From the IMG/VR virus record IMGVR_UViG_3300045988_166882: a DNA stretch of 64,000 nucleotides. The stretch is one strand, 5' to 3'. A program made the position numbers and the translations under genes. The notes beneath the pieces were generated by a model. The model saw only the letters and a list, made by a program, of their open reading frames with translations, ran no database searches and was not told where the DNA came from. The stretch is from a virus. Shown here in pieces: positions 1 to 64,000 of this stretch (the stretch's first letter is position 1; the number at the start of each line of letters is the position of its first letter).

Positions 1-83
1 ACAGGACAACAACTGGTTCGGTCAAAATAACGTACACACAAACACTTCGTTTAACGTGGAATAATCCACATACAAAAAAAAAA

Positions 84-710
84 ATGGCTGATGTTTCAAA
101 AAGCTACGTGATTTGTAGCCCCGGAAGCGGTTCGGGTGACACCACTCTGAACCTGAACGCCAAGGTCGCTAACCTTGGCAACCGTCTCAACCAGACGGAC
201 AACTTCACGATCACTGCCCCCGGCGTGACGCCCAACAAGGCTTTCGCCGCTATCCTTCAGGCCGCGGCCGAGTTCGTCTCGTGGGACGACGGTGCCGAGG
301 CTTCGGTCCCCAAAGCAGGCGGCTCAGTAGTACTGGACGGTATGTCCAACGCTGACACGCTGACGTTCTCGAAAGGCGCAGGAGCGATCATCGCTGCTGA
401 TATTTCGGCTATCTCGTACAAAGCTAATGCCGCTGCCGCTACGTCGGGCACGGCCATTCCCGGCGACCCCGGCGCAACGAAGAAGTACGCCTTCGAGTTG
501 ACACTGACCGCCGCGGCGAATACCACCATCTCGGAGCGTACCCAGCAGATCACCGTCACAACCAAGGGTTCGAAGACTGCTACCATCACGCTCAAGCAGG
601 CTGCTGGTGATCCTTACCTGGACATCGACAAGACCTCGGTGAACGTTCCTCAGGACGGCTCCGCGGTTACGCTTCAGGTTACGACCAATACCACGTTCAC
701 GGTATCGTAA
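84..710 (+). CDS. Ig-like/BACON-type repeat virion surface protein (fibre or decoration protein)
   Basis: 208-aa ORF rich in T/S/A/G with beta-strand periodicity. Segments such as TATITLKQAAGDPYLDIDKTSVNVPQDGSAVTLQVTTNTTFTV resemble BACON/Big-type domains. An 11-nt A-run runs into the ATG. Confidence 0.55.
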   Translation: MADVSKSYVICSPGSGSGDTTLNLNAKVANLGNRLNQTDNFTITAPGVTPNKAFAAILQAAAEFVSWDDGAEASVPKAGGSVVLDGMSNADTLTFSKGAGAIIAADISAISYKANAAAATSGTAIPGDPGATKKYAFELTLTAAANTTISERTQQITVTTKGSKTATITLKQAAGDPYLDIDKTSVNVPQDGSAVTLQVTTNTTFTVS

Positions 711-727
711 TTTCCATCCACTGCAAT

Positions 728-756
728 CCCGGAGGCGGGGGTGACCTCCCTCCGGG
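728..756 (+). other. G+C-rich intergenic hairpin (CCCGGAGG / CCTCCGGG)
   Basis: 8-bp perfect arms at 728-735 and 749-756 between two structural ORFs. No T-run follows, so the function is unclear. Confidence 0.3.
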
Positions 757-771
757 AACAATTAAACTTGT

Positions 772-1080
772 ATGGCTATTCAGAAAACAACAATTGCTTG
801 GGGCGACGGTTCGGGTGACAATTTCTATGTGTCGTTCGACCCCGCCAAGTTACCCGGAACAACGTCGGTCGAGGTGACGTCGGACTTCAACTACACTGGC
901 AAGCAGCGCGAGAAGACCGTAACCTTCACAACCAACGCGCCGGGTATTCCTACTGCTTCACAAGACTCACGGCAGTTGAAGGTCATACAACTTACCGACA
1001 ATCTTGTTATTGCGGTATGGGATACGGCTCAGACCGTGGCTACGTACAATGACGTCAAAGCCGGATTCCCCAAGAATTAG
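772..1080 (+). CDS. small BACON-like domain protein
   Basis: 102 aa. IAWGDGSGDNFYVSFDP...TSVEVTSDFNYTGKQREKTVTFTT resembles the BACON beta-sandwich pattern. Confidence 0.5.
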   Translation: MAIQKTTIAWGDGSGDNFYVSFDPAKLPGTTSVEVTSDFNYTGKQREKTVTFTTNAPGIPTASQDSRQLKVIQLTDNLVIAVWDTAQTVATYNDVKAGFPKN

Positions 1081-1116
1081 AAACCTTTTTATTCACAATT
1101 TAACAACATCAAAATT

Positions 1117-1425
1117 ATGACTAACGCAGAGAAAATTCAGGCCCTCATCGCCAAGATTCGCGAGAGCCTCTCGATCACTCCCTACGCCACGATGGAGACG
1201 GTCAACGATCTGCTCACGATCGTCGATCTGAAACTGGCTGACGCCGGACAGGGCGGTGGTGGCGCTACCACGGTCAACTGGGACGACGTTCAGGGCAAGC
1301 CCAACATGGAGGAGTACGCCAAGAAGACCGACCTCCTGCAGACCATCACCCTCACGGGTACGGCTCAGGGTAGCGGAACGGTTGAGGGTAACGCCTGCAC
1401 CATCAACACCACGGCTGGCGCCTAA
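1117..1425 (+). CDS. hypothetical structural-module protein
   Basis: 102-aa ORF with an N-terminal helical region and a G/T-rich C-terminus. It sits in the structural block. Confidence 0.5.
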   Translation: MTNAEKIQALIAKIRESLSITPYATMETVNDLLTIVDLKLADAGQGGGGATTVNWDDVQGKPNMEEYAKKTDLLQTITLTGTAQGSGTVEGNACTINTTAGA

Positions 1426-1436
1426 ACACGTGAGGT

Positions 1437-1871
1437 ATGTGGATTATCTTCAACAAGTACATTCCCGTCGGAAAGTTCTGGATGATGACCCTGTGGTTCA
1501 TGATCTTCGTTCGCGAAGACAAGCACGGGCGTGAAGTCCCGGAGCGTGTCAAACGCCACGAGCGTCGTCACTGGCATCAGGTTCTTCAGATCATGATCAC
1601 TTCCTTTGCGTTGTTCCTTACAACGTGGCTCATCTACGACTACAACCCTTGGTGGTGGTTACTTTGGGTGACGTCGTATTATGCCGTGTACGTGGCGTGC
1701 TGGTTGATCGAAATCTTCTTGCCTCCGTACAATATGGCGTACAAGAACATCTGCTTCGAAACCGAGTGCCAGTATACGCAGGATGACCCTGATTATTCGC
1801 GTCACTTCTGGAATCACTGGTTTGGGTGGTTTAAGTACATTTCTAACAAGAAATATCCCCCCAAACGATAG
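1437..1871 (+). CDS. membrane protein with HExxH motif (possible minimal Zn-metallopeptidase)
   Basis: 144 aa. HERRH (HExxH) lies directly after a hydrophobic segment, followed by two W/Y/L-rich TM-like segments. Confidence 0.45.
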   Translation: MWIIFNKYIPVGKFWMMTLWFMIFVREDKHGREVPERVKRHERRHWHQVLQIMITSFALFLTTWLIYDYNPWWWLLWVTSYYAVYVACWLIEIFLPPYNMAYKNICFETECQYTQDDPDYSRHFWNHWFGWFKYISNKKYPPKR

Positions 1872-1889
1872 TAGACGTTCGTCGAAGAG

Positions 1890-1917
1890 GAGGCCCGGTT
1901 TAACGCCGGGCCTTTTC
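1890..1917 (+). terminator. rho-independent terminator
   Basis: GGCCCGG (1892-1898) pairs with CCGGGCC (1906-1912), followed by TTTT. Confidence 0.75.
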
Positions 1918-2217
1918 GCGTTTGAAGGCCGAAATTCTCATTGGCAGCGAGTTTTCTTATACGAACCTATACACGTACCTCGGTGCGGCGCGTAACGACG
2001 CATAATGGCCTACAACGTTTATGCTGTTACCAAAGCGTGCAACGGTGTTGGGGATGAACAGGGGTAAACCACTTCAACGACACGCGACCCATACAGCAAG
2101 ACGCCACATTGGCAGTAGGGGGAAAGGGGGTAAACCTCCTTCGCTATGTCCCCCACCAGCAAGTGTATGTGTGGCGTGTGCGTGAGAACGCGATTGTGAA
2201 ACAAAATTGTTGATAAA

Positions 2218-2583
2218 ATGACTGTAACTGAATGGAGATTTAAGACATGCGTGTTGGCGCGTGATGAATGGCGAAGAGACCCTAACGCATACAACGGGAT
2301 GTGTTCGTTGTTTCGATTCATAATCACCCGTACCGGTAGCGCCAACACCGATGACCATAACTTCAACGAGGCGTTGGAAAAACATTTACACACCAATGCT
2401 TTGATTGGCGGCGAATTGACGTTGCGCCGCTTTATCCCAGAATTCGTCCGGCCTCGTGATGCCAACCGAGAAGCGGGGTTTTGGTGGCCTATCGCCGAGA
2501 AGAACCGCCGCCTGGAGTTTCTGGAGTACCTTGTACAGTATTACGCTTACAAAATCGACAAAGAAAATGAGAAAGAGCAATAA
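2218..2583 (+). CDS. hypothetical protein
   Basis: 121-aa ORF; first gene after a 300-nt non-coding region. Confidence 0.55.
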   Translation: MTVTEWRFKTCVLARDEWRRDPNAYNGMCSLFRFIITRTGSANTDDHNFNEALEKHLHTNALIGGELTLRRFIPEFVRPRDANREAGFWWPIAEKNRRLEFLEYLVQYYAYKIDKENEKEQ

Positions 2584-2590
2584 GGTCCAT

Positions 2591-2752
2591 ATGGTGACCA
2601 TCGAGTTGGAACAGATCATCGAGATTCGCGTCGTTGGCTCCAAGGATAACAACGAAGCGCGCCGCCGGGCTTACCAGCGGTTGAAGCGCCAATCGGCGTT
2701 GAAATACGTCGTTCGTAAGAATACGGATGTCACGGGGTATGAAATATACTAA
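2591..2752 (+). CDS. hypothetical small protein
   Basis: ATG at 2591 within the 2456-2752 frame, just after the upstream stop. Product starts MVTIELEQIIEIRVVG... Confidence 0.4.
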   Translation: MVTIELEQIIEIRVVGSKDNNEARRRAYQRLKRQSALKYVVRKNTDVTGYEIY

Positions 2753-2763
2753 ATGTTACAGAT

Positions 2764-3096
2764 ATGAACGGAATTGAAAATATTGCAGGGCTGTTGCTGT
2801 TGGCGATAGTCGTTGCGTGGTTGGTGTTTGTGTTTATCTTCGTGGCTGAATCTGCCGCCAATAAGGGGCGTTCTACTACCGGGTGGTGCGTACTGAGTTT
2901 GTTCGTTTCGCCAGTGGTGGTGCTGATCTTGCTTCACTTGCTTGGCGAAACGCGCGAGTTCTACCGCGAACGGCTGACGCAGGAAGAGTTGATGCGGTTG
3001 GAGTTACACCGTAAGATCGCCAAGGCGGCTGATCCCGACGAAGAAATAGAGGAACTGATACGGGCGTCTGTGGCACGTTGTAAAAACTTATGCTGA
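2764..3096 (+). CDS. two-TM membrane protein
   Basis: 110 aa. Two hydrophobic helices (LLLLAIVVAWLVFVFIFV; VLSLFVSPVVVLILLHLL) followed by a charged helical tail. Confidence 0.6.
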   Translation: MNGIENIAGLLLLAIVVAWLVFVFIFVAESAANKGRSTTGWCVLSLFVSPVVVLILLHLLGETREFYRERLTQEELMRLELHRKIAKAADPDEEIEELIRASVARCKNLC

Positions 3097-3097
3097 T

Positions 3098-3457
3098 ATG
3101 GTATTCCGCAGAACGAAGACCAGCGTCACGGCTTGGAGCGTGATTCGTGAGTATATGTCCAAGTGCACGTATGGCAGTTTGGTGACTCAGAAGGCTATAC
3201 GCAACATCTTGGAGGAACGCGCCGAAAATTACCGCAAGTACGGTTCGTTGACGACGATGAACGCCTACTTCAATCTGATGGCTGGAGCGGGCTACATCCG
3301 CCACTCGCCTCAGCACGGTATTTGGGTTGTTGTTAAACCCCTTCCGGCCGATCTGACATCGTCAAAGTTAAAGATTCAGTACCAGAACCGCTCCCAGCGG
3401 CGAGGCTATGCATATGGCAGCATACAGGATAGAAATAGTTCGCGTAAACTTTTTTGA
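3098..3457 (+). CDS. hypothetical protein
   Basis: 119-aa ORF starting 2 nt after the upstream stop. Confidence 0.55.
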   Translation: MVFRRTKTSVTAWSVIREYMSKCTYGSLVTQKAIRNILEERAENYRKYGSLTTMNAYFNLMAGAGYIRHSPQHGIWVVVKPLPADLTSSKLKIQYQNRSQRRGYAYGSIQDRNSSRKLF

Positions 3458-4928
3458 GTACTCCTTTTCGGGGAGTGATAGCTTGGGTAAGCGTATTGTG
3501 GCGAAATCGCTCACGTACAACAACCCAAGCCCTTTTGCGTATTCCGACCAAATTCAGATGTTCGACCGCCGGGCGTTCACGTTTAAGGTCGGGATGCTAC
3601 CTACGTTGTTGAAGAAACTGACGTCCGCCGGGCGCGAGTATCGGTTGACGGACTACGACTTCAAGTTGCCGCGGTCGGTGAAGATAGACGAACGGCTGAA
3701 GGGTAAGTACATCCACCAGCGCAAGGCCGTTGAGGCGTTCTTCCGGCGGCGCATAGGTATCATTGTGGTTCCTACGCGCGGCGGTAAGACGTTCATCGCT
3801 GGTGAATGTATACGCATCTTCCTTCAAACCGAAGGTGTTACGCGCAAGGCCCTGTTCTTGGTGGATAGCAAAACGCTCTTCCAACAGGCCATCGACGACT
3901 TCAAGCGGTATTTCGAGCCGTATGGCGGCATCGAAATTGGTGAAATACGCGCCGGGCGTATCGACACCGAAAAGCGCGTCACGGTGGGGATGATACAAAC
4001 CATCCAGTCTACGTTGTCCAAGCGGTGTAAGGAAACCGGCAAGAAGAACCAGTTGAAGAATTTCCTGAAGACCTTGCGGTTTTTGATCGTTGACGAAGTA
4101 CACGATAACGCATCATCCTCCAAGTTGAGGATATACCGAACTTGTAAGAACCTCACGCATCAGCTGAGCCTTTCGGCCACGCCGTATCGCGCCGAAGCGT
4201 TCGTTGAGAACTTACACTTAAAGGCTTGGAGCGGTGATGTTGTTTATCGTATCAAGGAAGAAACGCTGCGTGAACGCGGCGTGTTGACCGAGTACAAGGT
4301 CTTCCTGCTGGCCTTGGAACAGGACTCTCGCGCCGTAAGGGCCGCTACCTACGCGGCGTATCAAAAGGCGTTGATATTCAACTCTAAAATTCGCGACACT
4401 ATCGTCGTTAAGGTCATCGAAATGTGCCGTCAACGCGGTTTCAAGACATTGGTGATGTTCCAAAGCGTCGATCATGGGCGCCACATTGCAGAACTCACCG
4501 GGTGTACCTTCATCCACGGTGACACCGATAACGAAACCCGCGAGTCGGTGAAGACCGAGTTCTTGGAGCGTACCGACGGCGGCGTATTGATGGCGTCGAA
4601 TATCTTCAAGAAAGGTGTCACGCTGCCAGAGGTTGAGATATTGTTCAACGTCGATGGCGGCTTGGAGAACGCCAACACCATCCAGCGCAAGGGACGTGTT
4701 TTGGGTGCTACGGCTGCTAAAAAGCGTTCGGCCATTATCGACTTCATGGATATTGACGATGCGTACTTTTCGGAGCACTCATCGACACGGTTAAATACGT
4801 ATGTTAAATCGGTCGGCGAAGACGGTATTGGAATACTGGACACGGCGGTCGATGATTGGTTAAAAACGTTAGAACGATGGCTGACGATTTGGTTATCCGT
4901 AAACCTTCACTCTACCGATACGCCGTGA
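3408..4928 (+). CDS. UvsW-like superfamily-2 DNA helicase
   Basis: Motif I VVPTRGGKTF, motif II DEVH, motif III SAT, motif VI QRKGRVLG. The N-terminal domain arrangement resembles T4 UvsW. Start uncertain (3408 or 3414). Confidence 0.75.
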   Translation: MHMAAYRIEIVRVNFFEYSFSGSDSLGKRIVAKSLTYNNPSPFAYSDQIQMFDRRAFTFKVGMLPTLLKKLTSAGREYRLTDYDFKLPRSVKIDERLKGKYIHQRKAVEAFFRRRIGIIVVPTRGGKTFIAGECIRIFLQTEGVTRKALFLVDSKTLFQQAIDDFKRYFEPYGGIEIGEIRAGRIDTEKRVTVGMIQTIQSTLSKRCKETGKKNQLKNFLKTLRFLIVDEVHDNASSSKLRIYRTCKNLTHQLSLSATPYRAEAFVENLHLKAWSGDVVYRIKEETLRERGVLTEYKVFLLALEQDSRAVRAATYAAYQKALIFNSKIRDTIVVKVIEMCRQRGFKTLVMFQSVDHGRHIAELTGCTFIHGDTDNETRESVKTEFLERTDGGVLMASNIFKKGVTLPEVEILFNVDGGLENANTIQRKGRVLGATAAKKRSAIIDFMDIDDAYFSEHSSTRLNTYVKSVGEDGIGILDTAVDDWLKTLERWLTIWLSVNLHSTDTP

Positions 4929-5485
4929 GGCTGTTGGTGGACGTGTTGTACCAGATGGGCTGCGACATGCGTCAAACGTTCCGGGTGAACGATACCGACA
5001 TCCATACGTGGAACCACTTTGTAGAACGCTACCCCTCGGCCAGCGAGGACTTCGTACGGCGTTTCATCCTGTTTCAATTACAATGTCGTTACGGCGACCG
5101 GGCGCGTGTTAGTCGTAAGACGCTGAGCCGGACACGCCTGACGTGGATGGTGAGTAAAGCCGCTATTAAGTCGTGGGAGAAGGTATATCCCACGTCAGCC
5201 ACGCGCTTCACGGCTGGAGGTTTGAAAAGCCGTTTTGACGTTTCTACGCTCAAGAACGAAACCGAGTTACCAGCGTTATTAGTGAGGCTTATCGATCGCG
5301 AAGAAAAGGCTAAAGCAGCCTTCTACGGCGTGAATAAGGGGTTCGCGTGGTGTATCGTTAACACTACGCTGTATCACCACCGCAGTCCGTGGTGCGCGAC
5401 GTGTAAGTTCAAAATACCGTGTAAAAAATTATTAGGTACTAACTACCCACTTGTGTTCAAAATACGGGGATATGTTGAAAGATAG
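4877..5485 (+). CDS. hypothetical protein
   Basis: The track ORF starts at a TTG (4856); the first ATG is at 4877. Cys-rich C-terminus (CATCKFKIPC). Confidence 0.5.
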   Translation: MADDLVIRKPSLYRYAVRLLVDVLYQMGCDMRQTFRVNDTDIHTWNHFVERYPSASEDFVRRFILFQLQCRYGDRARVSRKTLSRTRLTWMVSKAAIKSWEKVYPTSATRFTAGGLKSRFDVSTLKNETELPALLVRLIDREEKAKAAFYGVNKGFAWCIVNTTLYHHRSPWCATCKFKIPCKKLLGTNYPLVFKIRGYVER

Positions 5486-6887
5486 ACTATCGTCAAGCCT
5501 CATCACCGAGTTGCTTTCGGCGGCCATGCGTAAGCGCTCGGTGTTTGATATACTGAAACAATATTTGCGCTTTTCGTACCTTCAAGTCGAAGCCGAGAAG
5601 AAGGTTTGGAAACTGATGACCGAACGCCATTCGAAGACCGGACGCGTCCCGACGGTTGGTCAGTTGCAGCAGGCGTTCCTCGACGACGAAGGGGTTTTGG
5701 AGTTGATCGAGAACATACGCGACGTTGACGTGACGGATGAAGATGTACCGTCGCTCATAACGTCACTGGAGGCGTACATCCGCCAAATGAAGTTCTTGGA
5801 CGCCAACGACCGCATCGCCGACGCCTACAACTTAGGCGACAAGGAAAAGGCGTATAATATCCTAATCACTTCGGCTGAAGAAATCTCCCACTTCACTATC
5901 CAGAACGCCAAGTACGACCGCGTGTTCAGCGACTTCAACCGTCGTCAGTTGGAACGCCGTTCTAACGACTGGAATTATCGCTTCCGTATCCCGACGTGTA
6001 TCGACGAACTGGACTATCGGCTGGGTGGTGCAAACGGCGGCCCCGAAACAGGCGAAGCATGGCTGTGGATGGGTATTTCCGGCGCAGGTAAGTCGCAGGC
6101 GCTGGTTCACTTGGGTATCGCCGCCTCACGGCAGGGCTATCGCGTGGTTCACTTCCAGTTGGAGGGTACGCGCGAACAGGCCATGGCCCGCTACGACTCA
6201 GCGTGGCTTGGCGGTATCTATCAGGACGTGAAGGTAGGTAACATATCAGACAACAAACTGAAGATGGCGCAGCGCGTTGTAGCCAAACTCGGCAAGACCG
6301 ATATCATCGTCGTGGCGGTGGAAAGTTTCGGCGGTATGACCGTTACCCAGATGCGTCAAGAGTTGCAGGACATTGAACGCGCCTACGGTAAGGTAGACAT
6401 GATCCTTTGGGACTACCTCGAATTGGCCGAACTTGGCGACGGTCATAGCTATTCGATGAACGAGGAACGCTTCCGCCAGATGAAACTGGCCCAGCAGGCC
6501 AAGATGATGGCCATGGAGTTCAACGCCGTGGTTCATGTCGCTACGCAGGCTAACGGCATACCGCCGGAGTTACAAAACGACCCTGACTTTGTGATCACGC
6601 GCTACAACCTTTCCGAGGCTAAAGGCAAGGTGAACCCGATGGACGGTTTTGTGACGATGAATTTCACGTCCGACGAGCGCAAGGAAGAAATCATGCGGTT
6701 GTACCTCGATAAGGCCCGTGAACACAAGGCTGGCGATATCATCCGTATTTGTAACAACATGACCTATTCGCGTTTTTATGACCGTAAGCGCACGTTGGAA
6801 ATGCCGTGGGAGGATATCATTGAAGAGCAACACGCCGTGAAGTCGAAGCGCGGGCGGCGTAACACCTCGATGGACGATGACGAATAA
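5472..6887 (+). CDS. DnaB-like replicative helicase
   Basis: Walker A GISGAGKSQ, Walker B-like ILWDYLEL and a RecA-fold C-terminal domain pattern. First ATG at 5472 (the track start at 5451 is TTG). Confidence 0.75.
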   Translation: MLKDRLSSSLITELLSAAMRKRSVFDILKQYLRFSYLQVEAEKKVWKLMTERHSKTGRVPTVGQLQQAFLDDEGVLELIENIRDVDVTDEDVPSLITSLEAYIRQMKFLDANDRIADAYNLGDKEKAYNILITSAEEISHFTIQNAKYDRVFSDFNRRQLERRSNDWNYRFRIPTCIDELDYRLGGANGGPETGEAWLWMGISGAGKSQALVHLGIAASRQGYRVVHFQLEGTREQAMARYDSAWLGGIYQDVKVGNISDNKLKMAQRVVAKLGKTDIIVVAVESFGGMTVTQMRQELQDIERAYGKVDMILWDYLELAELGDGHSYSMNEERFRQMKLAQQAKMMAMEFNAVVHVATQANGIPPELQNDPDFVITRYNLSEAKGKVNPMDGFVTMNFTSDERKEEIMRLYLDKAREHKAGDIIRICNNMTYSRFYDRKRTLEMPWEDIIEEQHAVKSKRGRRNTSMDDDE

Positions 6888-6932
6888 TCTTTACTGAAGA
6901 ATGAACAATTATAACCGTATAAAACTGGTAAC

Positions 6933-7688
6933 ATGTACGGTATAATTTACAAAACTACGAACCTCGTCAACGGCAAGATTTACATCGGTCAACACGTTTG
7001 TGAATCTGACGAATTCGACGGGTATTTAGGCAGCGGGAGTGAAATATTAAAGGCTATTGATGAATTTGGTAAAGAAAATTTTAAGCGCGAAACGCTTAAG
7101 ATTTGTAACAATCAAATTCAGTTGAATGGCTGGGAATGTTACTTTATTTTGAAATTTAATGCCACTGACGAAAGTTGCGGATATAACTTGTTGAAAAGTT
7201 GTAGATTCAAACACGGTGCGCCGAGTAAACATCCTATTGTCAGGGCAAAGATATCTGCTTCAAGGATGGGAAAATTAAATCCAATATATAAACACGTTTT
7301 CACTGAAGAGGAACGCCAACGCGCTCGAGAACGGCGGCTTGGCGTTAAGATGAGTGAAGAATCTCGCCGAAAACTATCTGAAGCGAGGAAAGGTATGAAA
7401 TTTACTGAACAACATCGCCTTAATATACGGAAAGCGACTTTGGGAGATAAGAATCCTAATTTTGGAAAGCGAGGCGCGGAAACGGCTTTTTACGGACATC
7501 ACCACAGTGAAGAATTCAAAAAACGTCATTCAAAGAGAATGAGTGGTGAAGGAAATCCATCGTTTGGTAAATTTTGGATAACTAACGGCGTCGATGACGT
7601 TCTCATAAAACGCGGTTCGGATATTCCAGATGGATGGCGTAAAGGTAGGAGCAAGAATAACCGTATTTATGTCAAGAAGAGTAGGTAA
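6933..7688 (+). CDS. GIY-YIG homing endonuclease (copy 1), free-standing between helicase and primase
   Basis: GIIYKTTNLVNGKIYIGQH (GIY...YIG) plus repeated NUMOD3-like GxxNPxxG(K) motifs. A+T-rich compared with its flanks. Confidence 0.85.
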   Translation: MYGIIYKTTNLVNGKIYIGQHVCESDEFDGYLGSGSEILKAIDEFGKENFKRETLKICNNQIQLNGWECYFILKFNATDESCGYNLLKSCRFKHGAPSKHPIVRAKISASRMGKLNPIYKHVFTEEERQRARERRLGVKMSEESRRKLSEARKGMKFTEQHRLNIRKATLGDKNPNFGKRGAETAFYGHHHSEEFKKRHSKRMSGEGNPSFGKFWITNGVDDVLIKRGSDIPDGWRKGRSKNNRIYVKKSR

Positions 7689-7710
7689 TATTGATTGGCG
7701 TGAGGTCTTG

Positions 7711-8625
7711 ATGAATCCAGTTTTTGGAAAGCGAGACCAAATAATATGTGATTGCCTGTTTTGCGGGAAATCAAAACATATGTACGTCAATAAGAATACA
7801 GGCGCCTGGGATTGTAAAAAATGTGGCAATAGTGGTGGAATATATAAATTACTTGCAGCTGTTGATAAACTGTACCTGTTAGAAGGCGCCACCATCGAAC
7901 AACGCGAGGTAATACCCAAAATCCGCGATTTGACGACGGCTGCCGCTGAAGACGTTAAACTGGAAGCCCTACCGGCGCGGAAGATGCCAGTAGGCTACAA
8001 AGTCTGCCTACACGATGCCTACCTCGAACGTGACCGCGGGCTGACTCCGGCGGTGATGAAACGGTACGGACTGGGGCGCACTCACCTCATGAAGCGGTAC
8101 GCCGACTACATATTGATACCCGTTACTACCGACGGAGTCATCACGGCTTTTCAGGGCCGCTACGCTTCCAAAAAGGTTCCGCCCGACGCCCTACGCTGGC
8201 GAAACGATACCGGGGCTGACTTCGCCAAGATGCTGTATGGCTACGACGACATCCAGCACCCCGGCGCCACGGTGATACTGGTTGAGGGCGTTTTTGATAA
8301 GATAGCCGTCGACCGACGGCTGCGGTTGGACGAATGTGATGACGTGAAGTGCTGCGCCACGTTTGGCAAGAAGATAAGCGACTACCAACGCGCCATGTTA
8401 CAACGCCGCGGAGTCCGTTCAGTGGTGTTGTTATACGATTTTGACGCCATCAAGGAGATCAAAAAGTACGCCTTCGAATTGGACAAGTACTTTTCTACAA
8501 ATATAGTTTTCACAACCAAGAAGGATATTGACGAGTGCAACGAAGCCGAGACGCTGGAAGTCTTCGAACGCTTACAGCGCCCCCGCGATTTTGCTTGGAA
8601 CGTAATTGGAAAACTAAAACGGTAG
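7711..8625 (+). CDS. DnaG/TOPRIM-type DNA primase
   Basis: Zn ribbon CLFCGKS...CKKCGNSG and TOPRIM motifs VILVEGVFD and LLYDFD. ATG at 7711 follows the HEG stop. Confidence 0.8.
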   Translation: MNPVFGKRDQIICDCLFCGKSKHMYVNKNTGAWDCKKCGNSGGIYKLLAAVDKLYLLEGATIEQREVIPKIRDLTTAAAEDVKLEALPARKMPVGYKVCLHDAYLERDRGLTPAVMKRYGLGRTHLMKRYADYILIPVTTDGVITAFQGRYASKKVPPDALRWRNDTGADFAKMLYGYDDIQHPGATVILVEGVFDKIAVDRRLRLDECDDVKCCATFGKKISDYQRAMLQRRGVRSVVLLYDFDAIKEIKKYAFELDKYFSTNIVFTTKKDIDECNEAETLEVFERLQRPRDFAWNVIGKLKR

Positions 8626-8629
8626 AACC

Positions 8630-9061
8630 ATGAATAACAATTCACGGAGCCTCTCGGTGGCAGAATATTTCCACGTCATACAGCGTGAATATCTCATGGC
8701 CGAGTTCCGGCGCAAGATATATTTCTCCCCCAAGGACAAGCGGTATTTCTCCCGCGTTATGGAGTTTAAGCGCGAGAAGATCGAAGACATCGCCAAGCGT
8801 AACCAGCTGATGTCGATCTTCACGTCGCCGGACAAAATGCGCGACTTGCGTGCTGAGTTGTTCGATCCGCTTAACCGCCCGTTGTTCGCGATGGGTCCTA
8901 AGGACGTGGCGAACTACTACTCCATCAACAGCGATTTTTCATACCGCGGTGAGGTTTGGAAACTGGATGCCGTGAAAGACGATTGCGTAACGCTTTACAA
9001 CGAGCACTCGCAGGTGTATGCCGATAACGTTCCCAAGGCCGAAGTGATACGGGTGTTGTAA
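8630..9061 (+). CDS. hypothetical protein
   Basis: 143-aa ORF. Confidence 0.55.
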   Translation: MNNNSRSLSVAEYFHVIQREYLMAEFRRKIYFSPKDKRYFSRVMEFKREKIEDIAKRNQLMSIFTSPDKMRDLRAELFDPLNRPLFAMGPKDVANYYSINSDFSYRGEVWKLDAVKDDCVTLYNEHSQVYADNVPKAEVIRVL

Positions 9062-9086
9062 AAAATTTTGAAAATTTCTTGGAAAG

Positions 9087-9120
9087 TTCTTTGTACATTG
9101 GAAATTTTCACCTACCTTCG
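9087..9120 (+). promoter_or_regulatory. Bacteroidota sigma-A-type promoter, cassette copy P1
   Basis: TTCTTTG (-33 TTTG at 9090-9093), a 19-nt spacer, then TACCTTCG (9113-9120). One of five conserved cassettes. Confidence 0.6.
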
Positions 9121-9168
9121 TGCTGTGGATGTATGGAAAAGCGTCCAAAATCGTAAAACTAAATCGGC

Positions 9169-9801
9169 ATGAAAGCGTCAGAAAAAGCCTACAAGGAATT
9201 AGAGTTCTTGGCTGTTAAGTACGCCAACAAACTCTACTCTTACGAGGAACTATCGTTGGAACGTGACGATCTTCTCCAAGAGTTCCGTCTCAAAATCTTC
9301 ACCTCCATAAAGGCATACGGTCGCCGTTGGCTGGCATACCGCCGCGGTACAGCGGCTCGGCCCGTGCCGTTACGTTACTACGTCGAGTGTGCGTGTTCGA
9401 ATAAGTGCACCGACCTCATGAGGGCCATCAAGAAGGAAAATCACAAACTTCGTATCGACCAGACGGCCTACGATTGCGGCATCGAGGATGTTGTTGAAAC
9501 CGAACCCGAACTGAACCGCTTCGTTATAAACGGCGTGGACGTTTTGGCCAACCTTAAAGGGTTGAAACGGGTGATATTTTCGCTTCACATCCGTGGCCGT
9601 GGCCGGGCGATGATGGCGCGTATGTTACGAACCCCGCGGGCCGCCGCTGAAGGTTACGATCCTACCATGCTGTTCAGCGACGCTTGTTTGCTTGTTGACC
9701 AGATAATCGCCGACCAGCAGGCGTATTTGTTGGCCAACCACAAGTCAGCGTTATATTATACGCCAACGCGATATGACTACTACCGACTCAACGACGAATA
9801 A
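9169..9801 (+). CDS. sigma-70 family-like transcription factor (phage sigma candidate 1)
   Basis: Region-2-like DDLLQEFRLKIFTSIKAY...YYVECACSNKCTDLMRAIKKE and region-4-like LANLKGLKRVIFSLHIRGRGRAMMARML. Confidence 0.45.
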   Translation: MKASEKAYKELEFLAVKYANKLYSYEELSLERDDLLQEFRLKIFTSIKAYGRRWLAYRRGTAARPVPLRYYVECACSNKCTDLMRAIKKENHKLRIDQTAYDCGIEDVVETEPELNRFVINGVDVLANLKGLKRVIFSLHIRGRGRAMMARMLRTPRAAAEGYDPTMLFSDACLLVDQIIADQQAYLLANHKSALYYTPTRYDYYRLNDE

Positions 9802-9837
9802 TTCATACAAATTGTTTCACTAAAACGTACAAAAATC

Positions 9838-10872
9838 ATGGCAATTAAAATTTCGAAAGTAAACGCCGAGCGTCTGAAGAAACTCGGTATTTCCGCCAAA
9901 ACCGAAGAAGAGGCAAAGAAGATCCTGCTCGACCGTCTCGAGAAGGCTGGAATCCCCGGCATGGACGAGGAGACCATCGACAACCTGATCGACATCGTCG
10001 GTTCGTTCGCCGAACTCGAAGGCGAAGCCGAGGAGGAAGCCGCTCCGGCTGATCCTACGCCCGCTGAAGCGCAGGCTGACGAACTGGCTGAGGAGGCCGC
10101 CGAAGAGGAGGCTGAAGCCGCCGCTGAGGAAGACCCCGAACCGGAGGCTGAACCTGAAGAGGAGCCTACCGAGGAGGAAGCCGCTCCGGCTCCCAAGCCC
10201 AAGAAGGCCGCGCCGAAGAAGGCCGCTCCGGCCAAGAAGGCTGAAAAGGCCGCCGAGGACAAACCCGCCAAGGAGTCCAAGAAAAAGCCGTCCAAGCGTA
10301 ACGAGAAGGGCACGCGTCTGAAGCCCCAGACCAACCCCGACGATCTCGAAATGCTCCGCAAGGCGCTGTCCAAGTTCTTCCCTGAGAAGGAGTTCCAGTA
10401 CGTAACGGTGTCGCAGGGTATCTCGATCAAGTTCGGCGGCGCAAACTCGCACCCCGTGGCTATCATGTTCGAGAACGTGTACGCCAAGGAAGGCGAACTC
10501 GCTACGACCAACGTCGTCCTGAACACGTTCCGCAGTCAGGCATCGCAGGACAAACTGGCCGACGACGGCGTGGACTTTGTTCCTACGTGGAACAACCTGC
10601 CGTGGTTGAAGGGTATTTCGTGGAGCGACGCCATGGAGATCGTCAAGACCTACCTCCCCGACATCAAGTCCGCCGTATCGACCGCCGATACGCGCCTTGG
10701 CAAGAACCGCGAGAAGATGGAGGCCGATCTGAAGGCTACCGGCAAGAAGGCCGCTCCCGCTCCCAAGAAGGAAGCCCCCAAGGCCGCGCCTGCTGAGGAC
10801 CCCAAGGCTAAGGCCCGCGCCGCTCTGGCTAAAGCCGCTGCCGCGAAGAAGGCCAAGGCAGCCAAGAAATAA
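9838..10872 (+). CDS. charged low-complexity protein with acidic and histone-H1-like K/A/P tracts around a globular core
   Basis: 344 aa. E/A-rich block, KKAAPKKAAPAKKAEKAAEDKPAKESKKKP, a core at about residues 160-290, and a C-terminal AAAAKKAKAAKK. Has its own terminator. Confidence 0.7.
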   Translation: MAIKISKVNAERLKKLGISAKTEEEAKKILLDRLEKAGIPGMDEETIDNLIDIVGSFAELEGEAEEEAAPADPTPAEAQADELAEEAAEEEAEAAAEEDPEPEAEPEEEPTEEEAAPAPKPKKAAPKKAAPAKKAEKAAEDKPAKESKKKPSKRNEKGTRLKPQTNPDDLEMLRKALSKFFPEKEFQYVTVSQGISIKFGGANSHPVAIMFENVYAKEGELATTNVVLNTFRSQASQDKLADDGVDFVPTWNNLPWLKGISWSDAMEIVKTYLPDIKSAVSTADTRLGKNREKMEADLKATGKKAAPAPKKEAPKAAPAEDPKAKARAALAKAAAAKKAKAAKK

Positions 10873-10899
10873 ACGCACCTCATGTCTTAAAAATTGCGT

Positions 10900-10926
10900 A
10901 CCCCGGTCGTCATGGCCGGGGTTTTT
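10900..10926 (+). terminator. rho-independent terminator
   Basis: CCCCGGTC (10901-10908) pairs with GGCCGGGG (10914-10921), followed by TTTTT. Confidence 0.75.
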
Positions 10927-10976
10927 CGTAAACCTCGCGCCAGCGTTATTAAGCCCAGATAAAACCGTATTACGAT

Positions 10977-12194
10977 ATGAAGCAAGAAACCATTTCTCAG
11001 GCCGAAAAGGGCGTCAGCCGTTTCGACTTTAATATTAAACGCCGGGTTGCGTTTACGGACCGCCGAGGGTCGTTTGCGGAGGTGTACCCGTTCATCAACC
11101 AGATGATGATGGACCTCCCGTTACGCGATTCACGCGCTGGTAAGGTACGCGAACTGCTCGACGTCAAGACCATCATCAACAACCCGTACCGGCGGTGCGT
11201 CGGCGGGTACGGCCGCAACATCAATATCTTCTTCTTGCTGGCTGAGGCCATGTGGATTGCTACGGGCCGCAAGGACTTGGAGTTCCTGAAGATTTTCAAC
11301 AGCCGGATGAGCGACTTCTCGGACGACGGCGTAACGTTCCATGCTCCCTACGGTTGGCGGTTGCGTCACTGGGGTATTCCGTCTGAAGGTATGTCGCAGG
11401 ACCCCGGTCTGGATCAGGTCAAGGAAGCCGTCCGGTTGCTGGCCGCCGATCCTGAAACGCGGCAGGTGGTGATGTCGATTTGGAACCCCAAGTTTGACCT
11501 CGGCGTGAAGTCGAAGGACTTGCCGTGTAACGATATGGTGATGCTGAAACTGCGCGGTGGCAAACTCGTCACCACCGTCCAGAACCGCTCGAACGACCTT
11601 CACTGGGGGTTGCCCACGAACATCTTCCAGTTCTCGTTCCTGACGGAGGTAATGGCCCTTTGTTTGGGCGTGGAGTTAGGCGTCCAGACCCATAACTCAC
11701 AGTCGCTTCACGTCTACGAATGGAACAAAACGGCTCAGCAGATGAGCGAACTCTTCGTGTCTCACGCTACGCGCCGCAGTTTGTATTACGAAGGCGCAGT
11801 ATCGTACATGATGGACTTTAATTTTGAGTCCGAAGTGCCGGTAAACCGCCTTTGTGAAATAACGGCTTTCATGGAGGAAATGATCGGCCGCTTGTTGGTT
11901 CGTAACGTCGACGGCGGTGATCCTGACGATGAAGCCGGGTACGAGCAGTACGTGAGCGAGAAATCGACCTACTTTTGGGCCGTTTACCAGATGCTGAAAC
12001 TGTACGTGTTCTACAAGCGTAACCGCGGGGCCTGCTTGCCTGAGGACTTGGACCAGTTGTTGAATAATTGCAGCGAGATGCTGACGTTTATCAACAACGC
12101 TTGCGAAGTTGATAAGAACTGGGACTACATGATGCTGGCGCGCAACTTCTTTGCGGCAAGGTTATCTAACGCAGAACCGTGCAAAATCCTGTAA
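10977..12194 (+). CDS. ThyA-family pyrimidine C5-transferase (thymidylate synthase or dUMP hydroxymethylase), extended form
   Basis: Aligns by eye with E. coli ThyA: AEAMWIATG, HAPYGWRLRHW, DPETRQVVMSIWNP, LPCNDM (catalytic Cys), NRSNDLHWGLPTNIFQFS, SLHVY. 405 aa against about 264. Confidence 0.75.
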   Translation: MKQETISQAEKGVSRFDFNIKRRVAFTDRRGSFAEVYPFINQMMMDLPLRDSRAGKVRELLDVKTIINNPYRRCVGGYGRNINIFFLLAEAMWIATGRKDLEFLKIFNSRMSDFSDDGVTFHAPYGWRLRHWGIPSEGMSQDPGLDQVKEAVRLLAADPETRQVVMSIWNPKFDLGVKSKDLPCNDMVMLKLRGGKLVTTVQNRSNDLHWGLPTNIFQFSFLTEVMALCLGVELGVQTHNSQSLHVYEWNKTAQQMSELFVSHATRRSLYYEGAVSYMMDFNFESEVPVNRLCEITAFMEEMIGRLLVRNVDGGDPDDEAGYEQYVSEKSTYFWAVYQMLKLYVFYKRNRGACLPEDLDQLLNNCSEMLTFINNACEVDKNWDYMMLARNFFAARLSNAEPCKIL

Positions 12195-12195
12195 T

Positions 12196-13899
12196 ATGAC
12201 CGAATCACTACGTCGCTGGGCAGAGGATAACTATTTGGCTATCGAAGAGAAGCGCGACGACGAACTGAATATAATCGCTATCGAGGGTGTGGGGGACTTC
12301 TTGTACCTCCACCCCGACGATAAGGGTAAGATCATCGACGAACGGTTCTCGTTCGCGGTGACGGCCGACGAATTCGACGCGCTGTACGACGGCGTGGTGA
12401 AATACATCCTGTTCGAGTTTGGCGGCAAGTTCTACTACTCGAACATCAAGAAGGATCACCTACGGCTGGACAAGACCGTGGTATTCCGCCCGGAGTTCCG
12501 CGACTTCAAGTACCTCGGCACCAGTACGGCCGAAGAGTTGGTTCCGTTCGTACACTTGGGGGTTCACAGCGAGTACGAGTTCCTGAACGGTTCGTCTAAC
12601 TGCGACGAGTGGGCCGCTAAAGCCAAGTTCAACTGTATGACGGCGCTCGGCATATGTGACCGCAATACGCTGGCTGGAACGCTCGCCTTTCAGACCGCCT
12701 GTTTAGGTAAGGGGCTGAAGCCTATAATCGGCGAGACCGTCACGGTGGCGTGTAACTACGACCCCGCGGTGGACGTTCAGGAAACGTTCGCCCTGAAACT
12801 ATATGCCGCTAACGCCGCTGGGTGGCGTAACCTGCTGCTGGTGAATAAGGCTATCAACGTCGATTATCAGGGGTTCATCCCTGCGGAGGAACTGTATAAG
12901 TTAGGCCGCGGGCTGGTATGTGTCATACCACCCGACAGCGAACTCAACTACTTCAAGGGCGACGTCGAACGGTGTAAACGGTTGTTGAAAGCCTATCACG
13001 CGGCCTTCGAAAGCGTCTATTACCAGATCGACACCGTGGAGTTCGCCTCCGAAAGCCTTTTTCGCGACCACTTGGAAAGCCTCGATACCTACGTGTGCCG
13101 CTGCCGTACCATAAAACTGTACCGTGATACGCCGCCGCTCGTCATCAACGACTCGTACTACCTCGACGCCGAAGAGGCTCCGTTGAAGTCGCTGTTGAAT
13201 AAGGTAGCAGGCGTGGTAAACGCCGAAAGTGCGACGCAGTACTTTAAAAACTCAAAAGAGACGATTTTAGCCTACGAAGAGTGGATGGACGGAGCCGCGC
13301 CCCTCTACGAAAAGATAATTGATGGCATGGCTAATTCCACGACGTTGACGGAGAGTATTGACTTTAAGATACCCACCGGTATACGTCACCTGCCGAAATA
13401 CGAGTTTGTTAAAACTACGGTCGAAGACGCCTTTTTCGAGAAACTGGAAGCGGGCGTACAGGAGCGGTTGGTGGGCAAGGTTGACAACCTCGATCAGTAC
13501 CTCAACGAGTTGGAAAAGGAATGCGCCATTATCGTCCCTAACGGCTTGTGTGACTACTTTATGATACTTTGGGACATCATGCATTGGTGCCGCGAGCAGG
13601 GTATCATGACCGGGTCGGGCCGTGGTTCGGTGTGTGGTTCGCTGATTGCGTACTGCCTGTACATAACGGACGTTGACCCGTTGAAATACAACCTCATGTT
13701 TGAGCGATTTTTGAACCAATCCCGCGTTACCGTTCCTAAGTATTGGGATTTGGAAATAGAGGGATATGGTAAATTTAGATTACCTGAAAATGTCAAGATT
13801 CCTCTTCGAAACGGTAAAGAAATAGACATAGACTGTGATTTATCAAATATAGACCTGGACATAGATATTGATAAATTACGGACTTTATGCAAGGTATAA
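12196..13899 (+). CDS. dnaE: DNA polymerase III alpha (DnaE) N-terminal fragment
   Basis: PHP motif HLGVHSEYEFLNGSS, then GSGRGSVCGSLIAYCLYITDVDPLKYNLMFERFLNQSRV, then a 56-aa A+T-encoded foreign tail. ATG at 12196, 2 nt after the upstream stop. Confidence 0.85.
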   Translation: MTESLRRWAEDNYLAIEEKRDDELNIIAIEGVGDFLYLHPDDKGKIIDERFSFAVTADEFDALYDGVVKYILFEFGGKFYYSNIKKDHLRLDKTVVFRPEFRDFKYLGTSTAEELVPFVHLGVHSEYEFLNGSSNCDEWAAKAKFNCMTALGICDRNTLAGTLAFQTACLGKGLKPIIGETVTVACNYDPAVDVQETFALKLYAANAAGWRNLLLVNKAINVDYQGFIPAEELYKLGRGLVCVIPPDSELNYFKGDVERCKRLLKAYHAAFESVYYQIDTVEFASESLFRDHLESLDTYVCRCRTIKLYRDTPPLVINDSYYLDAEEAPLKSLLNKVAGVVNAESATQYFKNSKETILAYEEWMDGAAPLYEKIIDGMANSTTLTESIDFKIPTGIRHLPKYEFVKTTVEDAFFEKLEAGVQERLVGKVDNLDQYLNELEKECAIIVPNGLCDYFMILWDIMHWCREQGIMTGSGRGSVCGSLIAYCLYITDVDPLKYNLMFERFLNQSRVTVPKYWDLEIEGYGKFRLPENVKIPLRNGKEIDIDCDLSNIDLDIDIDKLRTLCKV

Positions 13900-14677
13900 T
13901 TTACAAAACTACGAACCTCGTTAACGGTAAGATTTACATCGGCCAACACCACTGCAAAACAGACGAGTTTGATGGGTATTTGGGTAGCGGCGTATCCTTG
14001 ACGAATGCTGTTAGGTATTACGGCCCTGAGAATTTCAAACGTGAAACGCTCCGCGTGTGTGATACCCAGCTACAACTCGACGCTTGGGAGATGCTTTACA
14101 TCAAGAAGCTACGTTCTACTGAAAAGGGTATAGGATATAACATCCTACCGGGTACGGCTAACCAGTTTGGAAGCGGTTCGCCGATGTTGATTCCAGAGGT
14201 CGCTGTTAAGGTTTCAAGGTCGCTTAAAAAGACGTTCAAGAATCGTCCAGAGTTAATGAAGCGAATTCACCAAAAACGCCAAATTACTTTGGACAATACT
14301 GACTACAAGGAAAGAATTTCGAAGTCCTTGAAAGGCAGATATGTAGGCGAAAAGAATCCAAACTACGGCAACCGATGGACAGCCGAACAAAAAGCGAACT
14401 TGTCGGCTAAAATGAGAGGTCGTTATAATGGTGAAAATAACCCTAACTGGAATAACCGTTGGCCCGAGGAACGGCGCAGGGATTTTGGTAAGAAAATACG
14501 CGATAGATACGAGCACGGGTACACGAATCCCATGCAAGGCAAAGTTAGGATAACTAACGGCGAAATAAACACTACTATCCCAAAGGGCGCTCCGCTCCCT
14601 GATGGATTTTGGTATGGCATGAAACCAAGAAAGAAATGAAAATTCTAAAGATAGAAAAGGTTGAAATTGCCCGTCAG
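13729..14677 (+). mobile_element. GIY-YIG homing-endonuclease cassette interrupting dnaE
   Basis: A+T-rich insert lying exactly between ...ERFLNQSRV and DSMPDVDCDF... of DnaE. It contains HEG copy 2. Confidence 0.8.
13887..14639 (+). CDS. GIY-YIG homing endonuclease (copy 2)
   Basis: MQGIIYKTTNLVNGKIYIGQH plus NUMOD3-like repeats. Nucleotides 13893-13949 match 6939-6995 at 54 of 57 positions. Confidence 0.85.
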   Translation: MQGIIYKTTNLVNGKIYIGQHHCKTDEFDGYLGSGVSLTNAVRYYGPENFKRETLRVCDTQLQLDAWEMLYIKKLRSTEKGIGYNILPGTANQFGSGSPMLIPEVAVKVSRSLKKTFKNRPELMKRIHQKRQITLDNTDYKERISKSLKGRYVGEKNPNYGNRWTAEQKANLSAKMRGRYNGENNPNWNNRWPEERRRDFGKKIRDRYEHGYTNPMQGKVRITNGEINTTIPKGAPLPDGFWYGMKPRKK

Positions 14678-16684
14678 GACAGCATGCCGGACGTGGATTG
14701 CGACTTCCCGGTGGCGTTCCGTGATACGGTCAAGGAATACATGGCTCGCCGTTACGGCGTCAATCACGTATGCTCCGTTGGTACGTACACCCGCATGAAA
14801 CTCAAGACATGTTTGAAGGATTTCGGCAAGGTCATGGGCGTACCGTTCGCGGTGATGAATAAACTCACCAAGGATATCGACGACCAAATCGAGTACACAT
14901 GGGGCGACTTGTTTAACTACGCAGCTACGTCGCGTGAATTGTTCCGTTTTGTGCAGGATCATCCCGAGTTGGTCCATATGACGAAATACGCCCTTACGCA
15001 GTGCAAAACGTCGTCAATTCACCCCTCAGCGGTTATTATCGTACCGCAGGAGGACGAGGATGGAAACCCGATCGATTTGTTCGGGTGGATGCCTATGAAG
15101 AAGATGGGCGACGTGCTTGTATCAGAGTGGGAGGGAAAGTATGTTGACAAGTCCGGCTTCCTGAAGGAAGATATTCTGGGGCTTAACCAGCTGGATAAGT
15201 TCTCATCTATCATCAAACTTATCGCCAAGAACCGCCGGGAGCAAATCGACGTCAACACCATTCCGTTCAATGACGAAGAGGTGTACCGCTATTTCCAGCG
15301 TGGGTGGTGCGAGGACGTGTTCCAGTTTGGTGCTATGGGGCTGATGAACTACTGCCGCGAGGCTAAACCTCAAAGCCTGGACGACCTAATCGCTATGACG
15401 GCGCTGTTCCGTCCCGGCCCTATGGATGTGAAGGCGCACGAAACGTTCGTTGATATCAAGAACGGTACCAGGAAGCCTAAGTTCGACCCCGGTATGGAGG
15501 AAATCACGCGCGACACCTATTCGCTTTATACCTATCAGGAGCAGATAATGAAAGCGATGGTTGTCGGAGGATTAACCCCCGTTGAGTCAGATGAATGTCG
15601 TACTTACATCAAGAAGAAAAACCACGAAGCGCTGGCCCAGTTTAAGGGAAAGTTCGTAAATGGATATTCGGCGTTGATAGAATCACGAGGCGTTGAATCT
15701 AAACGCGCCGCGGCCCAGGCTTCTGAGGTTTGGGACAAGATGCTGGCATTTGCTTCGTACGGCTTCAATAAGTCGCACGCCGTGGCCTATACCATGATGT
15801 CGTACTGGTCGCAGTGGTTTAAGGTGAACTACCCGTTGGAGTTTTGGACGACGTCACTTCAGTACGCTTCTAAAGAGGCTGATATTCCGTATCGGCTTGT
15901 CGAAATGAAGAAGACGGGTGTCGATATTGAGGTGCGTCCACCGGATATCAATTTCTCGGGCGAAACCTTCACTTGTGACCCTACCACGAACCGTATCTTC
16001 TTCTCGCTGGGGAAAGTTAAGGGCGTTGGTGAACGCGCGCTTTCGCTACTGAAAGCCATGAAGGAGGAGCACGGCGAAGTGTTCTCGTTTGAGGACTTCA
16101 TAACCTCCGCGCCAAAGGGAGTGAACCGTACTGTGGTATTGCGGTTGATTATGGCTGGAGCGTTCGACTTGGTGGAGGATATACGCAACCCGCGCCAGCG
16201 CTTGGACATCGTCAAGCAGTATCTCGACCGCCGCAGCGAACCGCTACCCGAAGAATTCACTTCGCCCGATGCCCATACCAACGCTTGGTGGGTCTTCAAA
16301 CAGCGTGAATTAACCGGGTACGGAGAAGTAGACTACGAGCGTATGATGAACGAATATGGGCTCGGAAAACGAATGGTCCGGCTGTACGTTACTGCTGCTG
16401 AATTTGAACGCAAGCGCGAAGGTGACGAAGTATGTATCGTGGGCCGCGTGAACAACGTATTCGAACGCCAAACCAAGCGCGGCGAGGCATACGGCGTTCT
16501 TCAAGTTGAGGTGAACGACCTTATCATTCAGGTTACGTTGTGGTCCGACTTCTGGCTTCATCAGCCGGAAAACGAGAGTACGTTGCTGAACCGAATAGTT
16601 GCCGTTTGCGGGCGTGTAAACTATTTTGCTGGTAAGAAGACCATCCAGTCTTCACAGTCTACAAGGTTAGAGATACTACAATAG
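14636..16684 (+). CDS. dnaE: DNA polymerase III alpha (DnaE) C-terminal fragment
   Basis: SMPDVDCDF, FLKEDILGLNQL, GFNKSHAVAYTMMSY and a C-terminal OB-fold-like region. The ATG at 14636 overlaps the HEG stop (ATGA). Confidence 0.85.
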   Translation: MKILKIEKVEIARQDSMPDVDCDFPVAFRDTVKEYMARRYGVNHVCSVGTYTRMKLKTCLKDFGKVMGVPFAVMNKLTKDIDDQIEYTWGDLFNYAATSRELFRFVQDHPELVHMTKYALTQCKTSSIHPSAVIIVPQEDEDGNPIDLFGWMPMKKMGDVLVSEWEGKYVDKSGFLKEDILGLNQLDKFSSIIKLIAKNRREQIDVNTIPFNDEEVYRYFQRGWCEDVFQFGAMGLMNYCREAKPQSLDDLIAMTALFRPGPMDVKAHETFVDIKNGTRKPKFDPGMEEITRDTYSLYTYQEQIMKAMVVGGLTPVESDECRTYIKKKNHEALAQFKGKFVNGYSALIESRGVESKRAAAQASEVWDKMLAFASYGFNKSHAVAYTMMSYWSQWFKVNYPLEFWTTSLQYASKEADIPYRLVEMKKTGVDIEVRPPDINFSGETFTCDPTTNRIFFSLGKVKGVGERALSLLKAMKEEHGEVFSFEDFITSAPKGVNRTVVLRLIMAGAFDLVEDIRNPRQRLDIVKQYLDRRSEPLPEEFTSPDAHTNAWWVFKQRELTGYGEVDYERMMNEYGLGKRMVRLYVTAAEFERKREGDEVCIVGRVNNVFERQTKRGEAYGVLQVEVNDLIIQVTLWSDFWLHQPENESTLLNRIVAVCGRVNYFAGKKTIQSSQSTRLEILQ

Positions 16685-16698
16685 TAAAACAAAATCGT

Positions 16699-17349
16699 AT
16701 GGAAAACAAAGGGGATTTAGTCAAACTATTCAACCGTGATTATTTGGCGCGGTTGGATAACATTAAGCAGTGGCTGGAGTACGACCGCCACCAGCAGGAA
16801 AGCGTTTCACAACATTCGTACAAGGTGTCGGTCTTCGCGATGAGTATCATGGACTATTTCTGGCCCGTGGGGACTGAAAACGCCGAGGTGTTGAGGTTCA
16901 AATACCAGACGTTGAAGATGGCCCTGATGCACGACTTCGATGAAGCCATATTGCGCCGTGACATCACTCACGAAGTCAAATACAACGCCTACAACGGTTT
17001 CGAAGTGCGGAACGTATTGGACAGGTTCGTCGAACATCAGTTGTACGAGGAATTCGGCGAAGAATCGGATGTTGTAAAAACGCTTTCTAAAGATTGGGAG
17101 CATTACGACGTCGCTCACGCCATCGTGAAAGTAGCTGACTGGATGGCGTTGTTGTATTTTCTGAACCGCGAACTGGCTATCGGCAACCGCTCGTGGCCTT
17201 TGAACCTACTGCCCTATTGCAAGGACAATTACCGAAAAGCAATTTCAACGTTACAGGATACGTGCGTGGTTTTGGGTGTGTGTGACACGCCGCATCCGCT
17301 GTATGTAGCTTGTAACGACATCAGCGATCTTAAACTTAATATTGTCTAA
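16699..17349 (+). CDS. HD-domain phosphohydrolase (YfbR-like 5'-deoxynucleotidase type)
   Basis: H...HD...D pattern: SQHSYKVSVFAMSI ... LMHDFDEAILRRDITHE. Confidence 0.6.
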   Translation: MENKGDLVKLFNRDYLARLDNIKQWLEYDRHQQESVSQHSYKVSVFAMSIMDYFWPVGTENAEVLRFKYQTLKMALMHDFDEAILRRDITHEVKYNAYNGFEVRNVLDRFVEHQLYEEFGEESDVVKTLSKDWEHYDVAHAIVKVADWMALLYFLNRELAIGNRSWPLNLLPYCKDNYRKAISTLQDTCVVLGVCDTPHPLYVACNDISDLKLNIV

Positions 17350-17350
17350 C

Positions 17351-17716
17351 ATGAATCAATCCAAAAAAGAAGCGTTCATCAACGCTCTGTCGGTTGACTT
17401 CGCGCGTATCTGCGACGCCGAGCCGGAAGCCGCCCAAGCCGTACTGATGGTGGTAAACCATATCGCCGGAACGTATGCCGATAAGTACGCCGACGGCGAG
17501 AAGGTCATCGACACCAAGAAGATGCTGTACGGCGAAGAACACGGCGCAGCCATCAACGTCTATCAGGTAACACGCTATCTCCAGCGGTACATCACCCGCG
17601 GCCACAAGAAGAGCCGTTTGGTCCGCGACTTGGAGAAGGCCGTCCACTACCTCGTCATCGAAATCACGCGCCGTGTACGTTCCGGCGATGTCACTCAAGA
17701 AGAACCCAAGGAATGA
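17351..17716 (+). CDS. hypothetical protein
   Basis: ATG at 17351 follows the HD gene stop (the track start at 17342 is TTG). Confidence 0.55.
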   Translation: MNQSKKEAFINALSVDFARICDAEPEAAQAVLMVVNHIAGTYADKYADGEKVIDTKKMLYGEEHGAAINVYQVTRYLQRYITRGHKKSRLVRDLEKAVHYLVIEITRRVRSGDVTQEEPKE

Positions 17717-18252
17717 AACGGAAACTGCTGATCGGAAAGAACGTCTATGAGATCGAATTTCAAGAATTCGAGGAAGAAATCGACGTTGACGACCTGATGA
17801 CCATTCATTACGATAATCTGGTCGGTGAAGTCATTACCTTCCCGGTTATCGTGAATCGGTTAGGACTGCTGCTGGCCGACGCCGAACGTTCGTTGGCTGA
17901 AACGAAACTCACGTGTGAAATCATGGAGGCCAAAATCCGCGAGGAGGTACGAATTGAACTCAACATGGAGGAAGGCCGCCGGAAGGCCGTCACCATCGAC
18001 GAGGTGAACACCACGCTCTACCAGAACCCGCTGTACAAGGCCAACAAGATCAAACTTTTCGAGGCCCAGAAAACGCGCGATTATGTAGCGTCGCTGCTGT
18101 TTTCGGCCAAGGACAAGTCGGCTAAACTCGATAAGTTGTCGCTGTCGATTCCCGCTGGCGACATCGAAGAGCACCTGCTTCAAGCCAAGGCCAATTCCGT
18201 GGCGAAGGTTCGTAAACGCCGCCAACTGATTCCCGACGCGGACGATATGTAA
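17713..18252 (+). CDS. hypothetical coiled-coil protein
   Basis: 179 aa with an ATGA overlap to the upstream gene. Heptad-like charged helices. Confidence 0.55.
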   Translation: MKRKLLIGKNVYEIEFQEFEEEIDVDDLMTIHYDNLVGEVITFPVIVNRLGLLLADAERSLAETKLTCEIMEAKIREEVRIELNMEEGRRKAVTIDEVNTTLYQNPLYKANKIKLFEAQKTRDYVASLLFSAKDKSAKLDKLSLSIPAGDIEEHLLQAKANSVAKVRKRRQLIPDADDM

Positions 18253-18290
18253 CAAAGTTTATATTAACACCTTAACAAAATTAAAGTATT

Positions 18291-19574
18291 ATGGCAAATG
18301 ACCTGCGGAGCCGCCTCAAAGCGACTCCCATTAAAAAACTCAAAGCCCGCATCGACGAAGACAACTCGATGCTCAACAACGGCAACGCGGAGTTCCTGTC
18401 GTTGGAGGACGGCAAACTGATGAAGATTCGTGTGTTCCCGGCTCACCCCGACCACGACAACTTCTACGTTCCGCGCAAGTGCTACTGGCTCCCGTTCACT
18501 ACCGACTCTGGCGACGAGCGCCGCGGTACGGTACTGGATTCGATCTTCCACGGCAAGACCGCTATGGACATCGTTCAGGAGTACGTGGCCTACGTGAAGA
18601 CCCACGGGTCGGAAACCGCCGTGGCAGCCGTTACGGCCCAGCGCGATGGCCTGCTGCCTTCACTTTCGTGGCTGTGCTACGCTGCTGAAGTCAAAGACGA
18701 CGAGATGGAACCCAAACTGTGGGAGTTCAAGAAGTCGGTCCGCGACGCCATGAACCGTCTGGCCATCACCGAGGAGGAAGACGAACCCATCGAGACCGAT
18801 CCGTTCACCGACCCGGACGAGGGTCTGCCGCTGTTCGTCAAGTACATCAAGAACCCCAACAAGAAGAAGGGCGAGAACTACTACGACGTTTCGCTCGGCA
18901 AGAAGCCCAAAGCGTGCCCGCTGACCGACGAGGCTATCGAGAAATTCATGAAACTCAAGCCCGTCGAGGAGGTCGCCGGAACGTACACACTGGAGATGTT
19001 CGAACGCGCGCTGGAAGGCCTCCAGAATTTCGACGAGCAGCACGGTATCGACATCTTCGGCGACGACGAGTGGCTGGAAATCGTGGAGAAGGTCCGCGCC
19101 CAGTACGCCGACTCTGACGACGAACCCAAGAAGAAAGTCACCAAGAAGGCTTCCAAGCGTCGCGACGATGACGACGAGGATGACGTTCCGCCTGTTCGCA
19201 CGAAGAAGAACCGCCCCGGCGTCCGAATCCCCGAACCTGAGGAAGAGCCTGAAGAGGAGGCCCCGGCTCCCGAACCGGACGACGAACCTGAACCCGAAGC
19301 CGGCAACGACGACGGCCTCGACGACATGGACCGCGCCGAACTCAAAGCCTTCATTCGTGACAACGATCTGGGTGACGCGGTGAAGGTCTACAAGACTACC
19401 ACCGACGACCAGATTCGCGCGGCTATCCGCGAGGCGCTGGGTCTGGACGGCGGCGAAGAGGAGGAAGAGGCCCCGGCTCCGGAACCTGAGGAGGAAGACG
19501 ACGCTCCGGCACCCGCCGCTTCCGGCGCAGCCCGTTCGCTGGCGGCTATCCGGGCCAAACTCGGCAAGAAATAA
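18291..19574 (+). CDS. gp32-like single-stranded DNA-binding protein with long acidic tail
   Basis: By-eye similarity to T4 gp32: KIRVFPAHPDHDNFYV, KLWEFKKSVRDAMNRL, DEGLPLFVKYIK. The C-terminus is E/D/P-rich. Lies upstream of the recombinase. Confidence 0.5.
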   Translation: MANDLRSRLKATPIKKLKARIDEDNSMLNNGNAEFLSLEDGKLMKIRVFPAHPDHDNFYVPRKCYWLPFTTDSGDERRGTVLDSIFHGKTAMDIVQEYVAYVKTHGSETAVAAVTAQRDGLLPSLSWLCYAAEVKDDEMEPKLWEFKKSVRDAMNRLAITEEEDEPIETDPFTDPDEGLPLFVKYIKNPNKKKGENYYDVSLGKKPKACPLTDEAIEKFMKLKPVEEVAGTYTLEMFERALEGLQNFDEQHGIDIFGDDEWLEIVEKVRAQYADSDDEPKKKVTKKASKRRDDDDEDDVPPVRTKKNRPGVRIPEPEEEPEEEAPAPEPDDEPEPEAGNDDGLDDMDRAELKAFIRDNDLGDAVKVYKTTTDDQIRAAIREALGLDGGEEEEEAPAPEPEEEDDAPAPAASGAARSLAAIRAKLGKK

Positions 19575-19595
19575 TCCCCCGTATTACGTTTCCCG

Positions 19596-19630
19596 CGGCT
19601 GGCTGGCTTCCGAGTTGGCCAGCCGTTTTT
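19596..19630 (+). terminator. rho-independent terminator
   Basis: GGCTGGC pairs with GCCAGCC (19618-19624), followed by G and TTTTT. Confidence 0.7.
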
Positions 19631-19643
19631 AACTATTCACATT

Positions 19644-20774
19644 ATGTCGAAAATTTCAAACGTATTGAGCAAACTCACCGCCCGCTTCAATTCCGACGAC
19701 GTCATTACCTTCAAGAAGAAGGACGGCTTCGCCGAGGTGAAGTCGTGGGCGCATACCGGTAGTCCGGAGTTGAACTGGAACCTGCGGACCTACGGCTTGC
19801 CGACGGGTATCATCGAGATCGCCGGGCGCAGCCGCAGCGGTAAGACCACTGAAGGGTTGGAGGCGATGAAATACTTTCTGGACGAGAACCCCGAAACGGG
19901 GTTGGCGTGTATTCTTTCGTCCGAAAACCGCGACAATAAGGACTACGCCATCCAGTTAGGTGTTGACATTTCTCGTGTAGCAATCGTCAAGATTCACTAC
20001 GTCGAGCAGATGTTCGTACGCGTGAGCAAGTTCGTGAAGGACGCACACGCCTTGTTCGAAGAAGCGGGGATCAAGGAAAAGCCGAAGTTCTTCTTCCTTT
20101 GGGACTCGCTCGGCGCCACGCTTTCCAAGGCTGAGTACGACGCCCTTCGCGCCAACGTCGAGAATATGGACAAGGCCGCGGCTAAAGGCGAAGAACTCGA
20201 AAAACTCCAAGAGCCGAAGATGATGGCGTTCGCTAAGTCGGCCAAGATGTTCGCCAAGGGGTTGGTCGGGCTTTGCTACACCAACGTGATCCACTTCGTG
20301 ATCCTCAACCACCAGTACGAGCAGAACGTCATGGGCGTTACGTCGCGCAAAAGTACTGGTGGAGAGTGGGTTGAGTTACTTCCGACAATGCGCCTTCAAA
20401 TGCGCGTGACCGAGATGAAGAAGATCGACGACGTGGAGGTGGCTCAAATCTCTGAAGTAAAGGTCATCAAGAACGACTTCGGTTCGCGCCAAAAGACCTA
20501 CATCCGTATCTTACTGGGGTACGGCATCATCCTTTCCGAGGAGGACATCGACTACGCCGTTGAGCGCGGTATCATCCAGAAGCCGTCAAAAACCGTGTAC
20601 ACAGCCCTGAACGGTAAGTTGCGTTGGAAGTCGGACCGCGAACTCTACCAACTGTACTACGACCAGAACCCGTTGCTGGATACACTCGGCAAGGTCATCA
20701 CCGCTTCGCGTCACAGGGACCTCCGTGAGTGGCGCAAGAAGATGATGGAGGAAGCCGAGGTTGTTGAAGAGTAG
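19644..20774 (+). CDS. RecA/UvsX-like recombinase
   Basis: Walker A GRSRSGKTT, Walker B FFFLWDSLGA and the RecA-core pattern ILNHQY. Confidence 0.75.
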   Translation: MSKISNVLSKLTARFNSDDVITFKKKDGFAEVKSWAHTGSPELNWNLRTYGLPTGIIEIAGRSRSGKTTEGLEAMKYFLDENPETGLACILSSENRDNKDYAIQLGVDISRVAIVKIHYVEQMFVRVSKFVKDAHALFEEAGIKEKPKFFFLWDSLGATLSKAEYDALRANVENMDKAAAKGEELEKLQEPKMMAFAKSAKMFAKGLVGLCYTNVIHFVILNHQYEQNVMGVTSRKSTGGEWVELLPTMRLQMRVTEMKKIDDVEVAQISEVKVIKNDFGSRQKTYIRILLGYGIILSEEDIDYAVERGIIQKPSKTVYTALNGKLRWKSDRELYQLYYDQNPLLDTLGKVITASRHRDLREWRKKMMEEAEVVEE

Positions 20775-20810
20775 CCACCGCCAGCGTTTATTACTGCAAA
20801 CTGATCTTTT

Positions 20811-21884
20811 ATGAAGCGAAAATCGTACAAAAGCCCCGTGGCCATCTTGGGTTTCGACCCCCACTTGTCGAAGGACAACGTGGCGGTGGTCCGGGACTTA
20901 TTCACCCAGACGTTTGCGCTGGCTGAAGAAATAGGTTGTAAGATTGTGATTCTGGGCGGTGACGTATTCACGTCCCGCTCGGCACAACCTTTGGAAGTCC
21001 TCGACACGTGGCGCGAAATCACCGAAGACGCCGAAGCGCGCGGACTGGAAGTGGTGGCCATCCCCGGCAACCACGACAAGACCGACCCTAACTCCGACCG
21101 CAGCTACCTCAGCGTGTGCCCCGGCGCAGCTACTATCGTAAGTCAGGCGTCGGAGTTCTACTGGGACGGCGTGTCGTTCGTGCTGATACCCTACTACGGT
21201 GACGCCAAATGGCTGGAGGAGAAACTGGCCGTTGATAACGGCTTGGAAGCCGAAGCCCGGCGCAACGGTAAGGAGCAGTTCCCGCGGTTCATGATCACGC
21301 ACGTGGCCGTGGAGGGCGTTCGTAATAACGACGGCACGCAGGTTGAAAGCGACATCCGCCCGGATATGTTCCGTAACTACGACGCGGTGTTCGTGGGTCA
21401 CTACCACAACGCCTCGGACGTGGGTGAAAAGGTTCACTACCTCGGTTCGATGTGCCAGAACAACTTTGGCGAAACGGCCGACGACAAGGGCGTTACTATC
21501 GTCTACGACGACGGTACGTGGGAGCACCACCCGCTGCGCTTCCCGCGGTATATCCGTGAAAGCGTCTCAGCGACCGATACAGCGACTTTACGGAACCTGA
21601 TGGATAAGTACTCCGGCGAAACGTTTGATCGCGTCAGAATCGTCGTAACTGGCTCTAAAGCCGATTGCGAAAAACTGAACGCCTCGGAGTTCTCGGCCGC
21701 GGGCATTGAAATCAAGTTTCAGGCTGATGAAACTGCCGCGGCGATGGCTACGGCTTCCGACCCGGAGAAGATCGTCACGTTCCGTAAATCTACCATCGTT
21801 AAGAACTTCATGGAGTTCTGCAAAGAACGTGAAATACGCGGCGAACGCATGAAGGAAGGTTTGGCCATGCTTAAAGAATTGTGA
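20811..21884 (+). CDS. Mre11/SbcD-like nuclease (gp47-like)
   Basis: Calcineurin-type phosphoesterase motifs GFDPH, GGDVF, IPGNHD, ITHVAVEG, GHYH. Confidence 0.8.
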   Translation: MKRKSYKSPVAILGFDPHLSKDNVAVVRDLFTQTFALAEEIGCKIVILGGDVFTSRSAQPLEVLDTWREITEDAEARGLEVVAIPGNHDKTDPNSDRSYLSVCPGAATIVSQASEFYWDGVSFVLIPYYGDAKWLEEKLAVDNGLEAEARRNGKEQFPRFMITHVAVEGVRNNDGTQVESDIRPDMFRNYDAVFVGHYHNASDVGEKVHYLGSMCQNNFGETADDKGVTIVYDDGTWEHHPLRFPRYIRESVSATDTATLRNLMDKYSGETFDRVRIVVTGSKADCEKLNASEFSAAGIEIKFQADETAAAMATASDPEKIVTFRKSTIVKNFMEFCKEREIRGERMKEGLAMLKEL

Positions 21885-21885
21885 T

Positions 21886-23757
21886 ATGTGGTATCCTGTA
21901 AAAATAGAATTTGGCGGCTTGTTCGCGTTTCGCGACCGGGCTGAGGTAGCGTTCAAGCGCGGTGAGTGTACGGTGATCTTTGGCGATAACCGCACGGACC
22001 GCGGGTCGTTGAACAACGGGTCGGGGAAATCGACGCTGTTCGAGGCAATATCGTTGGCGTTGACTGGCGACCTGTTACCGCGCGATACCCCTATCACGCG
22101 CGATAAGGCTATCAACCGTGAACGCGATGAAGCGTGGGTGACTATGTCCTTGGCGAACGACGTCCTTCACCAGACTATGGAGATTCAACGCCGCTTCTAC
22201 CGTAAGCGCAGCGCCAAGGCTACGTTGTTCGAAAACGACCGCGAGAACACGCAGTTGACGTCGGTGGCCGAGGTTGATAAGCGCGTGTTGGAGTTGCTGG
22301 GGTTGAGCCGTGAGGACCTACTCCGCTACTACATCATCAGCCAAGACCGTCAGTACAACTTTCTGACCGCCCCCGATACTACCAAGAAGGAAATCCTCAA
22401 CCGTATCACCAACGCCGATATGCTCCAGCCCGTGCTCGACGCCATCAAAGCCGATCACAAGGCCGCTGACGAGCGCGTGGCCGAGTACGAGACCAAGATT
22501 CTGACGCTGGACACCCGGCGTGAAACCCTCGAAGAGAACCTTCGCGAGTTGAAGGCCAACAACACCGCTGAGGCCAACATCGCTGGATTAGTCGGCCTCT
22601 TAGAAGGGTACATCAACGATTCGTTGGCTCTCGACAAAGAAGCCAAAGAAATACGAAAAGAATTCGAAGCCGAAAAGGCCAAGCGCTCTGACTTCGAACA
22701 ACGGTTGGAAGCCGCGCCGAACTTTGAGGAAGATATCAACGCCGCTGAGGCTAAGATCACGTCCCTCAAGACCGAACGTAAGAAGAACCGCCGCGCCGCT
22801 GCTGACTTGGAGTTGGCGCTGGAAGGGGCGATTGAATGCCCCAAGTGCGGCGAGCAGTTCCTCCCTAACAGCGAACTGAACCTCACCCCCGCTCAAATAC
22901 GCCGGATCATCGACCAGCGTGAGCGTGACGATATAAAGTTCGTGACGGATATTCAACAGGCCGAGAAAGCGTTGGAGGAACTCGAAGCCAAGCAGCGTGA
23001 CTACGAGCAGTTGGCTTCGGAACTCACGCGGGTGAAGCGTTCCATGGTAGCTATCCGTGAGCGTGCCGAACGGTTGAAGCGTCAAATGGATGAGATCGAT
23101 CGCCGTAAGGCTGATCTCGAAAAGCGCATCGAGGACGCAAAACGCGCCGTTGATAACGACGCTTCGGTAAAGACGGCCGAGGCTAAGATCAAAGCCGTTA
23201 AAGCCGAAATCAAGACCGCCAAGGCCGAACTGGCCGACTTCCGGTATTTGGCCGAGTCGATGGCGTTCTGGGACTTCCACATGGGCAAGAACGGGTTCAC
23301 TACGTATCTCGCTAACAAAGCGTTGAAAGTATTGGAGGGCGTGACGAATATCTATCTGGAAAAGTTCGGCATGGATGTAACGGTTCTGATTAACGGCTTT
23401 ACCATGACCAAGGACGGTAACGTGCGTGATAAGATTGACGTGTACATCCAGTCAGACGGCCTGAACGCCGACGTGTACGGTATTCATTCCGGCGCTGAGC
23501 GCGGGCGTGTAGCGTTGGCGTCGCTGATAGGGTTGAATCGGTTGATTAATATGGCTACCGATGGCCGCGGGTTGGACATGATACTGCTGGATGAAGCGTT
23601 CCACGGCATCGACTCCCTGGGTCAGGAACACATCATCCGGACGCTCGAAAATGTGGGCATAACGTCGATGATGATTACGCAGAACGTATCACCCGACTTC
23701 GCCGCGAAGAATAAACTCATAGTCAGGAAGATAGATAAGGTTTCAAGGTACGATTGA
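21886..23757 (+). CDS. Rad50/SbcC-like ATPase (gp46-like)
   Basis: Walker A NNGSGKST, a long coiled coil with a CPKCG hook, signature-like HSGAERG and Walker B LLDEAF. Confidence 0.8.
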   Translation: MWYPVKIEFGGLFAFRDRAEVAFKRGECTVIFGDNRTDRGSLNNGSGKSTLFEAISLALTGDLLPRDTPITRDKAINRERDEAWVTMSLANDVLHQTMEIQRRFYRKRSAKATLFENDRENTQLTSVAEVDKRVLELLGLSREDLLRYYIISQDRQYNFLTAPDTTKKEILNRITNADMLQPVLDAIKADHKAADERVAEYETKILTLDTRRETLEENLRELKANNTAEANIAGLVGLLEGYINDSLALDKEAKEIRKEFEAEKAKRSDFEQRLEAAPNFEEDINAAEAKITSLKTERKKNRRAAADLELALEGAIECPKCGEQFLPNSELNLTPAQIRRIIDQRERDDIKFVTDIQQAEKALEELEAKQRDYEQLASELTRVKRSMVAIRERAERLKRQMDEIDRRKADLEKRIEDAKRAVDNDASVKTAEAKIKAVKAEIKTAKAELADFRYLAESMAFWDFHMGKNGFTTYLANKALKVLEGVTNIYLEKFGMDVTVLINGFTMTKDGNVRDKIDVYIQSDGLNADVYGIHSGAERGRVALASLIGLNRLINMATDGRGLDMILLDEAFHGIDSLGQEHIIRTLENVGITSMMITQNVSPDFAAKNKLIVRKIDKVSRYD

Positions 23758-23763
23758 TTACAA

Positions 23764-23798
23764 CGTTATTATCTTATAGTTTCAAATAAGATATAACG
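23764..23798 (+). promoter_or_regulatory. 13-bp bulged hairpin abutting the RuvC start codon
   Basis: CGTTA(T)TATCTTAT, loop AGTTTCAA, then ATAAGATATAACG, ending 1 nt before the ATG at 23799. The 5' arm overlaps a CAACGTTAT motif. Confidence 0.45.
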
Positions 23799-24272
23799 AT
23801 GAAATCATCCGTAACAACCTACTACAAGGACCGATTAATTATCGGCATAGACCCCGGCGCGGCAGGCGGTATAGGGGTCTACTCCCTCGACAAAGGTCAG
23901 CTGGTGGCGGCAATAAAGATGCCCGAAACACCAACTGACCTTTTGGCGTTCCTGAAACTCCATTCACTCAACTCGAAATGCTATTTGGAGAAGGTTGGAG
24001 GCATACCGGGTAACGGGGCCAACGCGATGTTCAATTTCGGCCGCGGCTACGGTCATTTGGAGATGGCGCTGTTGGCGTGTCGTATTCCGACCGAGACCGT
24101 AACACCTCAGAAATGGCAGAAGGAATTCCAACTCGGCGTTCGTGGTAAGATGACCAAGGTCGAGTGGAAAAACAAACTCAAAGCCAAGGCCCAGCAGCTA
24201 TTTCCGCAATTCAACGTAACTTTGGCCATTTGCGACGCGATGCTGATTGCGTTGTACGGTAGCCGCCAATAA
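23799..24272 (+). CDS. RuvC-like Holliday junction resolvase
   Basis: IIGIDPGAAGGIGV N-terminal catalytic Asp motif and a C-terminal CDAMLIAL acidic motif. Confidence 0.7.
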   Translation: MKSSVTTYYKDRLIIGIDPGAAGGIGVYSLDKGQLVAAIKMPETPTDLLAFLKLHSLNSKCYLEKVGGIPGNGANAMFNFGRGYGHLEMALLACRIPTETVTPQKWQKEFQLGVRGKMTKVEWKNKLKAKAQQLFPQFNVTLAICDAMLIALYGSRQ

Positions 24273-24281
24273 TACTGCCCT

Positions 24282-24611
24282 ATGGAATTTGTGTGTAAAA
24301 ACCCCGAATGTTCGCGCTACGAAAAGCGTGACTACTATTCTTCCGTGAGCGTGGTACTACGCAACGGCGAACCCTTCTGTAAGCAATCGCCGTGCCCGGC
24401 CTGCGGTCAAATACGTGAAGAGATCAAGAAGGAAACGCCCACCGACCTGAAAGGTGTGTATTTTGGACGCTTCCGAGCCATGTCCAAGGAGCAAAAGCAG
24501 GAGTCGCTAAAACGGCGCTCGCACGAGCACTTCAAGAAGCAAATCGCTCCGGAACGTCGCGCCAAACTGGCAGCCGTTCGCGCCGAAGCCAAGTCGATGT
24601 TGAAAAAGTAG
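24282..24611 (+). CDS. Zn-ribbon protein with basic tail
   Basis: CKNPEC...CPACG four-Cys arrangement with a K/R-rich C-terminus. Confidence 0.55.
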   Translation: MEFVCKNPECSRYEKRDYYSSVSVVLRNGEPFCKQSPCPACGQIREEIKKETPTDLKGVYFGRFRAMSKEQKQESLKRRSHEHFKKQIAPERRAKLAAVRAEAKSMLKK

Positions 24612-24617
24612 TGTGTT

Positions 24618-25256
24618 ATGCGAAGAACGGTCGAGGGTCAAATGTTTCACCAGCTATTCAAATACCGAATCGGGCTGGTGAATAAGTACATTCTAATCAT
24701 CCGCCATTGTGACGACCCACGCCGCGTGGCTGCGTATCGCAACTTGGTGTTCCGGATGATGGGGCATATCGTACTGAAGAATATCACTAACTACATCAAC
24801 CTGCTCAACGGCTCAAACGCGCCTGAAATACCTTCGCGCGATGAAGCCATTGTCGATTGCTACGCGATGTTTGATAAATGCTTGGAGAAATTCACTATCC
24901 TTCCGGGAGCGAACTTCTACTTCTATTTCAATAAGTCCATCGCCCGCAATTTCTACACCCTTTATAAGAAGAACCTCAAAGCGCGTCATGGCGATATATC
25001 GGAAGCCGTTGAATCGTCGCACCCGGATATGCGGACCCCCGGCCACGTCAACGACATGGAGATCACGTTCGACACGTTTGGCTTCACAGCCTTGGAACGG
25101 CGTATCGTTATGTCGCGCTTGGCTGGCCAACGAAAGTCCGAGTTCTTGGCCGACAACCCCGACGTGACTGAGAACCTCTACAGCCGCGCGTTGGTACGGA
25201 TGAAAAAACTATTAGAAAACGTCAAAAAAGAGTATCACAATGGAAAGAAAGATTGA
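24618..25256 (+). CDS. sigma-70 family-like transcription factor (phage sigma candidate 2)
   Basis: Region-2-like DEAIVDCYAMFDKCLEKF...FYFYFNKSIARNFYTLYKKN and region-4-like LERRIVMSRLAGQRKSEFLADN...YSRALVRMKKLL. Confidence 0.4.
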   Translation: MRRTVEGQMFHQLFKYRIGLVNKYILIIRHCDDPRRVAAYRNLVFRMMGHIVLKNITNYINLLNGSNAPEIPSRDEAIVDCYAMFDKCLEKFTILPGANFYFYFNKSIARNFYTLYKKNLKARHGDISEAVESSHPDMRTPGHVNDMEITFDTFGFTALERRIVMSRLAGQRKSEFLADNPDVTENLYSRALVRMKKLLENVKKEYHNGKKD

Positions 25257-25563
25257 AACCATCACCACCATCTTGGAAAGCGGTTTTGCCGTTTTGGAGG
25301 TTTGGATGTACACGGGCGAACCGCTTGTGTTCTTGGTGAATAAGTTTACGCCATCGGTTGAGTCCAACGTGGCGTCGATCGACTACTGCGAAGTGTCGGG
25401 CTACGACATTACAGCGTTTATACGCTTAGAGTCGGTGGAGATGAACCGGGGTAAGGCAGCCGTGCTGTCGAAACTGGAAGCCATCGTACAGAATCAGAAA
25501 GCGCTGAATTTCCAGTTTCACAAAAGCGTCAAATGGATTTACTGGACATCGACTCGCGGTTAA
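25240..25563 (+). CDS. hypothetical protein
   Basis: 107-aa ORF overlapping the upstream gene by 17 nt. Confidence 0.5.
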   Translation: MERKIETITTILESGFAVLEVWMYTGEPLVFLVNKFTPSVESNVASIDYCEVSGYDITAFIRLESVEMNRGKAAVLSKLEAIVQNQKALNFQFHKSVKWIYWTSTRG

Positions 25564-25595
25564 CCCAGTACCCAAAATCGTAAAACAAGATCGTC

Positions 25596-27140
25596 ATGGC
25601 CTTCGAGCCTTCCGTTTATCAACAAGCCATATACAATGAGGTAGCCACTACCGACCACAATATCAACGTCAACGCCGTGGCCGGTAGTGGTAAGACCACC
25701 ACGCTGCTGGGGTGCTTGGAGCGCATTCCCCGTGGGAAATCGATCATCTTCATGGCTTTTAACAACTCCATAGTGAAGGAGTTGCAAGCCCGTAACACGC
25801 GCCCTAACGTCGATATCATGACGCTTCATTCATACGGGTGGCGGTTGTTACTACGCCGATACGGCAACACCGCCAAGATGAACCCTAATAAGTCCATTGC
25901 CAAGTTGGAAGTGGTGTTGAAACGCCATTCTAACGACGAAGAGGTTCAGGAATTGTTGTTAAGGCGCAAAAAGGGCTATTTGATCTATTTAATTCCGAAG
26001 ATAGTAGACCTGATGCGCACGGCACTTTGCCGTCCTGAAATCGGCGAAATTGAGTCGTTGTGTGACTATCACGACATCGACTGCGGCCTGCTGGAAAAGC
26101 AGTTGGCCTTGGAGACCTTTCTGTTGAGCGTCAACGACCACACCCAGTTTGACTTTACCGACATGTTGTATATTCCCGTGACGGACCCCACGTTGCGGTT
26201 CCGTAAGTATGAGGTGGTGCTGGTCGATGAAAGCCAAGATATGAGCCTTCTCCAGCACGAACTCATAAAGCGCGTACTGGATCGCCGTTCACGGTTAATC
26301 ACCGTTGGCGACCCGCGTCAGGCGATATACGGCTTCGCCGGAGCGGACGCTAACAGCTACGCCCGGTTGGCTGAATTAAACGGCAGTAGCGTCGAAATGC
26401 CGCTTTCGGTGTGTTACCGTTGTGGACGGCGCATCGTTGAAGAAGCCGAAAAGATTGTCCCCTACATACGCCCCTACGAACGCGCTCATGAAGGTGAGGT
26501 CGTACTCGGTTCGCTGAACGACATTGAGGACGGCGATTGGATAATATGCCGTAACCTACGACCGTTGGTAGAGGTGTACCTTTGGCTGTTGAAAAACAAG
26601 ATCAAATCGCGTGTTCGAGGTAAGGACATTGGCCACAGCCTTATCGACCTAATCAACAAGACCGGAGCGCGTACCATCGACCAGTTGGAAAAACTTCTTT
26701 GGAAGGAAGCCGATAAACTGGAACAGAAATTGCGTGCTAAAGGTTGGAAAAACCCTAACGCATCACCCAAGATGGACGAACTCTACGAGAAGATCGAAGT
26801 GATACGCGCCTTGGCCGTTGAAGCCGATACGGTGATGGAATTACGTGAAACAATCGAGGGAATTTTTACCGACGACTTGGAAGGTATACTGCTGATGACC
26901 ATCCACAAATCGAAAGGCTTGGAAAACGACAACGTGTTCTTCTTGGCGCCAGAGTTGATCCCCTCACGCTGGGCTACTCAACCGTGGCAGCAAGAGCAAG
27001 AACTCAACCTCAAATACGTGGCCATCACCCGCGCTAAGAACTCATTAATATACGTACCATTAAATCAATCGACCCATGACACCAGCCAACCCTTCCGAGG
27101 ACGATATCCAGTCCAAGGCTTACGACGACGAACTCAATAA
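25596..27140 (+). CDS. UvrD/PcrA-like superfamily-1 helicase
   Basis: AVAGSGKTT, VLVDESQDMS, TVGDPRQAIYGFAGA, TIHKSKGLE, YVAITRAK. Confidence 0.8.
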   Translation: MAFEPSVYQQAIYNEVATTDHNINVNAVAGSGKTTTLLGCLERIPRGKSIIFMAFNNSIVKELQARNTRPNVDIMTLHSYGWRLLLRRYGNTAKMNPNKSIAKLEVVLKRHSNDEEVQELLLRRKKGYLIYLIPKIVDLMRTALCRPEIGEIESLCDYHDIDCGLLEKQLALETFLLSVNDHTQFDFTDMLYIPVTDPTLRFRKYEVVLVDESQDMSLLQHELIKRVLDRRSRLITVGDPRQAIYGFAGADANSYARLAELNGSSVEMPLSVCYRCGRRIVEEAEKIVPYIRPYERAHEGEVVLGSLNDIEDGDWIICRNLRPLVEVYLWLLKNKIKSRVRGKDIGHSLIDLINKTGARTIDQLEKLLWKEADKLEQKLRAKGWKNPNASPKMDELYEKIEVIRALAVEADTVMELRETIEGIFTDDLEGILLMTIHKSKGLENDNVFFLAPELIPSRWATQPWQQEQELNLKYVAITRAKNSLIYVPLNQSTHDTSQPFRGRYPVQGLRRRTQ

Positions 27141-27255
27141 GGCTGAAGACCGCATTGAGGATCACGACGACGAATCCATCGAGCGTCGCCGTCCCGCACG
27201 CCAACAACGCGGCGTTCCGTCACCGCGTGAAATCGCCAACGTTATCAAGAAGTGA
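27076..27255 (+). CDS. possible 59-aa acidic/basic micro-protein
   Basis: Uninterrupted ATG...TGA frame (MTPANPSEDDIQSK...REIANVIKK) overlapping the last 65 nt of the helicase gene. Below the track length cut-off. Confidence 0.3.
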   Translation: MTPANPSEDDIQSKAYDDELNKAEDRIEDHDDESIERRRPARQQRGVPSPREIANVIKK

Positions 27256-27271
27256 TTACAAAAACACTACA

Positions 27272-27664
27272 ATGAAGACTCTTTATTACCTTTTGAAGCG
27301 AACCAACGACTCCGGTAAGCCCTCCTATCACCAGTGGTTGCGGTCGGGGTTGATTGGCCGTGGCCGTGGCTTCTCCGAAACGGCCGACCCGGACTTTGCG
27401 TTCCGGACTCAGGACCCCATTGAAATGGTAGTCCACTACGATTATCTGAAGAACGTCCTCCATTCGCCCTACGAGTGGGAGGTGGTGGCCTATATGATGC
27501 CTACGGCGCAGCGTTCGTGGGCTGACCAGCGCCAAGTTTCCCAGTACGAAAACGTGTTGCCGGCGCGTGAAAGTATCACGGCTTGGCGTGAACGTATTGG
27601 CACGGCCAGCCGTCAAAACGAGTATCACCACAAATTCAAAGAACTTTCGGAAAACTACCAATAG
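27272..27664 (+). CDS. hypothetical protein
   Basis: ATG at 27272 (MKTLYYLLKR...). The track start at 27155 is TTG inside the spacer. Confidence 0.55.
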   Translation: MKTLYYLLKRTNDSGKPSYHQWLRSGLIGRGRGFSETADPDFAFRTQDPIEMVVHYDYLKNVLHSPYEWEVVAYMMPTAQRSWADQRQVSQYENVLPARESITAWRERIGTASRQNEYHHKFKELSENYQ

Positions 27665-27665
27665 C

Positions 27666-28328
27666 ATGAGTCACATAGATCGTATTCAGAAATTCAGCGG
27701 TATGTGGTACTACCGCGGTGAGCAAACCAAGGCGTTCACCATCGTTGGCCAAGCCTGCGTGTGTAAGTCTTTTGGTGAAGACGAAGAAGGAGAGGCGGCG
27801 TTGATGATCGTGTACGAAGGCAAGGAGAAATGCTACCCTGACATCATCACCCGTGAGCAGTTCCGCGCCGCTCCGGTACACCCGGAATACCTTTTCGAAG
27901 GTGACTTGGTATACGAAGAGTACTGCGGGAAGGTATTGGGCATTTTCCGCGTTTCGCTGCACGAAAGTGAAGATTACGTGCGGTTGGTTCGTATGGACCC
28001 CATATCAGGGACGGTAAACGCCCAAACCGAACCGTTCACGGCTCATCGTCGGATACGCCGTGATGAGGAAGAAGTGATGGTTCCCTCCGAACATCACCAA
28101 ACCGGACATTCGGTATTCAGATACGCTTCACCGCGCAAGATTGAAGCCCTGTTCTACGAAGCCCGGCGCAACAACGTGAGGCTGCTCGCCCACAACATCA
28201 GCAACCTCATCTCCGAGAAATGCGCCTACGTCACCGATGAAGGCCAAAAAACTCTCATCGACCTCGAAGCCGACTTCAACCGTATCATCAACCGTCTCAA
28301 CACCCTCACCGATGGCCAAGACAAGTAA
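27666..28328 (+). CDS. hypothetical protein
   Basis: ATG at 27666, 2 nt after the upstream TAG (MSHIDRIQKF...). Confidence 0.55.
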   Translation: MSHIDRIQKFSGMWYYRGEQTKAFTIVGQACVCKSFGEDEEGEAALMIVYEGKEKCYPDIITREQFRAAPVHPEYLFEGDLVYEEYCGKVLGIFRVSLHESEDYVRLVRMDPISGTVNAQTEPFTAHRRIRRDEEEVMVPSEHHQTGHSVFRYASPRKIEALFYEARRNNVRLLAHNISNLISEKCAYVTDEGQKTLIDLEADFNRIINRLNTLTDGQDK

Positions 28329-28521
28329 AGCGCGGTTCTTCCGCGTTGGCGGTACGTACACCCACCCTACGGGCGTTCCTTTTCAGGTACTGAAGATACG
28401 CCCTAACGACAAGCAACTTGGCGTTCAGTTTATTGGCGCCGACGGATCGCGTTCTACGACGTCGATCGACTTGGTAAAACACAAGAAAATGCTCCAACGA
28501 GGAGAAATCGAAGAAATCTAA
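28312..28521 (+). CDS. hypothetical small protein
   Basis: ATG at 28312 (MAKTSKARFFRVGG...). Confidence 0.45.
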   Translation: MAKTSKARFFRVGGTYTHPTGVPFQVLKIRPNDKQLGVQFIGADGSRSTTSIDLVKHKKMLQRGEIEEI

Positions 28522-28526
28522 TATCC

Positions 28527-28997
28527 ATGGAATTTACACCCGAAAATATTGGCCAACTCCCCGACGACGGCGTGTTCGTGTTTGGCTCTAACACCGATGG
28601 CCAACACTGCGGCGGCGCGGCCTATACAGCGTTGATGCGTTTTGGCGCCGTCAACGGCAACCCCGAAGGTCCGCAGGGCCGCAGCTACGCCATCCCGACG
28701 ATGGGATACTGGGATTCGTTTTCACACGGAACTACAGAAGTCCTGAGGTATAAAATACGTATACCGTTTGACGAGTTGGTAGCAGCGTGCGACCGCTTCC
28801 TCGTTTACGCCAGCCAACACCCCGAACTGCGGTTCTACGTGACCAAAATCGGTTGCGGAATTGCAGGTTGGAAGGTTGAAGAAGTAGCACGGGCGTTTGC
28901 CTTGGCCTTGGGGTCATTCTTGGTACCGCTGCCGGACAATATCGTTTGGCCGCAGGAGTTCTACGAAATACTGAAGGATTATGGCGTGGTTGATTAG
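28527..28997 (+). CDS. conserved phage protein with GSN-x-x-G-x-H-x-G-G-AA motif (function unknown)
   Basis: VFVFGSNTDGQHCGGAAYTA...GRSYAIPT...YVTKIGCGIAGW. I recognise this motif pattern as recurrent in phage proteins but cannot name the family. Confidence 0.55.
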   Translation: MEFTPENIGQLPDDGVFVFGSNTDGQHCGGAAYTALMRFGAVNGNPEGPQGRSYAIPTMGYWDSFSHGTTEVLRYKIRIPFDELVAACDRFLVYASQHPELRFYVTKIGCGIAGWKVEEVARAFALALGSFLVPLPDNIVWPQEFYEILKDYGVVD

Positions 28998-29751
28998 GCA
29001 GGAATCAGGCGGCTACGTCTTGGCTGAACAGCACCCCATCGTCCAGAACGGCGCGTTGTACTTCAGCGAAAGCGACACCGTGGGCGTTACCCCCCAACAG
29101 GCAGCCATACTGCTTCACGGCTCAACGCTCAAACCGGGTGAGTGGGTAGCGTTGAAACCCTCAACGGCCCACTTCCTGAAACCGGGTTACTACGCCGCCA
29201 ACGCCGACGGCACGTTACATTGGTTCGAACGCCGTCCGCAGCGTTACGAGGGCCAGTGGTACCACACCGACTGCCGCTCAGAAATAGTCACGCGTGAACG
29301 CTTGGAAGGGAACTTGGAGCGTGTACCTGAGCCCACCGACGCCGAACCTACGCGCTACGGCTCGCAACAGGCCCGCCACGCGTCGGTAGTAGGCACGGAC
29401 GTACTTACGGCCCCGGCGTCGAAAGAACTCTTGGATCGGGGCATAAAGCCGCGAAAACAGCTGGGGTTCTTGTTGCGTCGCCGCCGGTATTCCGGTACGC
29501 TGTTGACGGCTCACCCGGCACGCGTGTTTGACGGTTTGAAAGACTACCGCTATCAGCCAGCGTTTACTTTGGAAGACGCTATGTGGGAACTGTTGAAATA
29601 CGGGCGTATTCGCTTTGAGCGTATGAGCGACGAACGCGTGATGGTAACCATCGACCAGTCTAACAACCTGTTCATCGATCGTAATATCATCCAGTCGGTG
29701 TTTGGTGCGCTGTTGTACGCCAACGCGATGTTGGAAAAAGAATTGCCGTAA
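28981..29751 (+). CDS. hypothetical protein
   Basis: 256-aa ORF. Confidence 0.55.
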   Translation: MAWLIRQESGGYVLAEQHPIVQNGALYFSESDTVGVTPQQAAILLHGSTLKPGEWVALKPSTAHFLKPGYYAANADGTLHWFERRPQRYEGQWYHTDCRSEIVTRERLEGNLERVPEPTDAEPTRYGSQQARHASVVGTDVLTAPASKELLDRGIKPRKQLGFLLRRRRYSGTLLTAHPARVFDGLKDYRYQPAFTLEDAMWELLKYGRIRFERMSDERVMVTIDQSNNLFIDRNIIQSVFGALLYANAMLEKELP

Positions 29752-30314
29752 TGGAAAAAGAATCTAAATACTACTACGTTGCCGAACCGGGCACGGCGAC
29801 CTACGCCAAATTAGACGCCTTGGCGTGGAAACGCTTACACGCTTGGACTGCCGCACGGGCGTTTACACGTAAAGTTGGCGGAACCCGTTGGAACGGACTG
29901 CGAATGGTCTGGGCTGGTGGCATTAGGTCGGTTGTATTCGAAAACGAACCGCCGCGCGACCCTGAGGCTTGGGTGATAATGGACAGTCCGCTGTTGAGGA
30001 CCTACCGTCCGCGTGTCTCCAACGCCAAGGGTAAGGCCCTCTATGAAGAAATGACGCTCCTGCCGCGTGTTGGTATAAACGAAGTGAACGCCATTGTAAA
30101 CTATACGGACTATTTAATGGGATTGTGCGTTGACGTTGAGGCCAACGTCCGCCGTGACCACACTCCCGCAGTCCACGGCTTTGGCGTTGGCGCGTGGTTG
30201 GTTGACACACACCGCTGCCGAATACCAGCCGATGTACGCCGCGTGACGGAGGAAGAGTTCAACCAACTCACAGGCCGTAACGACCGCTTGGCGTCAAAAC
30301 GCAAAAAGAAATAA
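29751..30314 (+). CDS. hypothetical protein
   Basis: 187-aa ORF whose start overlaps the upstream stop (TAATG). Confidence 0.55.
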   Translation: MEKESKYYYVAEPGTATYAKLDALAWKRLHAWTAARAFTRKVGGTRWNGLRMVWAGGIRSVVFENEPPRDPEAWVIMDSPLLRTYRPRVSNAKGKALYEEMTLLPRVGINEVNAIVNYTDYLMGLCVDVEANVRRDHTPAVHGFGVGAWLVDTHRCRIPADVRRVTEEEFNQLTGRNDRLASKRKKK

Positions 30315-30317
30315 GAA

Positions 30318-30512
30318 ATGGATGATCGAGTATTTGGCGACGTTAAGTTCGTTGACGAACCAGAAACCGCGCCGCGTGACGCCGAACGGTTCGCATTCGT
30401 TGACCGTGGACTGAAATCAGGCGATTTGACGACGGCTGTTGGCGGGTATATAGACCGCTCAGGCGTGTTTCACATCCAAGAAGTAAGTATCGTAAAAAGT
30501 GATAAGAAATGA
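30318..30512 (+). CDS. hypothetical small protein
   Basis: 64-aa ORF. Confidence 0.45.
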   Translation: MDDRVFGDVKFVDEPETAPRDAERFAFVDRGLKSGDLTTAVGGYIDRSGVFHIQEVSIVKSDKK

Positions 30513-30537
30513 AAGATTTTGTTAAACCACACGCGTT

Positions 30538-30696
30538 ATGACTACGTTGGATGTATTGGCGCTTATCGGCGTGGCTATATTTATGGGCCTTATCTGGGGC
30601 TTGGCGATTTGGTTCGTCATCGTAAGCCACGGCGCAATACGCGAAGAGCGTCTCCGTCAAGAACAATATGAACGCCAAAAACGAAAAACACAATGA
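30538..30696 (+). CDS. 52-aa single-TM micro-protein
   Basis: MTTLDVLALIGVAIFMGLIWGLAIWFVIV followed by a basic tail. Its stop overlaps the next ATG (ATGA). Not in the track because it is shorter than 60 aa. Confidence 0.45.
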   Translation: MTTLDVLALIGVAIFMGLIWGLAIWFVIVSHGAIREERLRQEQYERQKRKTQ

Positions 30697-30917
30697 GTAA
30701 GCGAAAAGGCCCTGCGCTGTGTACTACACCGCGCAACAACGTCCGATTGAGCGTCAACGACCTGCGTTTGGTAGTCGATCTTTTGGAGGTCGAAGCAGGC
30801 ATCAACCAAGCACACGTCGTGTACACCCCAGAACAGTGTGTTGAATTGGCCAACCGCCTGCGTTGGATTTTGGTGCGTGAACGTGAAAAAGAAAACCGTC
30901 AAAACGAAAAGCGATGA
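30693..30917 (+). CDS. hypothetical small protein
   Basis: 74-aa ORF, translationally coupled on both sides. Confidence 0.5.
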   Translation: MSKRKGPALCTTPRNNVRLSVNDLRLVVDLLEVEAGINQAHVVYTPEQCVELANRLRWILVREREKENRQNEKR

Positions 30918-31186
30918 TAACACTCAAGAAGGGAGCGTTAGAACACTACGTCAAAGCACAACGCCGGAAAAACTACTACAGCAACCCGGCGTACAAAAAG
31001 CGTTGTAGACTGTGCGGCGCAAAGGTATTATTTCGACATGAGGAAATCGTCTCGCGTCATTCGCTTCTATTTCCAGACTGTGTTTTGTGTCCCGAGTGTG
31101 GTCAAAAAATTGATGTGAATAAGGGGGAAGGCTATATGTCGTATTGGCGTTGGCGGTTGTTCTACGAGAAAAAGTGTAGTGAATGA
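30914..31186 (+). CDS. Zn-ribbon protein
   Basis: CRLCGAK...CPECGQK. Confidence 0.5.
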   Translation: MITLKKGALEHYVKAQRRKNYYSNPAYKKRCRLCGAKVLFRHEEIVSRHSLLFPDCVLCPECGQKIDVNKGEGYMSYWRWRLFYEKKCSE

Positions 31187-31521
31187 AATACGAAATCTAT
31201 AAAACACGCGACGGACTCCTGATCCCTGTACTCTACCCAGAGGACGCGGGTCAGGCGTTTCGCTTAACCGTACCCGACGCCGTGAAGGTCAGCGAAGGTA
31301 CGGCGCGTAACACCATCGCTTACGGCGTGGTCCCTGTACGTATGCGCCGCCAACCCTTCCCGGTACGTAACAACATTTGGCGGGACCGTGAATTGCTTGG
31401 CGCCCTCAGTGGCGACCACAACCGCTGGGCCTTCATGGATTATCGTAACGAAGTGGCGCCACCGCTATACCTTCATCACGCCAACGAAGACTCCGACGAC
31501 CCTACAATAGTAGACGTTTGA
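31183..31521 (+). CDS. hypothetical protein
   Basis: 112-aa ORF with an ATGA overlap. Confidence 0.5.
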   Translation: MKYEIYKTRDGLLIPVLYPEDAGQAFRLTVPDAVKVSEGTARNTIAYGVVPVRMRRQPFPVRNNIWRDRELLGALSGDHNRWAFMDYRNEVAPPLYLHHANEDSDDPTIVDV

Positions 31522-31564
31522 CGCCAACAGTTATTATTTCCAAGAAAAGTAATTGTAAAACACG

Positions 31565-32803
31565 ATGGAAAAAGATTTCAAACAACTCCTCAACGCCCCT
31601 ATACCTCCGGAAATCACTGACCCTGTGGCTTGGAAGAAATATCTGGTGATGAAGGAATCGTCGACTTTGAAGCGTATTCACGTCTTGGCGTCGGACGGCA
31701 CAGAGATCAACCTGATGTGGTTCCCGCGGACGTTGCGTGAGAATATAAAACACCTGTCTACCAGCGAGCGTGAAGAGATACTCGAAATGTACGCCGCGCG
31801 CCGCAAAGTCCAGTTGACGGCTAACCGCTTATTGGCCGTTGCGCGTGGATCGTTCGAAATAGCCCGTAAACGCCGCCGCGAAGAGCGTGGCGAATTCGAC
31901 GCCTTAAACTGCTCGGACGTGACGCTGGTAGAGGACATTAAGGAACTTTTGGGGAAGATGTTCACCCCCAAGGAAGTGGTCCGTATTTTAGCTGAAAGCC
32001 GCGAAATACAGGTAGAGTTGGAATACGTCCAAGACGTGTTAAAACGGTTCATCAACGACATCGAAAAACGCCGTGAAGAATTCCGTAACCGCGTCCAAGA
32101 CGTGCGTCTGTATTCGAAACGCCCTCGCTTAGAGGAACTCAGCTGGATGTACACCCAGATGAAGACGCGGTATAAGGCCCTACGTTCGAACGACGCCTAT
32201 AATTCGATGCTTCGCACTCTGGAGCAGATCCGTAAAGAGGCCGAAGGCGACCAAATCTTCATCAACGGAGCCATAGACGTCAACGTCGAAACAGAGATAC
32301 GCCTCCACATCCAGCAAACCATATACAAATCGGTCAACCTCAAGGAGATAATCCTTGGCCGCGTGGCTGCGCGTATGAATTGGGACTTGGCGAAATTAGT
32401 CGCTGGCCTCCACAACTCGTATTACGCCCGTTTTATGCCTACCAACGACGAATACGATCCCCAAGCCGAAATGGAGTACCCGTCGTCGATGAATTACGAC
32501 TTCAACCGTATTCAACACAACCACGCGGTGAGTGGCGTTGACGAAGTGGAAGACGTTAAGGCCGAACCCCTCACCGAGCAAGAGCGTACCTCCAGCGAGG
32601 CCATAAAGCAGCTATTCCTCCAGCGTATCGCTAAACAGCGTGAAGCCTTGGAAGCACCTAAACAGCGTGCTGACGCCGAAGTGGACTTTTGGCGTTCAAA
32701 GTTTAATAAGACCGCGGACGAAGACCACGAACTCACACGCGAGGAAGGGCGCGTACCGCAGCACAAGTTCAATAAAAAGCAAAAATCTAAATTCAAGAAG
32801 TGA
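31565..32803 (+). CDS. hypothetical protein (helical, highly charged)
   Basis: 412-aa ORF with a basic C-terminus. Confidence 0.6.
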   Translation: MEKDFKQLLNAPIPPEITDPVAWKKYLVMKESSTLKRIHVLASDGTEINLMWFPRTLRENIKHLSTSEREEILEMYAARRKVQLTANRLLAVARGSFEIARKRRREERGEFDALNCSDVTLVEDIKELLGKMFTPKEVVRILAESREIQVELEYVQDVLKRFINDIEKRREEFRNRVQDVRLYSKRPRLEELSWMYTQMKTRYKALRSNDAYNSMLRTLEQIRKEAEGDQIFINGAIDVNVETEIRLHIQQTIYKSVNLKEIILGRVAARMNWDLAKLVAGLHNSYYARFMPTNDEYDPQAEMEYPSSMNYDFNRIQHNHAVSGVDEVEDVKAEPLTEQERTSSEAIKQLFLQRIAKQREALEAPKQRADAEVDFWRSKFNKTADEDHELTREEGRVPQHKFNKKQKSKFKK

Positions 32804-33372
32804 TGGAAATTCAAGAATTCAAAAGTCGTTGGAATTGCCAGCCCATCGAGTTGATCTCCGGAGCGGAGGCTGACGTGTTGGTCAACTTAGACCGTGAGCG
32901 CGACGAGCGTGTACGCTACGTCACCGAAAAGGTTACGGCGTTCGGTTGGCAGGCGTCGAAAGTGATCCCTGTGGCCGACGGTATGTATGACCGCGTTCGT
33001 AACTTGGTGATGATTGGCGACGACGTGGTCGGTAAGTCTGTAACCACGACCACCACGGTACGTTCGTTCGCCGAGTTCCGCGCAGACTACGAAGCGATGA
33101 TGGCCGAACTTCAGCGTCGCGTTGACGATTCGGACTACGTGCTGGGCGCCATCCGTTCGCTGGGCTTCGACGTACGTGAAGACACCGTCGTGGAGAAGGT
33201 GTCCAGCGTAACCATTAGCGCGATGCATACTCGTATGGGCGTGGAGTTTGTAACCGCGTTCGCTAACACCTCGGCAGTGGTGTACCTCCCGCTGCGCCCC
33301 GAAGAGCGTAACGTACGATTTGTGGCCGTGGCCGGAGCAGGGTGGTACAAGGTGACGTTCGCTAAACGATAA
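32800..33372 (+). CDS. hypothetical protein
   Basis: 190-aa ORF with an ATGA overlap. Confidence 0.55.
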   Translation: MMEIQEFKSRWNCQPIELISGAEADVLVNLDRERDERVRYVTEKVTAFGWQASKVIPVADGMYDRVRNLVMIGDDVVGKSVTTTTTVRSFAEFRADYEAMMAELQRRVDDSDYVLGAIRSLGFDVREDTVVEKVSSVTISAMHTRMGVEFVTAFANTSAVVYLPLRPEERNVRFVAVAGAGWYKVTFAKR

Positions 33373-33390
33373 CGAAAATTCAAGACCAAA

Positions 33391-33930
33391 ATGGACGACA
33401 AATCGACATTATTCGCCGCGCTGGTGTGCGCCTTGGCTATCGTCGTGGTGTTGATCGTGGAACACCGCCCGTCTTTCTTCTGGTGGCGGTATTTGTTCGG
33501 GTTGGAGAAAACCAGCCCTGACGAAATGGAGTGGAACGAAGTGGTACAGCGTATTCGTAAGCGCGTATACAAAGCATACAAGCGCCAACGCAAGTGCCTT
33601 TCCAACGGTATCATCGCTACCTACGGAATAGAACAATACGACGACGGTGTATACCGTGAGTGGTTGACGCTTTACCCCAAACGCGGTTACAATCCTCAGG
33701 TCCCGATCGTCATCATCGACCTTCAAACCAGTATCGCCTCAGTTGACGGGCTGGGTCCCAAAGAGGACTTCGATCCGTACCAGTGGATGATGGAGCAGAT
33801 GAGTAACGACACGTGCTACGAAATCGCCAAGCGGGCGTACATTTGCGAACAGAAGGGCCACCGGGGCGATACCGAACGCGCCAAGGTACAACAGGAATAC
33901 ATTTCGTGGATAGCGCGACGGTTCATCTAA
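33391..33930 (+). CDS. hypothetical protein with N-terminal TM helix
   Basis: LFAALVCALAIVVVLIV near the N-terminus. Confidence 0.55.
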   Translation: MDDKSTLFAALVCALAIVVVLIVEHRPSFFWWRYLFGLEKTSPDEMEWNEVVQRIRKRVYKAYKRQRKCLSNGIIATYGIEQYDDGVYREWLTLYPKRGYNPQVPIVIIDLQTSIASVDGLGPKEDFDPYQWMMEQMSNDTCYEIAKRAYICEQKGHRGDTERAKVQQEYISWIARRFI

Positions 33931-33984
33931 CAACGTTATACTACGTGACGCCGCGAGGCGATATAACTATCATTTTACAAGTTT

Positions 33985-34020
33985 CCCCCAGTAGACAAAA
34001 CGTCCGCTGGGGGTTTCTGT
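33985..34020 (+). terminator. rho-independent terminator
   Basis: CCCCCAG (33985-33991) pairs with CTGGGGG (34007-34013), followed by TTTCTGTT. Confidence 0.6.
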
Positions 34021-34068
34021 TGGCGGTTTACGAAAAATAATTCTCTTTTGTTGGAAGATTTTTCGTAA

Positions 34069-34104
34069 TTCTCTTTGAAGTCTTGGAGATTTACACTACC
34101 TTCG
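34069..34104 (+). promoter_or_regulatory. Bacteroidota sigma-A-type promoter, cassette copy P2
   Basis: TTCTCTTTG, a 19-nt spacer, then TACCTTCG (34097-34104). A partial second copy lies at 34041-34065. Confidence 0.6.
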
Positions 34105-34137
34105 CTCTTGGAAATGAAACTTAAACACTCGAAAACT

Positions 34138-34251
34138 ATGAAACGCTTTAATCTTATCTCCGCTCTCGAAATTACGGCCCGTGTGCTGATGATTGGTGGA
34201 TTGGTAGCCGGAACGCTGGCTGTCCTTGGATTGATAGTTTCGTTGTTCTAA
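34138..34251 (+). CDS. 37-aa TM micro-protein (45 aa if started at 34114)
   Basis: MKRFNLISALEITARVLMIGGLVAGTLAVLGLIVSLF. First ORF behind P2. An in-frame ATG lies in the conserved leader at 34114. Confidence 0.4.
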   Translation: MKRFNLISALEITARVLMIGGLVAGTLAVLGLIVSLF

Positions 34252-34265
34252 AAACTGCTTGGAAA

Positions 34266-34481
34266 ATGGATAAGAATCGTAAACAACTCGAAGAGCGTGC
34301 CGCTTGGGCGCTGTGTATTATCGTAACCGTGATCGTCTTTGGCGCTACGAATATAGCCTACTTGGGCTGGCGCTTTGAAAACTTTTGGAGTAAGACCGTG
34401 TGGCTTTCGGTGGCTGGCGTGATGACGCTGGCTGGAATAGTAGCTATCGTCAAAATTATCGAACGTCTCAACCGTAAATAG
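34266..34481 (+). CDS. two-TM small membrane protein
   Basis: 71 aa with hydrophobic segments WALCIIVTVIVFGATNIAYLG and VWLSVAGVMTLAGIVAIV. Confidence 0.55.
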   Translation: MDKNRKQLEERAAWALCIIVTVIVFGATNIAYLGWRFENFWSKTVWLSVAGVMTLAGIVAIVKIIERLNRK

Positions 34482-34485
34482 CCCT

Positions 34486-34593
34486 ATGACACGTGAAATG
34501 ATTATCGCCGCCGCGTATGCCGCTGGCTACGACGCTGAAACGCCCAGCGTTACCGAGGCTGAAGCCTATTTGGCCGCCGCCGTAAGATTGTAA
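34486..34593 (+). CDS. possible 35-aa micro-protein
   Basis: MTREMIIAAAYAAGYDAETPSVTEAEAYLAAAVRL fills the gap to the next gene. Confidence 0.25.
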   Translation: MTREMIIAAAYAAGYDAETPSVTEAEAYLAAAVRL

Positions 34594-34612
34594 AACTAAA
34601 TCGTATATCAAA

Positions 34613-34933
34613 ATGAAATCCAAAACCCTCAAACAGTTTATCGCTGAGAAGCGCAAGAGCGACGTACAGCGCCCCGACGCCGTGATGAAAGCGTTGGATC
34701 GACTCACCAGCGTGAAGGACGGTGTGTATTACGGTTCGGCCGTTATCATCAACATCACCGACCTCGAAGGTAACGTTCTGGCCGACGCAGCTATCAACGG
34801 TGAGCAGTTAGACGGCCTTCGCGTTGCGCTCATCGAGGCGTATCGCCAGACGCTGATGGCCAAGGAGACTGTCGCTGCGTGCGAAGTCCGCAAAATGCAA
34901 CGTTTTATTAACGAACTTAATCCCCAAAAGTGA
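34613..34933 (+). CDS. hypothetical protein
   Basis: 106-aa ORF. Confidence 0.55.
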   Translation: MKSKTLKQFIAEKRKSDVQRPDAVMKALDRLTSVKDGVYYGSAVIINITDLEGNVLADAAINGEQLDGLRVALIEAYRQTLMAKETVAACEVRKMQRFINELNPQK

Positions 34934-35262
34934 TGAATCCCCTGTACCGTATCGGCAGCCGCGTGAAGGTTAAGACGTGGCCCGAAATAGCTGAATACCT
35001 CGGTTTGGACTACGAAGAACGCGACTTCTTGGAATTAGAAGGTATCGTATACGACGAAGCCAACGACGACCCTATCGGGTTGTTGGACGAAATGTACGAC
35101 GCCGCTGGTAAGGGTGAAGACCCGTGCCTAATCGTTGGCGGTGATACCGAGGACGAGTTCCCGACCTACCACCTGCGTAACCTACGCACAGGCCAGATGG
35201 TGGAACGAGAACCGCGTGCGCCGTACCAGTTCCGTGATTGGATGTTAAAACTGACGCGGTGA
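34930..35262 (+). CDS. hypothetical protein
   Basis: 110-aa ORF with an ATGA overlap. Confidence 0.55.
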   Translation: MMNPLYRIGSRVKVKTWPEIAEYLGLDYEERDFLELEGIVYDEANDDPIGLLDEMYDAAGKGEDPCLIVGGDTEDEFPTYHLRNLRTGQMVEREPRAPYQFRDWMLKLTR

Positions 35263-35495
35263 TGACTAAGGACGAAATAATACGCCAAATCGAGGATGTC
35301 CGTCGTCAACGCGCCAAGACCGAACGCCAGTTGATAGCGCGAGGACGCGGTTATCCCGTCCACAACGACGCCGAGGTAGAACTCACACTGGAAGAATACC
35401 ACTACGAGGGTTCTTCGTCACGCAGCGAGGAGCGGCTGTTGGCCCTCTTGGACGAAGAACGCGCTAAATACACCACCACCCTAACCTATCTGTGA
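35262..35495 (+). CDS. hypothetical small protein
   Basis: ATG at 35262 overlaps the upstream TGA (TGATG). Product starts MTKDEIIRQIEDVRRQ... Confidence 0.5.
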   Translation: MTKDEIIRQIEDVRRQRAKTERQLIARGRGYPVHNDAEVELTLEEYHYEGSSSRSEERLLALLDEERAKYTTTLTYL

Positions 35496-35496
35496 T

Positions 35497-35988
35497 ATGT
35501 CGCGAATTGTTGGTAAACCATCAGTTCTTGTCGAAGGCAGCGACGCTTTACGAGAACTCATCGAAACTTACGCCACGATGGATATTAAGGCGTTTTGCGC
35601 TAAATGGGATTTGGCGATCGCTACGGTCCGCAGTACGGCGTCGCGAAGGGGTTTACTCCGGCTGAGGGTGAAAGTCCCTAAAAAGGACACCGCCAAAGCC
35701 GTGAAGCCCACCGCGCGTCGCGGTCGTAAGCCGAAGGCAGTTGAAACGCCTCCACCGCCACCCGTACCAGCCTACGAACCGCCAAAAGATATGATTCCGC
35801 CATCGTTACTTAAACAGGTACGTGGTCGTCGCTTGCGGGCTTGGAAAGAACCCTCGTCGCGTGCCGAACTCAACACGATGCCTGTACCGTATCCGTTCAG
35901 CGAAATCGCCGACGCACCCTACAACCGCGGGTTGGATGAAACACCAGAAGAAACGGGTCGCGTTATAAGACACACCAAAAACCGATAG
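35497..35988 (+). CDS. hypothetical DNA-binding-like protein
   Basis: 163 aa with a basic RRGRKPK tract and a proline run. Confidence 0.5.
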   Translation: MSRIVGKPSVLVEGSDALRELIETYATMDIKAFCAKWDLAIATVRSTASRRGLLRLRVKVPKKDTAKAVKPTARRGRKPKAVETPPPPPVPAYEPPKDMIPPSLLKQVRGRRLRAWKEPSSRAELNTMPVPYPFSEIADAPYNRGLDETPEETGRVIRHTKNR

Positions 35989-35990
35989 CC

Positions 35991-36542
35991 ATGGACTATA
36001 AAGGACGTATATGCCGCCTGATCGTTGACGAATTGCCTGTTGACGCCTATGGAATGAAGGTGTTGGCGGCGGCGCGTGACCTGTGGGCCAAGCAGGGTAA
36101 GGTGTGTATTTCCACGGGCCGCGCCTTGGGGCGTGAGTTCCCCGTGGTCCAGATTATCGGTGGTGAACCGATGAACTACCCCCAGCGCGTGATCGACGTC
36201 GTCAACGAACTCCGTTCAGCCAACACCAACGTGCGTATCAAACTCTTCACCGGGTTCCCCGACACGGAGGGGTTGTTGAAAGTAGCACCGCTGGTTGACG
36301 CTATTGCCGTGACCTTGGCCAGCCCGGACGACGAACACCACTTCCGCGTTTCGCGCTTGGGGTTTCGCGATTTTGGTAAAACCAGTATGGAGATACGCTA
36401 CAACTCCACCACCGGAGAAGATCCTACAGGCCGCGTATTTCCCCAGTATTGGCGGTTGGTGGATATGGCTCGTGTTGGTGACTATCTGTTGGAATCGACG
36501 GCCTGGGTGATGAAATACGCCAACGGAACGTTATTTAACTAA
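35991..36542 (+). CDS. NrdG/radical-SAM-activase-like protein lacking the CxxxCxxC cluster
   Basis: VVQIIGGEPMNYPQRVIDVVNELRSANTNVRIKLFTGFP...VDAIAVTL parallels the E. coli NrdG segment SGGDPL...IWVWTGY...VDLINVLVDG. There is no N-terminal Cys triad. Confidence 0.35.
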   Translation: MDYKGRICRLIVDELPVDAYGMKVLAAARDLWAKQGKVCISTGRALGREFPVVQIIGGEPMNYPQRVIDVVNELRSANTNVRIKLFTGFPDTEGLLKVAPLVDAIAVTLASPDDEHHFRVSRLGFRDFGKTSMEIRYNSTTGEDPTGRVFPQYWRLVDMARVGDYLLESTAWVMKYANGTLFN

Positions 36543-36558
36543 AAATCTTGGAAACGAT

Positions 36559-36996
36559 ATGAACGAAGAACGTAACTACGATGACCCGCGGCTCAGCGAA
36601 GAAATGCGCCGTTACGGGTGTTACACTGTACCCAGCGCAGACCCCGCGCGTCCTAACGACACCCAAATCTGTTTAACGCCGGAATTTCTGGCCAACACCA
36701 AGGGGTACTCCATCACGATGGATATGGGGTTCGGTAAAGAACGTGTAAACTCGTGGACACGTAACGCCAACGGCGTACTGGAGTTTCGCCAGTTCCCCGA
36801 CCGCCTGTACTTGGATGAAACGGCGGGTGAGGGTAAGTACACCGTTGAGGTGACGCTGAGGTGTGAGTGCGGTGAACGAATCCCCCTCACCTACGCTCAG
36901 ACGCGCATATTCATACGCGGAGCACTCGAACAGCGCTACCTCCCCAAGGTGCTGCTCCGCTGTCCTAAGTGCAACAAAATGATCTTCAAACCGTGA
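36559..36996 (+). CDS. Zn-ribbon protein
   Basis: CECGER...CPKCNK. Confidence 0.5.
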   Translation: MNEERNYDDPRLSEEMRRYGCYTVPSADPARPNDTQICLTPEFLANTKGYSITMDMGFGKERVNSWTRNANGVLEFRQFPDRLYLDETAGEGKYTVEVTLRCECGERIPLTYAQTRIFIRGALEQRYLPKVLLRCPKCNKMIFKP

Positions 36997-37118
36997 TGAA
37001 ACCGTTGGTGTATATACTGAGGTTGGTGGTCCGGGTGGTCGCCAACCTCCTTTATTTTATAGCGTGGTTGGTAGTTTTGGCGTTATTGGCGATGATGCTA
37101 TACTCGCTCTGGTGTTGA
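36996..37118 (+). CDS. 40-aa TM micro-protein
   Basis: MKPLVYILRLVVRVVANLLYFIAWLVVLALLAMMLYSLWC. Its ATG overlaps the upstream TGA. Confidence 0.4.
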   Translation: MKPLVYILRLVVRVVANLLYFIAWLVVLALLAMMLYSLWC

Positions 37119-37170
37119 TAAAACGAGGGTCTTGGAAAAATCTTCGTAAAAAAGAGAAAATTTCTTCAAA

Positions 37171-37206
37171 TTCTCTTGGCGGTTTGGAAAATTCGCCGTA
37201 CCTTTG
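37171..37206 (+). promoter_or_regulatory. Bacteroidota sigma-A-type promoter, cassette copy P3
   Basis: TTCTCTT, 21 nt, then TACCTTTG (a perfect TAnnTTTG at 37199-37206). The upstream 23-mer at 37157-37179 is identical to 51536-51558. Confidence 0.65.
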
Positions 37207-37236
37207 CAGTGGAAAATGAAACTAAACCTTTTAATT

Positions 37237-37650
37237 ATGAAAGCAACCGTTGAAACCATCCGCGAAATCGTAAAGGTCCTGACCCCTGAAGAACAGCAAC
37301 TCTTGAAAGACACGTTCTTGTACGGAGGTTGGGGTGATACCGACATTGAGTTCCTCGACGAAGAGGGTAAAGTAGAAACCGTTGGCGCTTGGGGATATTG
37401 TACTAATGACGCTCGCGAAGGTGGTCATTTCGCCGGGCGTGTGGTATCGACGATGTTCCGGTCGATTTACCGTAAACTCTGCGCCGCTAACCGTAACACG
37501 ATTGGCGCCCAGCTGTCGCACTGTAACGATTGGTGGGGTGATGGTAGCGGCGATATGCTGTTCGTTCGCTCGGCGTGGAATAAGGCGTGGATGGAATGGG
37601 CCAAGGAGCCCATCCAGCCCGACGCCATCAACGCCTGCCTCGCCAAGTAA
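37237..37650 (+). CDS. hypothetical protein (first gene behind P3)
   Basis: ATG at 37237 by analogy with P2 and P5 spacing. An in-frame ATG at 37216 lies in the conserved leader. The track start at 37204 is a TTG inside the -7 box. Confidence 0.55.
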   Translation: MKATVETIREIVKVLTPEEQQLLKDTFLYGGWGDTDIEFLDEEGKVETVGAWGYCTNDAREGGHFAGRVVSTMFRSIYRKLCAANRNTIGAQLSHCNDWWGDGSGDMLFVRSAWNKAWMEWAKEPIQPDAINACLAK

Positions 37651-37680
37651 AATAGTCAAAACCGCAAGACAAATAGCACG

Positions 37681-38508
37681 ATGAAAACGTACCGTATTAA
37701 CCAATTCAAGACCAAGGAGGCCGTCATGGACGCCATCATCGAGGTCTTCAAACGCCGCGAGGATTGGACCGAAGCCGAGGGCCGCCGTACCGGCATCAAT
37801 CCCGAACCCACGTTCAAGGCCCAAAAGGCGTACGACCTGGCGTTCCAGTCGATGGGGGGTAATTCGTTCCGGCCAGGTGAATACCAAAAGTCGAAGCGCG
37901 AAATGGTCGATTACTTGAACAATATGGAGTCGCTGTTTCACGACGCCCGCCTTAAATGGTTCCGTTTCTACACCCAGCACACCTACCTCTCCACCGACGC
38001 CGGCAAGAGTGAACGTGAAGCCCTCTTGAAAAAGATTAACGTTTACAACGCCGCCATCGAGGAGTTGACGAACCGTTTTTCCGGGGACCTCGCTGAATTT
38101 TTGGAAGAAAACCGTAACTGCCCTGACTGGCGTGTGGCGCGGTATAGCGAGAACTCCGTAACGTTCGGGTTGGTGGATGCGGCCGATAATATCGACCAGC
38201 AGTCGCTGCTGACGTTTTACATCGATCGCGGCGTTACCGGCAGCGACGAGCCTACGTTGGTAACCTCCATCCAGAATCAGGGGCGCTGGTCGTGTGAAGA
38301 GGTCGGACCGCAGTACGTCCGATATGCATGGATGGGCCTACTGCTGTTGGACGACCGCCTCAAATCGCTTAAAGAGGCGATGGTAAGGTACGGGTCCGGC
38401 GTAAGGGAAAACGCGACTGCCATCAGCACCGCCAATGTTAGACTGAGTAAAGTGGGTCTCGACGACTTTCAGGCCCGTTTCACCGAGTACGAACTCCAAA
38501 ACTGGTAA
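37681..38508 (+). CDS. hypothetical protein
   Basis: 275-aa ORF. Confidence 0.6.
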   Translation: MKTYRINQFKTKEAVMDAIIEVFKRREDWTEAEGRRTGINPEPTFKAQKAYDLAFQSMGGNSFRPGEYQKSKREMVDYLNNMESLFHDARLKWFRFYTQHTYLSTDAGKSEREALLKKINVYNAAIEELTNRFSGDLAEFLEENRNCPDWRVARYSENSVTFGLVDAADNIDQQSLLTFYIDRGVTGSDEPTLVTSIQNQGRWSCEEVGPQYVRYAWMGLLLLDDRLKSLKEAMVRYGSGVRENATAISTANVRLSKVGLDDFQARFTEYELQNW

Positions 38509-38511
38509 ATC

Positions 38512-38808
38512 ATGAACGCAGAAACTATCGTCAACCTCTATATCATCAACGCTACCTCGAAAAGCGACCTTCGCGATATGGGTGATAAGCAGCGTCGGAT
38601 GATTGAAGAACGCCGCCTGATGGCCGTGCGTGAGATGTTAGGCGCCAAATTGGCCCACATAACGGCTAACGGCCAGTGGCGTGAAGCAATAGCGGTCCTC
38701 GGTATCACCCACCGCGAATCGGCAGAAAAGTGGTACGATTTGACCACTACGTTTGGCGACTTCGACCCTAACCGGATGATGTTCGAGAAAGTAGAAATTG
38801 AAGTTTAA
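38512..38808 (+). CDS. hypothetical protein
   Basis: 98-aa ORF. Confidence 0.5.
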   Translation: MNAETIVNLYIINATSKSDLRDMGDKQRRMIEERRLMAVREMLGAKLAHITANGQWREAIAVLGITHRESAEKWYDLTTTFGDFDPNRMMFEKVEIEV

Positions 38809-39055
38809 TCCCCTAATACAACGAATTATGGCACCTAATCGAGTAACCCGCGCCACGGCCATGGCTACGGCCCGTGACTACGCTAAAAACCATTCCAAGG
38901 AGGCTCTCCGCGTTCAGGTAGCGCTGTACCGTGAGCAGGTAAAGTCGCTTAATCGCGCCAAGGCCAACGCCACCGACGAAGAAGTGAAACGGCTGACCGA
39001 GCGTATAGCCGACACCCGTGAACTTTTGAGGGCATTCGAGAACGAGGCCAAATAA
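38798..39055 (+). CDS. hypothetical small helical protein
   Basis: 85 aa; alternative ATG at 38828. Confidence 0.5.
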   Translation: MKFNPLIQRIMAPNRVTRATAMATARDYAKNHSKEALRVQVALYREQVKSLNRAKANATDEEVKRLTERIADTRELLRAFENEAK

Positions 39056-39093
39056 CAACGCAAACCTTTTAATCACCAAATAGCAAAACGAAA

Positions 39094-40083
39094 ATGGAAA
39101 ATCAAACTATCACGAGCGTTTTCAACGCCACCGCCCCGTTGGCCATCAACGCCGAAGCCTCAATCACCAAGACGCAGGTTCTGTTCCTGTACGCCGTCGC
39201 TGCTGCCGCCGCTGACCGCCCCTTCATCCCTAACGTCGACGAAGGCCCGCTGCCGTTCACGGGCGTTGACGAAGTGGCTGTACCTTACAGCGAGGTTCGT
39301 GTCTGGCTCGGCCAGATGCTGGACGCCAACCTGCTGATGCGGCGCGTGATGCCTATTCCTGACGGCGCAGACTTCGTTCGTGAAATCAAGCGCGTGTCGT
39401 ACGAGTGTAGCGACGCCGGGCTGTTGGAGTTGTGCGTTGACGACGACACGCTTCACTTCACCGCCCTTGGTGTTGAGGCCATCGAAAAGTACGGCCCGGT
39501 GTTGGACGCTGAGTGGCTGGTGATCGAGCGCTCGGTCCTGAAAATCGTCAACAACCGCTACGGCCACTGCGGTATCGGCGTTGAGGAATGTACGCGCCAC
39601 GTCCCCACGCTGAATCCGCGCGAACTGAAGAACCAGTTCGTGATGGTCGACAACGACCTCATGGGTGCTGTATACCGCCGCACCGACGGCCTGCTGCTGG
39701 TGAACGTGTTCGGCGTTGGTACGTTCATCGTCGAACGCCTTGTGGCTATCAACACCGAAGTGTTGGCCACGTTGGCCGACGAAGGCTATCTCCAGCGTGA
39801 CACCGAAGAAACCGTCAACGAGTACCACACGCGCTTCTCGGCCCTGTCGAAGGTCTACCAGCGCGAGCACGGCATTCCCGACGACGAAGAACCCGCCGAA
39901 GTCCCCGAAGACAACCCGATGGCGGCCTTGGCAGCGATGCTGGGTAAGCAACTCGGGAAGAAGGTAGGGCTGGCACGTATCGACGTCCCCAGGGACGGCA
40001 GCGCGCCTACGGTGGCCAATCTGGACGATAAGGTAGAGGAAGCCGCCGTGGTGATGGACGCCGAGGACAAACCCGTTTCGTAA
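39094..40083 (+). CDS. hypothetical protein with acidic tail
   Basis: 329-aa ORF followed by a strong terminator. Confidence 0.6.
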   Translation: MENQTITSVFNATAPLAINAEASITKTQVLFLYAVAAAAADRPFIPNVDEGPLPFTGVDEVAVPYSEVRVWLGQMLDANLLMRRVMPIPDGADFVREIKRVSYECSDAGLLELCVDDDTLHFTALGVEAIEKYGPVLDAEWLVIERSVLKIVNNRYGHCGIGVEECTRHVPTLNPRELKNQFVMVDNDLMGAVYRRTDGLLLVNVFGVGTFIVERLVAINTEVLATLADEGYLQRDTEETVNEYHTRFSALSKVYQREHGIPDDEEPAEVPEDNPMAALAAMLGKQLGKKVGLARIDVPRDGSAPTVANLDDKVEEAAVVMDAEDKPVS

Positions 40084-40107
40084 CCGCGCGTTGGCGTTGA
40101 CGCTTTT

Positions 40108-40142
40108 AGCCGCTGGGGATTTAGGTCCTTGGCGGCTTTTTC
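40108..40142 (+). terminator. rho-independent terminator
   Basis: 12-bp stem AGCCGCTGGGGA / TCCTTGGCGGCT (three G-U pairs), followed by TTTTT. Confidence 0.7.
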
Positions 40143-40223
40143 GTTGGCACCCCCTTTCTTCCCCCTAATGGTTTCCCTCCTGCAACCTTCCTTTCCTTAA
40201 CCCCCTATAATCCCCCTTTTCCG

Positions 40224-40255
40224 GTGTAAAGAGAAAAAGACACTTCTCTTTACAC
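40224..40255 (+). other. perfect 12-bp inverted repeat in the non-coding control region
   Basis: GTGTAAAGAGAA, loop AAAGACAC, then TTCTCTTTACAC. Confidence 0.6.
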
Positions 40256-40483
40256 TCAACGGGAGACTTTCCTTCTCCAGATAAATCTGTCGAAGACGTC
40301 TCCCGACGCGCACATACGTGCGCACACGTGCTTACGCACGAGAGAACACACGCAAGAAGCAAACGCCAAACATCTCAAATCGCCAAAACGCCGTCTCTCC
40401 AGCACACACGCGCGTGTACAACCGCCAACAGCACTACGCAAAGACGCCAACGTTATTGAGGCTGAAAAACTCACAAACACGAA

Positions 40484-40675
40484 ATGGAATCAAACCCCCA
40501 ACACCCTGAAATCGATCATATGATCCAAGGCATGCAGCGTTTGGCGCAGAAATACGGAAAGCGAATCACAAATCGTCAACTCGATGTACGCTCGCTGACG
40601 GTATGTTCACTCAACGGTTGGCGCCTTACGTTGGAACGAGTAGAAACCACCAACGAAAACTCCTCACGCCAATGA
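40484..40675 (+). CDS. hypothetical small protein
   Basis: 63 aa; its stop overlaps the next ATG (ATGA). Confidence 0.45.
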   Translation: MESNPQHPEIDHMIQGMQRLAQKYGKRITNRQLDVRSLTVCSLNGWRLTLERVETTNENSSRQ

Positions 40676-41241
40676 AACGCTTAATTCGTCGCTTTGTAGA
40701 ATGGCTCTGGAGCGAAGGCGTGGCGACGTTTTGTTCAACGATCGTCGCCACTGAACTGCGTCGCCGCTTCCCTGAAGAGTTCCGCAGCAAAACTCCTTGT
40801 CGCCCAGAGGTAATTCCCCAAGACGTTTACACCGCCGTCTTTCAACATCTACCAACTCCCGCCGATGTAATTCACGCCGATTACGGTGACTCCAACATCC
40901 ACCACGTCCGTACGTTCACCATCCAGCGACCTGGTCGTGGTGATTTTAGGATGGTGATGATAGCTGCGCGAATGCGTTTGGCGCCTGAACTACGGAGTGA
41001 CGAAATCTGTTGCGGAAGGTACGCTCACCTGTTGAACGTCGAGATTCACGGTTGGGGAAACGCACCGCGCAACACCCCCAACTACACACTGCAGTTTTCG
41101 CTGATGCAGTATCGACTTCAAGGACCCAACGTCGGCGGTACAGTTCCGTATTGGCGGTTGGAGGTTGAAAAGCCCGCTGTCCTTCACCGCCACACTGAAG
41201 CGGTGTTGGAAGGCGTGGCTCGTGGATTATCAAATTTATGA
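40672..41241 (+). CDS. hypothetical protein
   Basis: ATG at 40672 (MKRLIRRFVEWLW...). Confidence 0.5.
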   Translation: MKRLIRRFVEWLWSEGVATFCSTIVATELRRRFPEEFRSKTPCRPEVIPQDVYTAVFQHLPTPADVIHADYGDSNIHHVRTFTIQRPGRGDFRMVMIAARMRLAPELRSDEICCGRYAHLLNVEIHGWGNAPRNTPNYTLQFSLMQYRLQGPNVGGTVPYWRLEVEKPAVLHRHTEAVLEGVARGLSNL

Positions 41242-41245
41242 GACT

Positions 41246-41398
41246 ATGGCAGAATTCTTTCGCGTTGGCCGTTATTTCGACACCCAAGACGCCGAACGCA
41301 CACGCACCGAGCAATTAGAGCGCCAAAAAGCAAGAGCAGCGCTATCTGGGGTCTACAATCCTTCGTCCCGGGATGAGACTTTACCAGTTCAACTATAA
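41246..41398 (+). CDS. hypothetical small protein
   Basis: ATG at 41246 (MAEFFRVGRYF...). Confidence 0.35.
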   Translation: MAEFFRVGRYFDTQDAERTRTEQLERQKARAALSGVYNPSSRDETLPVQL

Positions 41399-41615
41399 GA
41401 CCGGAGAATGTCGGGAGATTGGTACTGAACGGCGGTTGGAATTCGACCCCGTCAGCGGCAACAAGGTTACTCGTTCTGTGAAGGTCCAATACGACCCCGA
41501 TTGCGTATATCTCCAGGCCCTCAACGAGCGAAACGCCATTCGTAAGTTAGTGAAGGCTGGATACATCAAAATGGTGAAACACGATGGTAAAGATCCACAC
41601 GTCGAAGATCGATGA
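41373..41615 (+). CDS. hypothetical small protein
   Basis: 80-aa ORF. Confidence 0.45.
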   Translation: MRLYQFNYKTGECREIGTERRLEFDPVSGNKVTRSVKVQYDPDCVYLQALNERNAIRKLVKAGYIKMVKHDGKDPHVEDR

Positions 41616-42063
41616 AGCCCAAGAGCCAGCGAAGGCTCACAAAATACAACGCGGTTCCAACGGGCTACCGCTGTTTGGCGGTAAGCACGTTGAGGTGAAA
41701 GCCAAGCCCTACTCCGCTGAACGCAACGCCGACGATGGTGTTGATTACGATATGTCGCTGGCTGACTTTCTGGGTCAAGCGGAAGAACTCACCAAGAAAA
41801 AGCGTTTGAACGCCGTTTTTATCGAGTTAGGCGGTACGTTGGTCCCGTGGTACGCCATACGGTCGTTGAGCCGCACAGAGCGCTACGACGACGAACGCCA
41901 ACGATACCAGTACGGTATCATCGCCAACATCGACACCTTGGCGGCCGACGGCGACAATTTCGACGAGTGGTGGCTGGCGGAAGAAGCCCGCGACGAAGCG
42001 TGGAACGCCCTACGTGACCAGTTAACAGAACTCGGTATCACAATCGTACAAGCAAAGGTCTAA
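41584..42063 (+). CDS. hypothetical protein
   Basis: 159-aa ORF. Confidence 0.5.
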   Translation: MVKIHTSKIDEAQEPAKAHKIQRGSNGLPLFGGKHVEVKAKPYSAERNADDGVDYDMSLADFLGQAEELTKKKRLNAVFIELGGTLVPWYAIRSLSRTERYDDERQRYQYGIIANIDTLAADGDNFDEWWLAEEARDEAWNALRDQLTELGITIVQAKV

Positions 42064-42102
42064 ACAACCCTCATAATTATCAACAATCAAAATTATCGTA
42101 CA

Positions 42103-42399
42103 ATGAAAGTGCAAGATTTTTACGGTGCGCTGGCCAAGAAGGCTGGTACCACCAAGGCTCAGGCGATTGAGTTCGTCCGCGCCCTCGAAGAGGTCCTCAC
42201 CGAAGAGGTCCGTGACAAGGGTGAAACTATTCCGCTGGGTAAGGTCGGCAAGTTTGTCCTGAAGGACGTTCCGGCTCGTACCATGCGTAACCCCTTCACC
42301 GGGCAGGACATCGAGACTCGTGCCTACCGGACCATCCAGTTCAAAACGGCGTATGCCATGAGGGCCGACGCTGAAACCGCCAAAAAAGGCAAAAAGTAA
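42103..42399 (+). CDS. HU/IHF-family DNA-binding protein
   Basis: GKFVLKDVPARTMRNPFTGQDIETRAYRTIQFKT matches the HU beta-arm signature (R-x-x-R-N-P-x-T-G). Confidence 0.8.
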   Translation: MKVQDFYGALAKKAGTTKAQAIEFVRALEEVLTEEVRDKGETIPLGKVGKFVLKDVPARTMRNPFTGQDIETRAYRTIQFKTAYAMRADAETAKKGKK

Positions 42400-42444
42400 C
42401 CTGTAAAATAATTCATTTACTGGTATATTAGTTAGCTTTCGCAG

Positions 42445-42480
42445 TCCGTCAGGGAAGTGGTTTGCCCTGACGGATTTTTC
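42445..42480 (+). terminator. rho-independent terminator
   Basis: 10-bp perfect stem TCCGTCAGGG / CCCTGACGGA, followed by TTTTT. Confidence 0.8.
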
Positions 42481-43135
42481 GTTACTTTCGCGTCAACGTT
42501 ATACTACCTGAAACGAGGGAATGCTGACTTTCCATGCCAGTTAGTTTCGAGTTGCTATAAGCGAGTTTCTTTTCCAAAACAGGATCGGCCAACGCCGTGA
42601 AGGTTTGGTTGATCCAACTCTTAGCGTTCCCTCTACTTTAGCCAGAAGAGCGCTGGGGAGTCAAAGAGTGGCCACAATTTACTCCATACAGTATCTCGTT
42701 CCGACCTCCGGGTCGGCTGGCACCAATACGGCTGGCCCGAAGCCGATCTCGATGAAACCAGCGGTGCGCACGCTGAGGGGCTACGAAGGATAGTAGCTGG
42801 GGTGAAATTCCCCGGTGAAGCCGGACGAAGTCGACGCCGATAGACAATAAAGAGCCTACGCTCACTCGGCTAATCGTTCTACAGACCACGACCTTCGCGG
42901 TCCGGCGAGGCCCTCCGTGGGTTGTGCGAGTAGAACGAGGGTATATCTCCACGGCTGGGGGGATCGGAGTTAGGCCTCCGTAAGGTGTAAGCCCTGACGC
43001 CAGCCAACGGGCCGCAAGGTCAAACAAATTGTCTCCAAGGCAGCAACGCAGACTTCCTCCATAGCGAGCGCCGGAGCGGAGGAGACAGACTCTAACTGGG
43101 GGAAGAGTATAAGCGATTCGTCGCGCCCCCTACGC
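42481..43135 (+). ncRNA. candidate large structured non-coding RNA, part 5' of the tRNA
   Basis: No credible ORF. G+C-rich (42721-42780 is 39 of 60 G+C). Many short perfect hairpins, e.g. 42701-42716, 42797-42815 and 42965-42980, plus 43030-43036 pairing with 43081-43087. Confidence 0.45.
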
Positions 43136-43206
43136 TGATTCGTGGTGTAACGGTAACACACCAGATTTTGGTTCTGGCGTTGGAGGTTCGAATCCTTCCG
43201 GGTCAA
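43136..43206 (+). tRNA. tRNA-Gln (anticodon UUG)
   Basis: Full cloverleaf folded by hand: acceptor TGATTCG/CGGGTCA with U1-A72, D arm GTGT/ACAC, anticodon arm CCAGA-TTTTGGT-TCTGG, T arm GGAGG-TTCGAAT-CCTTC, discriminator A. CCA is not encoded. Confidence 0.85.
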
Positions 43207-43527
43207 CTCTAAGGGCTTTTCGCGAAGAGCCTACCGAAGATCGCTAACGCCGCTGGCTGCGCTTCGGGTCGTGATAACCGGAATCACGATGACGCCGCGG
43301 CAACCATAACCCCGAAGGTCAGGGGTTCAAAGAAATTTCGTTCGTCATCGTTGTGGCAGTTCGCCCGCCCGGCCGGCATGGGGAAGATCAATAGGAACGG
43401 CAACCGACGAGCGCGGGGCGCGAAATATCGCCCCGACCCTAAAAGTCTTAACAGACTTCCATCAATCAAAGGTTTAATTCACCCCGGACCGCCCCACAGT
43501 AGCGATACAGCGAGGCGGTTTTCTTTT
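43207..43527 (+). ncRNA. candidate structured non-coding RNA, part 3' of the tRNA, ending in a terminator-like hairpin
   Basis: Hairpins at 43214-43231, 43269-43289, 43308-43327, 43415-43434 and 43443-43458. Long-range pairing CGATGACG (43287-94) with CGTCATCG (43343-50). ACCGCC/GGCGGT followed by a T-run at 43488-43527. Confidence 0.4.
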
Positions 43528-43557
43528 ACAACTATAAGGATGGAAAAGACTAATTAA

Positions 43558-44436
43558 ATGAAGATAGGAATAATATACAAATTAACCATTTTAGCGAAGT
43601 ACAAGTTCTACGGACAACGCCCCTTTTATGTCGGTCAACACTGGGGAATGGAAGACTTTAACTCGTATTTTGGCGGAGGTACAATTTGGAACGATTTTCT
43701 GAATGTCGTCAAAAAGGATTATCCGCTTCACTGGAAAAAGTTTGTTCGGCGTGAAATTTTATATCAAGGCGCGTGTGATCAACGTGCTTTGGACTTTCTC
43801 GAACAGTATTACATAAAGCGCGAAATGGCGCATTATACCGAAGAGAAAGGCGGTTGCAACGTTTTACGTGGTACGGCGAATGCGTTTGGCGCTGGGAGTC
43901 CGATGAAGGACGAAAATTGCAAAAGAAAGCAGGCTGAATCGTTGAAAAAGTATTATGATGAATACGGACATCCGTGTTTAGGTAAAAGGGCAACTCCCGA
44001 ACTGCGTAAACGGTTGAGTGAAGCGCATCGAGGCAAGAAACTATCGCCAGAAACGGTTGAAAAGATACGTAAAGCCAACGCTGGAAAGAAACGAACGCCT
44101 GAATTTTGTGAGTTGATGCGTGAAATGTGGCGTAAACGGAAAGAAGCGGGTTACGTGCCAAAGAATAGAGGGCGAAAAGTCCCCAGGGAAATAGTTGAAA
44201 AACGAGCCGCAGGGGTACGTAAATATTATGCCGAACACGCTTCATCGTTTTTAGGTAAACACCACACCGAGGCTACAAGGTTAAAAATTAGTGAAGCGAA
44301 TAAAGGCAAGAAATTACCGCCTTTTTCAGCTGAAACGAAATTAAAGATGAGCCAATCAGCCAAAAAGGCGTGGGCAATTAGAAAACAACAAAATAATTAC
44401 AATGCGTCGTTCGAATTATCTTGTAATGGACACTGA
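43558..44436 (+). CDS. GIY-YIG homing endonuclease (copy 3, divergent)
   Basis: IGIIYKLT...FYVGQH and GGCNVLRGTANAFGAGSPM, with repeated basic helical modules (RKRLSEAHRGKKLSPET, RLKISEANKGKKLPPFS). A+T-rich. Confidence 0.75.
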   Translation: MKIGIIYKLTILAKYKFYGQRPFYVGQHWGMEDFNSYFGGGTIWNDFLNVVKKDYPLHWKKFVRREILYQGACDQRALDFLEQYYIKREMAHYTEEKGGCNVLRGTANAFGAGSPMKDENCKRKQAESLKKYYDEYGHPCLGKRATPELRKRLSEAHRGKKLSPETVEKIRKANAGKKRTPEFCELMREMWRKRKEAGYVPKNRGRKVPREIVEKRAAGVRKYYAEHASSFLGKHHTEATRLKISEANKGKKLPPFSAETKLKMSQSAKKAWAIRKQQNNYNASFELSCNGH

Positions 44437-45070
44437 AACCGGGGGCCTGGACCCCGCACAGAACCCCATAACGTCGTTTGCAGCCGTTGTGCTGGACTTT
44501 AACACCCTTAAAGAGGTAGACCGCTGGGAAACCTACGTAAAGCCGTACAACGATCTCCAAATAACGAAAGAATCCATCCAAAAGACGATGGTCAATATGG
44601 CCGAGGTGAACCGCGGTATGGACCTCAACGCCTTCATCGAAGCGTTCGGGCGGTTCTGTACCCAGAATTTCCCCGACGTGAAGGGTAAGGACCAACGGCG
44701 GTTGATAGGCGTTGGCCACAACGTGATGTTCGACGTGGGGATGCTGGAGGCAGCGTTCTACTACTCGGCCTACTCCAAAAAGCAGACTCTGTTCACCTAC
44801 ATCCAAGACCAGACGCTGGACACGATGTACCTCTCCAAAATGATGTACGGCCTCGCGGGCGACGAGAAGATGACGTTAGGCGCCACGTGTGAACGCGCCG
44901 GCATCCGCCTCACCGACGCTCACGGCGCGATGAACGACGTTGAAGCCACGGCCGAGTACTTCCGCTACTGTATCCAGCGTCTTCGTGCTACGGGCGACGT
45001 CTCGTCTTCTGCCGAGAAGAAGACTCGCCGCCGCGGGAACGAATTCTTCGAGTTCAAGTGCGCCAAGTAA
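44402..45070 (+). CDS. DnaQ-like 3'-5' proofreading exonuclease
   Basis: ExoI MDTETGGLD, ExoII GHNVMFDVGML, ExoIII HGAMNDVEATAE. The start (44402 or 44426) overlaps the end of the HEG. Confidence 0.8.
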   Translation: MRRSNYLVMDTETGGLDPAQNPITSFAAVVLDFNTLKEVDRWETYVKPYNDLQITKESIQKTMVNMAEVNRGMDLNAFIEAFGRFCTQNFPDVKGKDQRRLIGVGHNVMFDVGMLEAAFYYSAYSKKQTLFTYIQDQTLDTMYLSKMMYGLAGDEKMTLGATCERAGIRLTDAHGAMNDVEATAEYFRYCIQRLRATGDVSSSAEKKTRRRGNEFFEFKCAK

Positions 45071-45119
45071 CGACCGCCAACGTTATACACCGTGTCTAAC
45101 AACAAAACCGTATAACAAA

Positions 45120-45821
45120 ATGGACAAGCAATCATTCATCACTGGCGTTAAGGCGTCGATCGCCGAAATCTTGGAGCGTTCCACGAATAAGTGGGTAAGC
45201 GTGCTGGAACCCGGAGCGTCGTTTGGCGCTATACTGGCCAAAAACGGTATCAGCCCCAAAATCACGCCGCCGCTTTTCGACGTTCTTACCGCCAACGGGC
45301 TGGTAGAGCGTTTGGGTGATAAGTCGGCGATTCGCTACCGCTATCAACCCCAAAACTCCACGACGCCCGATCTGGATAAGTTGGCCGAAAAGGTATTCGA
45401 CGCCAACCAAGCCTACAACCGCCAAAAGAGCGTTTCCGGAAAGCAAAAACGTGTAACCCCCCCGCGGGAAGTCAACCAGAACGGACGGGCAGCGCGTTTT
45501 AAGGGCGATCTTCTGCCTCAGATTGGTGATTCGCGTTACGTACTTATGGACTGTGACACGGACGAAGGTATCAAAATCTCGATCGTCGAAGTGAAGATCG
45601 TCGCCGCCCGGCGTGAGATGGCCACGGGCCACTACTGGTTTGAGGCCGTGTATCGCTCCAAGGAAGATGGTGAAACGGGCTGCCTCGACGGTTTGAGTAT
45701 TTCTGACCTGTACGTTTCAGCCGAAGCGGTGGCGCAGCGCCTGATCGCTCGCCAGATCAAATTCCGCGGTCCGCTGTTTCCAACTATAAAACCGGAAACC
45801 GTAAAACAAAATGGCAGATAA
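45120..45821 (+). CDS. hypothetical protein (N-terminal winged-helix-like)
   Basis: ATG at 45120 (MDKQSFITGVK...). The upstream part of the track ORF is low-complexity read-through. Confidence 0.55.
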   Translation: MDKQSFITGVKASIAEILERSTNKWVSVLEPGASFGAILAKNGISPKITPPLFDVLTANGLVERLGDKSAIRYRYQPQNSTTPDLDKLAEKVFDANQAYNRQKSVSGKQKRVTPPREVNQNGRAARFKGDLLPQIGDSRYVLMDCDTDEGIKISIVEVKIVAARREMATGHYWFEAVYRSKEDGETGCLDGLSISDLYVSAEAVAQRLIARQIKFRGPLFPTIKPETVKQNGR

Positions 45822-46287
45822 CACACGCGTCGCTCAAACGCCCGAGGAGGTAGCAGCGACAAAACAGTACACCGAGCAGGACGAAAACCGTAAACTGGCC
45901 TTTTCCAAGGCTCTCGAACTGCTTCGTATTTTGGGCCTCGATGATTTGGAACGGGAGATGATAGCCCAGCGAACCTTCACTCGTACTGAGGTAGTCAAGA
46001 AAACTACGCTTTCCCACCGCAAGGCTCTCGACGTGTTGGAAACGCTTCAGACGTTCGGCTACGTCGCGCTGCTCGATACCAACAAGACAAAATTCCGCTT
46101 CACCTTTAACGCCGATGACCGCGCAGCGGTTTATAAGGCCAAGATCATACAGTTAACCACGATTCTGGGAACGGCCATTGAGGGGTACAACGCCCTGCTC
46201 CTGAAGGACTACCCCAAGGACGTTTACGAACGTGAGACGCTGGAGATGGAACGCTACCTGACTAAAGCGTTGGAGTTGAAGAGATGA
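45811..46287 (+). CDS. hypothetical protein; possible small terminase subunit (by position only)
   Basis: 158 aa, helical, immediately upstream of terL. Confidence 0.45.
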   Translation: MADNTRVAQTPEEVAATKQYTEQDENRKLAFSKALELLRILGLDDLEREMIAQRTFTRTEVVKKTTLSHRKALDVLETLQTFGYVALLDTNKTKFRFTFNADDRAAVYKAKIIQLTTILGTAIEGYNALLLKDYPKDVYERETLEMERYLTKALELKR

Positions 46288-46308
46288 GTTTTGTTGTGTG
46301 ACCCGGTG

Positions 46309-46338
46309 ACACCCAGAGGGATTTGCCCCTTTGGGTGT
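46309..46338 (+). other. 12-bp hairpin upstream of terL
   Basis: ACACCCAGAGGG, loop ATTTGC, then CCCTTTGGGTGT (one G-U pair). The T-run is weak. Confidence 0.4.
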
Positions 46339-46360
46339 TGCTATTAAAATACTTTGACGT

Positions 46361-49078
46361 ATGATGCCTCAAATTGCGATCCCGTCGTTGACGCACCGTT
46401 TGGCTTGTTTAGACCTCGTTGACGAGATAATCGAGGGTATGGACGAACGCGGCCTTAACGAGATGATGAGTGGCGATACACACGACGTTGACACGATATT
46501 TGATGCTTTGATGATGGACACGTACCGGATTATGTATACTGGCGACGTGTCGATTGATTTTAAGCCCCGCTATGAAGAGAACGTCTCGGCCGTGGTTGAA
46601 GACACCCTGCGGTGTGCCAATTTGACGTATTTCATCACCTCCGTCATCCCGGACTTCCAGCTGTCGTGGCACCACTTGGAGTGGGGTGAGTTAGTCCACA
46701 ACCACAAGAAATTGTGTATCAACGCAGCACGTGACCACGGGAAGTGTGAAGCCGTCGGAACCCCTGTCCGGATGTACGACGGAACTATCAAAAAGGTCGA
46801 AGACGTTGTGGTTGGCGACTTGTTGATGGGCGTCGACTCTAAGCCCCGCCGCGTGGTTGCTACGCGCCGTGGCCACGATTCGATGATGTACCGTATCGAC
46901 CAGTCGCGCGGTGATAGCTACACCGTCAACTCACGCCACATTTGTACGCTGATCGAGAAGGACCGCAACGGTTCCATCGCTACAGCGTCGAAGCGGATAG
47001 TGGATATTGATATTCCGACGCTTTTAAGCAAGACCCCGAACTGGGTGAAGGAACGTTACCGCGGTTTCAAGGTGGCAGTGCAGTACCCCACGCGGCCCGT
47101 GGGGTTGGAACCATATTTTCTTGGGTACTGGTTAGGCGACGGCAACTCCAACAACCAGAAGATCACCACCGCCGACCCTGAAGTGTGTGAGTACTTACAC
47201 TCTTACGCCGAGCGCTTGGGGCTTCACTATGGCCAAAATGGTATGGTAGTGACACTTGGAATTGACGTTCGTGGCCGCGGTAAGCGTAACCCGCTGGAAA
47301 GGATGCTCAAGGGTTACAACCTGCTCTACAATAAGCACATTCCGGAGCAGTACCTCGTCAACAGCGAAGAAGTTCGTCTTCAGGTGTTGGCTGGGTTGAT
47401 CGATTCCGACGGTAACTATTGGCAGGGCGGCTATCACTTCGGTAATACGAACTACCAGTTGGTGTGTGACGTGAAGAACTTGGCCGACAGCCTTGGCTTC
47501 TGTACCCGAATGGGTGGTGGAACGCGGTATTGTAAAGCGTTAGGCCGCGACTATTCGTCGTGGTGCGTGACTATTTCTGGTGAACTGGACCGCATCCCAG
47601 TAAAGATCGCTCGTAAAAAGGTCCAAACCGACTGGGCCGCCAAGACGTCACACAAGGACTGGGGCACTATCGACGGCGTACACCCTACGGTGGTATCGTC
47701 GTTGAAGATCACGCCCGCGGGTGAAGGTGACTACATATCTATCACCACCGACGGCGACCACCGCTTCGTGCTGGGTGACGGTACGGTTACGCACAACTCG
47801 TTCTATTTCTCCAACGCCTACGCCGCGTGGCAATTATACCGCTATAAGAAGCCGTCAACGACCCGTTACTCGAAGCGTCCCACGGTAGCGTCGTCGAATC
47901 GCGGCTTCTTGTTTTCGTTCTCACTCCAGCAGAGCGTTGACCTCTTGGAGATTCTGAAAGGAACCATCGAGGAAAACGAGATTTTGAAGGAACGCCTGCT
48001 ACCCCAGTCCACGGCCAACAACTGGTCGGCTACCAATATCGTGTGCCGTAACGGCGCGCGTTTGACGGGTAAGGGTTTTGGGTCTTCGGTGCGTGGTGCT
48101 CACCCCTACTGGATTATCGTCGATGACGGCCTGAAGGACAACGTCATCTATTCCAGCCTCCAGCGAAATAAGTCTACCGACTATTTCCATTCCGTAATTA
48201 TGAATATGCTCGTACCCGGCGGCCAGATCGTTGTCGTCGGTACGCCGTTCCACGCCGAGGACCTTTACGGCGACCTCAAGACCAAGAACGGTTGGTTCGT
48301 GATCGAGTACCCAGCCATCTTCCCCGACGGGCGAATCCTTTGGCCGCAGCGTTGGTCGTTTAAGGACCTGATGGACAAAAAGGAGACCCAAGGCTCGATC
48401 ATCTTCTCGCGTGAGAACCTTTGCCGCCCGATCACCAACGAATCGTCGATCTTCCCGATGGAAATCCTCACTCGGTCGTTGCTGCGTATGGAGAACTACA
48501 CGTTGGTGGATTCACGCGAAGAGTTCCCCGTTAAGTTCTCCAAGGTAGTCGTGGGCTGTGACTTCGCTATGTCGGCCAACGTCGGTGCTGACTACGCCGT
48601 ATTCAGCGTGTGGGGTATTGACGAACTGACCGACGAGCGTTGGCTGCTTCACCTGTGGCGTGAAAAGGGTGCCAAGTTCTTCGAACAGATGAACGTCCTG
48701 CGCCGTATCAACTCGCGTTTCCGGCCCGACCTGATCGTGATGGAGAACAACACCTTCCAGCAGATATTCGTCGAAACGGCCGACACTGAGGGTATGCCCG
48801 TGATTGGCCACACTACGGGAATTGATAAGTACGACCTGAAGACGGGGTGGCCTCACCTGTCGACGCTATTCGAGCGGGGCAAAATCCACATCCCGGTGGG
48901 TAACGTCTACTCTCAGCAGGTGAAAGACCTCATCTTCCAAGACCTCGGTTCAGTGGCCTTCACCGAAAAAGGCTTGGAAAGCGTGGGCAGCCACGACGAT
49001 ATTTCGTCGTCGTTCTGGTTGGCTGACTTGGCCGCTTCGCGTATGACTACGGGCTTTAAGTTTGATATGTTAGGTTAG
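46361..49078 (+). CDS. terL: terminase large subunit containing an intein
   Basis: Extein Walker A AARDHGK|S (interrupted by the intein), Walker B PYWIIVDDG, VVVGTPFH, and nuclease motif VVGCDFAMS...DYAVFSVWG. Confidence 0.85.
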   Translation: MMPQIAIPSLTHRLACLDLVDEIIEGMDERGLNEMMSGDTHDVDTIFDALMMDTYRIMYTGDVSIDFKPRYEENVSAVVEDTLRCANLTYFITSVIPDFQLSWHHLEWGELVHNHKKLCINAARDHGKCEAVGTPVRMYDGTIKKVEDVVVGDLLMGVDSKPRRVVATRRGHDSMMYRIDQSRGDSYTVNSRHICTLIEKDRNGSIATASKRIVDIDIPTLLSKTPNWVKERYRGFKVAVQYPTRPVGLEPYFLGYWLGDGNSNNQKITTADPEVCEYLHSYAERLGLHYGQNGMVVTLGIDVRGRGKRNPLERMLKGYNLLYNKHIPEQYLVNSEEVRLQVLAGLIDSDGNYWQGGYHFGNTNYQLVCDVKNLADSLGFCTRMGGGTRYCKALGRDYSSWCVTISGELDRIPVKIARKKVQTDWAAKTSHKDWGTIDGVHPTVVSSLKITPAGEGDYISITTDGDHRFVLGDGTVTHNSFYFSNAYAAWQLYRYKKPSTTRYSKRPTVASSNRGFLFSFSLQQSVDLLEILKGTIEENEILKERLLPQSTANNWSATNIVCRNGARLTGKGFGSSVRGAHPYWIIVDDGLKDNVIYSSLQRNKSTDYFHSVIMNMLVPGGQIVVVGTPFHAEDLYGDLKTKNGWFVIEYPAIFPDGRILWPQRWSFKDLMDKKETQGSIIFSRENLCRPITNESSIFPMEILTRSLLRMENYTLVDSREEFPVKFSKVVVGCDFAMSANVGADYAVFSVWGIDELTDERWLLHLWREKGAKFFEQMNVLRRINSRFRPDLIVMENNTFQQIFVETADTEGMPVIGHTTGIDKYDLKTGWPHLSTLFERGKIHIPVGNVYSQQVKDLIFQDLGSVAFTEKGLESVGSHDDISSSFWLADLAASRMTTGFKFDMLG
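46745..47797 (+). mobile_element. 351-aa intein with LAGLIDADG homing-endonuclease domain, inserted in the TerL P-loop
   Basis: Starts at Cys (CEAVGTPVRMYDG) and ends VTHN, with Ser at +1. Two LAGLIDADG motifs: YFLGYWLGDGNS and QVLAGLIDSDGNY. Confidence 0.85.
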
Positions 49079-49097
49079 CGCCATCGTTTTAGGTGAT

Positions 49098-49913
49098 ATG
49101 AAAACTCTGATAGCACTATTCACCCGCGGTCGTATCGATCGCCAAAAGACCCTCCAACGGCTCACGCCTCAGGCGCGCCGCCGCGTGACGGTATTCTGTC
49201 ACCCCGGCGAGTTGGCTGCTCACCAGCGTAACTGGGGCGGTGAGGTTGCCGCCATCGAGGAATACAGCACTGCGTGTCGCGGCGTGGGGGACATACGGGA
49301 CTACATCGTTGTAGAGGCCCAAAAGCGGGGATTTGGCGGAGTCTTTTTCTTAGACGATAACGTGTCTTTCTCGCTGCGTTTAGACGATGCCAAGACCCCC
49401 GTGGTGGTAAACAACGACAATTTCACCGTCGAGGCCCAAGAATACATCTATTCGATGATGTTCGACTGGGTGGCGGAGCACTTGGACACCTACGCCGTCG
49501 CCGCGCTTTCGTATCGGCCCTTTAACCGCGACAAGGAACACGACGTACAAATCAACGGGCGATTCTTCTCCATTTGGGGACTGAACATCGCCCAGTACCT
49601 CAGCCAGCCCGTGAGGTTTCGCGATTGGCCTATCAAGGAAGACTTCGCCGTGGCTTGCGGTTTACGCCGCGCCGGGCTGGATAACGTGGTGTCGTACCAG
49701 TATTCGTTCGACAAGATGACCGGAGCCAACGCCGCTGGCGGTTGTTCCGTGTACCGCACTATCGAGAACTCCAACGCCGAGTCACAACGTTTAAGGGAAG
49801 AGTTCCCCGAATATATCACCCTTCGTACCAAGAAATGTACCAATTGGGGGGGTGAAATGAAGGACCGTGAAATGATTGAAGTTAAAATACACTTAAAAGG
49901 TTACAAGAAATGA
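49098..49913 (+). CDS. hypothetical protein; weak GT-A-type glycosyltransferase-like features
   Basis: N-terminal strand TLIALFTRGR and an acidic VFFLDDNVSF (DxD-like). No firm family recognition. Confidence 0.3.
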   Translation: MKTLIALFTRGRIDRQKTLQRLTPQARRRVTVFCHPGELAAHQRNWGGEVAAIEEYSTACRGVGDIRDYIVVEAQKRGFGGVFFLDDNVSFSLRLDDAKTPVVVNNDNFTVEAQEYIYSMMFDWVAEHLDTYAVAALSYRPFNRDKEHDVQINGRFFSIWGLNIAQYLSQPVRFRDWPIKEDFAVACGLRRAGLDNVVSYQYSFDKMTGANAAGGCSVYRTIENSNAESQRLREEFPEYITLRTKKCTNWGGEMKDREMIEVKIHLKGYKK

Positions 49914-50473
49914 TCGTAAAATTCAAGAAAGTACACCCCGACGCCGTACTGCCGCACTACGCTCACCCCGACGGTGAGGACAACGGACTGGACTTGGTTG
50001 CCGCAGCCGTTTTCGAGTCCGACGACTACATCGAGTACGACACAGGTATCGCCGTTGAAATCCCCAAGGGGTACTGCGGCCTGTTGGTCCCGAATTCACG
50101 TTGTTCGAAAAAGGACCTCGTGATGTGTAACGCGCCGGGTATCATCGACCCCGGATATCGCGGTACGATGCGTGCCCGCTACAAGAAGGTTTGGCACCTT
50201 CCGACGCTGCTCCATAAGTTCCTCCGCAGCGTGTGTACGTTGTTCTCGAACGCCTTCGGTGAAATAGCCGGGTTGCGTGCACAGGAAATCAATTTCGACG
50301 TCAAGCAGTTTGAGGTCGGTGAGGTAGTGGCCCAGTTGGTTATCATCCCCGCGCCGCAGATCGAGGTTGAGGAAACTGACACGCTGACGCCTTCGATGCG
50401 TGACACCGCGGGGTTCGGTTCGACGGTAAAAGCGGTTCCCGAGAGCGAACGTGTTCAAAATGCCGAAAAATAG
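49910..50473 (+). CDS. dut: trimeric dUTPase with an internal ~40-aa insertion
   Basis: NGLDLVAA, PNSRCS, GIIDPGYRG and a C-terminal RDTAGFGST. Extra segment KKVWHLPTLLHKFLRSVCTLFSNAFGEIAGLRAQEINF. Confidence 0.8.
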   Translation: MIVKFKKVHPDAVLPHYAHPDGEDNGLDLVAAAVFESDDYIEYDTGIAVEIPKGYCGLLVPNSRCSKKDLVMCNAPGIIDPGYRGTMRARYKKVWHLPTLLHKFLRSVCTLFSNAFGEIAGLRAQEINFDVKQFEVGEVVAQLVIIPAPQIEVEETDTLTPSMRDTAGFGSTVKAVPESERVQNAEK

Positions 50474-50479
50474 AACGCC

Positions 50480-50650
50480 ATGGATCAACAACAATTACTG
50501 GCTCTTTTACTCGGAATAGGGTTCTTCTTCGTGATGCCGATTGCTCTTTTCCTGATCGGGTTGTCGAACGCTTCCTCAGATCGCCGTTTACGGCGTTATC
50601 GCGAAGAGTACAAACGAAAGTACGGATTTTATCCACCCGACGAATATTAA
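50480..50650 (+). CDS. 56-aa single-TM micro-protein
   Basis: MDQQQLLALLLGIGFFFVMPIALFLIGL followed by a basic tail. Fills the gap between the dut and ferritin-like genes. Confidence 0.4.
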   Translation: MDQQQLLALLLGIGFFFVMPIALFLIGLSNASSDRRLRRYREEYKRKYGFYPPDEY

Positions 50651-50654
50651 CAAA

Positions 50655-51242
50655 ATGAAAACGATCCTCCAACACAACCCCGCCAAACAGGACAACGTCG
50701 AAGCCATGGCCGACGCGCTGGTAGAGTCGATGCGCTTCGCTGACCCTACGGTTGATTATCCTGATATCTCCAAGGCCAAAGCCGACGACGGCGTTCCGGC
50801 CGAGTGGTTCCACAAGGCATACGCCGGCATTACCGGTACGTCGGAACTCACGGCCATTCTTCAGTACACGCAGCAGCGGATGATTTTTGACCAGATTGGA
50901 GAAACGTTCCTCGGTATCGCCCTCACCGAGATGAAGCACTACGACCGATTAGGCGACTTCATCGACCATATCGGGGGCAGCGTATCGCGGCCCGTATTTT
51001 CGGCAGCCAAAGTGGACATTACGACCGAAAGCGCGGCCGAAGCCGTCCAGATCAACATCCGCGCCGAGCAGGACACCATCGCCGAGTACGAGAAACTCAT
51101 TCAGCGTATTCAGGCCAACAACCCTACGCCGACCGTTACATCCACGCTGGCGGTTCAACTTATCAACAAAATCATCGCCGACGAGCGCGTCCACGTGCGG
51201 TTGTTGAGTGAATTGGCGATTATGATCGATGAAACGTTATGA
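50655..51242 (+). CDS. ferritin-like di-metal carboxylate protein (Mn-catalase/CotJC-like)
   Basis: ELTAILQYTQQ plus two ExxH motifs (EMKHYDRL and DERVHVRL). Confidence 0.5.
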   Translation: MKTILQHNPAKQDNVEAMADALVESMRFADPTVDYPDISKAKADDGVPAEWFHKAYAGITGTSELTAILQYTQQRMIFDQIGETFLGIALTEMKHYDRLGDFIDHIGGSVSRPVFSAAKVDITTESAAEAVQINIRAEQDTIAEYEKLIQRIQANNPTPTVTSTLAVQLINKIIADERVHVRLLSELAIMIDETL

Positions 51243-51535
51243 TATCCGCCACCGCTTACCGAAGGTGCCGTGCGCTGTTGCTGGCCGCGGTGAAGAATAT
51301 CGAAGCCGAACGCCCAGGAGTTATCGCCTGGGCGTCTCGTCAAGAACGGTGGTGGGAAGTGTGCGTGAGTGACTACGCGCTCTACCGCAGCGAACAATTT
51401 GCGCTGATACGGTCGGTGTACCGTAAGGCCATTTATGCCGCTGGCGGCGGTAAGGTGATATTCTGCTACGCCAAGCCCGACGCCGAACGGTTGTACGAGT
51501 TGGAGTTGAAAGGTAATTTGGTGATGGATTGTTGA
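51239..51535 (+). CDS. hypothetical protein
   Basis: 98-aa ORF with an ATGA overlap. Confidence 0.5.
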   Translation: MISATAYRRCRALLLAAVKNIEAERPGVIAWASRQERWWEVCVSDYALYRSEQFALIRSVYRKAIYAAGGGKVIFCYAKPDAERLYELELKGNLVMDC

Positions 51536-51549
51536 AAAATTTCTTCAAA

Positions 51550-51585
51550 TTCTCTTGGAGAATTCAAATTTTCGCCGTACCTTCG
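51550..51585 (+). promoter_or_regulatory. Bacteroidota sigma-A-type promoter, cassette copy P4
   Basis: TTCTCTT, 21 nt, then TACCTTCG (51578-51585). Shares a 23-mer with P3. Confidence 0.6.
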
Positions 51586-51617
51586 CTCTTGGAAAGAATC
51601 GTAAAACAAAATTGGTT

Positions 51618-52445
51618 ATGGAAAACACTCAAGACATCAACTCAATCCTCGCGAAACTGAAGAAACTGCAGCGTCTGTACGAAGGCGCCAAGGCCATCAA
51701 TTCTGAAGCCGAAGCCCAAAATGCTGCTGTTAAGATTCAGAACCTCCTCACCCAGTACAACCTTTCGATGGCTGATTTGGAAGCCGTGCCCGACAACGAG
51801 CAGAAGACCAACGTAACCGAAGAGCGCTTGGGTAGCGATTGGTGGCGTAAGTGCGGCGGCGCGTGGGACCAAGTCCTTATCGCTGGAATCTGTAAGTACA
51901 ACTACTGCTACGCTATCACAAGTCAGAGCGTGCGCTACCGTATCAACCGCAACGGCAACGAGGTACGCGAAAAGACTCAAAAGTACATCATCATCGGCGA
52001 ACCTCAGAACGTCGAGGTCGTAAAGTGGCTGTTCAACATTTTGGCGGACCAATTGTATAAACTGGCGCTGAAACGTTACCAAGAGTACCTCAACGACGAC
52101 GGTCAGGCCGTGATGCGTGTGTTCATGGGCGAAAAGCGGATGCACCGCGGTACGTTCTTGCGGTCGTATTTGACCGGAGCCGCCATTGGCGTTAAGGCCA
52201 AACTGAAGGAAGAGCGTGAACGCGAACTCCAAGCCCAAGTTCAGGTAAGCGCGCTGGTGCTTCGTACGGACCAGAAATTGAACGACTACGTGGCTGAGAA
52301 TTACAAGGACTTACGCTCGTCGCGTCCGGGACATATCGGTAGTGGCCACGCTATGGCGATGGGGCGTGAAGATGGCCGCAAGGTTAATATAACCCGCGGC
52401 GGTATCGCTGCTTCGAATACCAACTCTAACCAGATAGCGCAATGA
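51618..52445 (+). CDS. DUF2786-like phage protein
   Basis: N-terminal ILAKLKKLQRLYEGAKAINSEAEAQNAAVKIQNLLTQYNL matches the DUF2786 helix pattern from memory. ATG at 51618 (the track start is a TTG inside the promoter). Confidence 0.5.
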   Translation: MENTQDINSILAKLKKLQRLYEGAKAINSEAEAQNAAVKIQNLLTQYNLSMADLEAVPDNEQKTNVTEERLGSDWWRKCGGAWDQVLIAGICKYNYCYAITSQSVRYRINRNGNEVREKTQKYIIIGEPQNVEVVKWLFNILADQLYKLALKRYQEYLNDDGQAVMRVFMGEKRMHRGTFLRSYLTGAAIGVKAKLKEERERELQAQVQVSALVLRTDQKLNDYVAENYKDLRSSRPGHIGSGHAMAMGREDGRKVNITRGGIAASNTNSNQIAQ

Positions 52446-53434
52446 AAATAAACCTCGTATTTGACGGGAATTTCCTGTACCACCTTTCGTTCTCGATCTT
52501 CTCGACGTACTACCGCGGTCAAGATATGTGCGCTGTACTCGAAGACCGTGAAAAGCGTCAGGTGCTGATCCGCAAGTGCGTGATGAACCTTTGCGCCGCG
52601 GTACGGCGTTTTGGTGATGACGTTGGTCGCGTGATAGTGGTCATCGACTCCCACTCGTGGCGCCGCGGCGTATACGACGACTACAAGTACGCCCTGACGC
52701 GGGTGAAAGAACCGTGGAGCGACGCATTCGTCGAAGTGTTGGGTGAGTTTGAAGCGTTGCTGCGTAAACGCGGGCTGATCGTTTCGCGTGTACCGGGCGC
52801 AGAGGGTGATGACCTGATTATGTTGTGGGCCTACGCGCTGGACGAACTCCCCGGCGAAGAAACCGTCATCCTCACGGCCGACAGCGACATCCGCCAGTTG
52901 ATCACGCCAACGGTTTCGGTATTCAACTACAACTCCAAGTTCATGAAATTCTACACCTTCCCCGGTAAGGAAGAGTTCTGGAACGAACGGCTGGATGCCG
53001 ACATTCAGGTCCTCGCCACCGAAGCGTTGGAGGTGTTGTTGTTTAAGGTGCTGATGGGCGATACGTCAGACAACATCCCCAAGGTTCGCCGCGGTTTTGG
53101 CGAAAAGGCGTTTGGCCGTTTCATCGAATCGCTGAAGCCGGAACTCAACGGCCGACTGGTATCGCCGTCGGCCTTCGAGGGGTACAGCAGTACCAAGTTG
53201 GCACTTTGGATTCAGTCCAAGTTTGAGCGTTTCTTGGGCAGCCCGCTGACGACGGAAGAGGTAGGGCGCATCCTTTTCAACGTCCAGTTGACTTGGCTGT
53301 CGCCGTCGGTTTACGGCCCCAAGCAGGAAGACCTGCTGATGGCGATGACCGAAGAGGTAGCCAACACGAAGGACTCCTACAACTATAAAAAGGCGTATAC
53401 GCTGGAAGACTTCTACGGAATGTTGATAAAGTGA
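52442..53434 (+). CDS. FEN-type 5'-3' exonuclease (T4 RNase H-like)
   Basis: LVFDGNF, VIDSHSWRR...YKYALTR, GAEGDDLI, TADSDIRQL, LMGDTSDNIP. Confidence 0.8.
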   Translation: MKINLVFDGNFLYHLSFSIFSTYYRGQDMCAVLEDREKRQVLIRKCVMNLCAAVRRFGDDVGRVIVVIDSHSWRRGVYDDYKYALTRVKEPWSDAFVEVLGEFEALLRKRGLIVSRVPGAEGDDLIMLWAYALDELPGEETVILTADSDIRQLITPTVSVFNYNSKFMKFYTFPGKEEFWNERLDADIQVLATEALEVLLFKVLMGDTSDNIPKVRRGFGEKAFGRFIESLKPELNGRLVSPSAFEGYSSTKLALWIQSKFERFLGSPLTTEEVGRILFNVQLTWLSPSVYGPKQEDLLMAMTEEVANTKDSYNYKKAYTLEDFYGMLIK

Positions 53435-53452
53435 TTAAAATCAAGATACGCT

Positions 53453-53653
53453 ATGAAGAAATGGATGTGGATTCTTATCACCGCGGTGGTCCTTGTGATT
53501 GCCGCGGTGGTGTACGCTCATGAGGCGAAGATTATCCACACGCTGGTAGCCATCTTCTCGTTTGTAGCGGGAGTAGTGGCTCACTGGGCGTGGGTAAAGT
53601 ATTTGGCCGCGAAGGCCGTTAAACAGGACAACAACGATGGAAAACATTCGTGA
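53453..53653 (+). CDS. two-TM small membrane protein
   Basis: WILITAVVLVIAAVVY and LVAIFSFVAGVVAHWAW. Confidence 0.5.
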   Translation: MKKWMWILITAVVLVIAAVVYAHEAKIIHTLVAIFSFVAGVVAHWAWVKYLAAKAVKQDNNDGKHS

Positions 53654-54314
53654 CATCATCCTCGGCGCTCGTGCTCAGCGTCAGGATCACATGCTGAAAG
53701 GCTTCGCCCCGGTCCCTGAAGACATTGAGGAGGGTGAAAAGGTCGAGAAGGCCGACAACGTCTTTGAGAAGATGGCCGACGCCATCGAAAAGGCTGAGTC
53801 GGACGACGCCGAGGAAGCCCTCCAAGGCGAGATTCAGAAATCGGACATCATGCAGGCCATCAGCGGTTACGGCTCGGAAATCAAGTTCAGCCGCTTGGGG
53901 AAGGAAATCAAGGCTAAACTGAAGGCTGATATTCTTCCGCCGTTGAACGCCAAACTGCAGGTCCTTACCGCCGAACTGGAAAGCCTTTTGGGTAACTGCG
54001 GCGGTGCGCCTACCGAAACCGTTCCGCCGTGGTATACGGCCGAGATCAAGATGGACGTTCCGTTCCGGCTGTTCAGCTGGGAAGAAACCAGTGACCGTGA
54101 AGCCCCTGCGCTGGCTGGTACGCTGGTCGACAACCAAACCGAAAACGCCGTAACGCCCGAAATGTACAAGTGCCGGCGTGACTACAACGAAAAGGTTCGT
54201 GACTACGCCAACGTGGCTACCGATATCAAGGCGTGCGAGATTCTCGACACCAACCTCTCCGACAACGAACGTTACCAGCTGTCGCCTCGGCAGTTGACGA
54301 TGTTCGGATTCTAA
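53637..54314 (+). CDS. hypothetical acidic protein
   Basis: 225-aa ORF followed by a terminator. Confidence 0.55.
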   Translation: MENIRDIILGARAQRQDHMLKGFAPVPEDIEEGEKVEKADNVFEKMADAIEKAESDDAEEALQGEIQKSDIMQAISGYGSEIKFSRLGKEIKAKLKADILPPLNAKLQVLTAELESLLGNCGGAPTETVPPWYTAEIKMDVPFRLFSWEETSDREAPALAGTLVDNQTENAVTPEMYKCRRDYNEKVRDYANVATDIKACEILDTNLSDNERYQLSPRQLTMFGF

Positions 54315-54356
54315 ACCTCTTTTCTGTTTCCATTTTGTCAGGTTTGTTAGGACAGC

Positions 54357-54393
54357 GGCCCCGATTCGTAAGCGTTTCGGGGCCAACGTTTTT
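54357..54393 (+). terminator. rho-independent terminator
   Basis: GGCCCCGA (54357-54364) pairs with TCGGGGCC (54377-54384), followed by AACGTTTTT. Confidence 0.7.
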
Positions 54394-54399
54394 GAGCGT

Positions 54400-54714
54400 A
54401 TGGACCGATGGAGATATTTCAAAATAGGTGATATCGTCACCGACCCCGAAGTGTGGGGAAAGACGATGTTCGTAATACGCACGCTGCACGGTAACGACTA
54501 CTGCCCGCTGATCAGTGGCGAGTCCCTAAAACCGATCCGCGGTCGCCGTATAAGGGTAAACCTCGGCGTGGGGGAGACGCGTCTTGTAAACGCTCCTAAA
54601 CGTCCGTTGATGAAGATTCCCGACGGTACGTTGGTGCGGTTAGCTGGAAAGAGCGTTGAAGCGCGGCGCGAATTGTTAATTAGAAGCTATCGTAAACAAT
54701 ATGGCAACGTTTGA
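54400..54714 (+). CDS. hypothetical protein
   Basis: 104-aa ORF. Confidence 0.5.
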   Translation: MDRWRYFKIGDIVTDPEVWGKTMFVIRTLHGNDYCPLISGESLKPIRGRRIRVNLGVGETRLVNAPKRPLMKIPDGTLVRLAGKSVEARRELLIRSYRKQYGNV

Positions 54715-55711
54715 CCATTATGCTTGGGCTGATAAACTACCCGACGCGTCGCTCGACGTGAGCGCAGAACACCACACGGAGTTCTTCCGGACGATGTTCG
54801 AGCGTCAGATGATATGGAAACGGCGGTTCTTAGATCAGGCTCCGCGCCCGTGGACTGAAGACCCCATACTACGCGACTACAAGTTTACCAACGTCTACCG
54901 CGAACTGGACCGAAACTCCCAGTGGCAAATACGTAATATCCTACTCGATGACGGGTTGACGCTGGCGAATCTGGTGTGGAAGATGATGGTGTTCCGCTAT
55001 TTCAACAATCCCGCCACGTTCGAATACGCTCGCGAAAAGTACGGTTGGGGAGCCGGCATCCCGGATCACGACCAATACGACGAAGACCTCTTTGCCGAGA
55101 TGATAACGTCGTACCGCGCTACGGGTAACAATCCCTATACTACGGCGTATCTGATCAATTCGATGGCCACGCCCGGTAAGCCGCGCGACTACTGCTACAC
55201 GCACTTGGTCGTCCCGACGCTTCACCGTCGGTTAGGCGAACTGATGCGGACGGTGTTGACGGCTGACACTCCGGAGCAGATCATCAAGTTCCTTCAGAGC
55301 CTTCCTTCATCGGCGACGTTTATCGCTCACGAATTCTACCAAGACTTCACCTACATACCGCGTTACACCTATCGCCGTTTTATGCGTTTCACCCAAGACG
55401 ACTACACCAACGTCGGTCCCGGCGCGTCCATAGGGCTGCGGCTGGTGTTTCCGTCGTTGAAGTGCCAAATTGACGGTATCTACCGTTTGCGTGACGAAGC
55501 CCGCGAGGCTCTTCAGCAGTGTGGAGACTTTCCATACCTACATTGGGATCGCGCAGGGCGTTGCTACCGGGTGTCGCGCTGCGGCGACGTGACGCTTCAT
55601 CAAGTTGAGATGTGGCTGTGTGAGTACCAGAAGTACTGGAAGATGAAGATCGGCGAAGGGAAGCAACGCTCAATCTTCGAACCGCGAACTCGTAAAATTG
55701 TAGGCCAATGA
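54701..55711 (+). CDS. 5-hmdU DNA kinase helical-domain family protein (DNA base hypermodification candidate)
   Basis: FERQMIWKRRFLDQAPRPWTEDPILRDYKFTNVYRELDRNSQW matches, from memory, the ERQ..RR...PWT.DPIL...FTN.YR..DR.SQ signature of the HMUDK_hel family. No P-loop. Confidence 0.45.
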   Translation: MATFDHYAWADKLPDASLDVSAEHHTEFFRTMFERQMIWKRRFLDQAPRPWTEDPILRDYKFTNVYRELDRNSQWQIRNILLDDGLTLANLVWKMMVFRYFNNPATFEYAREKYGWGAGIPDHDQYDEDLFAEMITSYRATGNNPYTTAYLINSMATPGKPRDYCYTHLVVPTLHRRLGELMRTVLTADTPEQIIKFLQSLPSSATFIAHEFYQDFTYIPRYTYRRFMRFTQDDYTNVGPGASIGLRLVFPSLKCQIDGIYRLRDEAREALQQCGDFPYLHWDRAGRCYRVSRCGDVTLHQVEMWLCEYQKYWKMKIGEGKQRSIFEPRTRKIVGQ

Positions 55712-56031
55712 TCACGTTCCACACCCCGTTGGAAACGGGCGAGTTTATGGGCATCGACTTTCAGGTGATGGCCGATGACCTTTCAACCAGTGCCGCACGA
55801 TTAGTAGTCGTCGGCACTTTCATATCACCCCTTACCGTTGAAGAGAAATCACACCTCCAAGACCTCGTTCACTTAATCCGCCGCGACGGTGAGTGGAACG
55901 GTTCGTATGACGACCAGACGGACTACTACTCATGGAACGGTCATCAGGTAGCAGTTTGGGGCGATATCATCCATCAGGCTATCATCATACGCAAGACGGC
56001 CCGCAACGACTTTTTGAATCTGTTGAGTTGA
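55708..56031 (+). CDS. hypothetical protein
   Basis: 107-aa ORF with an ATGA overlap. Confidence 0.5.
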   Translation: MITFHTPLETGEFMGIDFQVMADDLSTSAARLVVVGTFISPLTVEEKSHLQDLVHLIRRDGEWNGSYDDQTDYYSWNGHQVAVWGDIIHQAIIIRKTARNDFLNLLS

Positions 56032-56068
56032 CAGCCAATTATAGCTTAACAAATCGCATAAAAACATT

Positions 56069-57829
56069 ATGTCCGGTGTAAAAGAAAGATTGGAATCGGT
56101 AGAACGCGCCATGCAGGCTCTCACGATACGTAAATCGTTGTTGATGGAGCGAGCGTTGCGCAGCGACAACCCGTCCGACATACTCAAAGCCGCTGAGATA
56201 TTCAATCAGCAATCCAAGCCCGCTAACGTTGCTCCGAAGGCGTACCTGATCGACCCTTTGGAGTTCAATTCGTTTTTGGGCTATAAGGATAAGCCGTTTT
56301 CGCTTTCGTACGAAACGCTCCGCCGGATGAGCCGCACCCCCATCATCAACTCAATCCTCAAGACCCGTAAGAACCAGATAGCCGACTTCGCTGAACCGCA
56401 GGCCGACCGCTATTCGACGGGCTTCGTGATTCGCCGTAAGCCCAAGCACGGCCAAGAGCAGAAGATGGATTCACAGGACCGCAAGATCGCGTCTTCCATC
56501 ACCGACTTCATCCTCAACTGCGGCGATACCGCTACGTGGGACGGCGACGAGTTTGATGAGTTTATTCGTAAAATCGTTGACGACTCGTTGACGTTCGACC
56601 AGATGACGTTCGAGTGTATCCGGAACCGCCGCGGCAAACTGGTACGCTTTCAGGCCGTGGACGCCGCTACGTTCCGTCTTGCGGAATCGTACTTCGACGG
56701 CGAGTACAACAACCCGTACTTCGACGGCGCCATGACCGACGATCGCCAAAATTGGGGTCCCAAGGTCGACGGCTATTATCCGGCCTACGTTCAGGTGTAC
56801 CAAACAGCCAAGGTGGCGCAGTTCTATCCGTGGGAGTTGTGCTTCGGTATTCGCAATCCGACCACGTCGATCTACGCCAACGGCTACGGCAACTCAGAGT
56901 TGGAAGAGTTGATCAACGTGGTCACGTCGATGCTTTGGGGTGATGAATACAACCGCCGTTTCTTCTCACAAGGTTCTGCGCCGAAGGGTCTGCTCCGCAT
57001 CAAGGGTAACGTCAACGAGGCGTCACTCCAGCAGTTCAAGCAGCAGTGGCAGGCCATGATATCCGGCGTTATGCAGTCGTGGAAGACGCCCGTCGTTGAG
57101 GGCGATATCGACTGGGTTGACCTCCAGAAGAACAACCGCGACATGGAGTACAACTCTTGGATGGAGTACCTGATCAAGATCGCGTGCGCCGTATTCTGTA
57201 TTGACCCCACGGAAATCGGCTGGGATATTTCACGCTCCAACGGCAGCGGCCTTACCTTCGGCGACGGCCAAAAGCAGCGCATGGAGCAATCGAAAGACAA
57301 GGGTCTCTACCCGATGCTGAAATTCATCCAGCGTAAGATCAACAAATTCATCGTCGAGCAGATCAACCCCGACTTCGAGTTTGTGTTCATGGGCCTCAAC
57401 GGTATGACCATCTCCGAGGAATTGGAGATGGACATCAAACGCCTCCAAGCCTTCCAGACCGTGGACGAGATTCGCGAGAAGTGGGACCTCCCGGCTATCG
57501 GCGAAGAAAAGGGTGGCGATACCATCGAGAACGCCGTCATCCAGCAAGCACTCAGCGCCAAGCAACAGCAGCAACAGGCGATGGGTGGTATGGGCGGCGG
57601 CAACCCGTTCGAAGAGGCTGCGGGTATGGGTATGGAAGTCGCGGGTGGCCCGGCTGATGAACCTGTGGCTGGCGGCGAAGGTGAGGAAGACGATGAAGCG
57701 CAGGCCGGCAACCCGTTCGATCTCTACGCCCAAGGCGACGAAGAAGAAACTATGAAGGCCCGTGAGGCAAATCCGCTCGTGGCCGCATTCGATGAATACT
57801 TACAAAAAGCAATAAACCATGACGAGTAA
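56069..57829 (+). CDS. portal protein
   Basis: 586 aa. RRFFSQGSAPKGLLRIKGNVNEASLQQFKQQWQ...WKTPVVEGDIDWVDLQ...FCIDPTEIG resembles the HK97-type portal core. Q/G-rich and acidic tail. Confidence 0.7.
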   Translation: MSGVKERLESVERAMQALTIRKSLLMERALRSDNPSDILKAAEIFNQQSKPANVAPKAYLIDPLEFNSFLGYKDKPFSLSYETLRRMSRTPIINSILKTRKNQIADFAEPQADRYSTGFVIRRKPKHGQEQKMDSQDRKIASSITDFILNCGDTATWDGDEFDEFIRKIVDDSLTFDQMTFECIRNRRGKLVRFQAVDAATFRLAESYFDGEYNNPYFDGAMTDDRQNWGPKVDGYYPAYVQVYQTAKVAQFYPWELCFGIRNPTTSIYANGYGNSELEELINVVTSMLWGDEYNRRFFSQGSAPKGLLRIKGNVNEASLQQFKQQWQAMISGVMQSWKTPVVEGDIDWVDLQKNNRDMEYNSWMEYLIKIACAVFCIDPTEIGWDISRSNGSGLTFGDGQKQRMEQSKDKGLYPMLKFIQRKINKFIVEQINPDFEFVFMGLNGMTISEELEMDIKRLQAFQTVDEIREKWDLPAIGEEKGGDTIENAVIQQALSAKQQQQQAMGGMGGGNPFEEAAGMGMEVAGGPADEPVAGGEGEEDDEAQAGNPFDLYAQGDEEETMKAREANPLVAAFDEYLQKAINHDE

Positions 57830-58076
57830 CGAGAAGAACACCGCGCCCATCGTACAGCTGTTGGCTGACGCTATGCCCAAGCCTATCATCGACGCTTCTG
57901 GCGGCAGCGTGATCTACCGCGGCTATGCCCCCATTGGTACGGGTCAAGGTGAGGCCGGGTGGCGCATCGAGCGTGAGACCACCGCCAACGGCATCACCAT
58001 CACCGAATACCCCATCGGCGACATGAGTTACAATTTCGTGTGGGCCGACCGCGCTACCTACGTATATTCACGCTAA
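57819..58076 (+). CDS. hypothetical virion-module protein
   Basis: 85-aa ORF. Confidence 0.5.
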   Translation: MTSNEKNTAPIVQLLADAMPKPIIDASGGSVIYRGYAPIGTGQGEAGWRIERETTANGITITEYPIGDMSYNFVWADRATYVYSR

Positions 58077-58089
58077 ACCGAAACGCACA

Positions 58090-59712
58090 ATGGCAACTAT
58101 TGACGTCGGAACTGTAGCAGGTATATCCATCGGAACGACACCTCCGTCGAATCCGGCGATTATCTGGTACGACACCACCGACAAACTCCACAAGAACTAC
58201 GACGCCTCACTCGGGCAGTGGATTCCGATGTCGCAGGCGATTGTGTCCGAAATAGGCGATTTTAACGACCTTATCAATAAAGCGAACCTTCCGGGCGGCT
58301 TACCTATCGCTGCGTTCTACAATGTCCTGAAACGCGACGCTGACGCCCAGTGGAACACCATGGTCTGGGTGGTGGGGCAAACGCGCATCCAGTACGTCGA
58401 TAAACTCAACAACATCATCGTTGAAGACTTGGCTGGTCAAGGTACTACGACGCAGTATGTGGCATCGACCAACTACTTCTTCGACAACATCGTCGCTACG
58501 TTCGACCAAAAGACCTCGAAACTCAACTACACGTTCCAGCAACTGACCGACAATCCGGCCCTTGCAGACGTGTTGTACGGCATGCGGGTCATCAACAACA
58601 TTCCTACGTTGGTGAAGCGGACGGTGAAGTCGCTGTTGTCTAATTCGAGTAAGAACTCGTTAGGGTTCGTCAATGGCTTGTACTTCGACTTCAGCGCAGC
58701 GATGAACGGCGTTATCGTCTCTGAACAGGCGGGCGATACCCAAGTCCCCGGCTACAAGCAATACAAGGCCGATTATGCAGCCATCGAAAAGGCTTTTGAG
58801 GACGTCAGCAAGATCATCAACGACTGGCAGAACGGGTCTCAACAGATGATCTTTGGCGCCAAGTTGATCGAGGTTAATCCCGTAACGGCTACGGTGGCCA
58901 CGCCTCAGGACCTGACTACGCAGGACGATTTGAAGACGGCCCTCAACAAGATACAAGGCTGGTACAACCGTCTGAAATTGGCTACCGGCATGACCCTTTC
59001 GTCGGATTATGTCAAGGCACCATCTAAGACCCGTTATCCGCAAGGAGGCGATACCGTCCAGCAGGCAATAGCTATCCTTCATAAATTCGTTGAGGATTTT
59101 GACGGTAAGGCTACAAATGTCGTCGTTGGTGGTAGCGAAGGCGACTTCCCTGCCAGCCCTAACCCTTCGTATCAGATCAAGCCAACCGACAGCCTGTATC
59201 AGGCCGTTGCTAAGATCGTCAACAACTTGGCGTCGCTGTTTGGCGGTGGAGTGAGTGATGCAGCCTATTTGGCTGATAATTTCGTACGTACCCAGAGTAT
59301 TCGCCCCAAAGCAGTCAACTCCCTGAAGATATCGGACGAACTCCACGACGCAATATTCTGTCACACGTACAATCCTGTTGATTGGAGCGGTGATGACACT
59401 ACCAACTTCATGCTGGAGCCGGGGTGTATGTTCGACGCTATCAATTCCCCGCTGACGCTCATCGACCCGGTTCTTTCTGAAGCGGACGTTTTCCCGCCTA
59501 AAATGTGGGATACCTACGTGCGCATGAAATCGAACCAGACTTTCAAGGCCCCGACGGGTTCGGCTCTGGGCATCACCGTCAGCGCCGTTTATACGAATCA
59601 GTTAGGATCGGGCGACCGTAAACTTGTCCACGTTAGGTTCATTCCCGCGGCTCGCACTCCAACGACTGGTTTCTTCTTTGTTACGACGTATTTGTTTTCA
59701 AGTCAAGCCTAA
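58090..59712 (+). CDS. structural protein, fibre-like N-terminus
   Basis: N-terminal GTTPPSNPAIIWYDTTDKLHKNYDASLGQWIPM resembles the conserved tail-fibre N-terminal motif. Confidence 0.5.
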   Translation: MATIDVGTVAGISIGTTPPSNPAIIWYDTTDKLHKNYDASLGQWIPMSQAIVSEIGDFNDLINKANLPGGLPIAAFYNVLKRDADAQWNTMVWVVGQTRIQYVDKLNNIIVEDLAGQGTTTQYVASTNYFFDNIVATFDQKTSKLNYTFQQLTDNPALADVLYGMRVINNIPTLVKRTVKSLLSNSSKNSLGFVNGLYFDFSAAMNGVIVSEQAGDTQVPGYKQYKADYAAIEKAFEDVSKIINDWQNGSQQMIFGAKLIEVNPVTATVATPQDLTTQDDLKTALNKIQGWYNRLKLATGMTLSSDYVKAPSKTRYPQGGDTVQQAIAILHKFVEDFDGKATNVVVGGSEGDFPASPNPSYQIKPTDSLYQAVAKIVNNLASLFGGGVSDAAYLADNFVRTQSIRPKAVNSLKISDELHDAIFCHTYNPVDWSGDDTTNFMLEPGCMFDAINSPLTLIDPVLSEADVFPPKMWDTYVRMKSNQTFKAPTGSALGITVSAVYTNQLGSGDRKLVHVRFIPAARTPTTGFFFVTTYLFSSQA

Positions 59713-59723
59713 AATGGTATCGT

Positions 59724-60293
59724 ATGTGCAAGGTGGTCTATTTAACATCCAAGCGTTTTAACGCCGAGGCCCGACGCTTCATCCAAGCGCTGGCTGCTGA
59801 GTTGCGTCGGCGGCGTATTGAAGTGGTCGTCGGCAACGCTTACGATGTTTGGAATTATTTCCGGCCACATCGCACCTACGGTATAGCCATGGCGGTGGAC
59901 TTCTTCGCCGACCAGAAGGACGGGTGCAGTCTGACGCTGAACCGGGTTTGCCCGGCTTTAACGCGGGACTTTGCCTACAACCTTTCGAACCACTACGATA
60001 TTTTGACGCCTCAAATTCGTTGGCGGTCGTTTCTGTTCGTTGATTCGTATGACCGTCAGTGGTATCGTTTCTTCAATCGCGTTAGTGCGGAGGTGAAACT
60101 CATAATCTACCCCGCTACGCTTACCAGCGAGGGGGACATGGACGCCTACCTCAGTGCGCGTGACGGGATTATACGGGTATTTGCTGACGAAATTGTGAGG
60201 TGTCTTCGCTCTAATTACGATTACAACGCATATGCTCGCGCCGCCAAGGCCGCTCGTATACGTATTAACGAAAGAATGAAACACAATGGCTGA
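59724..60293 (+). CDS. hypothetical protein
   Basis: 189-aa ORF. Confidence 0.5.
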   Translation: MCKVVYLTSKRFNAEARRFIQALAAELRRRRIEVVVGNAYDVWNYFRPHRTYGIAMAVDFFADQKDGCSLTLNRVCPALTRDFAYNLSNHYDILTPQIRWRSFLFVDSYDRQWYRFFNRVSAEVKLIIYPATLTSEGDMDAYLSARDGIIRVFADEIVRCLRSNYDYNAYARAAKAARIRINERMKHNG

Positions 60294-60786
60294 CGGACTT
60301 TTCATGACCACCATCTTCCCTGTAATTTCGCTTCTGTTCGGGGCGGGCGGTATTGGCTACGCCATTGTGGCGCGTATGCTGGATCGTAAGAAATACGATC
60401 AGGAAGTACGTTGTAGCCAAGCCGACGCTGACCTCAAAGGCGAAGAGTTCTGGAAAGGCCGTTATGATACGCTGATGGCCGAGTTGGACAAAAAGGAGTC
60501 GTGGTGGAAGGAACGCTACAACAACCTCTATCAAGAGGTTCAGAACGAACGTAAGTTATCCAACGAAATGATGACGAACTTTCGTAACGAACTCAACAAA
60601 ATACGTGACGAGTATGAGGCCCAGCGTCAGGCCGACCGCGATAAGTACAACCGCCTGATGGAAGAATTCCGCACTCAGGAGCGTGAAGCCAACAAGGCGG
60701 CGGAAGACTACAAGCGACGCATCAACGAACTCGAAGCCTCCATAACGGCCTACGAGGAGATGATCAAAAGCGGAAAACGGCCATGA
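60286..60786 (+). CDS. N-terminal TM, coiled-coil protein
   Basis: TTIFPVISLLFGAGGIGYAIVA followed by a long charged helix. The topology is spanin- or holin-like only. Confidence 0.5.
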   Translation: MADGLFMTTIFPVISLLFGAGGIGYAIVARMLDRKKYDQEVRCSQADADLKGEEFWKGRYDTLMAELDKKESWWKERYNNLYQEVQNERKLSNEMMTNFRNELNKIRDEYEAQRQADRDKYNRLMEEFRTQEREANKAAEDYKRRINELEASITAYEEMIKSGKRP

Positions 60787-61340
60787 AAACAGCAGTGCAA
60801 ATAATTCTCGTTTTGGTGGCCCTAATTCTCGCGTTTTTATTCGGGCGAAGTACTTATACCCCTGAACCCCCTAAAGTCGTTGAAAGGTGGCGTACAAAGC
60901 ACGACACGGTCGAATACCGCGATACAGTAAAGGTTCCGGTCCCGAAAATCATCATCCGCGACACCACCATCTACCTACCGGGTGAAATCGACACCGCCGC
61001 GCTACTGGCCGACTATCTGGCACGCAAGGAGTATCACCTCGACTTCTCCAACGACAGTATCGGCGAGTTCCGTGTCGACGCCACTGTCCAGTGTAACGCC
61101 ATTACGGAGGCCGTGTCTCACGTCAAGCCGCTGATCCGCATCCACGAGATAGAACACACCATTATCGACAAGCGAATACCCTTCATCCAAGGCTACGCCC
61201 AGATAGGAACGTCCGTGGACTTTGGTACACAAAAGTTCTCCGCCGGAGCCGACTTTCGTCAACGCTTCATGGTTGGCGCTTCAGCTATAAGGGTTGAAGA
61301 CCAGTGGGGGTATACGTTAGATTTTGGCATAAAATTTTGA
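60783..61340 (+). CDS. N-terminal TM/signal-anchored protein
   Basis: VQIILVLVALILAFLF followed by a beta-rich domain. ATGA overlap. Confidence 0.5.
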   Translation: MKTAVQIILVLVALILAFLFGRSTYTPEPPKVVERWRTKHDTVEYRDTVKVPVPKIIIRDTTIYLPGEIDTAALLADYLARKEYHLDFSNDSIGEFRVDATVQCNAITEAVSHVKPLIRIHEIEHTIIDKRIPFIQGYAQIGTSVDFGTQKFSAGADFRQRFMVGASAIRVEDQWGYTLDFGIKF

Positions 61341-61343
61341 CGA

Positions 61344-61379
61344 TTCTCTTGGCAGTTTGGAGAAAATTCAGTACTTTTG
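61344..61379 (+). promoter_or_regulatory. Bacteroidota sigma-A-type promoter, cassette copy P5
   Basis: TTCTCTT, 21 nt, then TACTTTTG (a perfect TAnnTTTG at 61372-61379). Confidence 0.65.
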
Positions 61380-61412
61380 TAGTGGAAATGAAACTTATAA
61401 ACCTATAACACC

Positions 61413-63488
61413 ATGAAAGAAGTTATCAACTACGGCGAAGCACGTCGCCAGCAAATTCTTAAAGGGTTCACCAACGTCGAGGAGGTCGCGGACGAGCCGA
61501 TCGAAAAAGCGCGTCACGGTGTCTACGCCGACAACGCTCAAAACCGTCGTCTGCAGCGCGTGGGACAGGAGTACGGTCAAGCCGCCAAGGAAGACCCCGA
61601 AGGTGAAGGCCAGGAGGGCGGTATGCCTGAGGGCAACGTCAGCCTCCAGAACCACGCTCGTCAGGCTTCAGAAGAGGCGCTGACGAAGGTCGCCAACGAC
61701 CCGCAGGCTGACCCCGAAATGCGCAAGGTGGCTACCGCTGAATTGGAACGCCGCGGTGTAAGCGTTCGCGCCAAGAACAAGAACGGCGACACTTCGCTGC
61801 GTAACGGGTTGGCTGACGGTGACGCCAAATCGGCTTCGACGTTCGAGGGCATGGGCTTCCGCCAGATGGACGATCAGGACCTCCAACAGTACGCCGGAGT
61901 TGAGGACGCTTCGCACGCCTTCATCAAGCAGATCGGCAGTGACGAAGACGGCTTCGACCTTGTGGTCACCAAGACCAGCGAGGGCTACCGCGTGGACAAA
62001 TACCCTTACGCCGACGTGGACAATTTCGAGTCGGTGACGGTGAAGGAGATTGGCGACGTTGAGGGAGCCGCGTCTAAGTTTGGTGATCCCGATGCCAAGG
62101 GTAAGGGCGGCAAAGCCGACGCCGCATCGCTCGTTGACAGTTTCAACGCTATGGCTGAGGGCGATGCAGACTTCGACGCCAAGTCGTTCAAATCGTTCGT
62201 GAAGGAAAAAGGCGGTAAGGCCGTGAAGGAAATCGCCGACGCCATTCGTAAGATGCCCAGCGAGGCCGGGCAAAGCGATCTGGCTGACGACGAGATCGCC
62301 GACATGATCGAGAATATGTTCGAGGAAGCCGGAACGCGCGTTCCGCGTGAGGCCAAGAAGGAACTCGACAACCTTCGCGGGTCGGGTGAAAGCGTTCTGG
62401 CCAAGTGGGACGCCTACACTTCGGAGTCGGGTGAAGACGATGACTTCAGCGCAGCGCTCGAAAGCCTCATCGACAACAAGGGCGAGGCTAAGGCCATCAA
62501 GGAACTCGCTGCCGCTATCAAAACCTCCGGTCAAGGTGAGGCCGCTCAGAGCGATATCCTCGACGACGAAATCGCTGACGAAATCGCCAATATCTTCGAA
62601 GAGGCCGGAATCGACCTGTCGAAGAAAGGTCAAGCCGCGCTCGACAAGATGCGTGCTGACTCGGACGGCGACGGTAACGTGAGCAGCGCCGAAGGTCTGG
62701 TCCAGAGTTTCGACGACATGGCCGAAAACGACACCGACTTCGACACCGCAGGCTTCAAGTCCTTCGTGAAGCAGAAGGGTGACGCCGCGGCTATCAAGGA
62801 ACTGGCCGCAGCCATGAAAGCAAACCCGGCTGATACCGGCGGTGCTCAGTCCGACGCTACGGACGACGAAATTGCCGACACCATCGCCAATATGTTTGAG
62901 ATGGCTGGTGTGAAGGTATCGAAGGACGGCCAGAAGGAACTCGACGCGCTGATCGGCGGCGAGGAGGAAAGCGCCACCAAGCAGGGCGAAAAGGCCGACG
63001 CCGCAGCCAAGGCTGAAGTGAAGAGCGCTGAAAAGGGTGCTAAAGCCAAGGCCGACAAAGCCGCGAAGTCTTCGCCTGAGAAGGACAACGCCGCCGCCGA
63101 CAAATTCATCAAGAAAAGCGAAAACGGAGCCAACCCCTCTGAGTACGCCAAGATGATCTCCAAGAACCCCGAAGGTATCGCCCGCGTGCTGAAGGAAAGG
63201 ATCGCTTCCGGCGACAAGGCCGCTAAACGCGCTGCTCTGAGTCTCACTTCGCTCATCGACCCGGAGTCCCGTGAGAAGGGTGTCGGCCAAGAACTCCTCA
63301 GCCACCCCGAACTCAAGAAGATTGCCGACGAACGTGCCGCAGCGCACAAACTGCTGACGGGCGTGTCTTACGACGATATGGACACGTACAAGAAGAAGTC
63401 AGACGAGCAAATTGAGATATTCAAACGTACCAACAAGGAGTTCGTCGACAAGTTCCTGGAGATTTACGGCGGTAACACCGAAGAGTAA
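61413..63488 (+). CDS. large acidic protein with three tandem ~85-aa repeats (scaffold or internal-protein candidate)
   Basis: 691 aa. The core QSD-x-x-DDEIAD-x-I-x-N-x-FE-x-AG occurs three times. N-terminal HGVYADNAQNRRLQRVGQEYG. Sits behind promoter P5. Confidence 0.7.
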   Translation: MKEVINYGEARRQQILKGFTNVEEVADEPIEKARHGVYADNAQNRRLQRVGQEYGQAAKEDPEGEGQEGGMPEGNVSLQNHARQASEEALTKVANDPQADPEMRKVATAELERRGVSVRAKNKNGDTSLRNGLADGDAKSASTFEGMGFRQMDDQDLQQYAGVEDASHAFIKQIGSDEDGFDLVVTKTSEGYRVDKYPYADVDNFESVTVKEIGDVEGAASKFGDPDAKGKGGKADAASLVDSFNAMAEGDADFDAKSFKSFVKEKGGKAVKEIADAIRKMPSEAGQSDLADDEIADMIENMFEEAGTRVPREAKKELDNLRGSGESVLAKWDAYTSESGEDDDFSAALESLIDNKGEAKAIKELAAAIKTSGQGEAAQSDILDDEIADEIANIFEEAGIDLSKKGQAALDKMRADSDGDGNVSSAEGLVQSFDDMAENDTDFDTAGFKSFVKQKGDAAAIKELAAAMKANPADTGGAQSDATDDEIADTIANMFEMAGVKVSKDGQKELDALIGGEEESATKQGEKADAAAKAEVKSAEKGAKAKADKAAKSSPEKDNAAADKFIKKSENGANPSEYAKMISKNPEGIARVLKERIASGDKAAKRAALSLTSLIDPESREKGVGQELLSHPELKKIADERAAAHKLLTGVSYDDMDTYKKKSDEQIEIFKRTNKEFVDKFLEIYGGNTEE
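62124..62951 (+). repeat. three in-frame tandem repeat units within the acidic protein gene
   Basis: Units span about residues 238-322, 343-413 and 427-513, each with FKSFVK.KG....IKE(L/I)A.A(I/M)K and QSD..DDEIAD.I.N.FE.AG. Confidence 0.7.
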
Positions 63489-63679
63489 TGCCCTACAACG
63501 CCAAACATACCCACTTTCTGCCGTCGCCGTTCCCCACCGTTACTCAGTACGAAGATCGGTTCATCCGGGAATGGAACGCCAATAATGCCGCAGCGTTAGG
63601 TGATGTACTGAAATACATCGCCGACGCTACGGCTACGGCGGTAAAAGAATTAAAAGAAGATGGCAAAAAGCAAGACTAA
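63488..63679 (+). CDS. hypothetical small protein
   Basis: 63 aa; the ATG overlaps the upstream stop (TAATG). Confidence 0.45.
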   Translation: MPYNAKHTHFLPSPFPTVTQYEDRFIREWNANNAAALGDVLKYIADATATAVKELKEDGKKQD

Positions 63680-63908
63680 AACATTTGTATGGTGCGTTTT
63701 CTCTGAACAGTATGCGGAGTACAAAGACGGCTTTGGCACTCACGTCAACAAGGATGTAAAGGTACGTCGTCTGTTGGAGATTTTCTCTAACGAAGATGCT
63801 GCTCATGAATACATTGCTGCTCAACCGTATCGTTTCTTTAATTATCGCCTTCCGAATCCGGAAAGCGCCATTATTGAAAAGCGCGAAGTCCTCACAAGCT
63901 ACGATTAA
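63660..63908 (+). CDS. hypothetical small protein
   Basis: 82-aa ORF. Confidence 0.45.
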   Translation: MAKSKTKTFVWCVFSEQYAEYKDGFGTHVNKDVKVRRLLEIFSNEDAAHEYIAAQPYRFFNYRLPNPESAIIEKREVLTSYD

Positions 63909-63917
63909 CAACGCGAA

Positions 63918-64000
63918 ATGGAACATTGTTTAACATCCACCGGAACCCCTACGCGGGCCGAAAAAGTGTTGGAGAATACGTTCAATGAAAGCGAGCCTAT
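63918..64000 (+). CDS. hypothetical protein, 5' fragment (runs off the window)
   Basis: ATG at 63918; the frame is open to the window end. Confidence 0.35.
   Translation, partial: MEHCLTSTGTPTRAEKVLENTFNESEP

Follow-up and report, generated by a model that had tools for sequence, protein, structure and literature searches.

A clade-restricted, structured RNA unit around a tRNA-Gln gene in human-gut phages, apparently outside the known RNA families

The DNA analyzed in this study, from here on the window, is a stretch of 64,000 nt from an uncultured human-gut phage (IMG/VR record IMGVR_UViG_3300045988_166882). Between positions 42481 and 43527 it contains about 1 kb without a gene, with a tRNA-Gln(UUG) inside and intrinsic terminators at both ends. 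Genes for TerL, the portal protein and DNA polymerase provide the phage context; replication-type genes and an HU gene flank the locus, and the terminase gene is located 2.8 kb downstream. A homologous locus was found in 47 related human-gut phage contigs of ~100 kb, where it is flanked by the HU gene and a DEDDh exonuclease gene and spans 488–1042 nt, the smallest versions comprising ~490 nt with the tRNA counted in. The gene order HU, RNA with tRNA-Gln, exonuclease is preserved in 22 IMG/VR loci, and the tRNA was confirmed at the same site in all 22 of them; the core, the pseudoknot and the 5′ part of the tRNA described below are also present in 25 human-gut metagenome loci. The locus is non-coding, conserved, phage-borne and structured and carries an embedded tRNA, which bears out part of the initial annotation made from the window alone. 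It is a genuine, clade-restricted, structured RNA unit around a tRNA, and it is apparently new to the literature and to the RNA family catalogue. Individual homologous loci are referred to by L numbers.

Outside the RNA unit, a free-standing GIY-YIG/NUMOD3 homing endonuclease gene follows on the plus strand at 43558–44436 (Pfam NUMOD3, 3.7e-10; PHROG homing endonuclease, 2e-21). Only the window, L006, L010, L012, L013 and L021 carry this insertion, which separates the RNA terminator from the exonuclease gene.

That the segment 42481–43527 holds no credible ORF was borne out. The six longest ORFs matched neither Pfam nor PHROG, the indels among homologs have lengths that are not multiples of 3 and break the frames, and a tblastn search of the locus with 294 upstream ORFs of distant relatives returned nothing below an E value of 0.03. 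Many stop-free frames do occur, at 56% G+C. The description of the locus as G+C-rich holds against the other spacers, which are short gaps (0.556 compared to a mean of 0.39), but not against the genome average of 0.53, which it equals; the count of 39 G+C in 60 nt at 42721–42780 was reproduced.

The 5′ boundary of the locus is the intrinsic terminator of the HU gene (42445–42479, plus strand; stem 42445–54/42465–74, a 10-nt loop, then T5), with a fold energy of −18.4 kcal/mol. It is kept in all homologs, with a change from U-A to C-G in the stem and an inverted loop in L012. At the other end, the RNA unit has its own intrinsic terminator (43488–43527, plus strand), an ACCGCC/GGCGGU stem followed by a U-run, which is conserved with compensatory pairs (G-C to A-U, U-A to C-G) and has its inner part inverted in L020. 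Both bracketing hairpins of the initial annotation are real and conserved with compensatory changes. A simple terminator scan of the window detected neither, probably because their loops are longer than the 3–8 nt limit of the scan.

A promoter-like motif, CAACGTTATACTA, with the −10-like element TATACT, was recognized by recurrence and conservation at 42494–42506 on the plus strand; at the start of the locus it reads CAACGTTATAcTA. The motif CA[AG]CGTTAT[AT] occurs eight times on the plus strand of the window and not once on the minus strand, and each of the seven related loci inspected has it at three conserved positions, the present one included, two of which adjoin gene ends. At the RNA locus, CAACGTTATA is invariant across all homologs. 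The promoter suggested previously, TTTG/TACTTTCG, is not conserved, with TTTG being absent or inverted in relatives (inverted in L012), and the motif at 42494–42506 appears to be the better candidate. Judged from its position, transcription may start near 42510–42515.

The 5′ domain D1 (42515–42633, plus strand) is closed by a helix of 13 bp (42515–27/42621–33) that is retained in all lineages and contains at least four covarying positions, one pair appearing as G-C, G-U and A-U. This covariation points to an RNA transcribed from the plus strand, because the G-U intermediates would read as C-A mismatches on the minus strand. Pairs in D1 were counted with RNAduplex instead of a MAFFT realignment, since the latter misplaced the 3′ strand because of an insertion. 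Within D1 lies an unpaired, conserved UUUCUUUUCC tract (42566–75), to which complementary sites in the window were not in excess; the hairpin at 42582–42615 is present only in the lineage of the window. Folding of D1 in five lineages gave MFE z-scores of −5.1, −3.4 and −4.5 for three of them and of −1.6 and −0.7 for the remaining two.

D1 is followed by segments that come and go among the homologs. The optional module M2 (42641–42721, plus strand), closed by GCCAG/CUGGC and containing the hairpin 42701–42716, occurs in 14 of the 36 unique homologs, the others lacking it; the A-U closing pair is replaced by G-C in L022, and two inner pairs have both partners altered. The insertion M3 of ~220 nt (42729–42950, plus strand, delimited by alignment) is confined to the window's own sub-lineage. 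One of its sub-hairpins is exchanged for another in L001, and its internal helices have no comparative support. Module M4 (42953–43005, plus strand), in which GGCUGG (42953–58) pairs with CCAGCC (43000–05) and encloses UUAGG (42970–74)/CCUGA (42993–97), is missing only from the L019 group and L009/L011, and RNAalifold identified one compensatory pair in it. A small GCAA-tetraloop hairpin read from the sequence 3′ of M4 (43010–43021, plus strand) has the form GGCC-GCAA-GGUC in the window, GGCC-GAAA-GGUC in L009 and GGUC-GUUA-GACC in L022. Optional hairpins are gained or lost at fixed insertion points; large structured RNAs typically show this combination of a conserved core with peripheral stems that vary by lineage.

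This core is a near-invariant element of 66 nt (43027–43092, plus strand) with the arm pair UGUCUCC (43030–36)/GGAGACA (43081–87). Across 39 sequences, no variation is seen in 54 of 60 consecutive columns of the alignment. Identity to the window amounts to 92–100% in the core, compared to 64–73% for HU, 79–86% for the exonuclease and 85–93% for the tRNA, the flanking genes being 64–86% identical overall. As the helices of the core never vary, covariation is uninformative for them, and the folding energy is unexceptional (z about 0). Sites complementary to the core were not in excess elsewhere in the window. The complementarity search with the core and the UUUCUUUUCC loop of D1 gave an 8-nt match to the leader of the endonuclease gene at 43542, probably by chance. 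Neither iterons nor further copies of the core were found elsewhere, and the cumulative GC skew has no turning point at the locus. Judged by sequence, the invariance of the core could equally reflect a site acting at the DNA level or a function of the RNA.

Overlapping the 3′ end of the core, an H-type pseudoknot (43089–43130, plus strand) is formed by stem S1, ACUCU (43089–93) with AGAGU (43104–08), and stem S2, GGGGG (43098–102) with CCCCC (43126–30). S1 reads ACCCU/AGGGU in L050, a compensatory change, and contains a U-G wobble in L059. For S2, five compensatory versions exist, the variants including GAGGG/CCCUC, AAGGGG/CCCCUU, GAGGGAU/AUCCCUC and AAGGGGC/GCCCCUU. Loop 3 consists of an invariant AUAA and a variable hairpin (GCGA 43113–16/UCGC 43121–24) that is exchanged for other hairpins in L009 and L001. 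From the end of the pseudoknot it is only 3–6 nt to the start of the tRNA. The tRNA-Gln (43136–43207, plus strand; anticodon UUG, CCA not encoded), already proposed as complete, was confirmed by ARAGORN and by Rfam (RF00005, tRNA, 61.2 bits, gathering score 29). Its acceptor and anticodon stems covary among the homologs and served as the positive control for the covariation analysis.

The segment following the tRNA (43208–43335, plus strand, delimited by alignment) is variable, with lineage-specific hairpins, and is missing from L001, L052, the L019 group and L022. Loci of the L004 type possess another branched, terminator-like hairpin with a U-run directly 3′ of the tRNA. The 3′ domain D3 (43339–43435, plus strand) is closed by CGUUCGUC (43339–46) pairing with GACGAGCG (43406–13), followed by the hairpin 43414–43435. 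It carries conserved GCCGGC and CAAUAGGAAC elements, of which GCCGGC is self-complementary and is replaced in the L019 group by GUCGGC, self-pairing via wobbles. For the full 3′ block including the terminator, 99.7% of the cells were paired, compared to 36–59% with slid partners. Five pairs of this block are altered on both sides, all via one lineage split; covarying pairs in the 3′ domain were not more numerous than in shuffles (181/500). D3 is missing from L010. In L009, whose 3′ region otherwise differs, the sub-motif CGCCCGGCCGGCA..GGGA..CAAUAGG is retained. Between D3 and the terminator, a small hairpin, AGUCU-UAAC-AGACU, was read from the sequence at 43444–43457 (plus strand); the L019 group has CCUC-A(4–5)-GAGG instead, which preserves the hairpin but not its sequence.

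The hairpins and arm pairs listed in the initial annotation were all found at their coordinates. Its characterization of the locus as helix-dense is correct in that these helices exist, but the minimum free energy is not beyond chance (mean z −0.46 vs. −0.36, p = 0.48, Mann–Whitney; 150-nt segments against 156 controls drawn randomly from the rest of the window). Folding stands out only in the 5′ domain (segment z-scores of −3.7 and −2.5, or −5.1 when folded alone) and in the terminators. The helices at 42797–42815, 43214–31, 43269–89 and 43308–27 have no comparative support because these segments are restricted to the window's own sub-lineage, and the pairing of 43287–94 with 43343–50 exists but competes with a helix supported by covariation. 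A global scan for long-range pairs, noisy with its approximately five lineages, yielded no supported helix between the 5′ and 3′ parts, and the helices that stood out were limited to those of the tRNA acceptor, D1 and D3. Compensatory changes were seen in the D1 helix, pseudoknot stem S2, the D3 closing helix and the terminators, within about five lineages only.

Rfam was searched for known RNA families at the gathering threshold and, more loosely, with E ≤ 10, using the window region and homologs; the relaxed scan included two divergent homologs. In the window and four or five homologs, tRNA was the only family found at either setting. The proposed membership in GOLLD or ROOL was thus not supported in either scan, and at E ≤ 10 the models for GOLLD, ROOL, group I and II introns, tmRNA and RNase P were all unmatched. 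ARAGORN found no tmRNA, and relaxing the limit to E ≤ 10 gave no second tRNA-like match in the window region or in two divergent homologs. Matches at chance level were CRISPR-DR19 (20 bits, E 1.9) and group-II-D1D4-1 (15 bits, E 8.7). We rejected the idea of a solitary CRISPR repeat or RNA anti-CRISPR in the 5′ leader (GTTAC...GAAAC) because the recurrent promoter motif lies within this leader and the Rfam match is no better than chance.

A weak match to the HDV-like CPEB3 ribozyme reached 16.8 bits in the window (E 0.27) and 20.6 bits in L019 (E 0.002–0.007), both below the Rfam gathering threshold of 35. An HDV-like or theta ribozyme was rejected on topology, on the missing catalytic C and on its location on the 5′ side of the tRNA. 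The covarying partner of AGAGU is ACUCU upstream of P1 (ACCCU/AGGGU in L050), which defines an H-type pseudoknot and not a nested double pseudoknot, and no conserved downstream partner for the P2 strand was found before or within the tRNA. At the position of the catalytic C, the L019 alignment has a U, and the C of the window is borrowed from the T-loop of the tRNA over a 57-nt insertion; a C-to-U change inactivates HDV-like and theta ribozymes (PMC10879173). Like the unit described here, theta ribozymes are found in gut Caudoviricetes, are adjacent to tRNAs and are pseudoknotted, but they are located at tRNA 3′ ends (PMC10879173), whereas the motif in the window is on the 5′ side. The source of the weak CPEB3 match is the P1-like GGGGG/CCCCC together with the P3-like GCG/CGC in the pseudoknot.

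Beyond the clade, the element was absent from what was searched. Among 48 more distant phages, whose exonuclease is 45–52% identical, homology to the element was found in none of the 46 with enough upstream sequence; in these 46, the gap between the exonuclease gene and the closest preceding ORF (≥60 aa) is at most ~320 nt, and less than 180 nt in all but two. The nhmmer profiles of the core and D3 matched a single copy per genome and had zero matches in distant relatives. Two further DNA patterns searched against viral contigs, and two against 185,579 species-representative genomes, returned the same clade or no match. Concerning the host, the TerL of the window phage is 37% identical to a Bacteroides phage TerL and the tRNA-Gln 84% identical to a Bacteroides phage tRNA; these identities, the sole pointers, are hints at Bacteroidota.

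GOLLD and ROOL are large structured, tRNA-associated phage RNAs and count as some of the most striking RNAs without a known function. GOLLD was reportedly described by Weinberg et al. in 2009. To our knowledge, few such large RNA classes exist and none has been tied to abundant human-gut phages. The locus described here is a compact case, with a minimum of ~490 nt and a tRNA that is always embedded. Its invariant core of 66 nt would mark the functional center, and natural deletion and insertion variants already reveal which modules are dispensable, opening the role of tRNA-linked phage RNAs to direct testing. The more modest reading would still imply that a phage tRNA is expressed in an unusual way, with stable RNAs produced alongside it.

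According to the cryo-EM study of GOLLD (10.1101/2024.12.08.627333), a tRNA can sit in the linker between its two halves, comparable to the tRNA-Gln embedded between domains in the window. Both RNAs are phage-encoded, 0.5–1 kb long and composed of one strongly conserved and one variable part. In GOLLD, however, the most conserved element is the 3′ half, whereas in the window it is located immediately 5′ of the tRNA; moreover, the unit is confined to a narrow clade of human-gut phages and does not match the Rfam GOLLD model. By these features it resembles GOLLD in layout without being a member. ROOL, too, is large, phage- or prophage-borne, pseudoknotted and often near tRNA genes, but it lies beside tRNAs, while the present RNA surrounds one, and its Rfam model was unmatched.

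With moderate confidence we favor the view that the locus is a dedicated non-coding unit, in which the precursor of tRNA-Gln is part of a conserved structured RNA outside the catalogued families, the tRNA is excised and the core is functional. A transcript of ~1.0 kb (~0.46–1.0 kb in relatives) would run from the phage-type promoter at 42494–42506 to the terminator at 43488–43527 and contain, from 5′ to 3′, the stem-closed D1, the lineage-variable insertion hairpins, the core, the pseudoknot, the tRNA and the stem-closed D3. RNase P and a 3′ endonuclease would cut out the tRNA and thereby produce a stable 5′ RNA, extending from D1 to the pseudoknot with the core included, plus a 3′ RNA with D3. 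The core would be the functional site, probably acting in infection by recognizing a protein or RNA partner sequence-specifically, and the pseudoknot might cap the 5′ product at its 3′ end or tune RNase P cleavage. As D3 is dispensable in L010, the unit may be either a single "RNA machine" or a chain of modules that fold independently and are parted by tRNA processing. That the RNA instead stays intact as a particle of a new large modular class, possibly multimeric, presenting or sequestering the tRNA or a translation or defense factor, we regard as unlikely. Still less probable is an "ornate" RNA of the GOLLD/ROOL type, a single large molecule that would form multimers and display the tRNA in a linker. 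The GOLLD-like position of the tRNA between a conserved and a variable half (10.1101/2024.12.08.627333), the fixed core with varying peripheral stems, the pseudoknot, the GNRA-tetraloop hairpin and the self-complementary GCCGGC of D3, which might mediate kissing, are consistent with such an RNA; yet three divergent versions failed to match GOLLD or ROOL in Rfam at E ≤ 10, pairing between the 5′ and 3′ parts is unsupported, the folding energy is unexceptional, and the smallest versions have only ~490 nt with the tRNA, one lineage lacking D3.

Alternatively, the locus may represent an ordinary phage tRNA gene with a long leader and trailer, the flanks acting in cis only, as promoter and in processing, attenuation or termination. 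The tRNA is indeed the only element of known function, the pseudoknot lies 3–6 nt from the RNase P site, the L004-type loci place a terminator-like hairpin and U-run right behind the tRNA, and the modules are separable, with D3 missing in L010 and M2, M3 and the post-tRNA segment optional. We nevertheless consider this doubtful: tRNA flanks measure only 5–80 nt in the LoVEphage array of eight tRNAs, L111 and L100, and such compact flanks in related and unrelated phages indicate that a cis leader need not span 200–650 nt. The core is also better conserved than the tRNA it would serve, and D1, 500 nt upstream of the tRNA, is still covarying, closed and thermodynamically exceptional. Conservation at the DNA level, with the core as replication origin, packaging site or homing-endonuclease site and the RNA folds being incidental, would explain an invariant core lacking a covariation signal or special RNA stability. 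HU and replication-type genes are neighbors, the terminase gene is 2.8 kb downstream, and a mobile GIY-YIG endonuclease gene adjoins the locus in some lineages; homing endonucleases of this kind favor conserved targets. Against this, the helices on either side of the core show covariation whose G-U intermediates work only in plus-strand RNA, promoter motif and terminator enclose the unit on the same strand, the GC skew does not turn here and no iterons or core repeats were found elsewhere, which makes a DNA site very unlikely. We give hardly any credence to debris of a decayed tRNA array or pseudogene, or to hidden small protein genes. Although tRNA arrays of similar total length exist (LoVEphage, ~850 nt) and stop-free frames are many at 56% G+C, the absence of a second tRNA-like match at E ≤ 10 and the conservation of 92–100% are unexpected of debris, while frame-breaking indels and the lack of matches to protein families or neighboring proteins speak against small genes.

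A further parallel to the dedicated non-coding unit is the tRNA gene cluster of phage T4, which comprises eight tRNAs, the stable RNAs species 1 and 2 and the GIY-YIG endonuclease SegB. Species 1 and 2, of ~140 nt or smaller, are co-transcribed with the tRNAs and freed by tRNA processing. Both systems combine a non-tRNA RNA with phage tRNA in one unit, and in both a GIY-YIG gene adjoins the tRNA region. They are unrelated in sequence, and here a single tRNA is located amid 400–950 nt of structured RNA.

The locus at 42481-43527, bounded by the terminator of an HU-family gene and by a terminator of its own (43488-43527), lies between that gene (42103-42399, + strand; Pfam Bac_DNA_binding, 4.9e-17) and a GIY-YIG/NUMOD3 homing endonuclease gene (43558-44436, +), which shares 35 nt with the beginning of a DEDDh (RNase T-family) exonuclease gene (44402-45070, +). 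The phage nature of the window follows from its genes for TerL, portal protein, helicases, SbcC and a DnaE-type polymerase; all its predicted genes are on the + strand, and its TerL is 37% identical to that of Bacteroides phages. The lack of a credible ORF in the locus, noted in the initial annotation, was confirmed, the six longest ORFs matching nothing in Pfam or PHROG, and the tRNA-Gln(UUG) placed there is its sole tRNA according to both ARAGORN and Rfam (43136-43207). Apart from this tRNA, no Rfam 15 family matched the locus at the gathering threshold, and full-text literature searches brought up no description of it. It is best classed with the large tRNA-associated phage RNAs and is confined to a single clade of phages from the human gut.

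In IMG/VR, a search with the HU protein found a homologous non-coding region 3′ of HU in 22 loci, and tRNA-Gln(UUG) occupies the equivalent position in all of them. A DNA pattern derived from the most conserved segment retrieved exactly the viral contigs of the HU search and, in addition, 25 contigs from human-gut metagenomes, of which many measure 97-101 kb; it had no match among 185,579 species-representative genomes. The element has 36 unique versions, which span 488-1042 nt when the end of the HU terminator and the 3′ terminator are taken as its limits. In 48 more distant phages the exonuclease is 45-52% identical; 46 of them had enough upstream sequence, and here the gap between the exonuclease gene and the nearest upstream ORF of at least 60 aa is at most about 320 nt and, in all but two, below 180 nt. 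Homology to the element was sought upstream of the exonuclease in these 46 phages and none was found, nor was any protein encoded at the equivalent position similar to the region. Together, these searches mark the element as an innovation of one narrow clade. One 199-kb contig (IMGVR_UViG_3300029572_000001) contains the whole locus twice, at a distance of about 99 kb, in copies that differ from each other (HU identity to the window 99% and 71%); rather than one genome, it is apparently a chimera in which two related phage genomes are joined head to tail.

The most conserved part is a 66-nt core (43027-43092), in which the lineages match the window version at 92-100% identity, compared with 64-73% for HU DNA, 79-86% for the exonuclease and 85-93% for the tRNA. 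In an alignment of 39 sequences, 54 of 60 consecutive columns there are fully conserved. The helices predicted there show zero variation among homologs and hence yield no covariation information; the folding energy of the core is ordinary. It is followed by an H-type pseudoknot (43089-43130, +) with the stems S1 (ACUCU/AGAGU) and S2 (GGGGG/CCCCC). A compensatory variant of S1 (ACCCU/AGGGU) occurs in one related locus, L050, and five compensatory versions of S2 exist among the homologs. Loop 3 consists of an invariant AUAA and a hairpin, for which different hairpins are substituted in two loci (L009 and L001), and only 3-6 nt separate the pseudoknot from the tRNA. The Rfam model of the HDV-like CPEB3 ribozyme matched weakly but recurrently here, scoring 16.8 bits for the window and 20.6 bits for the related locus L019. 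Because minimal HDV-like ‘theta’ ribozymes adjoin tRNAs in gut phages (PMC10879173), this reading was tested carefully. The ‘P2’ strand covaries with a partner located upstream, so that the knot is of the H type and not a nested double pseudoknot; the catalytic-C position is a U in the L019 alignment; the window alignment works solely by borrowing the T-loop of the tRNA; and theta ribozymes abut the 3′ ends of tRNAs, whereas the window motif is at the 5′ side. On these four counts, the pseudoknot region is probably not an HDV-like ribozyme.

Alignment of the homologs revealed a modular layout, with all elements on the + strand. All lineages retain a 13-bp helix that closes the 5′ domain D1 (42515-42633); at least four of its positions covary, one pair changing from G-C via G-U to A-U. 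The folding z-scores of D1 are −5.1, −3.4 and −4.5 in three lineages, and it exposes a conserved unpaired UUUCUUUUCC tract. Between D1 and the core are the optional modules M2 (42641-42721; in 14 of 36 versions), M3 (42729-42950; limited to the sub-lineage of the window) and M4 (42953-43005; in most lineages), each with its own closing helix and one to a few compensatory changes, and a GNRA-type hairpin (43010-43021) present in most lineages. The segment following the tRNA is variable and missing from several lineages. Domain D3 (43339-43413) has an 8-bp closing helix; after it come a conserved hairpin (43414-43435), a second, small hairpin and the terminator. Over the 3′ block from D3 through the terminator, 99.7% of cells are paired versus 36-59% with the partners slid, and five pairs are altered on both sides. 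In L010, D3 is absent and a small ORF takes the place of the whole 3′ domain. This ORF of about 100 aa (L010 ~6880-7270; L013 ~7010-7370, there separating the endonuclease gene from the RNA locus) starts with MGNLLKALVVAFLIMS, which looks like a hydrophobic N-terminus. In the endonuclease gene leader, GGAAAAGA (43542-43549), 8 nt 5′ of the ATG (43558), is fully complementary to the conserved unpaired UCUUUUCC of D1 (42567-42574); the match is probably due to chance, as the + strand has no excess of such 8-mers (8 vs 7).

Compensatory changes were thus found outside the tRNA, whose stems served as positive control and covary as expected, but they come from about five lineages, and the covarying pairs of the 3′ domain do not exceed shuffles (181/500) because their compensatory changes trace to one split. 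In a long-range pair scan only the tRNA acceptor stem and the closing helices of D1 and D3 rose above noise, and no helix joined the 5′ and 3′ parts. Together, these results show a chain of independently closed domains rather than a single globular RNA. All hairpins and arm pairs listed in the initial annotation exist where it placed them, and 42721-42780 does contain 39 G+C in 60 nt. The description as G+C-rich holds relative to the short spacers (0.556 vs a mean of 0.39) but not to the genome average of 0.53, which is equal. Helix density has no thermodynamic support: the mean MFE z-score of 150-nt windows is −0.46 versus −0.36 in 156 control windows drawn randomly from the remainder of the window (p = 0.48), exceptional values are confined to the 5′ domain and the two terminators, and the whole region folds with near equal energy on both strands (−381 and −380 kcal/mol). 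With G+C content and folding energy unexceptional, the case rests on comparative evidence.

Directly 3′ of the HU terminator stands the invariant motif CAACGTTATA(c)TA, whereas the TTTG/TACTTTCG promoter suggested earlier is unconserved among homologs. The pattern CA[AG]CGTTAT[AT] (consensus gCCAACGTTATAc) occurs eight times on the + strand of the window (5271, 9746, 10941, 23761, 33931, 40448, 42494 and 45078) and never on the − strand. The sites examined are at gene boundaries, and each of seven related loci has the motif at three conserved positions: 5′ of HU, at the locus start and right after the exonuclease stop codon. The motif probably represents this phage's promoter class and is unlike the Bacteroides consensus TTTG/TAnnTTTG. 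The copy at the locus start is read as a phage promoter whose −10-like element is TATACT, and we infer from it a transcription start at about 42510-42515. In two loci the inner stem and loop of a terminator are an exact inversion of the form that all other sequences have (GGGAGGTGGTTTGCCC vs GGGCAAACCACCTCCC; CACCGCAGTGATGCAGAGG vs CTCTGCATCACTGCGGTGG), namely the HU terminator in L012 (~6330-6350) and the 3′ terminator in L020 (~6826-6856); these are hairpin flip inversions.

On balance we favour, with some reservation, the reading that the locus is a structured and functional RNA unit, organised around the tRNA and representing a new family. Transcription would be driven by its own promoter, and tRNA-Gln would be cut out by RNase P and a 3′ endonuclease. 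The 5′ RNA, ending in the core and pseudoknot, and likewise the 3′ RNA, ending in the terminator, would survive as stable structured RNAs. The invariant core would act through sequence-specific recognition of a putative partner, and the pseudoknot would shield the new 3′ end or modulate RNase P. The stronger version, a single particle resembling GOLLD or ROOL, appears improbable. GOLLD RNAs combine a conserved 3′ region with a variable 5′ region and sometimes carry tRNAs in the linker (10.1101/2024.12.08.627333), a layout analogous to that of the locus. The proposed membership fails, however: in the window and divergent homologs, GOLLD and ROOL, like group I/II introns, RNase P and tmRNA, gave no Rfam 15 match at the gathering threshold or at E ≤ 10.

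The main rival is a simple cis-acting leader and trailer of the tRNA. Yet other phages, distant relatives included, flank their tRNAs with between a few and about 80 nt, the core is conserved more strongly than the tRNA itself, and D1, a stable domain with covariation, lies 500 nt 5′ of it. A much less probable explanation, for the invariance of the core, is a site acting at the DNA level, such as an origin, a packaging site or an endonuclease target, which would leave unexplained the G-U-containing covarying helices, the promoter motif and terminator on the same strand, and the flat GC-skew trend. A decayed tRNA array or hidden protein genes are contradicted by the conservation of the region, by indels that break the reading frames, and by the lack of a second tRNA-like match or any protein match.

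Only about 6 of 23 related loci (the window, L006, L010, L012, L013 and L021) carry the GIY-YIG/NUMOD3 gene seen at 43558-44436, always at the identical insertion site; it thus behaves like a mobile, free-standing homing endonuclease gene whose neighbour is a highly conserved RNA gene. The DnaE-type DNA polymerase III alpha gene (12151-16684) is split into two ORFs, one (12151-13899) with PHP and the N-terminal part of the NTPase domain, the other (14609-16684) with the remaining NTPase domain, fingers and HhH. The ORF between them (13887-14639), with sub-threshold GIY-YIG (SegE-like) and NUMOD3 matches, looks like a second homing endonuclease inserted within the polymerase gene. Around residues 130-385, the 905-aa large terminase (46361-49078) has Hint, Hom_end and LAGLIDADG domains, which suggest an intein with a homing endonuclease. 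Given this intein candidate and the two GIY-YIG genes, the phage is rich in selfish elements. The ORF at 9838-10872 (G+C about 0.62), which has no Pfam match and is overlapped in full by an antisense ORF, contains the 10-mer CCGCTCCGGC at 10040, 10181 and 10223 and may encode a repetitive protein.

Follow-up and report, generated by a model that had tools for sequence, protein, structure and literature searches.

The protein encoded at positions 54701-55711 of the phage DNA analysed here (IMG/VR record IMGVR_UViG_3300045988_166882; the whole stretch of 64,000 nucleotides is referred to as the window) belongs to the HMUDK_hel family (identical with aGPT-Pplase clade 1), stands alone without a fused domain, and is not the 5-hmdU DNA kinase. 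Our overall reading, in which we place about as much belief as doubt, is that 5-hmdU DNA would be made in this phage and hypermodified without a kinase, probably by glycosylation, and that ORF 54701-55711 would be a cysteine-dependent base-flipping enzyme. The gene content points to an undescribed thymine disguise, probably a sugar-based one. The features on which this reading is built are listed in Table 1.

Table 1. Genes of the phage genome discussed in the text (window positions)
Feature	Position	Strand	Length (aa)	Evidence
Predicted dUMP hydroxymethylase (thymidylate-synthase superfamily)	10977..12194	+	405	Pfam Thymidylat_synt, 79 bits
YfbR-like HD 5'-deoxynucleotidase	16699..17349	+	216	Pfam YfbR-like 2e-12, HD_3; PHROG 7076
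Intein-containing, terminase-large-subunit-like protein	46361..49078	+	905	Hom_end_hint, Hom_end, LAGLIDADG_3; weak Terminase_6C
TAGT (TET-associated glycosyltransferase) paralogue 1 (TAGT1)	49098..49913	+	271	Pfam PF20691
dUTPase-like protein	49910..50473	+	187	PHROG 135 dUTPase, 2.7e-29
HMUDK_hel / aGPT-Pplase clade 1 protein	54701..55711	+	336	Pfam PF18723, AF2 model, Foldseek, BFVD
Portal protein	56069..57829	+		Pfam Phage_portal
TAGT paralogue 2 (TAGT2)	about 3.3 kb beyond window end			Pfam TAGT, 52 bits

Family assignment of ORF 54701-55711

ORF 54701-55711 begins with an ATG codon and its 336-aa product includes FERQMIWKRRFLDQAPRPWTEDPILRDYKFTNVYRELDRNSQW; exactly the same protein was predicted by public gene callers in 16 metagenome contigs. 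In the profile search the protein matched Pfam PF18723 (HMUDK_hel) with E = 6.9e-50 and 170.4 bits (cutoff 25), the match spanning residues 25-320 of the protein and positions 4-279 of the 281 in the profile, and no other Pfam family was found even at E <= 10. This match is far above chance level and nearly full length, and it bears out the initial annotation, which had recognized the HMUDK_hel family from the N-terminal segment of the protein. The same annotation found no aGPT-pyrophosphorylase partner by eye and thought that one might be among the remaining ORFs or outside the window; because HMUDK_hel is aGPT-Pplase clade 1, the "missing" partner is in a sense ORF 54701-55711 itself. No NCBIfam model was found for the family, and a phmmer search against PDB sequences returned nothing except noise. 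Identity to the family members PaMx11 gp50, Nachito and SP10 gp186 is about 26-28%. Homologues were found in 453 phage records, the majority being relatives of known thymidine-hypermodifying phages, and the best 150 cluster representatives are mostly of stand-alone length (about 300-400 aa). Proximity to, or fusion with, a P-loop kinase is thus typical context and does not define the Pfam family.

Among the PHROGs, ORF 54701-55711 matched PHROG 2396 (unknown function) at 6.6e-47 and, weakly and partially, PHROG 800 "terminase small subunit" at 1e-06. A small terminase subunit is also what homologues or kinase neighbours are called in PAKlein3, PaMx11 and Ab18, and the portal gene is the conserved downstream neighbour, directly following the HMUDK_hel gene in 76 of 80 related loci (portal start 1.3-3.6 kb past the HMUDK_hel start). 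Against this identity stand the 170-bit match to a glycosylase-like enzyme family and the position of the gene in PaMx11, PhiJL001, LuckyBarnes and phiRSL1, where it belongs to a cluster for nucleotide metabolism, well away from packaging genes. The PaMx11 protein bearing the label is gp49, the experimentally validated kinase, which marks the label as an annotation error. We consider the small terminase explanation effectively refuted, with a vanishingly small chance of being right, and the PHROG 800/GenBank label was rejected.

Distinction from the 5-hmdU DNA kinase

The initial annotation also held that the enzyme phosphorylates 5-hmdU in DNA, in which case 5-PmdU would be formed and an amino acid or polyamine attached by an unrecognised transferase. 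The Pfam family name and the occurrence of the family in the hypermodifying phages ViI, M6, SP10 and PhiW-14 argue for such an activity, which we nevertheless regard as highly improbable. The validated 5-hmdU DNA kinases are P-loop proteins in their own right (PMC8989533, Table 1) and match PF18748, AAA_33 or Zeta_toxin, whereas the adjacent PaMx11 gp50 and Nachito "clade 1" proteins match PF18723. PF18748 matches the Nachito kinase and P0210, and not ORF 54701-55711, in which neither a Walker A motif (G/AxxxxGK[ST]) nor a P-loop Pfam match at E <= 10 was found. Comparison of the ORF with the validated kinases (PaMx11 gp49 and homologues) by tblastn and by a 3-seed HMM gave nothing significant, its predicted structure is all-helical and glycosylase-like without a Rossmann-like alpha/beta core, and the genome searches turned up no gene for an amino-acid:DNA transferase (ADDT) that would consume a phosphorylated intermediate. 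With no P-loop in the protein and the validated kinases belonging elsewhere, the phosphorylation claim does not hold.

The PF18723 protein is a distinct neighbour of the kinase in PaMx11 (gp50) and Nachito, while in SP10 gp186 the PF18723 domain is fused to the kinase and located at the C-terminus. The paralogous set includes M6 gp55, ViI gp160 and PhiW-14 gp72 (PMC5889632 Table 3). M6 gp54 by itself phosphorylates DNA, and the reconstituted in vitro reaction ran without M6 gp55 (PMC8989533).

Predicted fold and a conserved cysteine motif

The AF2 model of ORF 54701-55711 is all-helical with pLDDT of 95.3. In a Foldseek search against PDB, PaMx11 gp46/PUGT was ranked first, followed by EndoIII, OGG1 and AlkA (HhH glycosylases); the likeness to gp46/PUGT is modest (probability 0.89, E 0.14, TM 0.38-0.47). 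In BFVD the best matches were SP10 gp186 (TM 0.72), phiRSL1 and PhiW-14 proteins (TM 0.64 for the latter), and proteins named "Pplase1 clade 1", with E down to 7e-14, and an "Amino acid:DNA transferase" protein was found at rank 11 (TM 0.48).

The protein carries the motif VExxLCE..K (E303, C307, E308, and K311), which resembles an active site. Among 71 diverse homologues, reaching down to about 25% identity, C307 and K311 are conserved in every sequence, E308 in 70 and E303 in 65; the equivalent of E303 is Q in LuckyBarnes and S in phiRSL1. Eight residues, R35, N64, R67, D70, F207, G241, C307, and K311, all present in ORF 54701-55711, are invariant in the alignment of these 71 sequences (A1) and in six cultured-phage members, and the invariant residues are identical in kinase-linked and kinase-less members of the family. 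The motif QVEMWLCEYQKY of the ORF parallels EVETILC247KWK of gp46, with C307/C247 and E303/E243 paired by hhalign (QVE303MWLC307E308 vs EVE243TILC247), and in the alignments the motif Cys is invariant in both the HMUDK_hel and ADDT families. ADDTs depend on both this Cys and a Glu close to it, and C6 of the flipped base is attacked by the Cys (C247 in gp46) (PMC8989533 section 17; PMC11472151). Trapping with a thiol such as beta-mercaptoethanol has been shown for M6 gp51 (PMC8989533). ORF 54701-55711 gave no match to the ADDT family PF18724 at E <= 10 in Pfam, and hhalign of A1 against an ADDT alignment of 36 sequences (A2) was not significant (probability 2.3%, E 0.02), an earlier comparison with a single ADDT sequence being uninformative. 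Since the profile homology is not significant and the structural likeness is modest, the equivalence of the ADDT and HMUDK_hel motifs leans on a short stretch. The conserved residues and the motif make ORF 54701-55711 a likely catalytic protein, apparently a cysteine enzyme.

It is rather unlikely, in our estimate, that the protein is instead a non-catalytic accessory factor that binds and flips 5-hmU and presents it to the kinase (in M6, ViI, and SP10) or to the TAGT (here). The name of the Pfam family, kinase "helical domain", would fit a presenter, as would the fusion to the kinase in SP10 gp186 and P0210 (PMC5889632 Table 3), the immediate neighbourhood of the kinase in PaMx11 and Nachito, the dispensability of M6 gp55 in vitro (PMC8989533), and a modifier partner that differs from phage to phage. 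However, a module that only binds would not ordinarily be expected to keep a strictly invariant Cys-Glu dyad plus Lys (E308 is kept in 70/71 sequences), and the motif parallels the one around the Cys on which ADDT catalysis depends. Moreover, neither modifier obviously needs a presenter, because M6 gp54 phosphorylates alone (PMC8989533) and a TAGT occurs without HMUDK_hel in the Manatee Spring phage.

A role outside biosynthesis appears improbable as well, whether as a repair or host-DNA-degrading glycosylase or lyase, as a remover or reverter of 5-hmU derivatives (for instance by regenerating thymine), or as an anti-defence protein. The HhH-glycosylase-like fold is compatible with such functions. 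In the older literature on PhiW-14 and SP10, some of the hmU in DNA is reportedly turned enzymatically into thymine once replication is over, and a Cys mechanism of the thymidylate-synthase kind could carry out this conversion. However, HMUDK_hel tracks the hypermodifying phages rather than phages whose DNA we take to contain plain 5-hmdU; in Bacillus phages HMUDK_hel is found in 6 records vs 37 for the hydroxymethylase. In addition, HMUDK_hel is located within modification clusters, and the phage studied here offers no phosphorylated intermediate for such a reduction.

Accessory modification genes

Besides the HMUDK_hel gene, the phage carries a set of genes that fits thymidine replacement or hypermodification, as the initial annotation had suggested, judging from their sequences: a hydroxymethylase with Asn at the uracil-reading position, an HD nucleotidase, a dUTPase-like protein and a TAGT. 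[quoted passage not shown] The catalytic Cys is present, and Asn ("GLPTNIF") is found where CMP hydroxymethylase has Asp. The core is 47% identical to SPO1 gp29, and identity is 41% to the SP-10 "dUMP hydroxymethylase", with the homologues in PaMx11 (gp51) and Nachito at 38-39%, the closest cultured-phage homologues being from 5-hmdU phages; matches to NCBIfam ThyA equivalogs were all far under cutoff (73 bits vs 327). The HD protein, recognized previously as resembling a dNMP phosphohydrolase, is of the YfbR-like type and would clear canonical dTMP/dNMP pools. In PaMx11, PhiJL001 and the Manatee Spring phage, the hydroxymethylase gene has an HD gene next after it (gp52 and gp25 in the first two).

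The ORF at 49098-49913, earlier described as weakly GT-A-like, turned out to be a solid TAGT match (54 bits to PF20691, cutoff 27.5, full profile length) and matched PHROG 842 "beta-glucosyl-HMC-alpha-glucosyltransferase" at 4.6e-28. The T6/T2 enzyme of that name belongs to the TAGT family, which is common to T6 and the phage studied here (PMC13390438). TAGT1 is predicted to glycosylate a DNA base, although it could act on a substrate other than 5-hmU. A gene for a radical-SAM/SPASM enzyme adjoins TAGT2 just beyond the window. The start of the dUTPase-like ORF overlaps the TAGT1 stop codon; its earlier designation as a dUTPase agrees with the PHROG match (Table 1), while its score against NCBIfam dut (73 bits) stays under the cutoff of 103, and it is possibly a dUTP/dTTP pyrophosphatase. 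In phage 15599, dTTPase/dUTPase is among the cloned thymine-hypermodification biosynthesis genes (PMC13458397). A Pol III alpha-type polymerase is also encoded in the phage genome.

Search for a kinase and an amino-acid:DNA transferase in the whole genome

The complete genome of about 101.6 kb, as reconstructed, consists of the window and the remaining 37 kb, taken from a 97%-identical contig. No 5-HMUDK kinase or ADDT was found in the window and the remaining 37 kb by tblastn, profile HMMs and Walker-A scans (the scans covered six frames of the window, of the remaining 37 kb and of PhiJL001), and none of 80 related loci has a kinase or ADDT within 10 kb of HMUDK_hel. The genes with Walker A motifs in the phage are those of DnaB, RecA and a 581-aa late-region ORF, which has no Pfam match and is taken to be the large terminase; in PhiJL001 they are a RecD-like exonuclease and the terminase. 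Capsid- and tail-sized ORFs of the late region are without Walker A motifs. The motifs "GDDVVGKS" in ORF 32800-33372 and "GFRDFGKT" in ORF 35991-36542 are both located mid-protein in ORFs with no Pfam/PHROG match and were judged to be chance occurrences, about four of which are expected by our own estimate. A HipA-like kinase was suggested by the description of "Gratiaviridae" (PMC8008677), and such a domain was not found in the phage. A divergent or non-P-loop kinase may lie beyond the sensitivity of sequence searches. By megablast, 10 kb of the window had no match among cultured phages, and exact-protein look-up of two window proteins returned no record.

Comparison with known systems

The PF18723 proteins of PaMx11 (gp50) and Nachito (clade 1) score in the same range as ORF 54701-55711 (141-170 bits for the three), and these two and SP10 share C307, E308, and K311 with it. 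An SPO1-type dUMP hydroxymethylase is always encoded in the PF18723 family genomes (the set of PaMx11, Nachito, SP10, M6, ViI, and PhiW-14), as it is here. In PaMx11, Nachito and SP10, however, HMUDK_hel lies beside or is fused to a P-loop kinase and an ADDT is encoded as well; neither was found in the phage described here, which has TAGT glycosyltransferases instead and whose HMUDK_hel gene precedes the portal gene within the packaging module.

PaMx11 gp46 (PUGT), M6 gp51 and ViI gp247 are ADDTs (Pfam PF18724, formerly aGPT-Pplase clade 2; PDB 8z2m, 8z2n, the latter being gp46 in complex with DNA). Like ORF 54701-55711, ADDTs are helical and HhH-glycosylase-like with a C-terminal VE-x-x-L-C-x-[WFY]-like motif and a nearby Lys. 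ADDTs have active-site ligands for a divalent metal (E222 and T223 in 15599 Pplase2) and require a phosphorylated substrate, which the phage here is apparently unable to make. The ADDT reaction has been demonstrated, whereas that of the HMUDK_hel family is proposed here from fold and motif.

The combination of HMUDK_hel, TAGT and hydroxymethylase is also found in PhiJL001 (gp19-gp25), the Brevibacterium phage LuckyBarnes (gp38-gp41) and the Ralstonia phage phiRSL1 (ORF230-ORF238), three phages with unrelated hosts and virion types. Their HMUDK_hel active-site residues are like those of ORF 54701-55711 apart from the E303 position, and no ADDT or 5-HMUDK-type kinase was found in the whole PhiJL001 genome or in the fetched 37-41 kb of LuckyBarnes and phiRSL1. 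The genes are tightly clustered in these phages and dispersed in the phage here; the phiRSL1 cluster additionally contains sugar-nucleotide enzymes, APS kinase, and sulfotransferase, and that of PhiJL001 an Nmad5 protein. No report on the DNA chemistry of the three phages was found in the literature searched. Genomes that combine HMUDK_hel with DNA glycosyltransferases and lack kinase and ADDT make the HMUDK_hel role separable from phosphorylation, and since three such kinase-less phages are already cultured, they offer a clean experimental handle. In the Manatee Spring phage, TAGT, hydroxymethylase and HD genes are present without HMUDK_hel, so glycosylation may do without it; a 131-aa ORF of that phage matched the ADDT HMM weakly (E 0.003).

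In T-even phages (glucosyl-hmC) and in kinetoplastids (base J, glucosyl-hmU), a hydroxymethyl-pyrimidine in DNA accepts sugar post-replication, as proposed here, and an HMUDK_hel protein occurs in neither system. Unlike in T-even phages, the pyrimidine of the phage here is predicted from the hydroxymethylase Asn to be uracil-derived rather than cytosine-derived. A difference from base J synthesis is also proposed: a ThyA homologue, and not a JBP/TET dioxygenase, would make the hmU, and would do so before the DNA is replicated.

Proposed pathway

In the proposed pathway, the ThyA-like enzyme (ORF 10977-12194) would first make 5-hmdUMP, as its family and uracil-reading Asn suggest. The HD nucleotidase and the dUTPase-like protein would bias the nucleotide pools, and the Pol III alpha-type polymerase would put 5-hmdU into DNA. 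Late in infection, 5-hmU would be hypermodified on the DNA polymer; phosphorylation and amino-acid transfer are left out because the genome is without kinase and ADDT at the search sensitivity used, and the late timing is inferred from gene position, between the terminase-like and portal genes and beside the second late cluster. One or more sugars would be attached by the two TAGTs, either on the hydroxymethyl group itself or on a sugar already placed there, and the radical-SAM/SPASM enzyme beside TAGT2 may tailor the product. By analogy of fold and motif to the paralogous ADDTs, HMUDK_hel would flip the 5-substituted uracil into its glycosylase-like pocket, where Cys307 would attack C6 with Glu308 or Glu303 as the acid, the C5 methylene carbon being activated for substitution or exchange.

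A more specific version, which we advance only tentatively and think somewhat doubtful, is that HMUDK_hel is an active Cys-dependent enzyme of DNA bases, acts directly on unphosphorylated 5-hmdU and, together with the TAGTs and the radical-SAM/SPASM enzyme, builds a base-J-like or more elaborate glycosylated thymidine, a kinase- and ADDT-independent third route that would be common to PhiJL001, LuckyBarnes, phiRSL1, and an abundant clade of ~100-kb metagenomic phages that probably infect Bacteroidota. If it is true, the HMUDK_hel family, unexplained since 2013, would at last have a function, glycosylated 5-hmU via a nucleotide-level hydroxymethylase would be a new chemical class, and a very abundant ~100-kb phage clade would carry non-canonical DNA, with bearing on evasion of restriction and CRISPR, on bias in metagenome sequencing and assembly, and on the engineering or cloning of phages.

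Locus context, relatives and host

As noted in the initial annotation, the modification components are scattered: their genes are spread across about 57 kb of the genome and are not operonic. TAGT1 is directly downstream of the terminase-like gene and 5 kb upstream of ORF 54701-55711, and both TAGT1 and HMUDK_hel are located between the terminase-like and portal genes near the second late cluster. In the relatives L077, L079, and L082, a TAGT gene directly abuts HMUDK_hel. A Shine-Dalgarno-like motif was found in front of 1 of 76 genes and the sequence upstream of start codons is A-rich, which makes the previously suggested Bacteroidota host plausible. The clade of the phage includes 364 IMG/VR relatives, with hundreds of member sequences in some protein clusters; the phage itself is termed a gut phage.

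HMUDK_hel family membership and the 5-hmdU DNA kinases

The peptide from which the initial annotation recognized the HMUDK_hel family (PF18723, aGPT-pyrophosphorylase clade 1) is contained in a 336-aa ORF, and 16 metagenome contigs contain the identical protein in public gene calls. The Pfam search bore out this assignment: the ORF matches PF18723 with E = 6.9e-50 and 170.4 bits (cutoff 25), residues 25-320 aligning with profile positions 4-279 of 281, and no second Pfam family was found even at E <= 10. PHROG 2396 (function unknown) is matched at 6.6e-47, and NCBIfam has no model for the family. Within this curated family, for which an exhaustive search finds 3,056 clusters (at 50% identity; E <= 1e-3), the protein is an ordinary member.

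The family name is misleading, since the 5-hmdU DNA kinase is a different protein. The validated kinases, i.e., M6 gp54, PaMx11 gp49, ViI gp67 and gp243, SP10 gp186, and PhiW-14 gp37, are P-loop proteins (PMC8989533, Table 1). When reference proteins were searched against Pfam, PaMx11 gp49 matched AAA_33 and Zeta_toxin and, weakly, PF18748 (HMUDK_HMUD1), and the Nachito kinase matched PF18748; PF18723 was matched by the gene immediately 3' of the kinase, namely PaMx11 gp50 (141 bits) and the Nachito protein annotated as 'aGPT-pyrophosphorylase clade 1' (169 bits). PaMx11 gp46 matched PF18724, now called ADDT (amino acid:DNA transferase). The Pfam name arose because SP10 gp186 is a fusion of an N-terminal kinase and a C-terminal glycosylase-like (HMUDK_hel) domain (PMC5889632 Table 3). 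The same PF18748-PF18723 fusion occurs in the metagenomic member P0210, and such fusions are rare, the top 150 clusters being mostly of stand-alone length (about 300-400 aa). PMC5889632 Table 3 counts M6 gp55 among the paralogues, and N-alpha-glycinylthymidine was formed without it in lysate reconstitution (PMC8989533, section 16).

Predicted structure and putative active site

An AF2 model computed from an alignment of 71 diverse homologues (pLDDT 95.3, pTM 0.92) is all-helical apart from one small hairpin. The top three matches in the PDB are to PaMx11 gp46/PUGT, the 5-PmdU glycinyltransferase (probability 0.89, TM 0.38-0.47), followed by EndoIII, OGG1, AlkA, and DUF2419. Among viral models the best matches are SP10 gp186 (TM 0.72), phiRSL1, PhiW-14, and proteins named 'Pplase1 ... 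clade 1', with an 'Amino acid:DNA transferase' protein at rank 11. The modeled fold is not that of a kinase. With the kinases also being separate P-loop proteins (PF18748/AAA_33/Zeta_toxin), the proposal in the initial annotation that the ORF encodes the 5-hmdU DNA kinase is not sustained, and we regard it as very improbable.

R35, N64, R67, D70, F207, G241, C307, and K311 are invariant in the family alignment; of its 71 sequences, 70 have E308 and 65 have E303. The invariant residues are the same in kinase-linked and kinase-less members. The C-terminal motif QVE303-MWL-C307-E308-YQ-K311-Y resembles EVE243-TIL-C247-KWK of gp46, and a profile-profile alignment with 36 ADDTs, non-significant overall (probability 2.3%, E 0.02), pairs C307 with C247 and E303 with E243. 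ADDTs require this Cys together with a nearby Glu, and attack by the Cys on C6 of the flipped base yields an exocyclic C5 methylene (PMC8989533 section 17; PMC11472151). From the fold, the conserved residues, and the ADDT-like Cys motif we therefore infer that the protein is an active enzyme with ADDT-related chemistry. The same features speak against a passive domain, and a non-catalytic presenter of 5-hmU is in our view an unlikely alternative that still deserves some weight. A role in repair, reversion, or another unrelated process seems improbable to us.

Gene content and predicted pathway

Positions 51413-64000 are 100% identical to contig UMHK01041317.1 of GCA_900527225.1, and the window is the first 64 kb of a genome type of ~101.6 kb represented by IMGVR_UViG_3300045988_134865 (~97% identity), whose remaining 37 kb constitute a late, structural region. 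The ThyA-superfamily enzyme is not a ThyA equivalog; it is 47% identical to SPO1 gp29 across the core and its closest cultured homologues come from 5-hmdU phages. Past the 3' end of the window lies a cluster with a second TET-associated glycosyltransferase (TAGT2), in which the radical-SAM/SPASM enzyme has no specific NCBIfam assignment and the unknown protein is 209 aa as called in L010, or 226 aa as the longest ORF of the 134865 contig. Next after this cluster comes an ORF of 581 aa that contains a Walker A motif.

Features of the genome (window coordinates unless stated)
Feature	Coordinates	Strand	Remarks
Homing-endonuclease-like ORF	6933-7688		free-standing; GIY-YIG + NUMOD3
ThyA-superfamily enzyme	10977-12194		catalytic Cys + uracil-type Asn
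DnaE, N-terminal part	12151-13899		with PHP domain
Homing-endonuclease ORF	13887-14639		GIY-YIG/NUMOD3; between DnaE halves
DnaE, remainder	14609-16684		finger + HHH_6 domains
HD nucleotidase	16699-17349		YfbR-like
tRNA-Gln	43136-43207		anticodon TTG; only RNA gene in window by ARAGORN + Rfam
Homing-endonuclease-like ORF	43558-44436		free-standing; NUMOD3 alone
905-aa protein	46361-49078		Hint + LAGLIDADG intein, about aa 130-383
TAGT1	49098-49913		overlaps dUTPase-like gene
dUTPase-like gene	49910-50473		overlaps TAGT1
Ferritin/rubrerythrin-like protein	50655-51242		between dUTPase-like and DUF2786/DUF7168 genes
HMUDK_hel ORF	54701-55711	+	336 aa, ATG start
Radical-SAM/SPASM enzyme, unknown protein, TAGT2	14243-16677 of locus L010		about 1.7-4.1 kb past window's 3' end

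No relatives of the kinase or ADDT were detected in the whole genome by tblastn, small profile HMMs, and a Walker-A scan, nor in the window by Pfam searches of the larger ORFs and precomputed Pfam results of the same and related contigs; Walker A motifs that look like chance occurrences are carried by two small ORFs, neither of which matches any family. At this sensitivity, both genes are absent from the genome sequence. Most likely, the phage would make 5-hmdUMP, with the HD and dUTPase-like enzymes biasing nucleotide pools, and 5-hmdU DNA would then be replicated. Late in infection the hydroxymethyl group would be hypermodified in the DNA polymer, with no phosphorylated intermediate being formed: sugars would be added by TAGT1 and TAGT2, and the HMUDK_hel protein would flip the same base and act on it enzymatically through Cys307. 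The family memberships, fold, conserved residues, gene content, and repeated clustering of these genes are what the analysis shows; each enzymatic activity, the sequence of the steps, and the product are predictions.

The predicted pathway (hydroxymethylase, HMUDK_hel, TAGTs, and radical-SAM enzyme, with neither kinase nor ADDT) differs from every characterized thymidine hypermodification system. The literature searched, which did not include the family-defining paper of 2013, assigns no function to the HMUDK_hel family, describes no kinase-less TAGT-linked module, and contains no account of hypermodified thymidine in gut or Bacteroides phages; some of these gene neighbourhoods may already appear in the 2013 paper.

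Comparative context

Among 80 IMG/VR loci of the clade (at least 53% identity), no kinase or ADDT lies within 10 kb of HMUDK_hel, and a TAGT lies within 10 kb in 27, directly abutting in three. The portal gene is 3' of HMUDK_hel in 76 of the 80 (1.3-3.6 kb, start to start). RefSeq labels the validated kinase PaMx11 gp49 (8420-8989) and its Ab18 orthologue ORF12 (6429-6998) 'terminase small subunit', and in PAKlein3 this label is on the HMUDK_hel gene instead; PHROG 800 appears to have taken over the annotation error. That HMUDK_hel is a small terminase is scarcely credible.

TAGT homologues in cultured phages are confined to seven records representing five phages, three of which also have HMUDK_hel, tightly clustered with a ThyA-like hydroxymethylase. 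In PhiJL001 the cluster consists of gp19 (HMUDK_hel), gp22 (TAGT), gp23 (Nmad5), gp24 (hydroxymethylase), and gp25 (HD), and the entire 63.6-kb genome has no kinase or ADDT. PhiJL001 is syntenic with PaMx11, of the same family, but has a TAGT where PaMx11 has ADDT, FAD-enzyme, acetyltransferase, and kinase genes. LuckyBarnes carries gp41 (ThyA-like), gp40 and gp39 (TAGT), and gp38 (HMUDK_hel). The cluster of the jumbo phage phiRSL1 (NC_010811.2, ORF230-ORF238) includes ORF230 (ThyA-like), ORF231 (HMUDK_hel), and ORF237, 234, and 233 annotated as TAGT, two of which were found by the TAGT profile. It adds sugar-nucleotide enzymes, a sulfotransferase, and a genuine APS kinase; ORF236 is annotated as sugar pyrophosphorylase-like (its only Pfam match being a weak APH) and ORF235 as nucleotidyl transferase. 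This gene content predicts a sulfated glycan on 5-hmU.

The complete Manatee Spring phage (MW202897) has TAGT, hydroxymethylase, and HD genes without HMUDK_hel, so that sugar transfer in itself probably does not depend on the HMUDK_hel protein. Across cultured phages, HMUDK_hel and hydroxymethylase matches have an almost identical organism distribution except in Bacillus (6 versus 37 records); most hydroxymethylase-only Bacillus phages are presumably SPO1-like with plain, unelaborated 5-hmdU. The 199-kb record IMGVR_UViG_3300029572_000001 holds two diverged copies of the genome type ~100 kb apart, with HMUDK_hel copies 97% and 86% identical, and was probably assembled from two related phages, as a chimera or a concatenate.

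Other features of the genome

Selfish elements are abundant in the genome sequence. The DnaE-type DNA polymerase III alpha gene (12151-16684) is in two ORFs. The intein-containing 905-aa protein lies directly upstream of TAGT1; its C-terminal part weakly matches a terminase RNaseH-like nuclease domain, and it is probably a large terminase. Immediately before the ThyA-like gene, a GC-richer stretch (9820-10878, ~1.1 kb) lacks any plausible ORF on the + strand, though the genome is almost all + strand; its sole long ORF (352 aa, minus strand) has no Pfam match. A Shine-Dalgarno-like 4-mer at -20 to -5 precedes only 1 of 76 + strand genes of the window against a background of 12%, and their upstream regions are 41% A (26% overall), which fits, without proving, a Bacteroidota host. 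The ORF at 84-710 has a BACON-like domain slightly under the Pfam cutoff.
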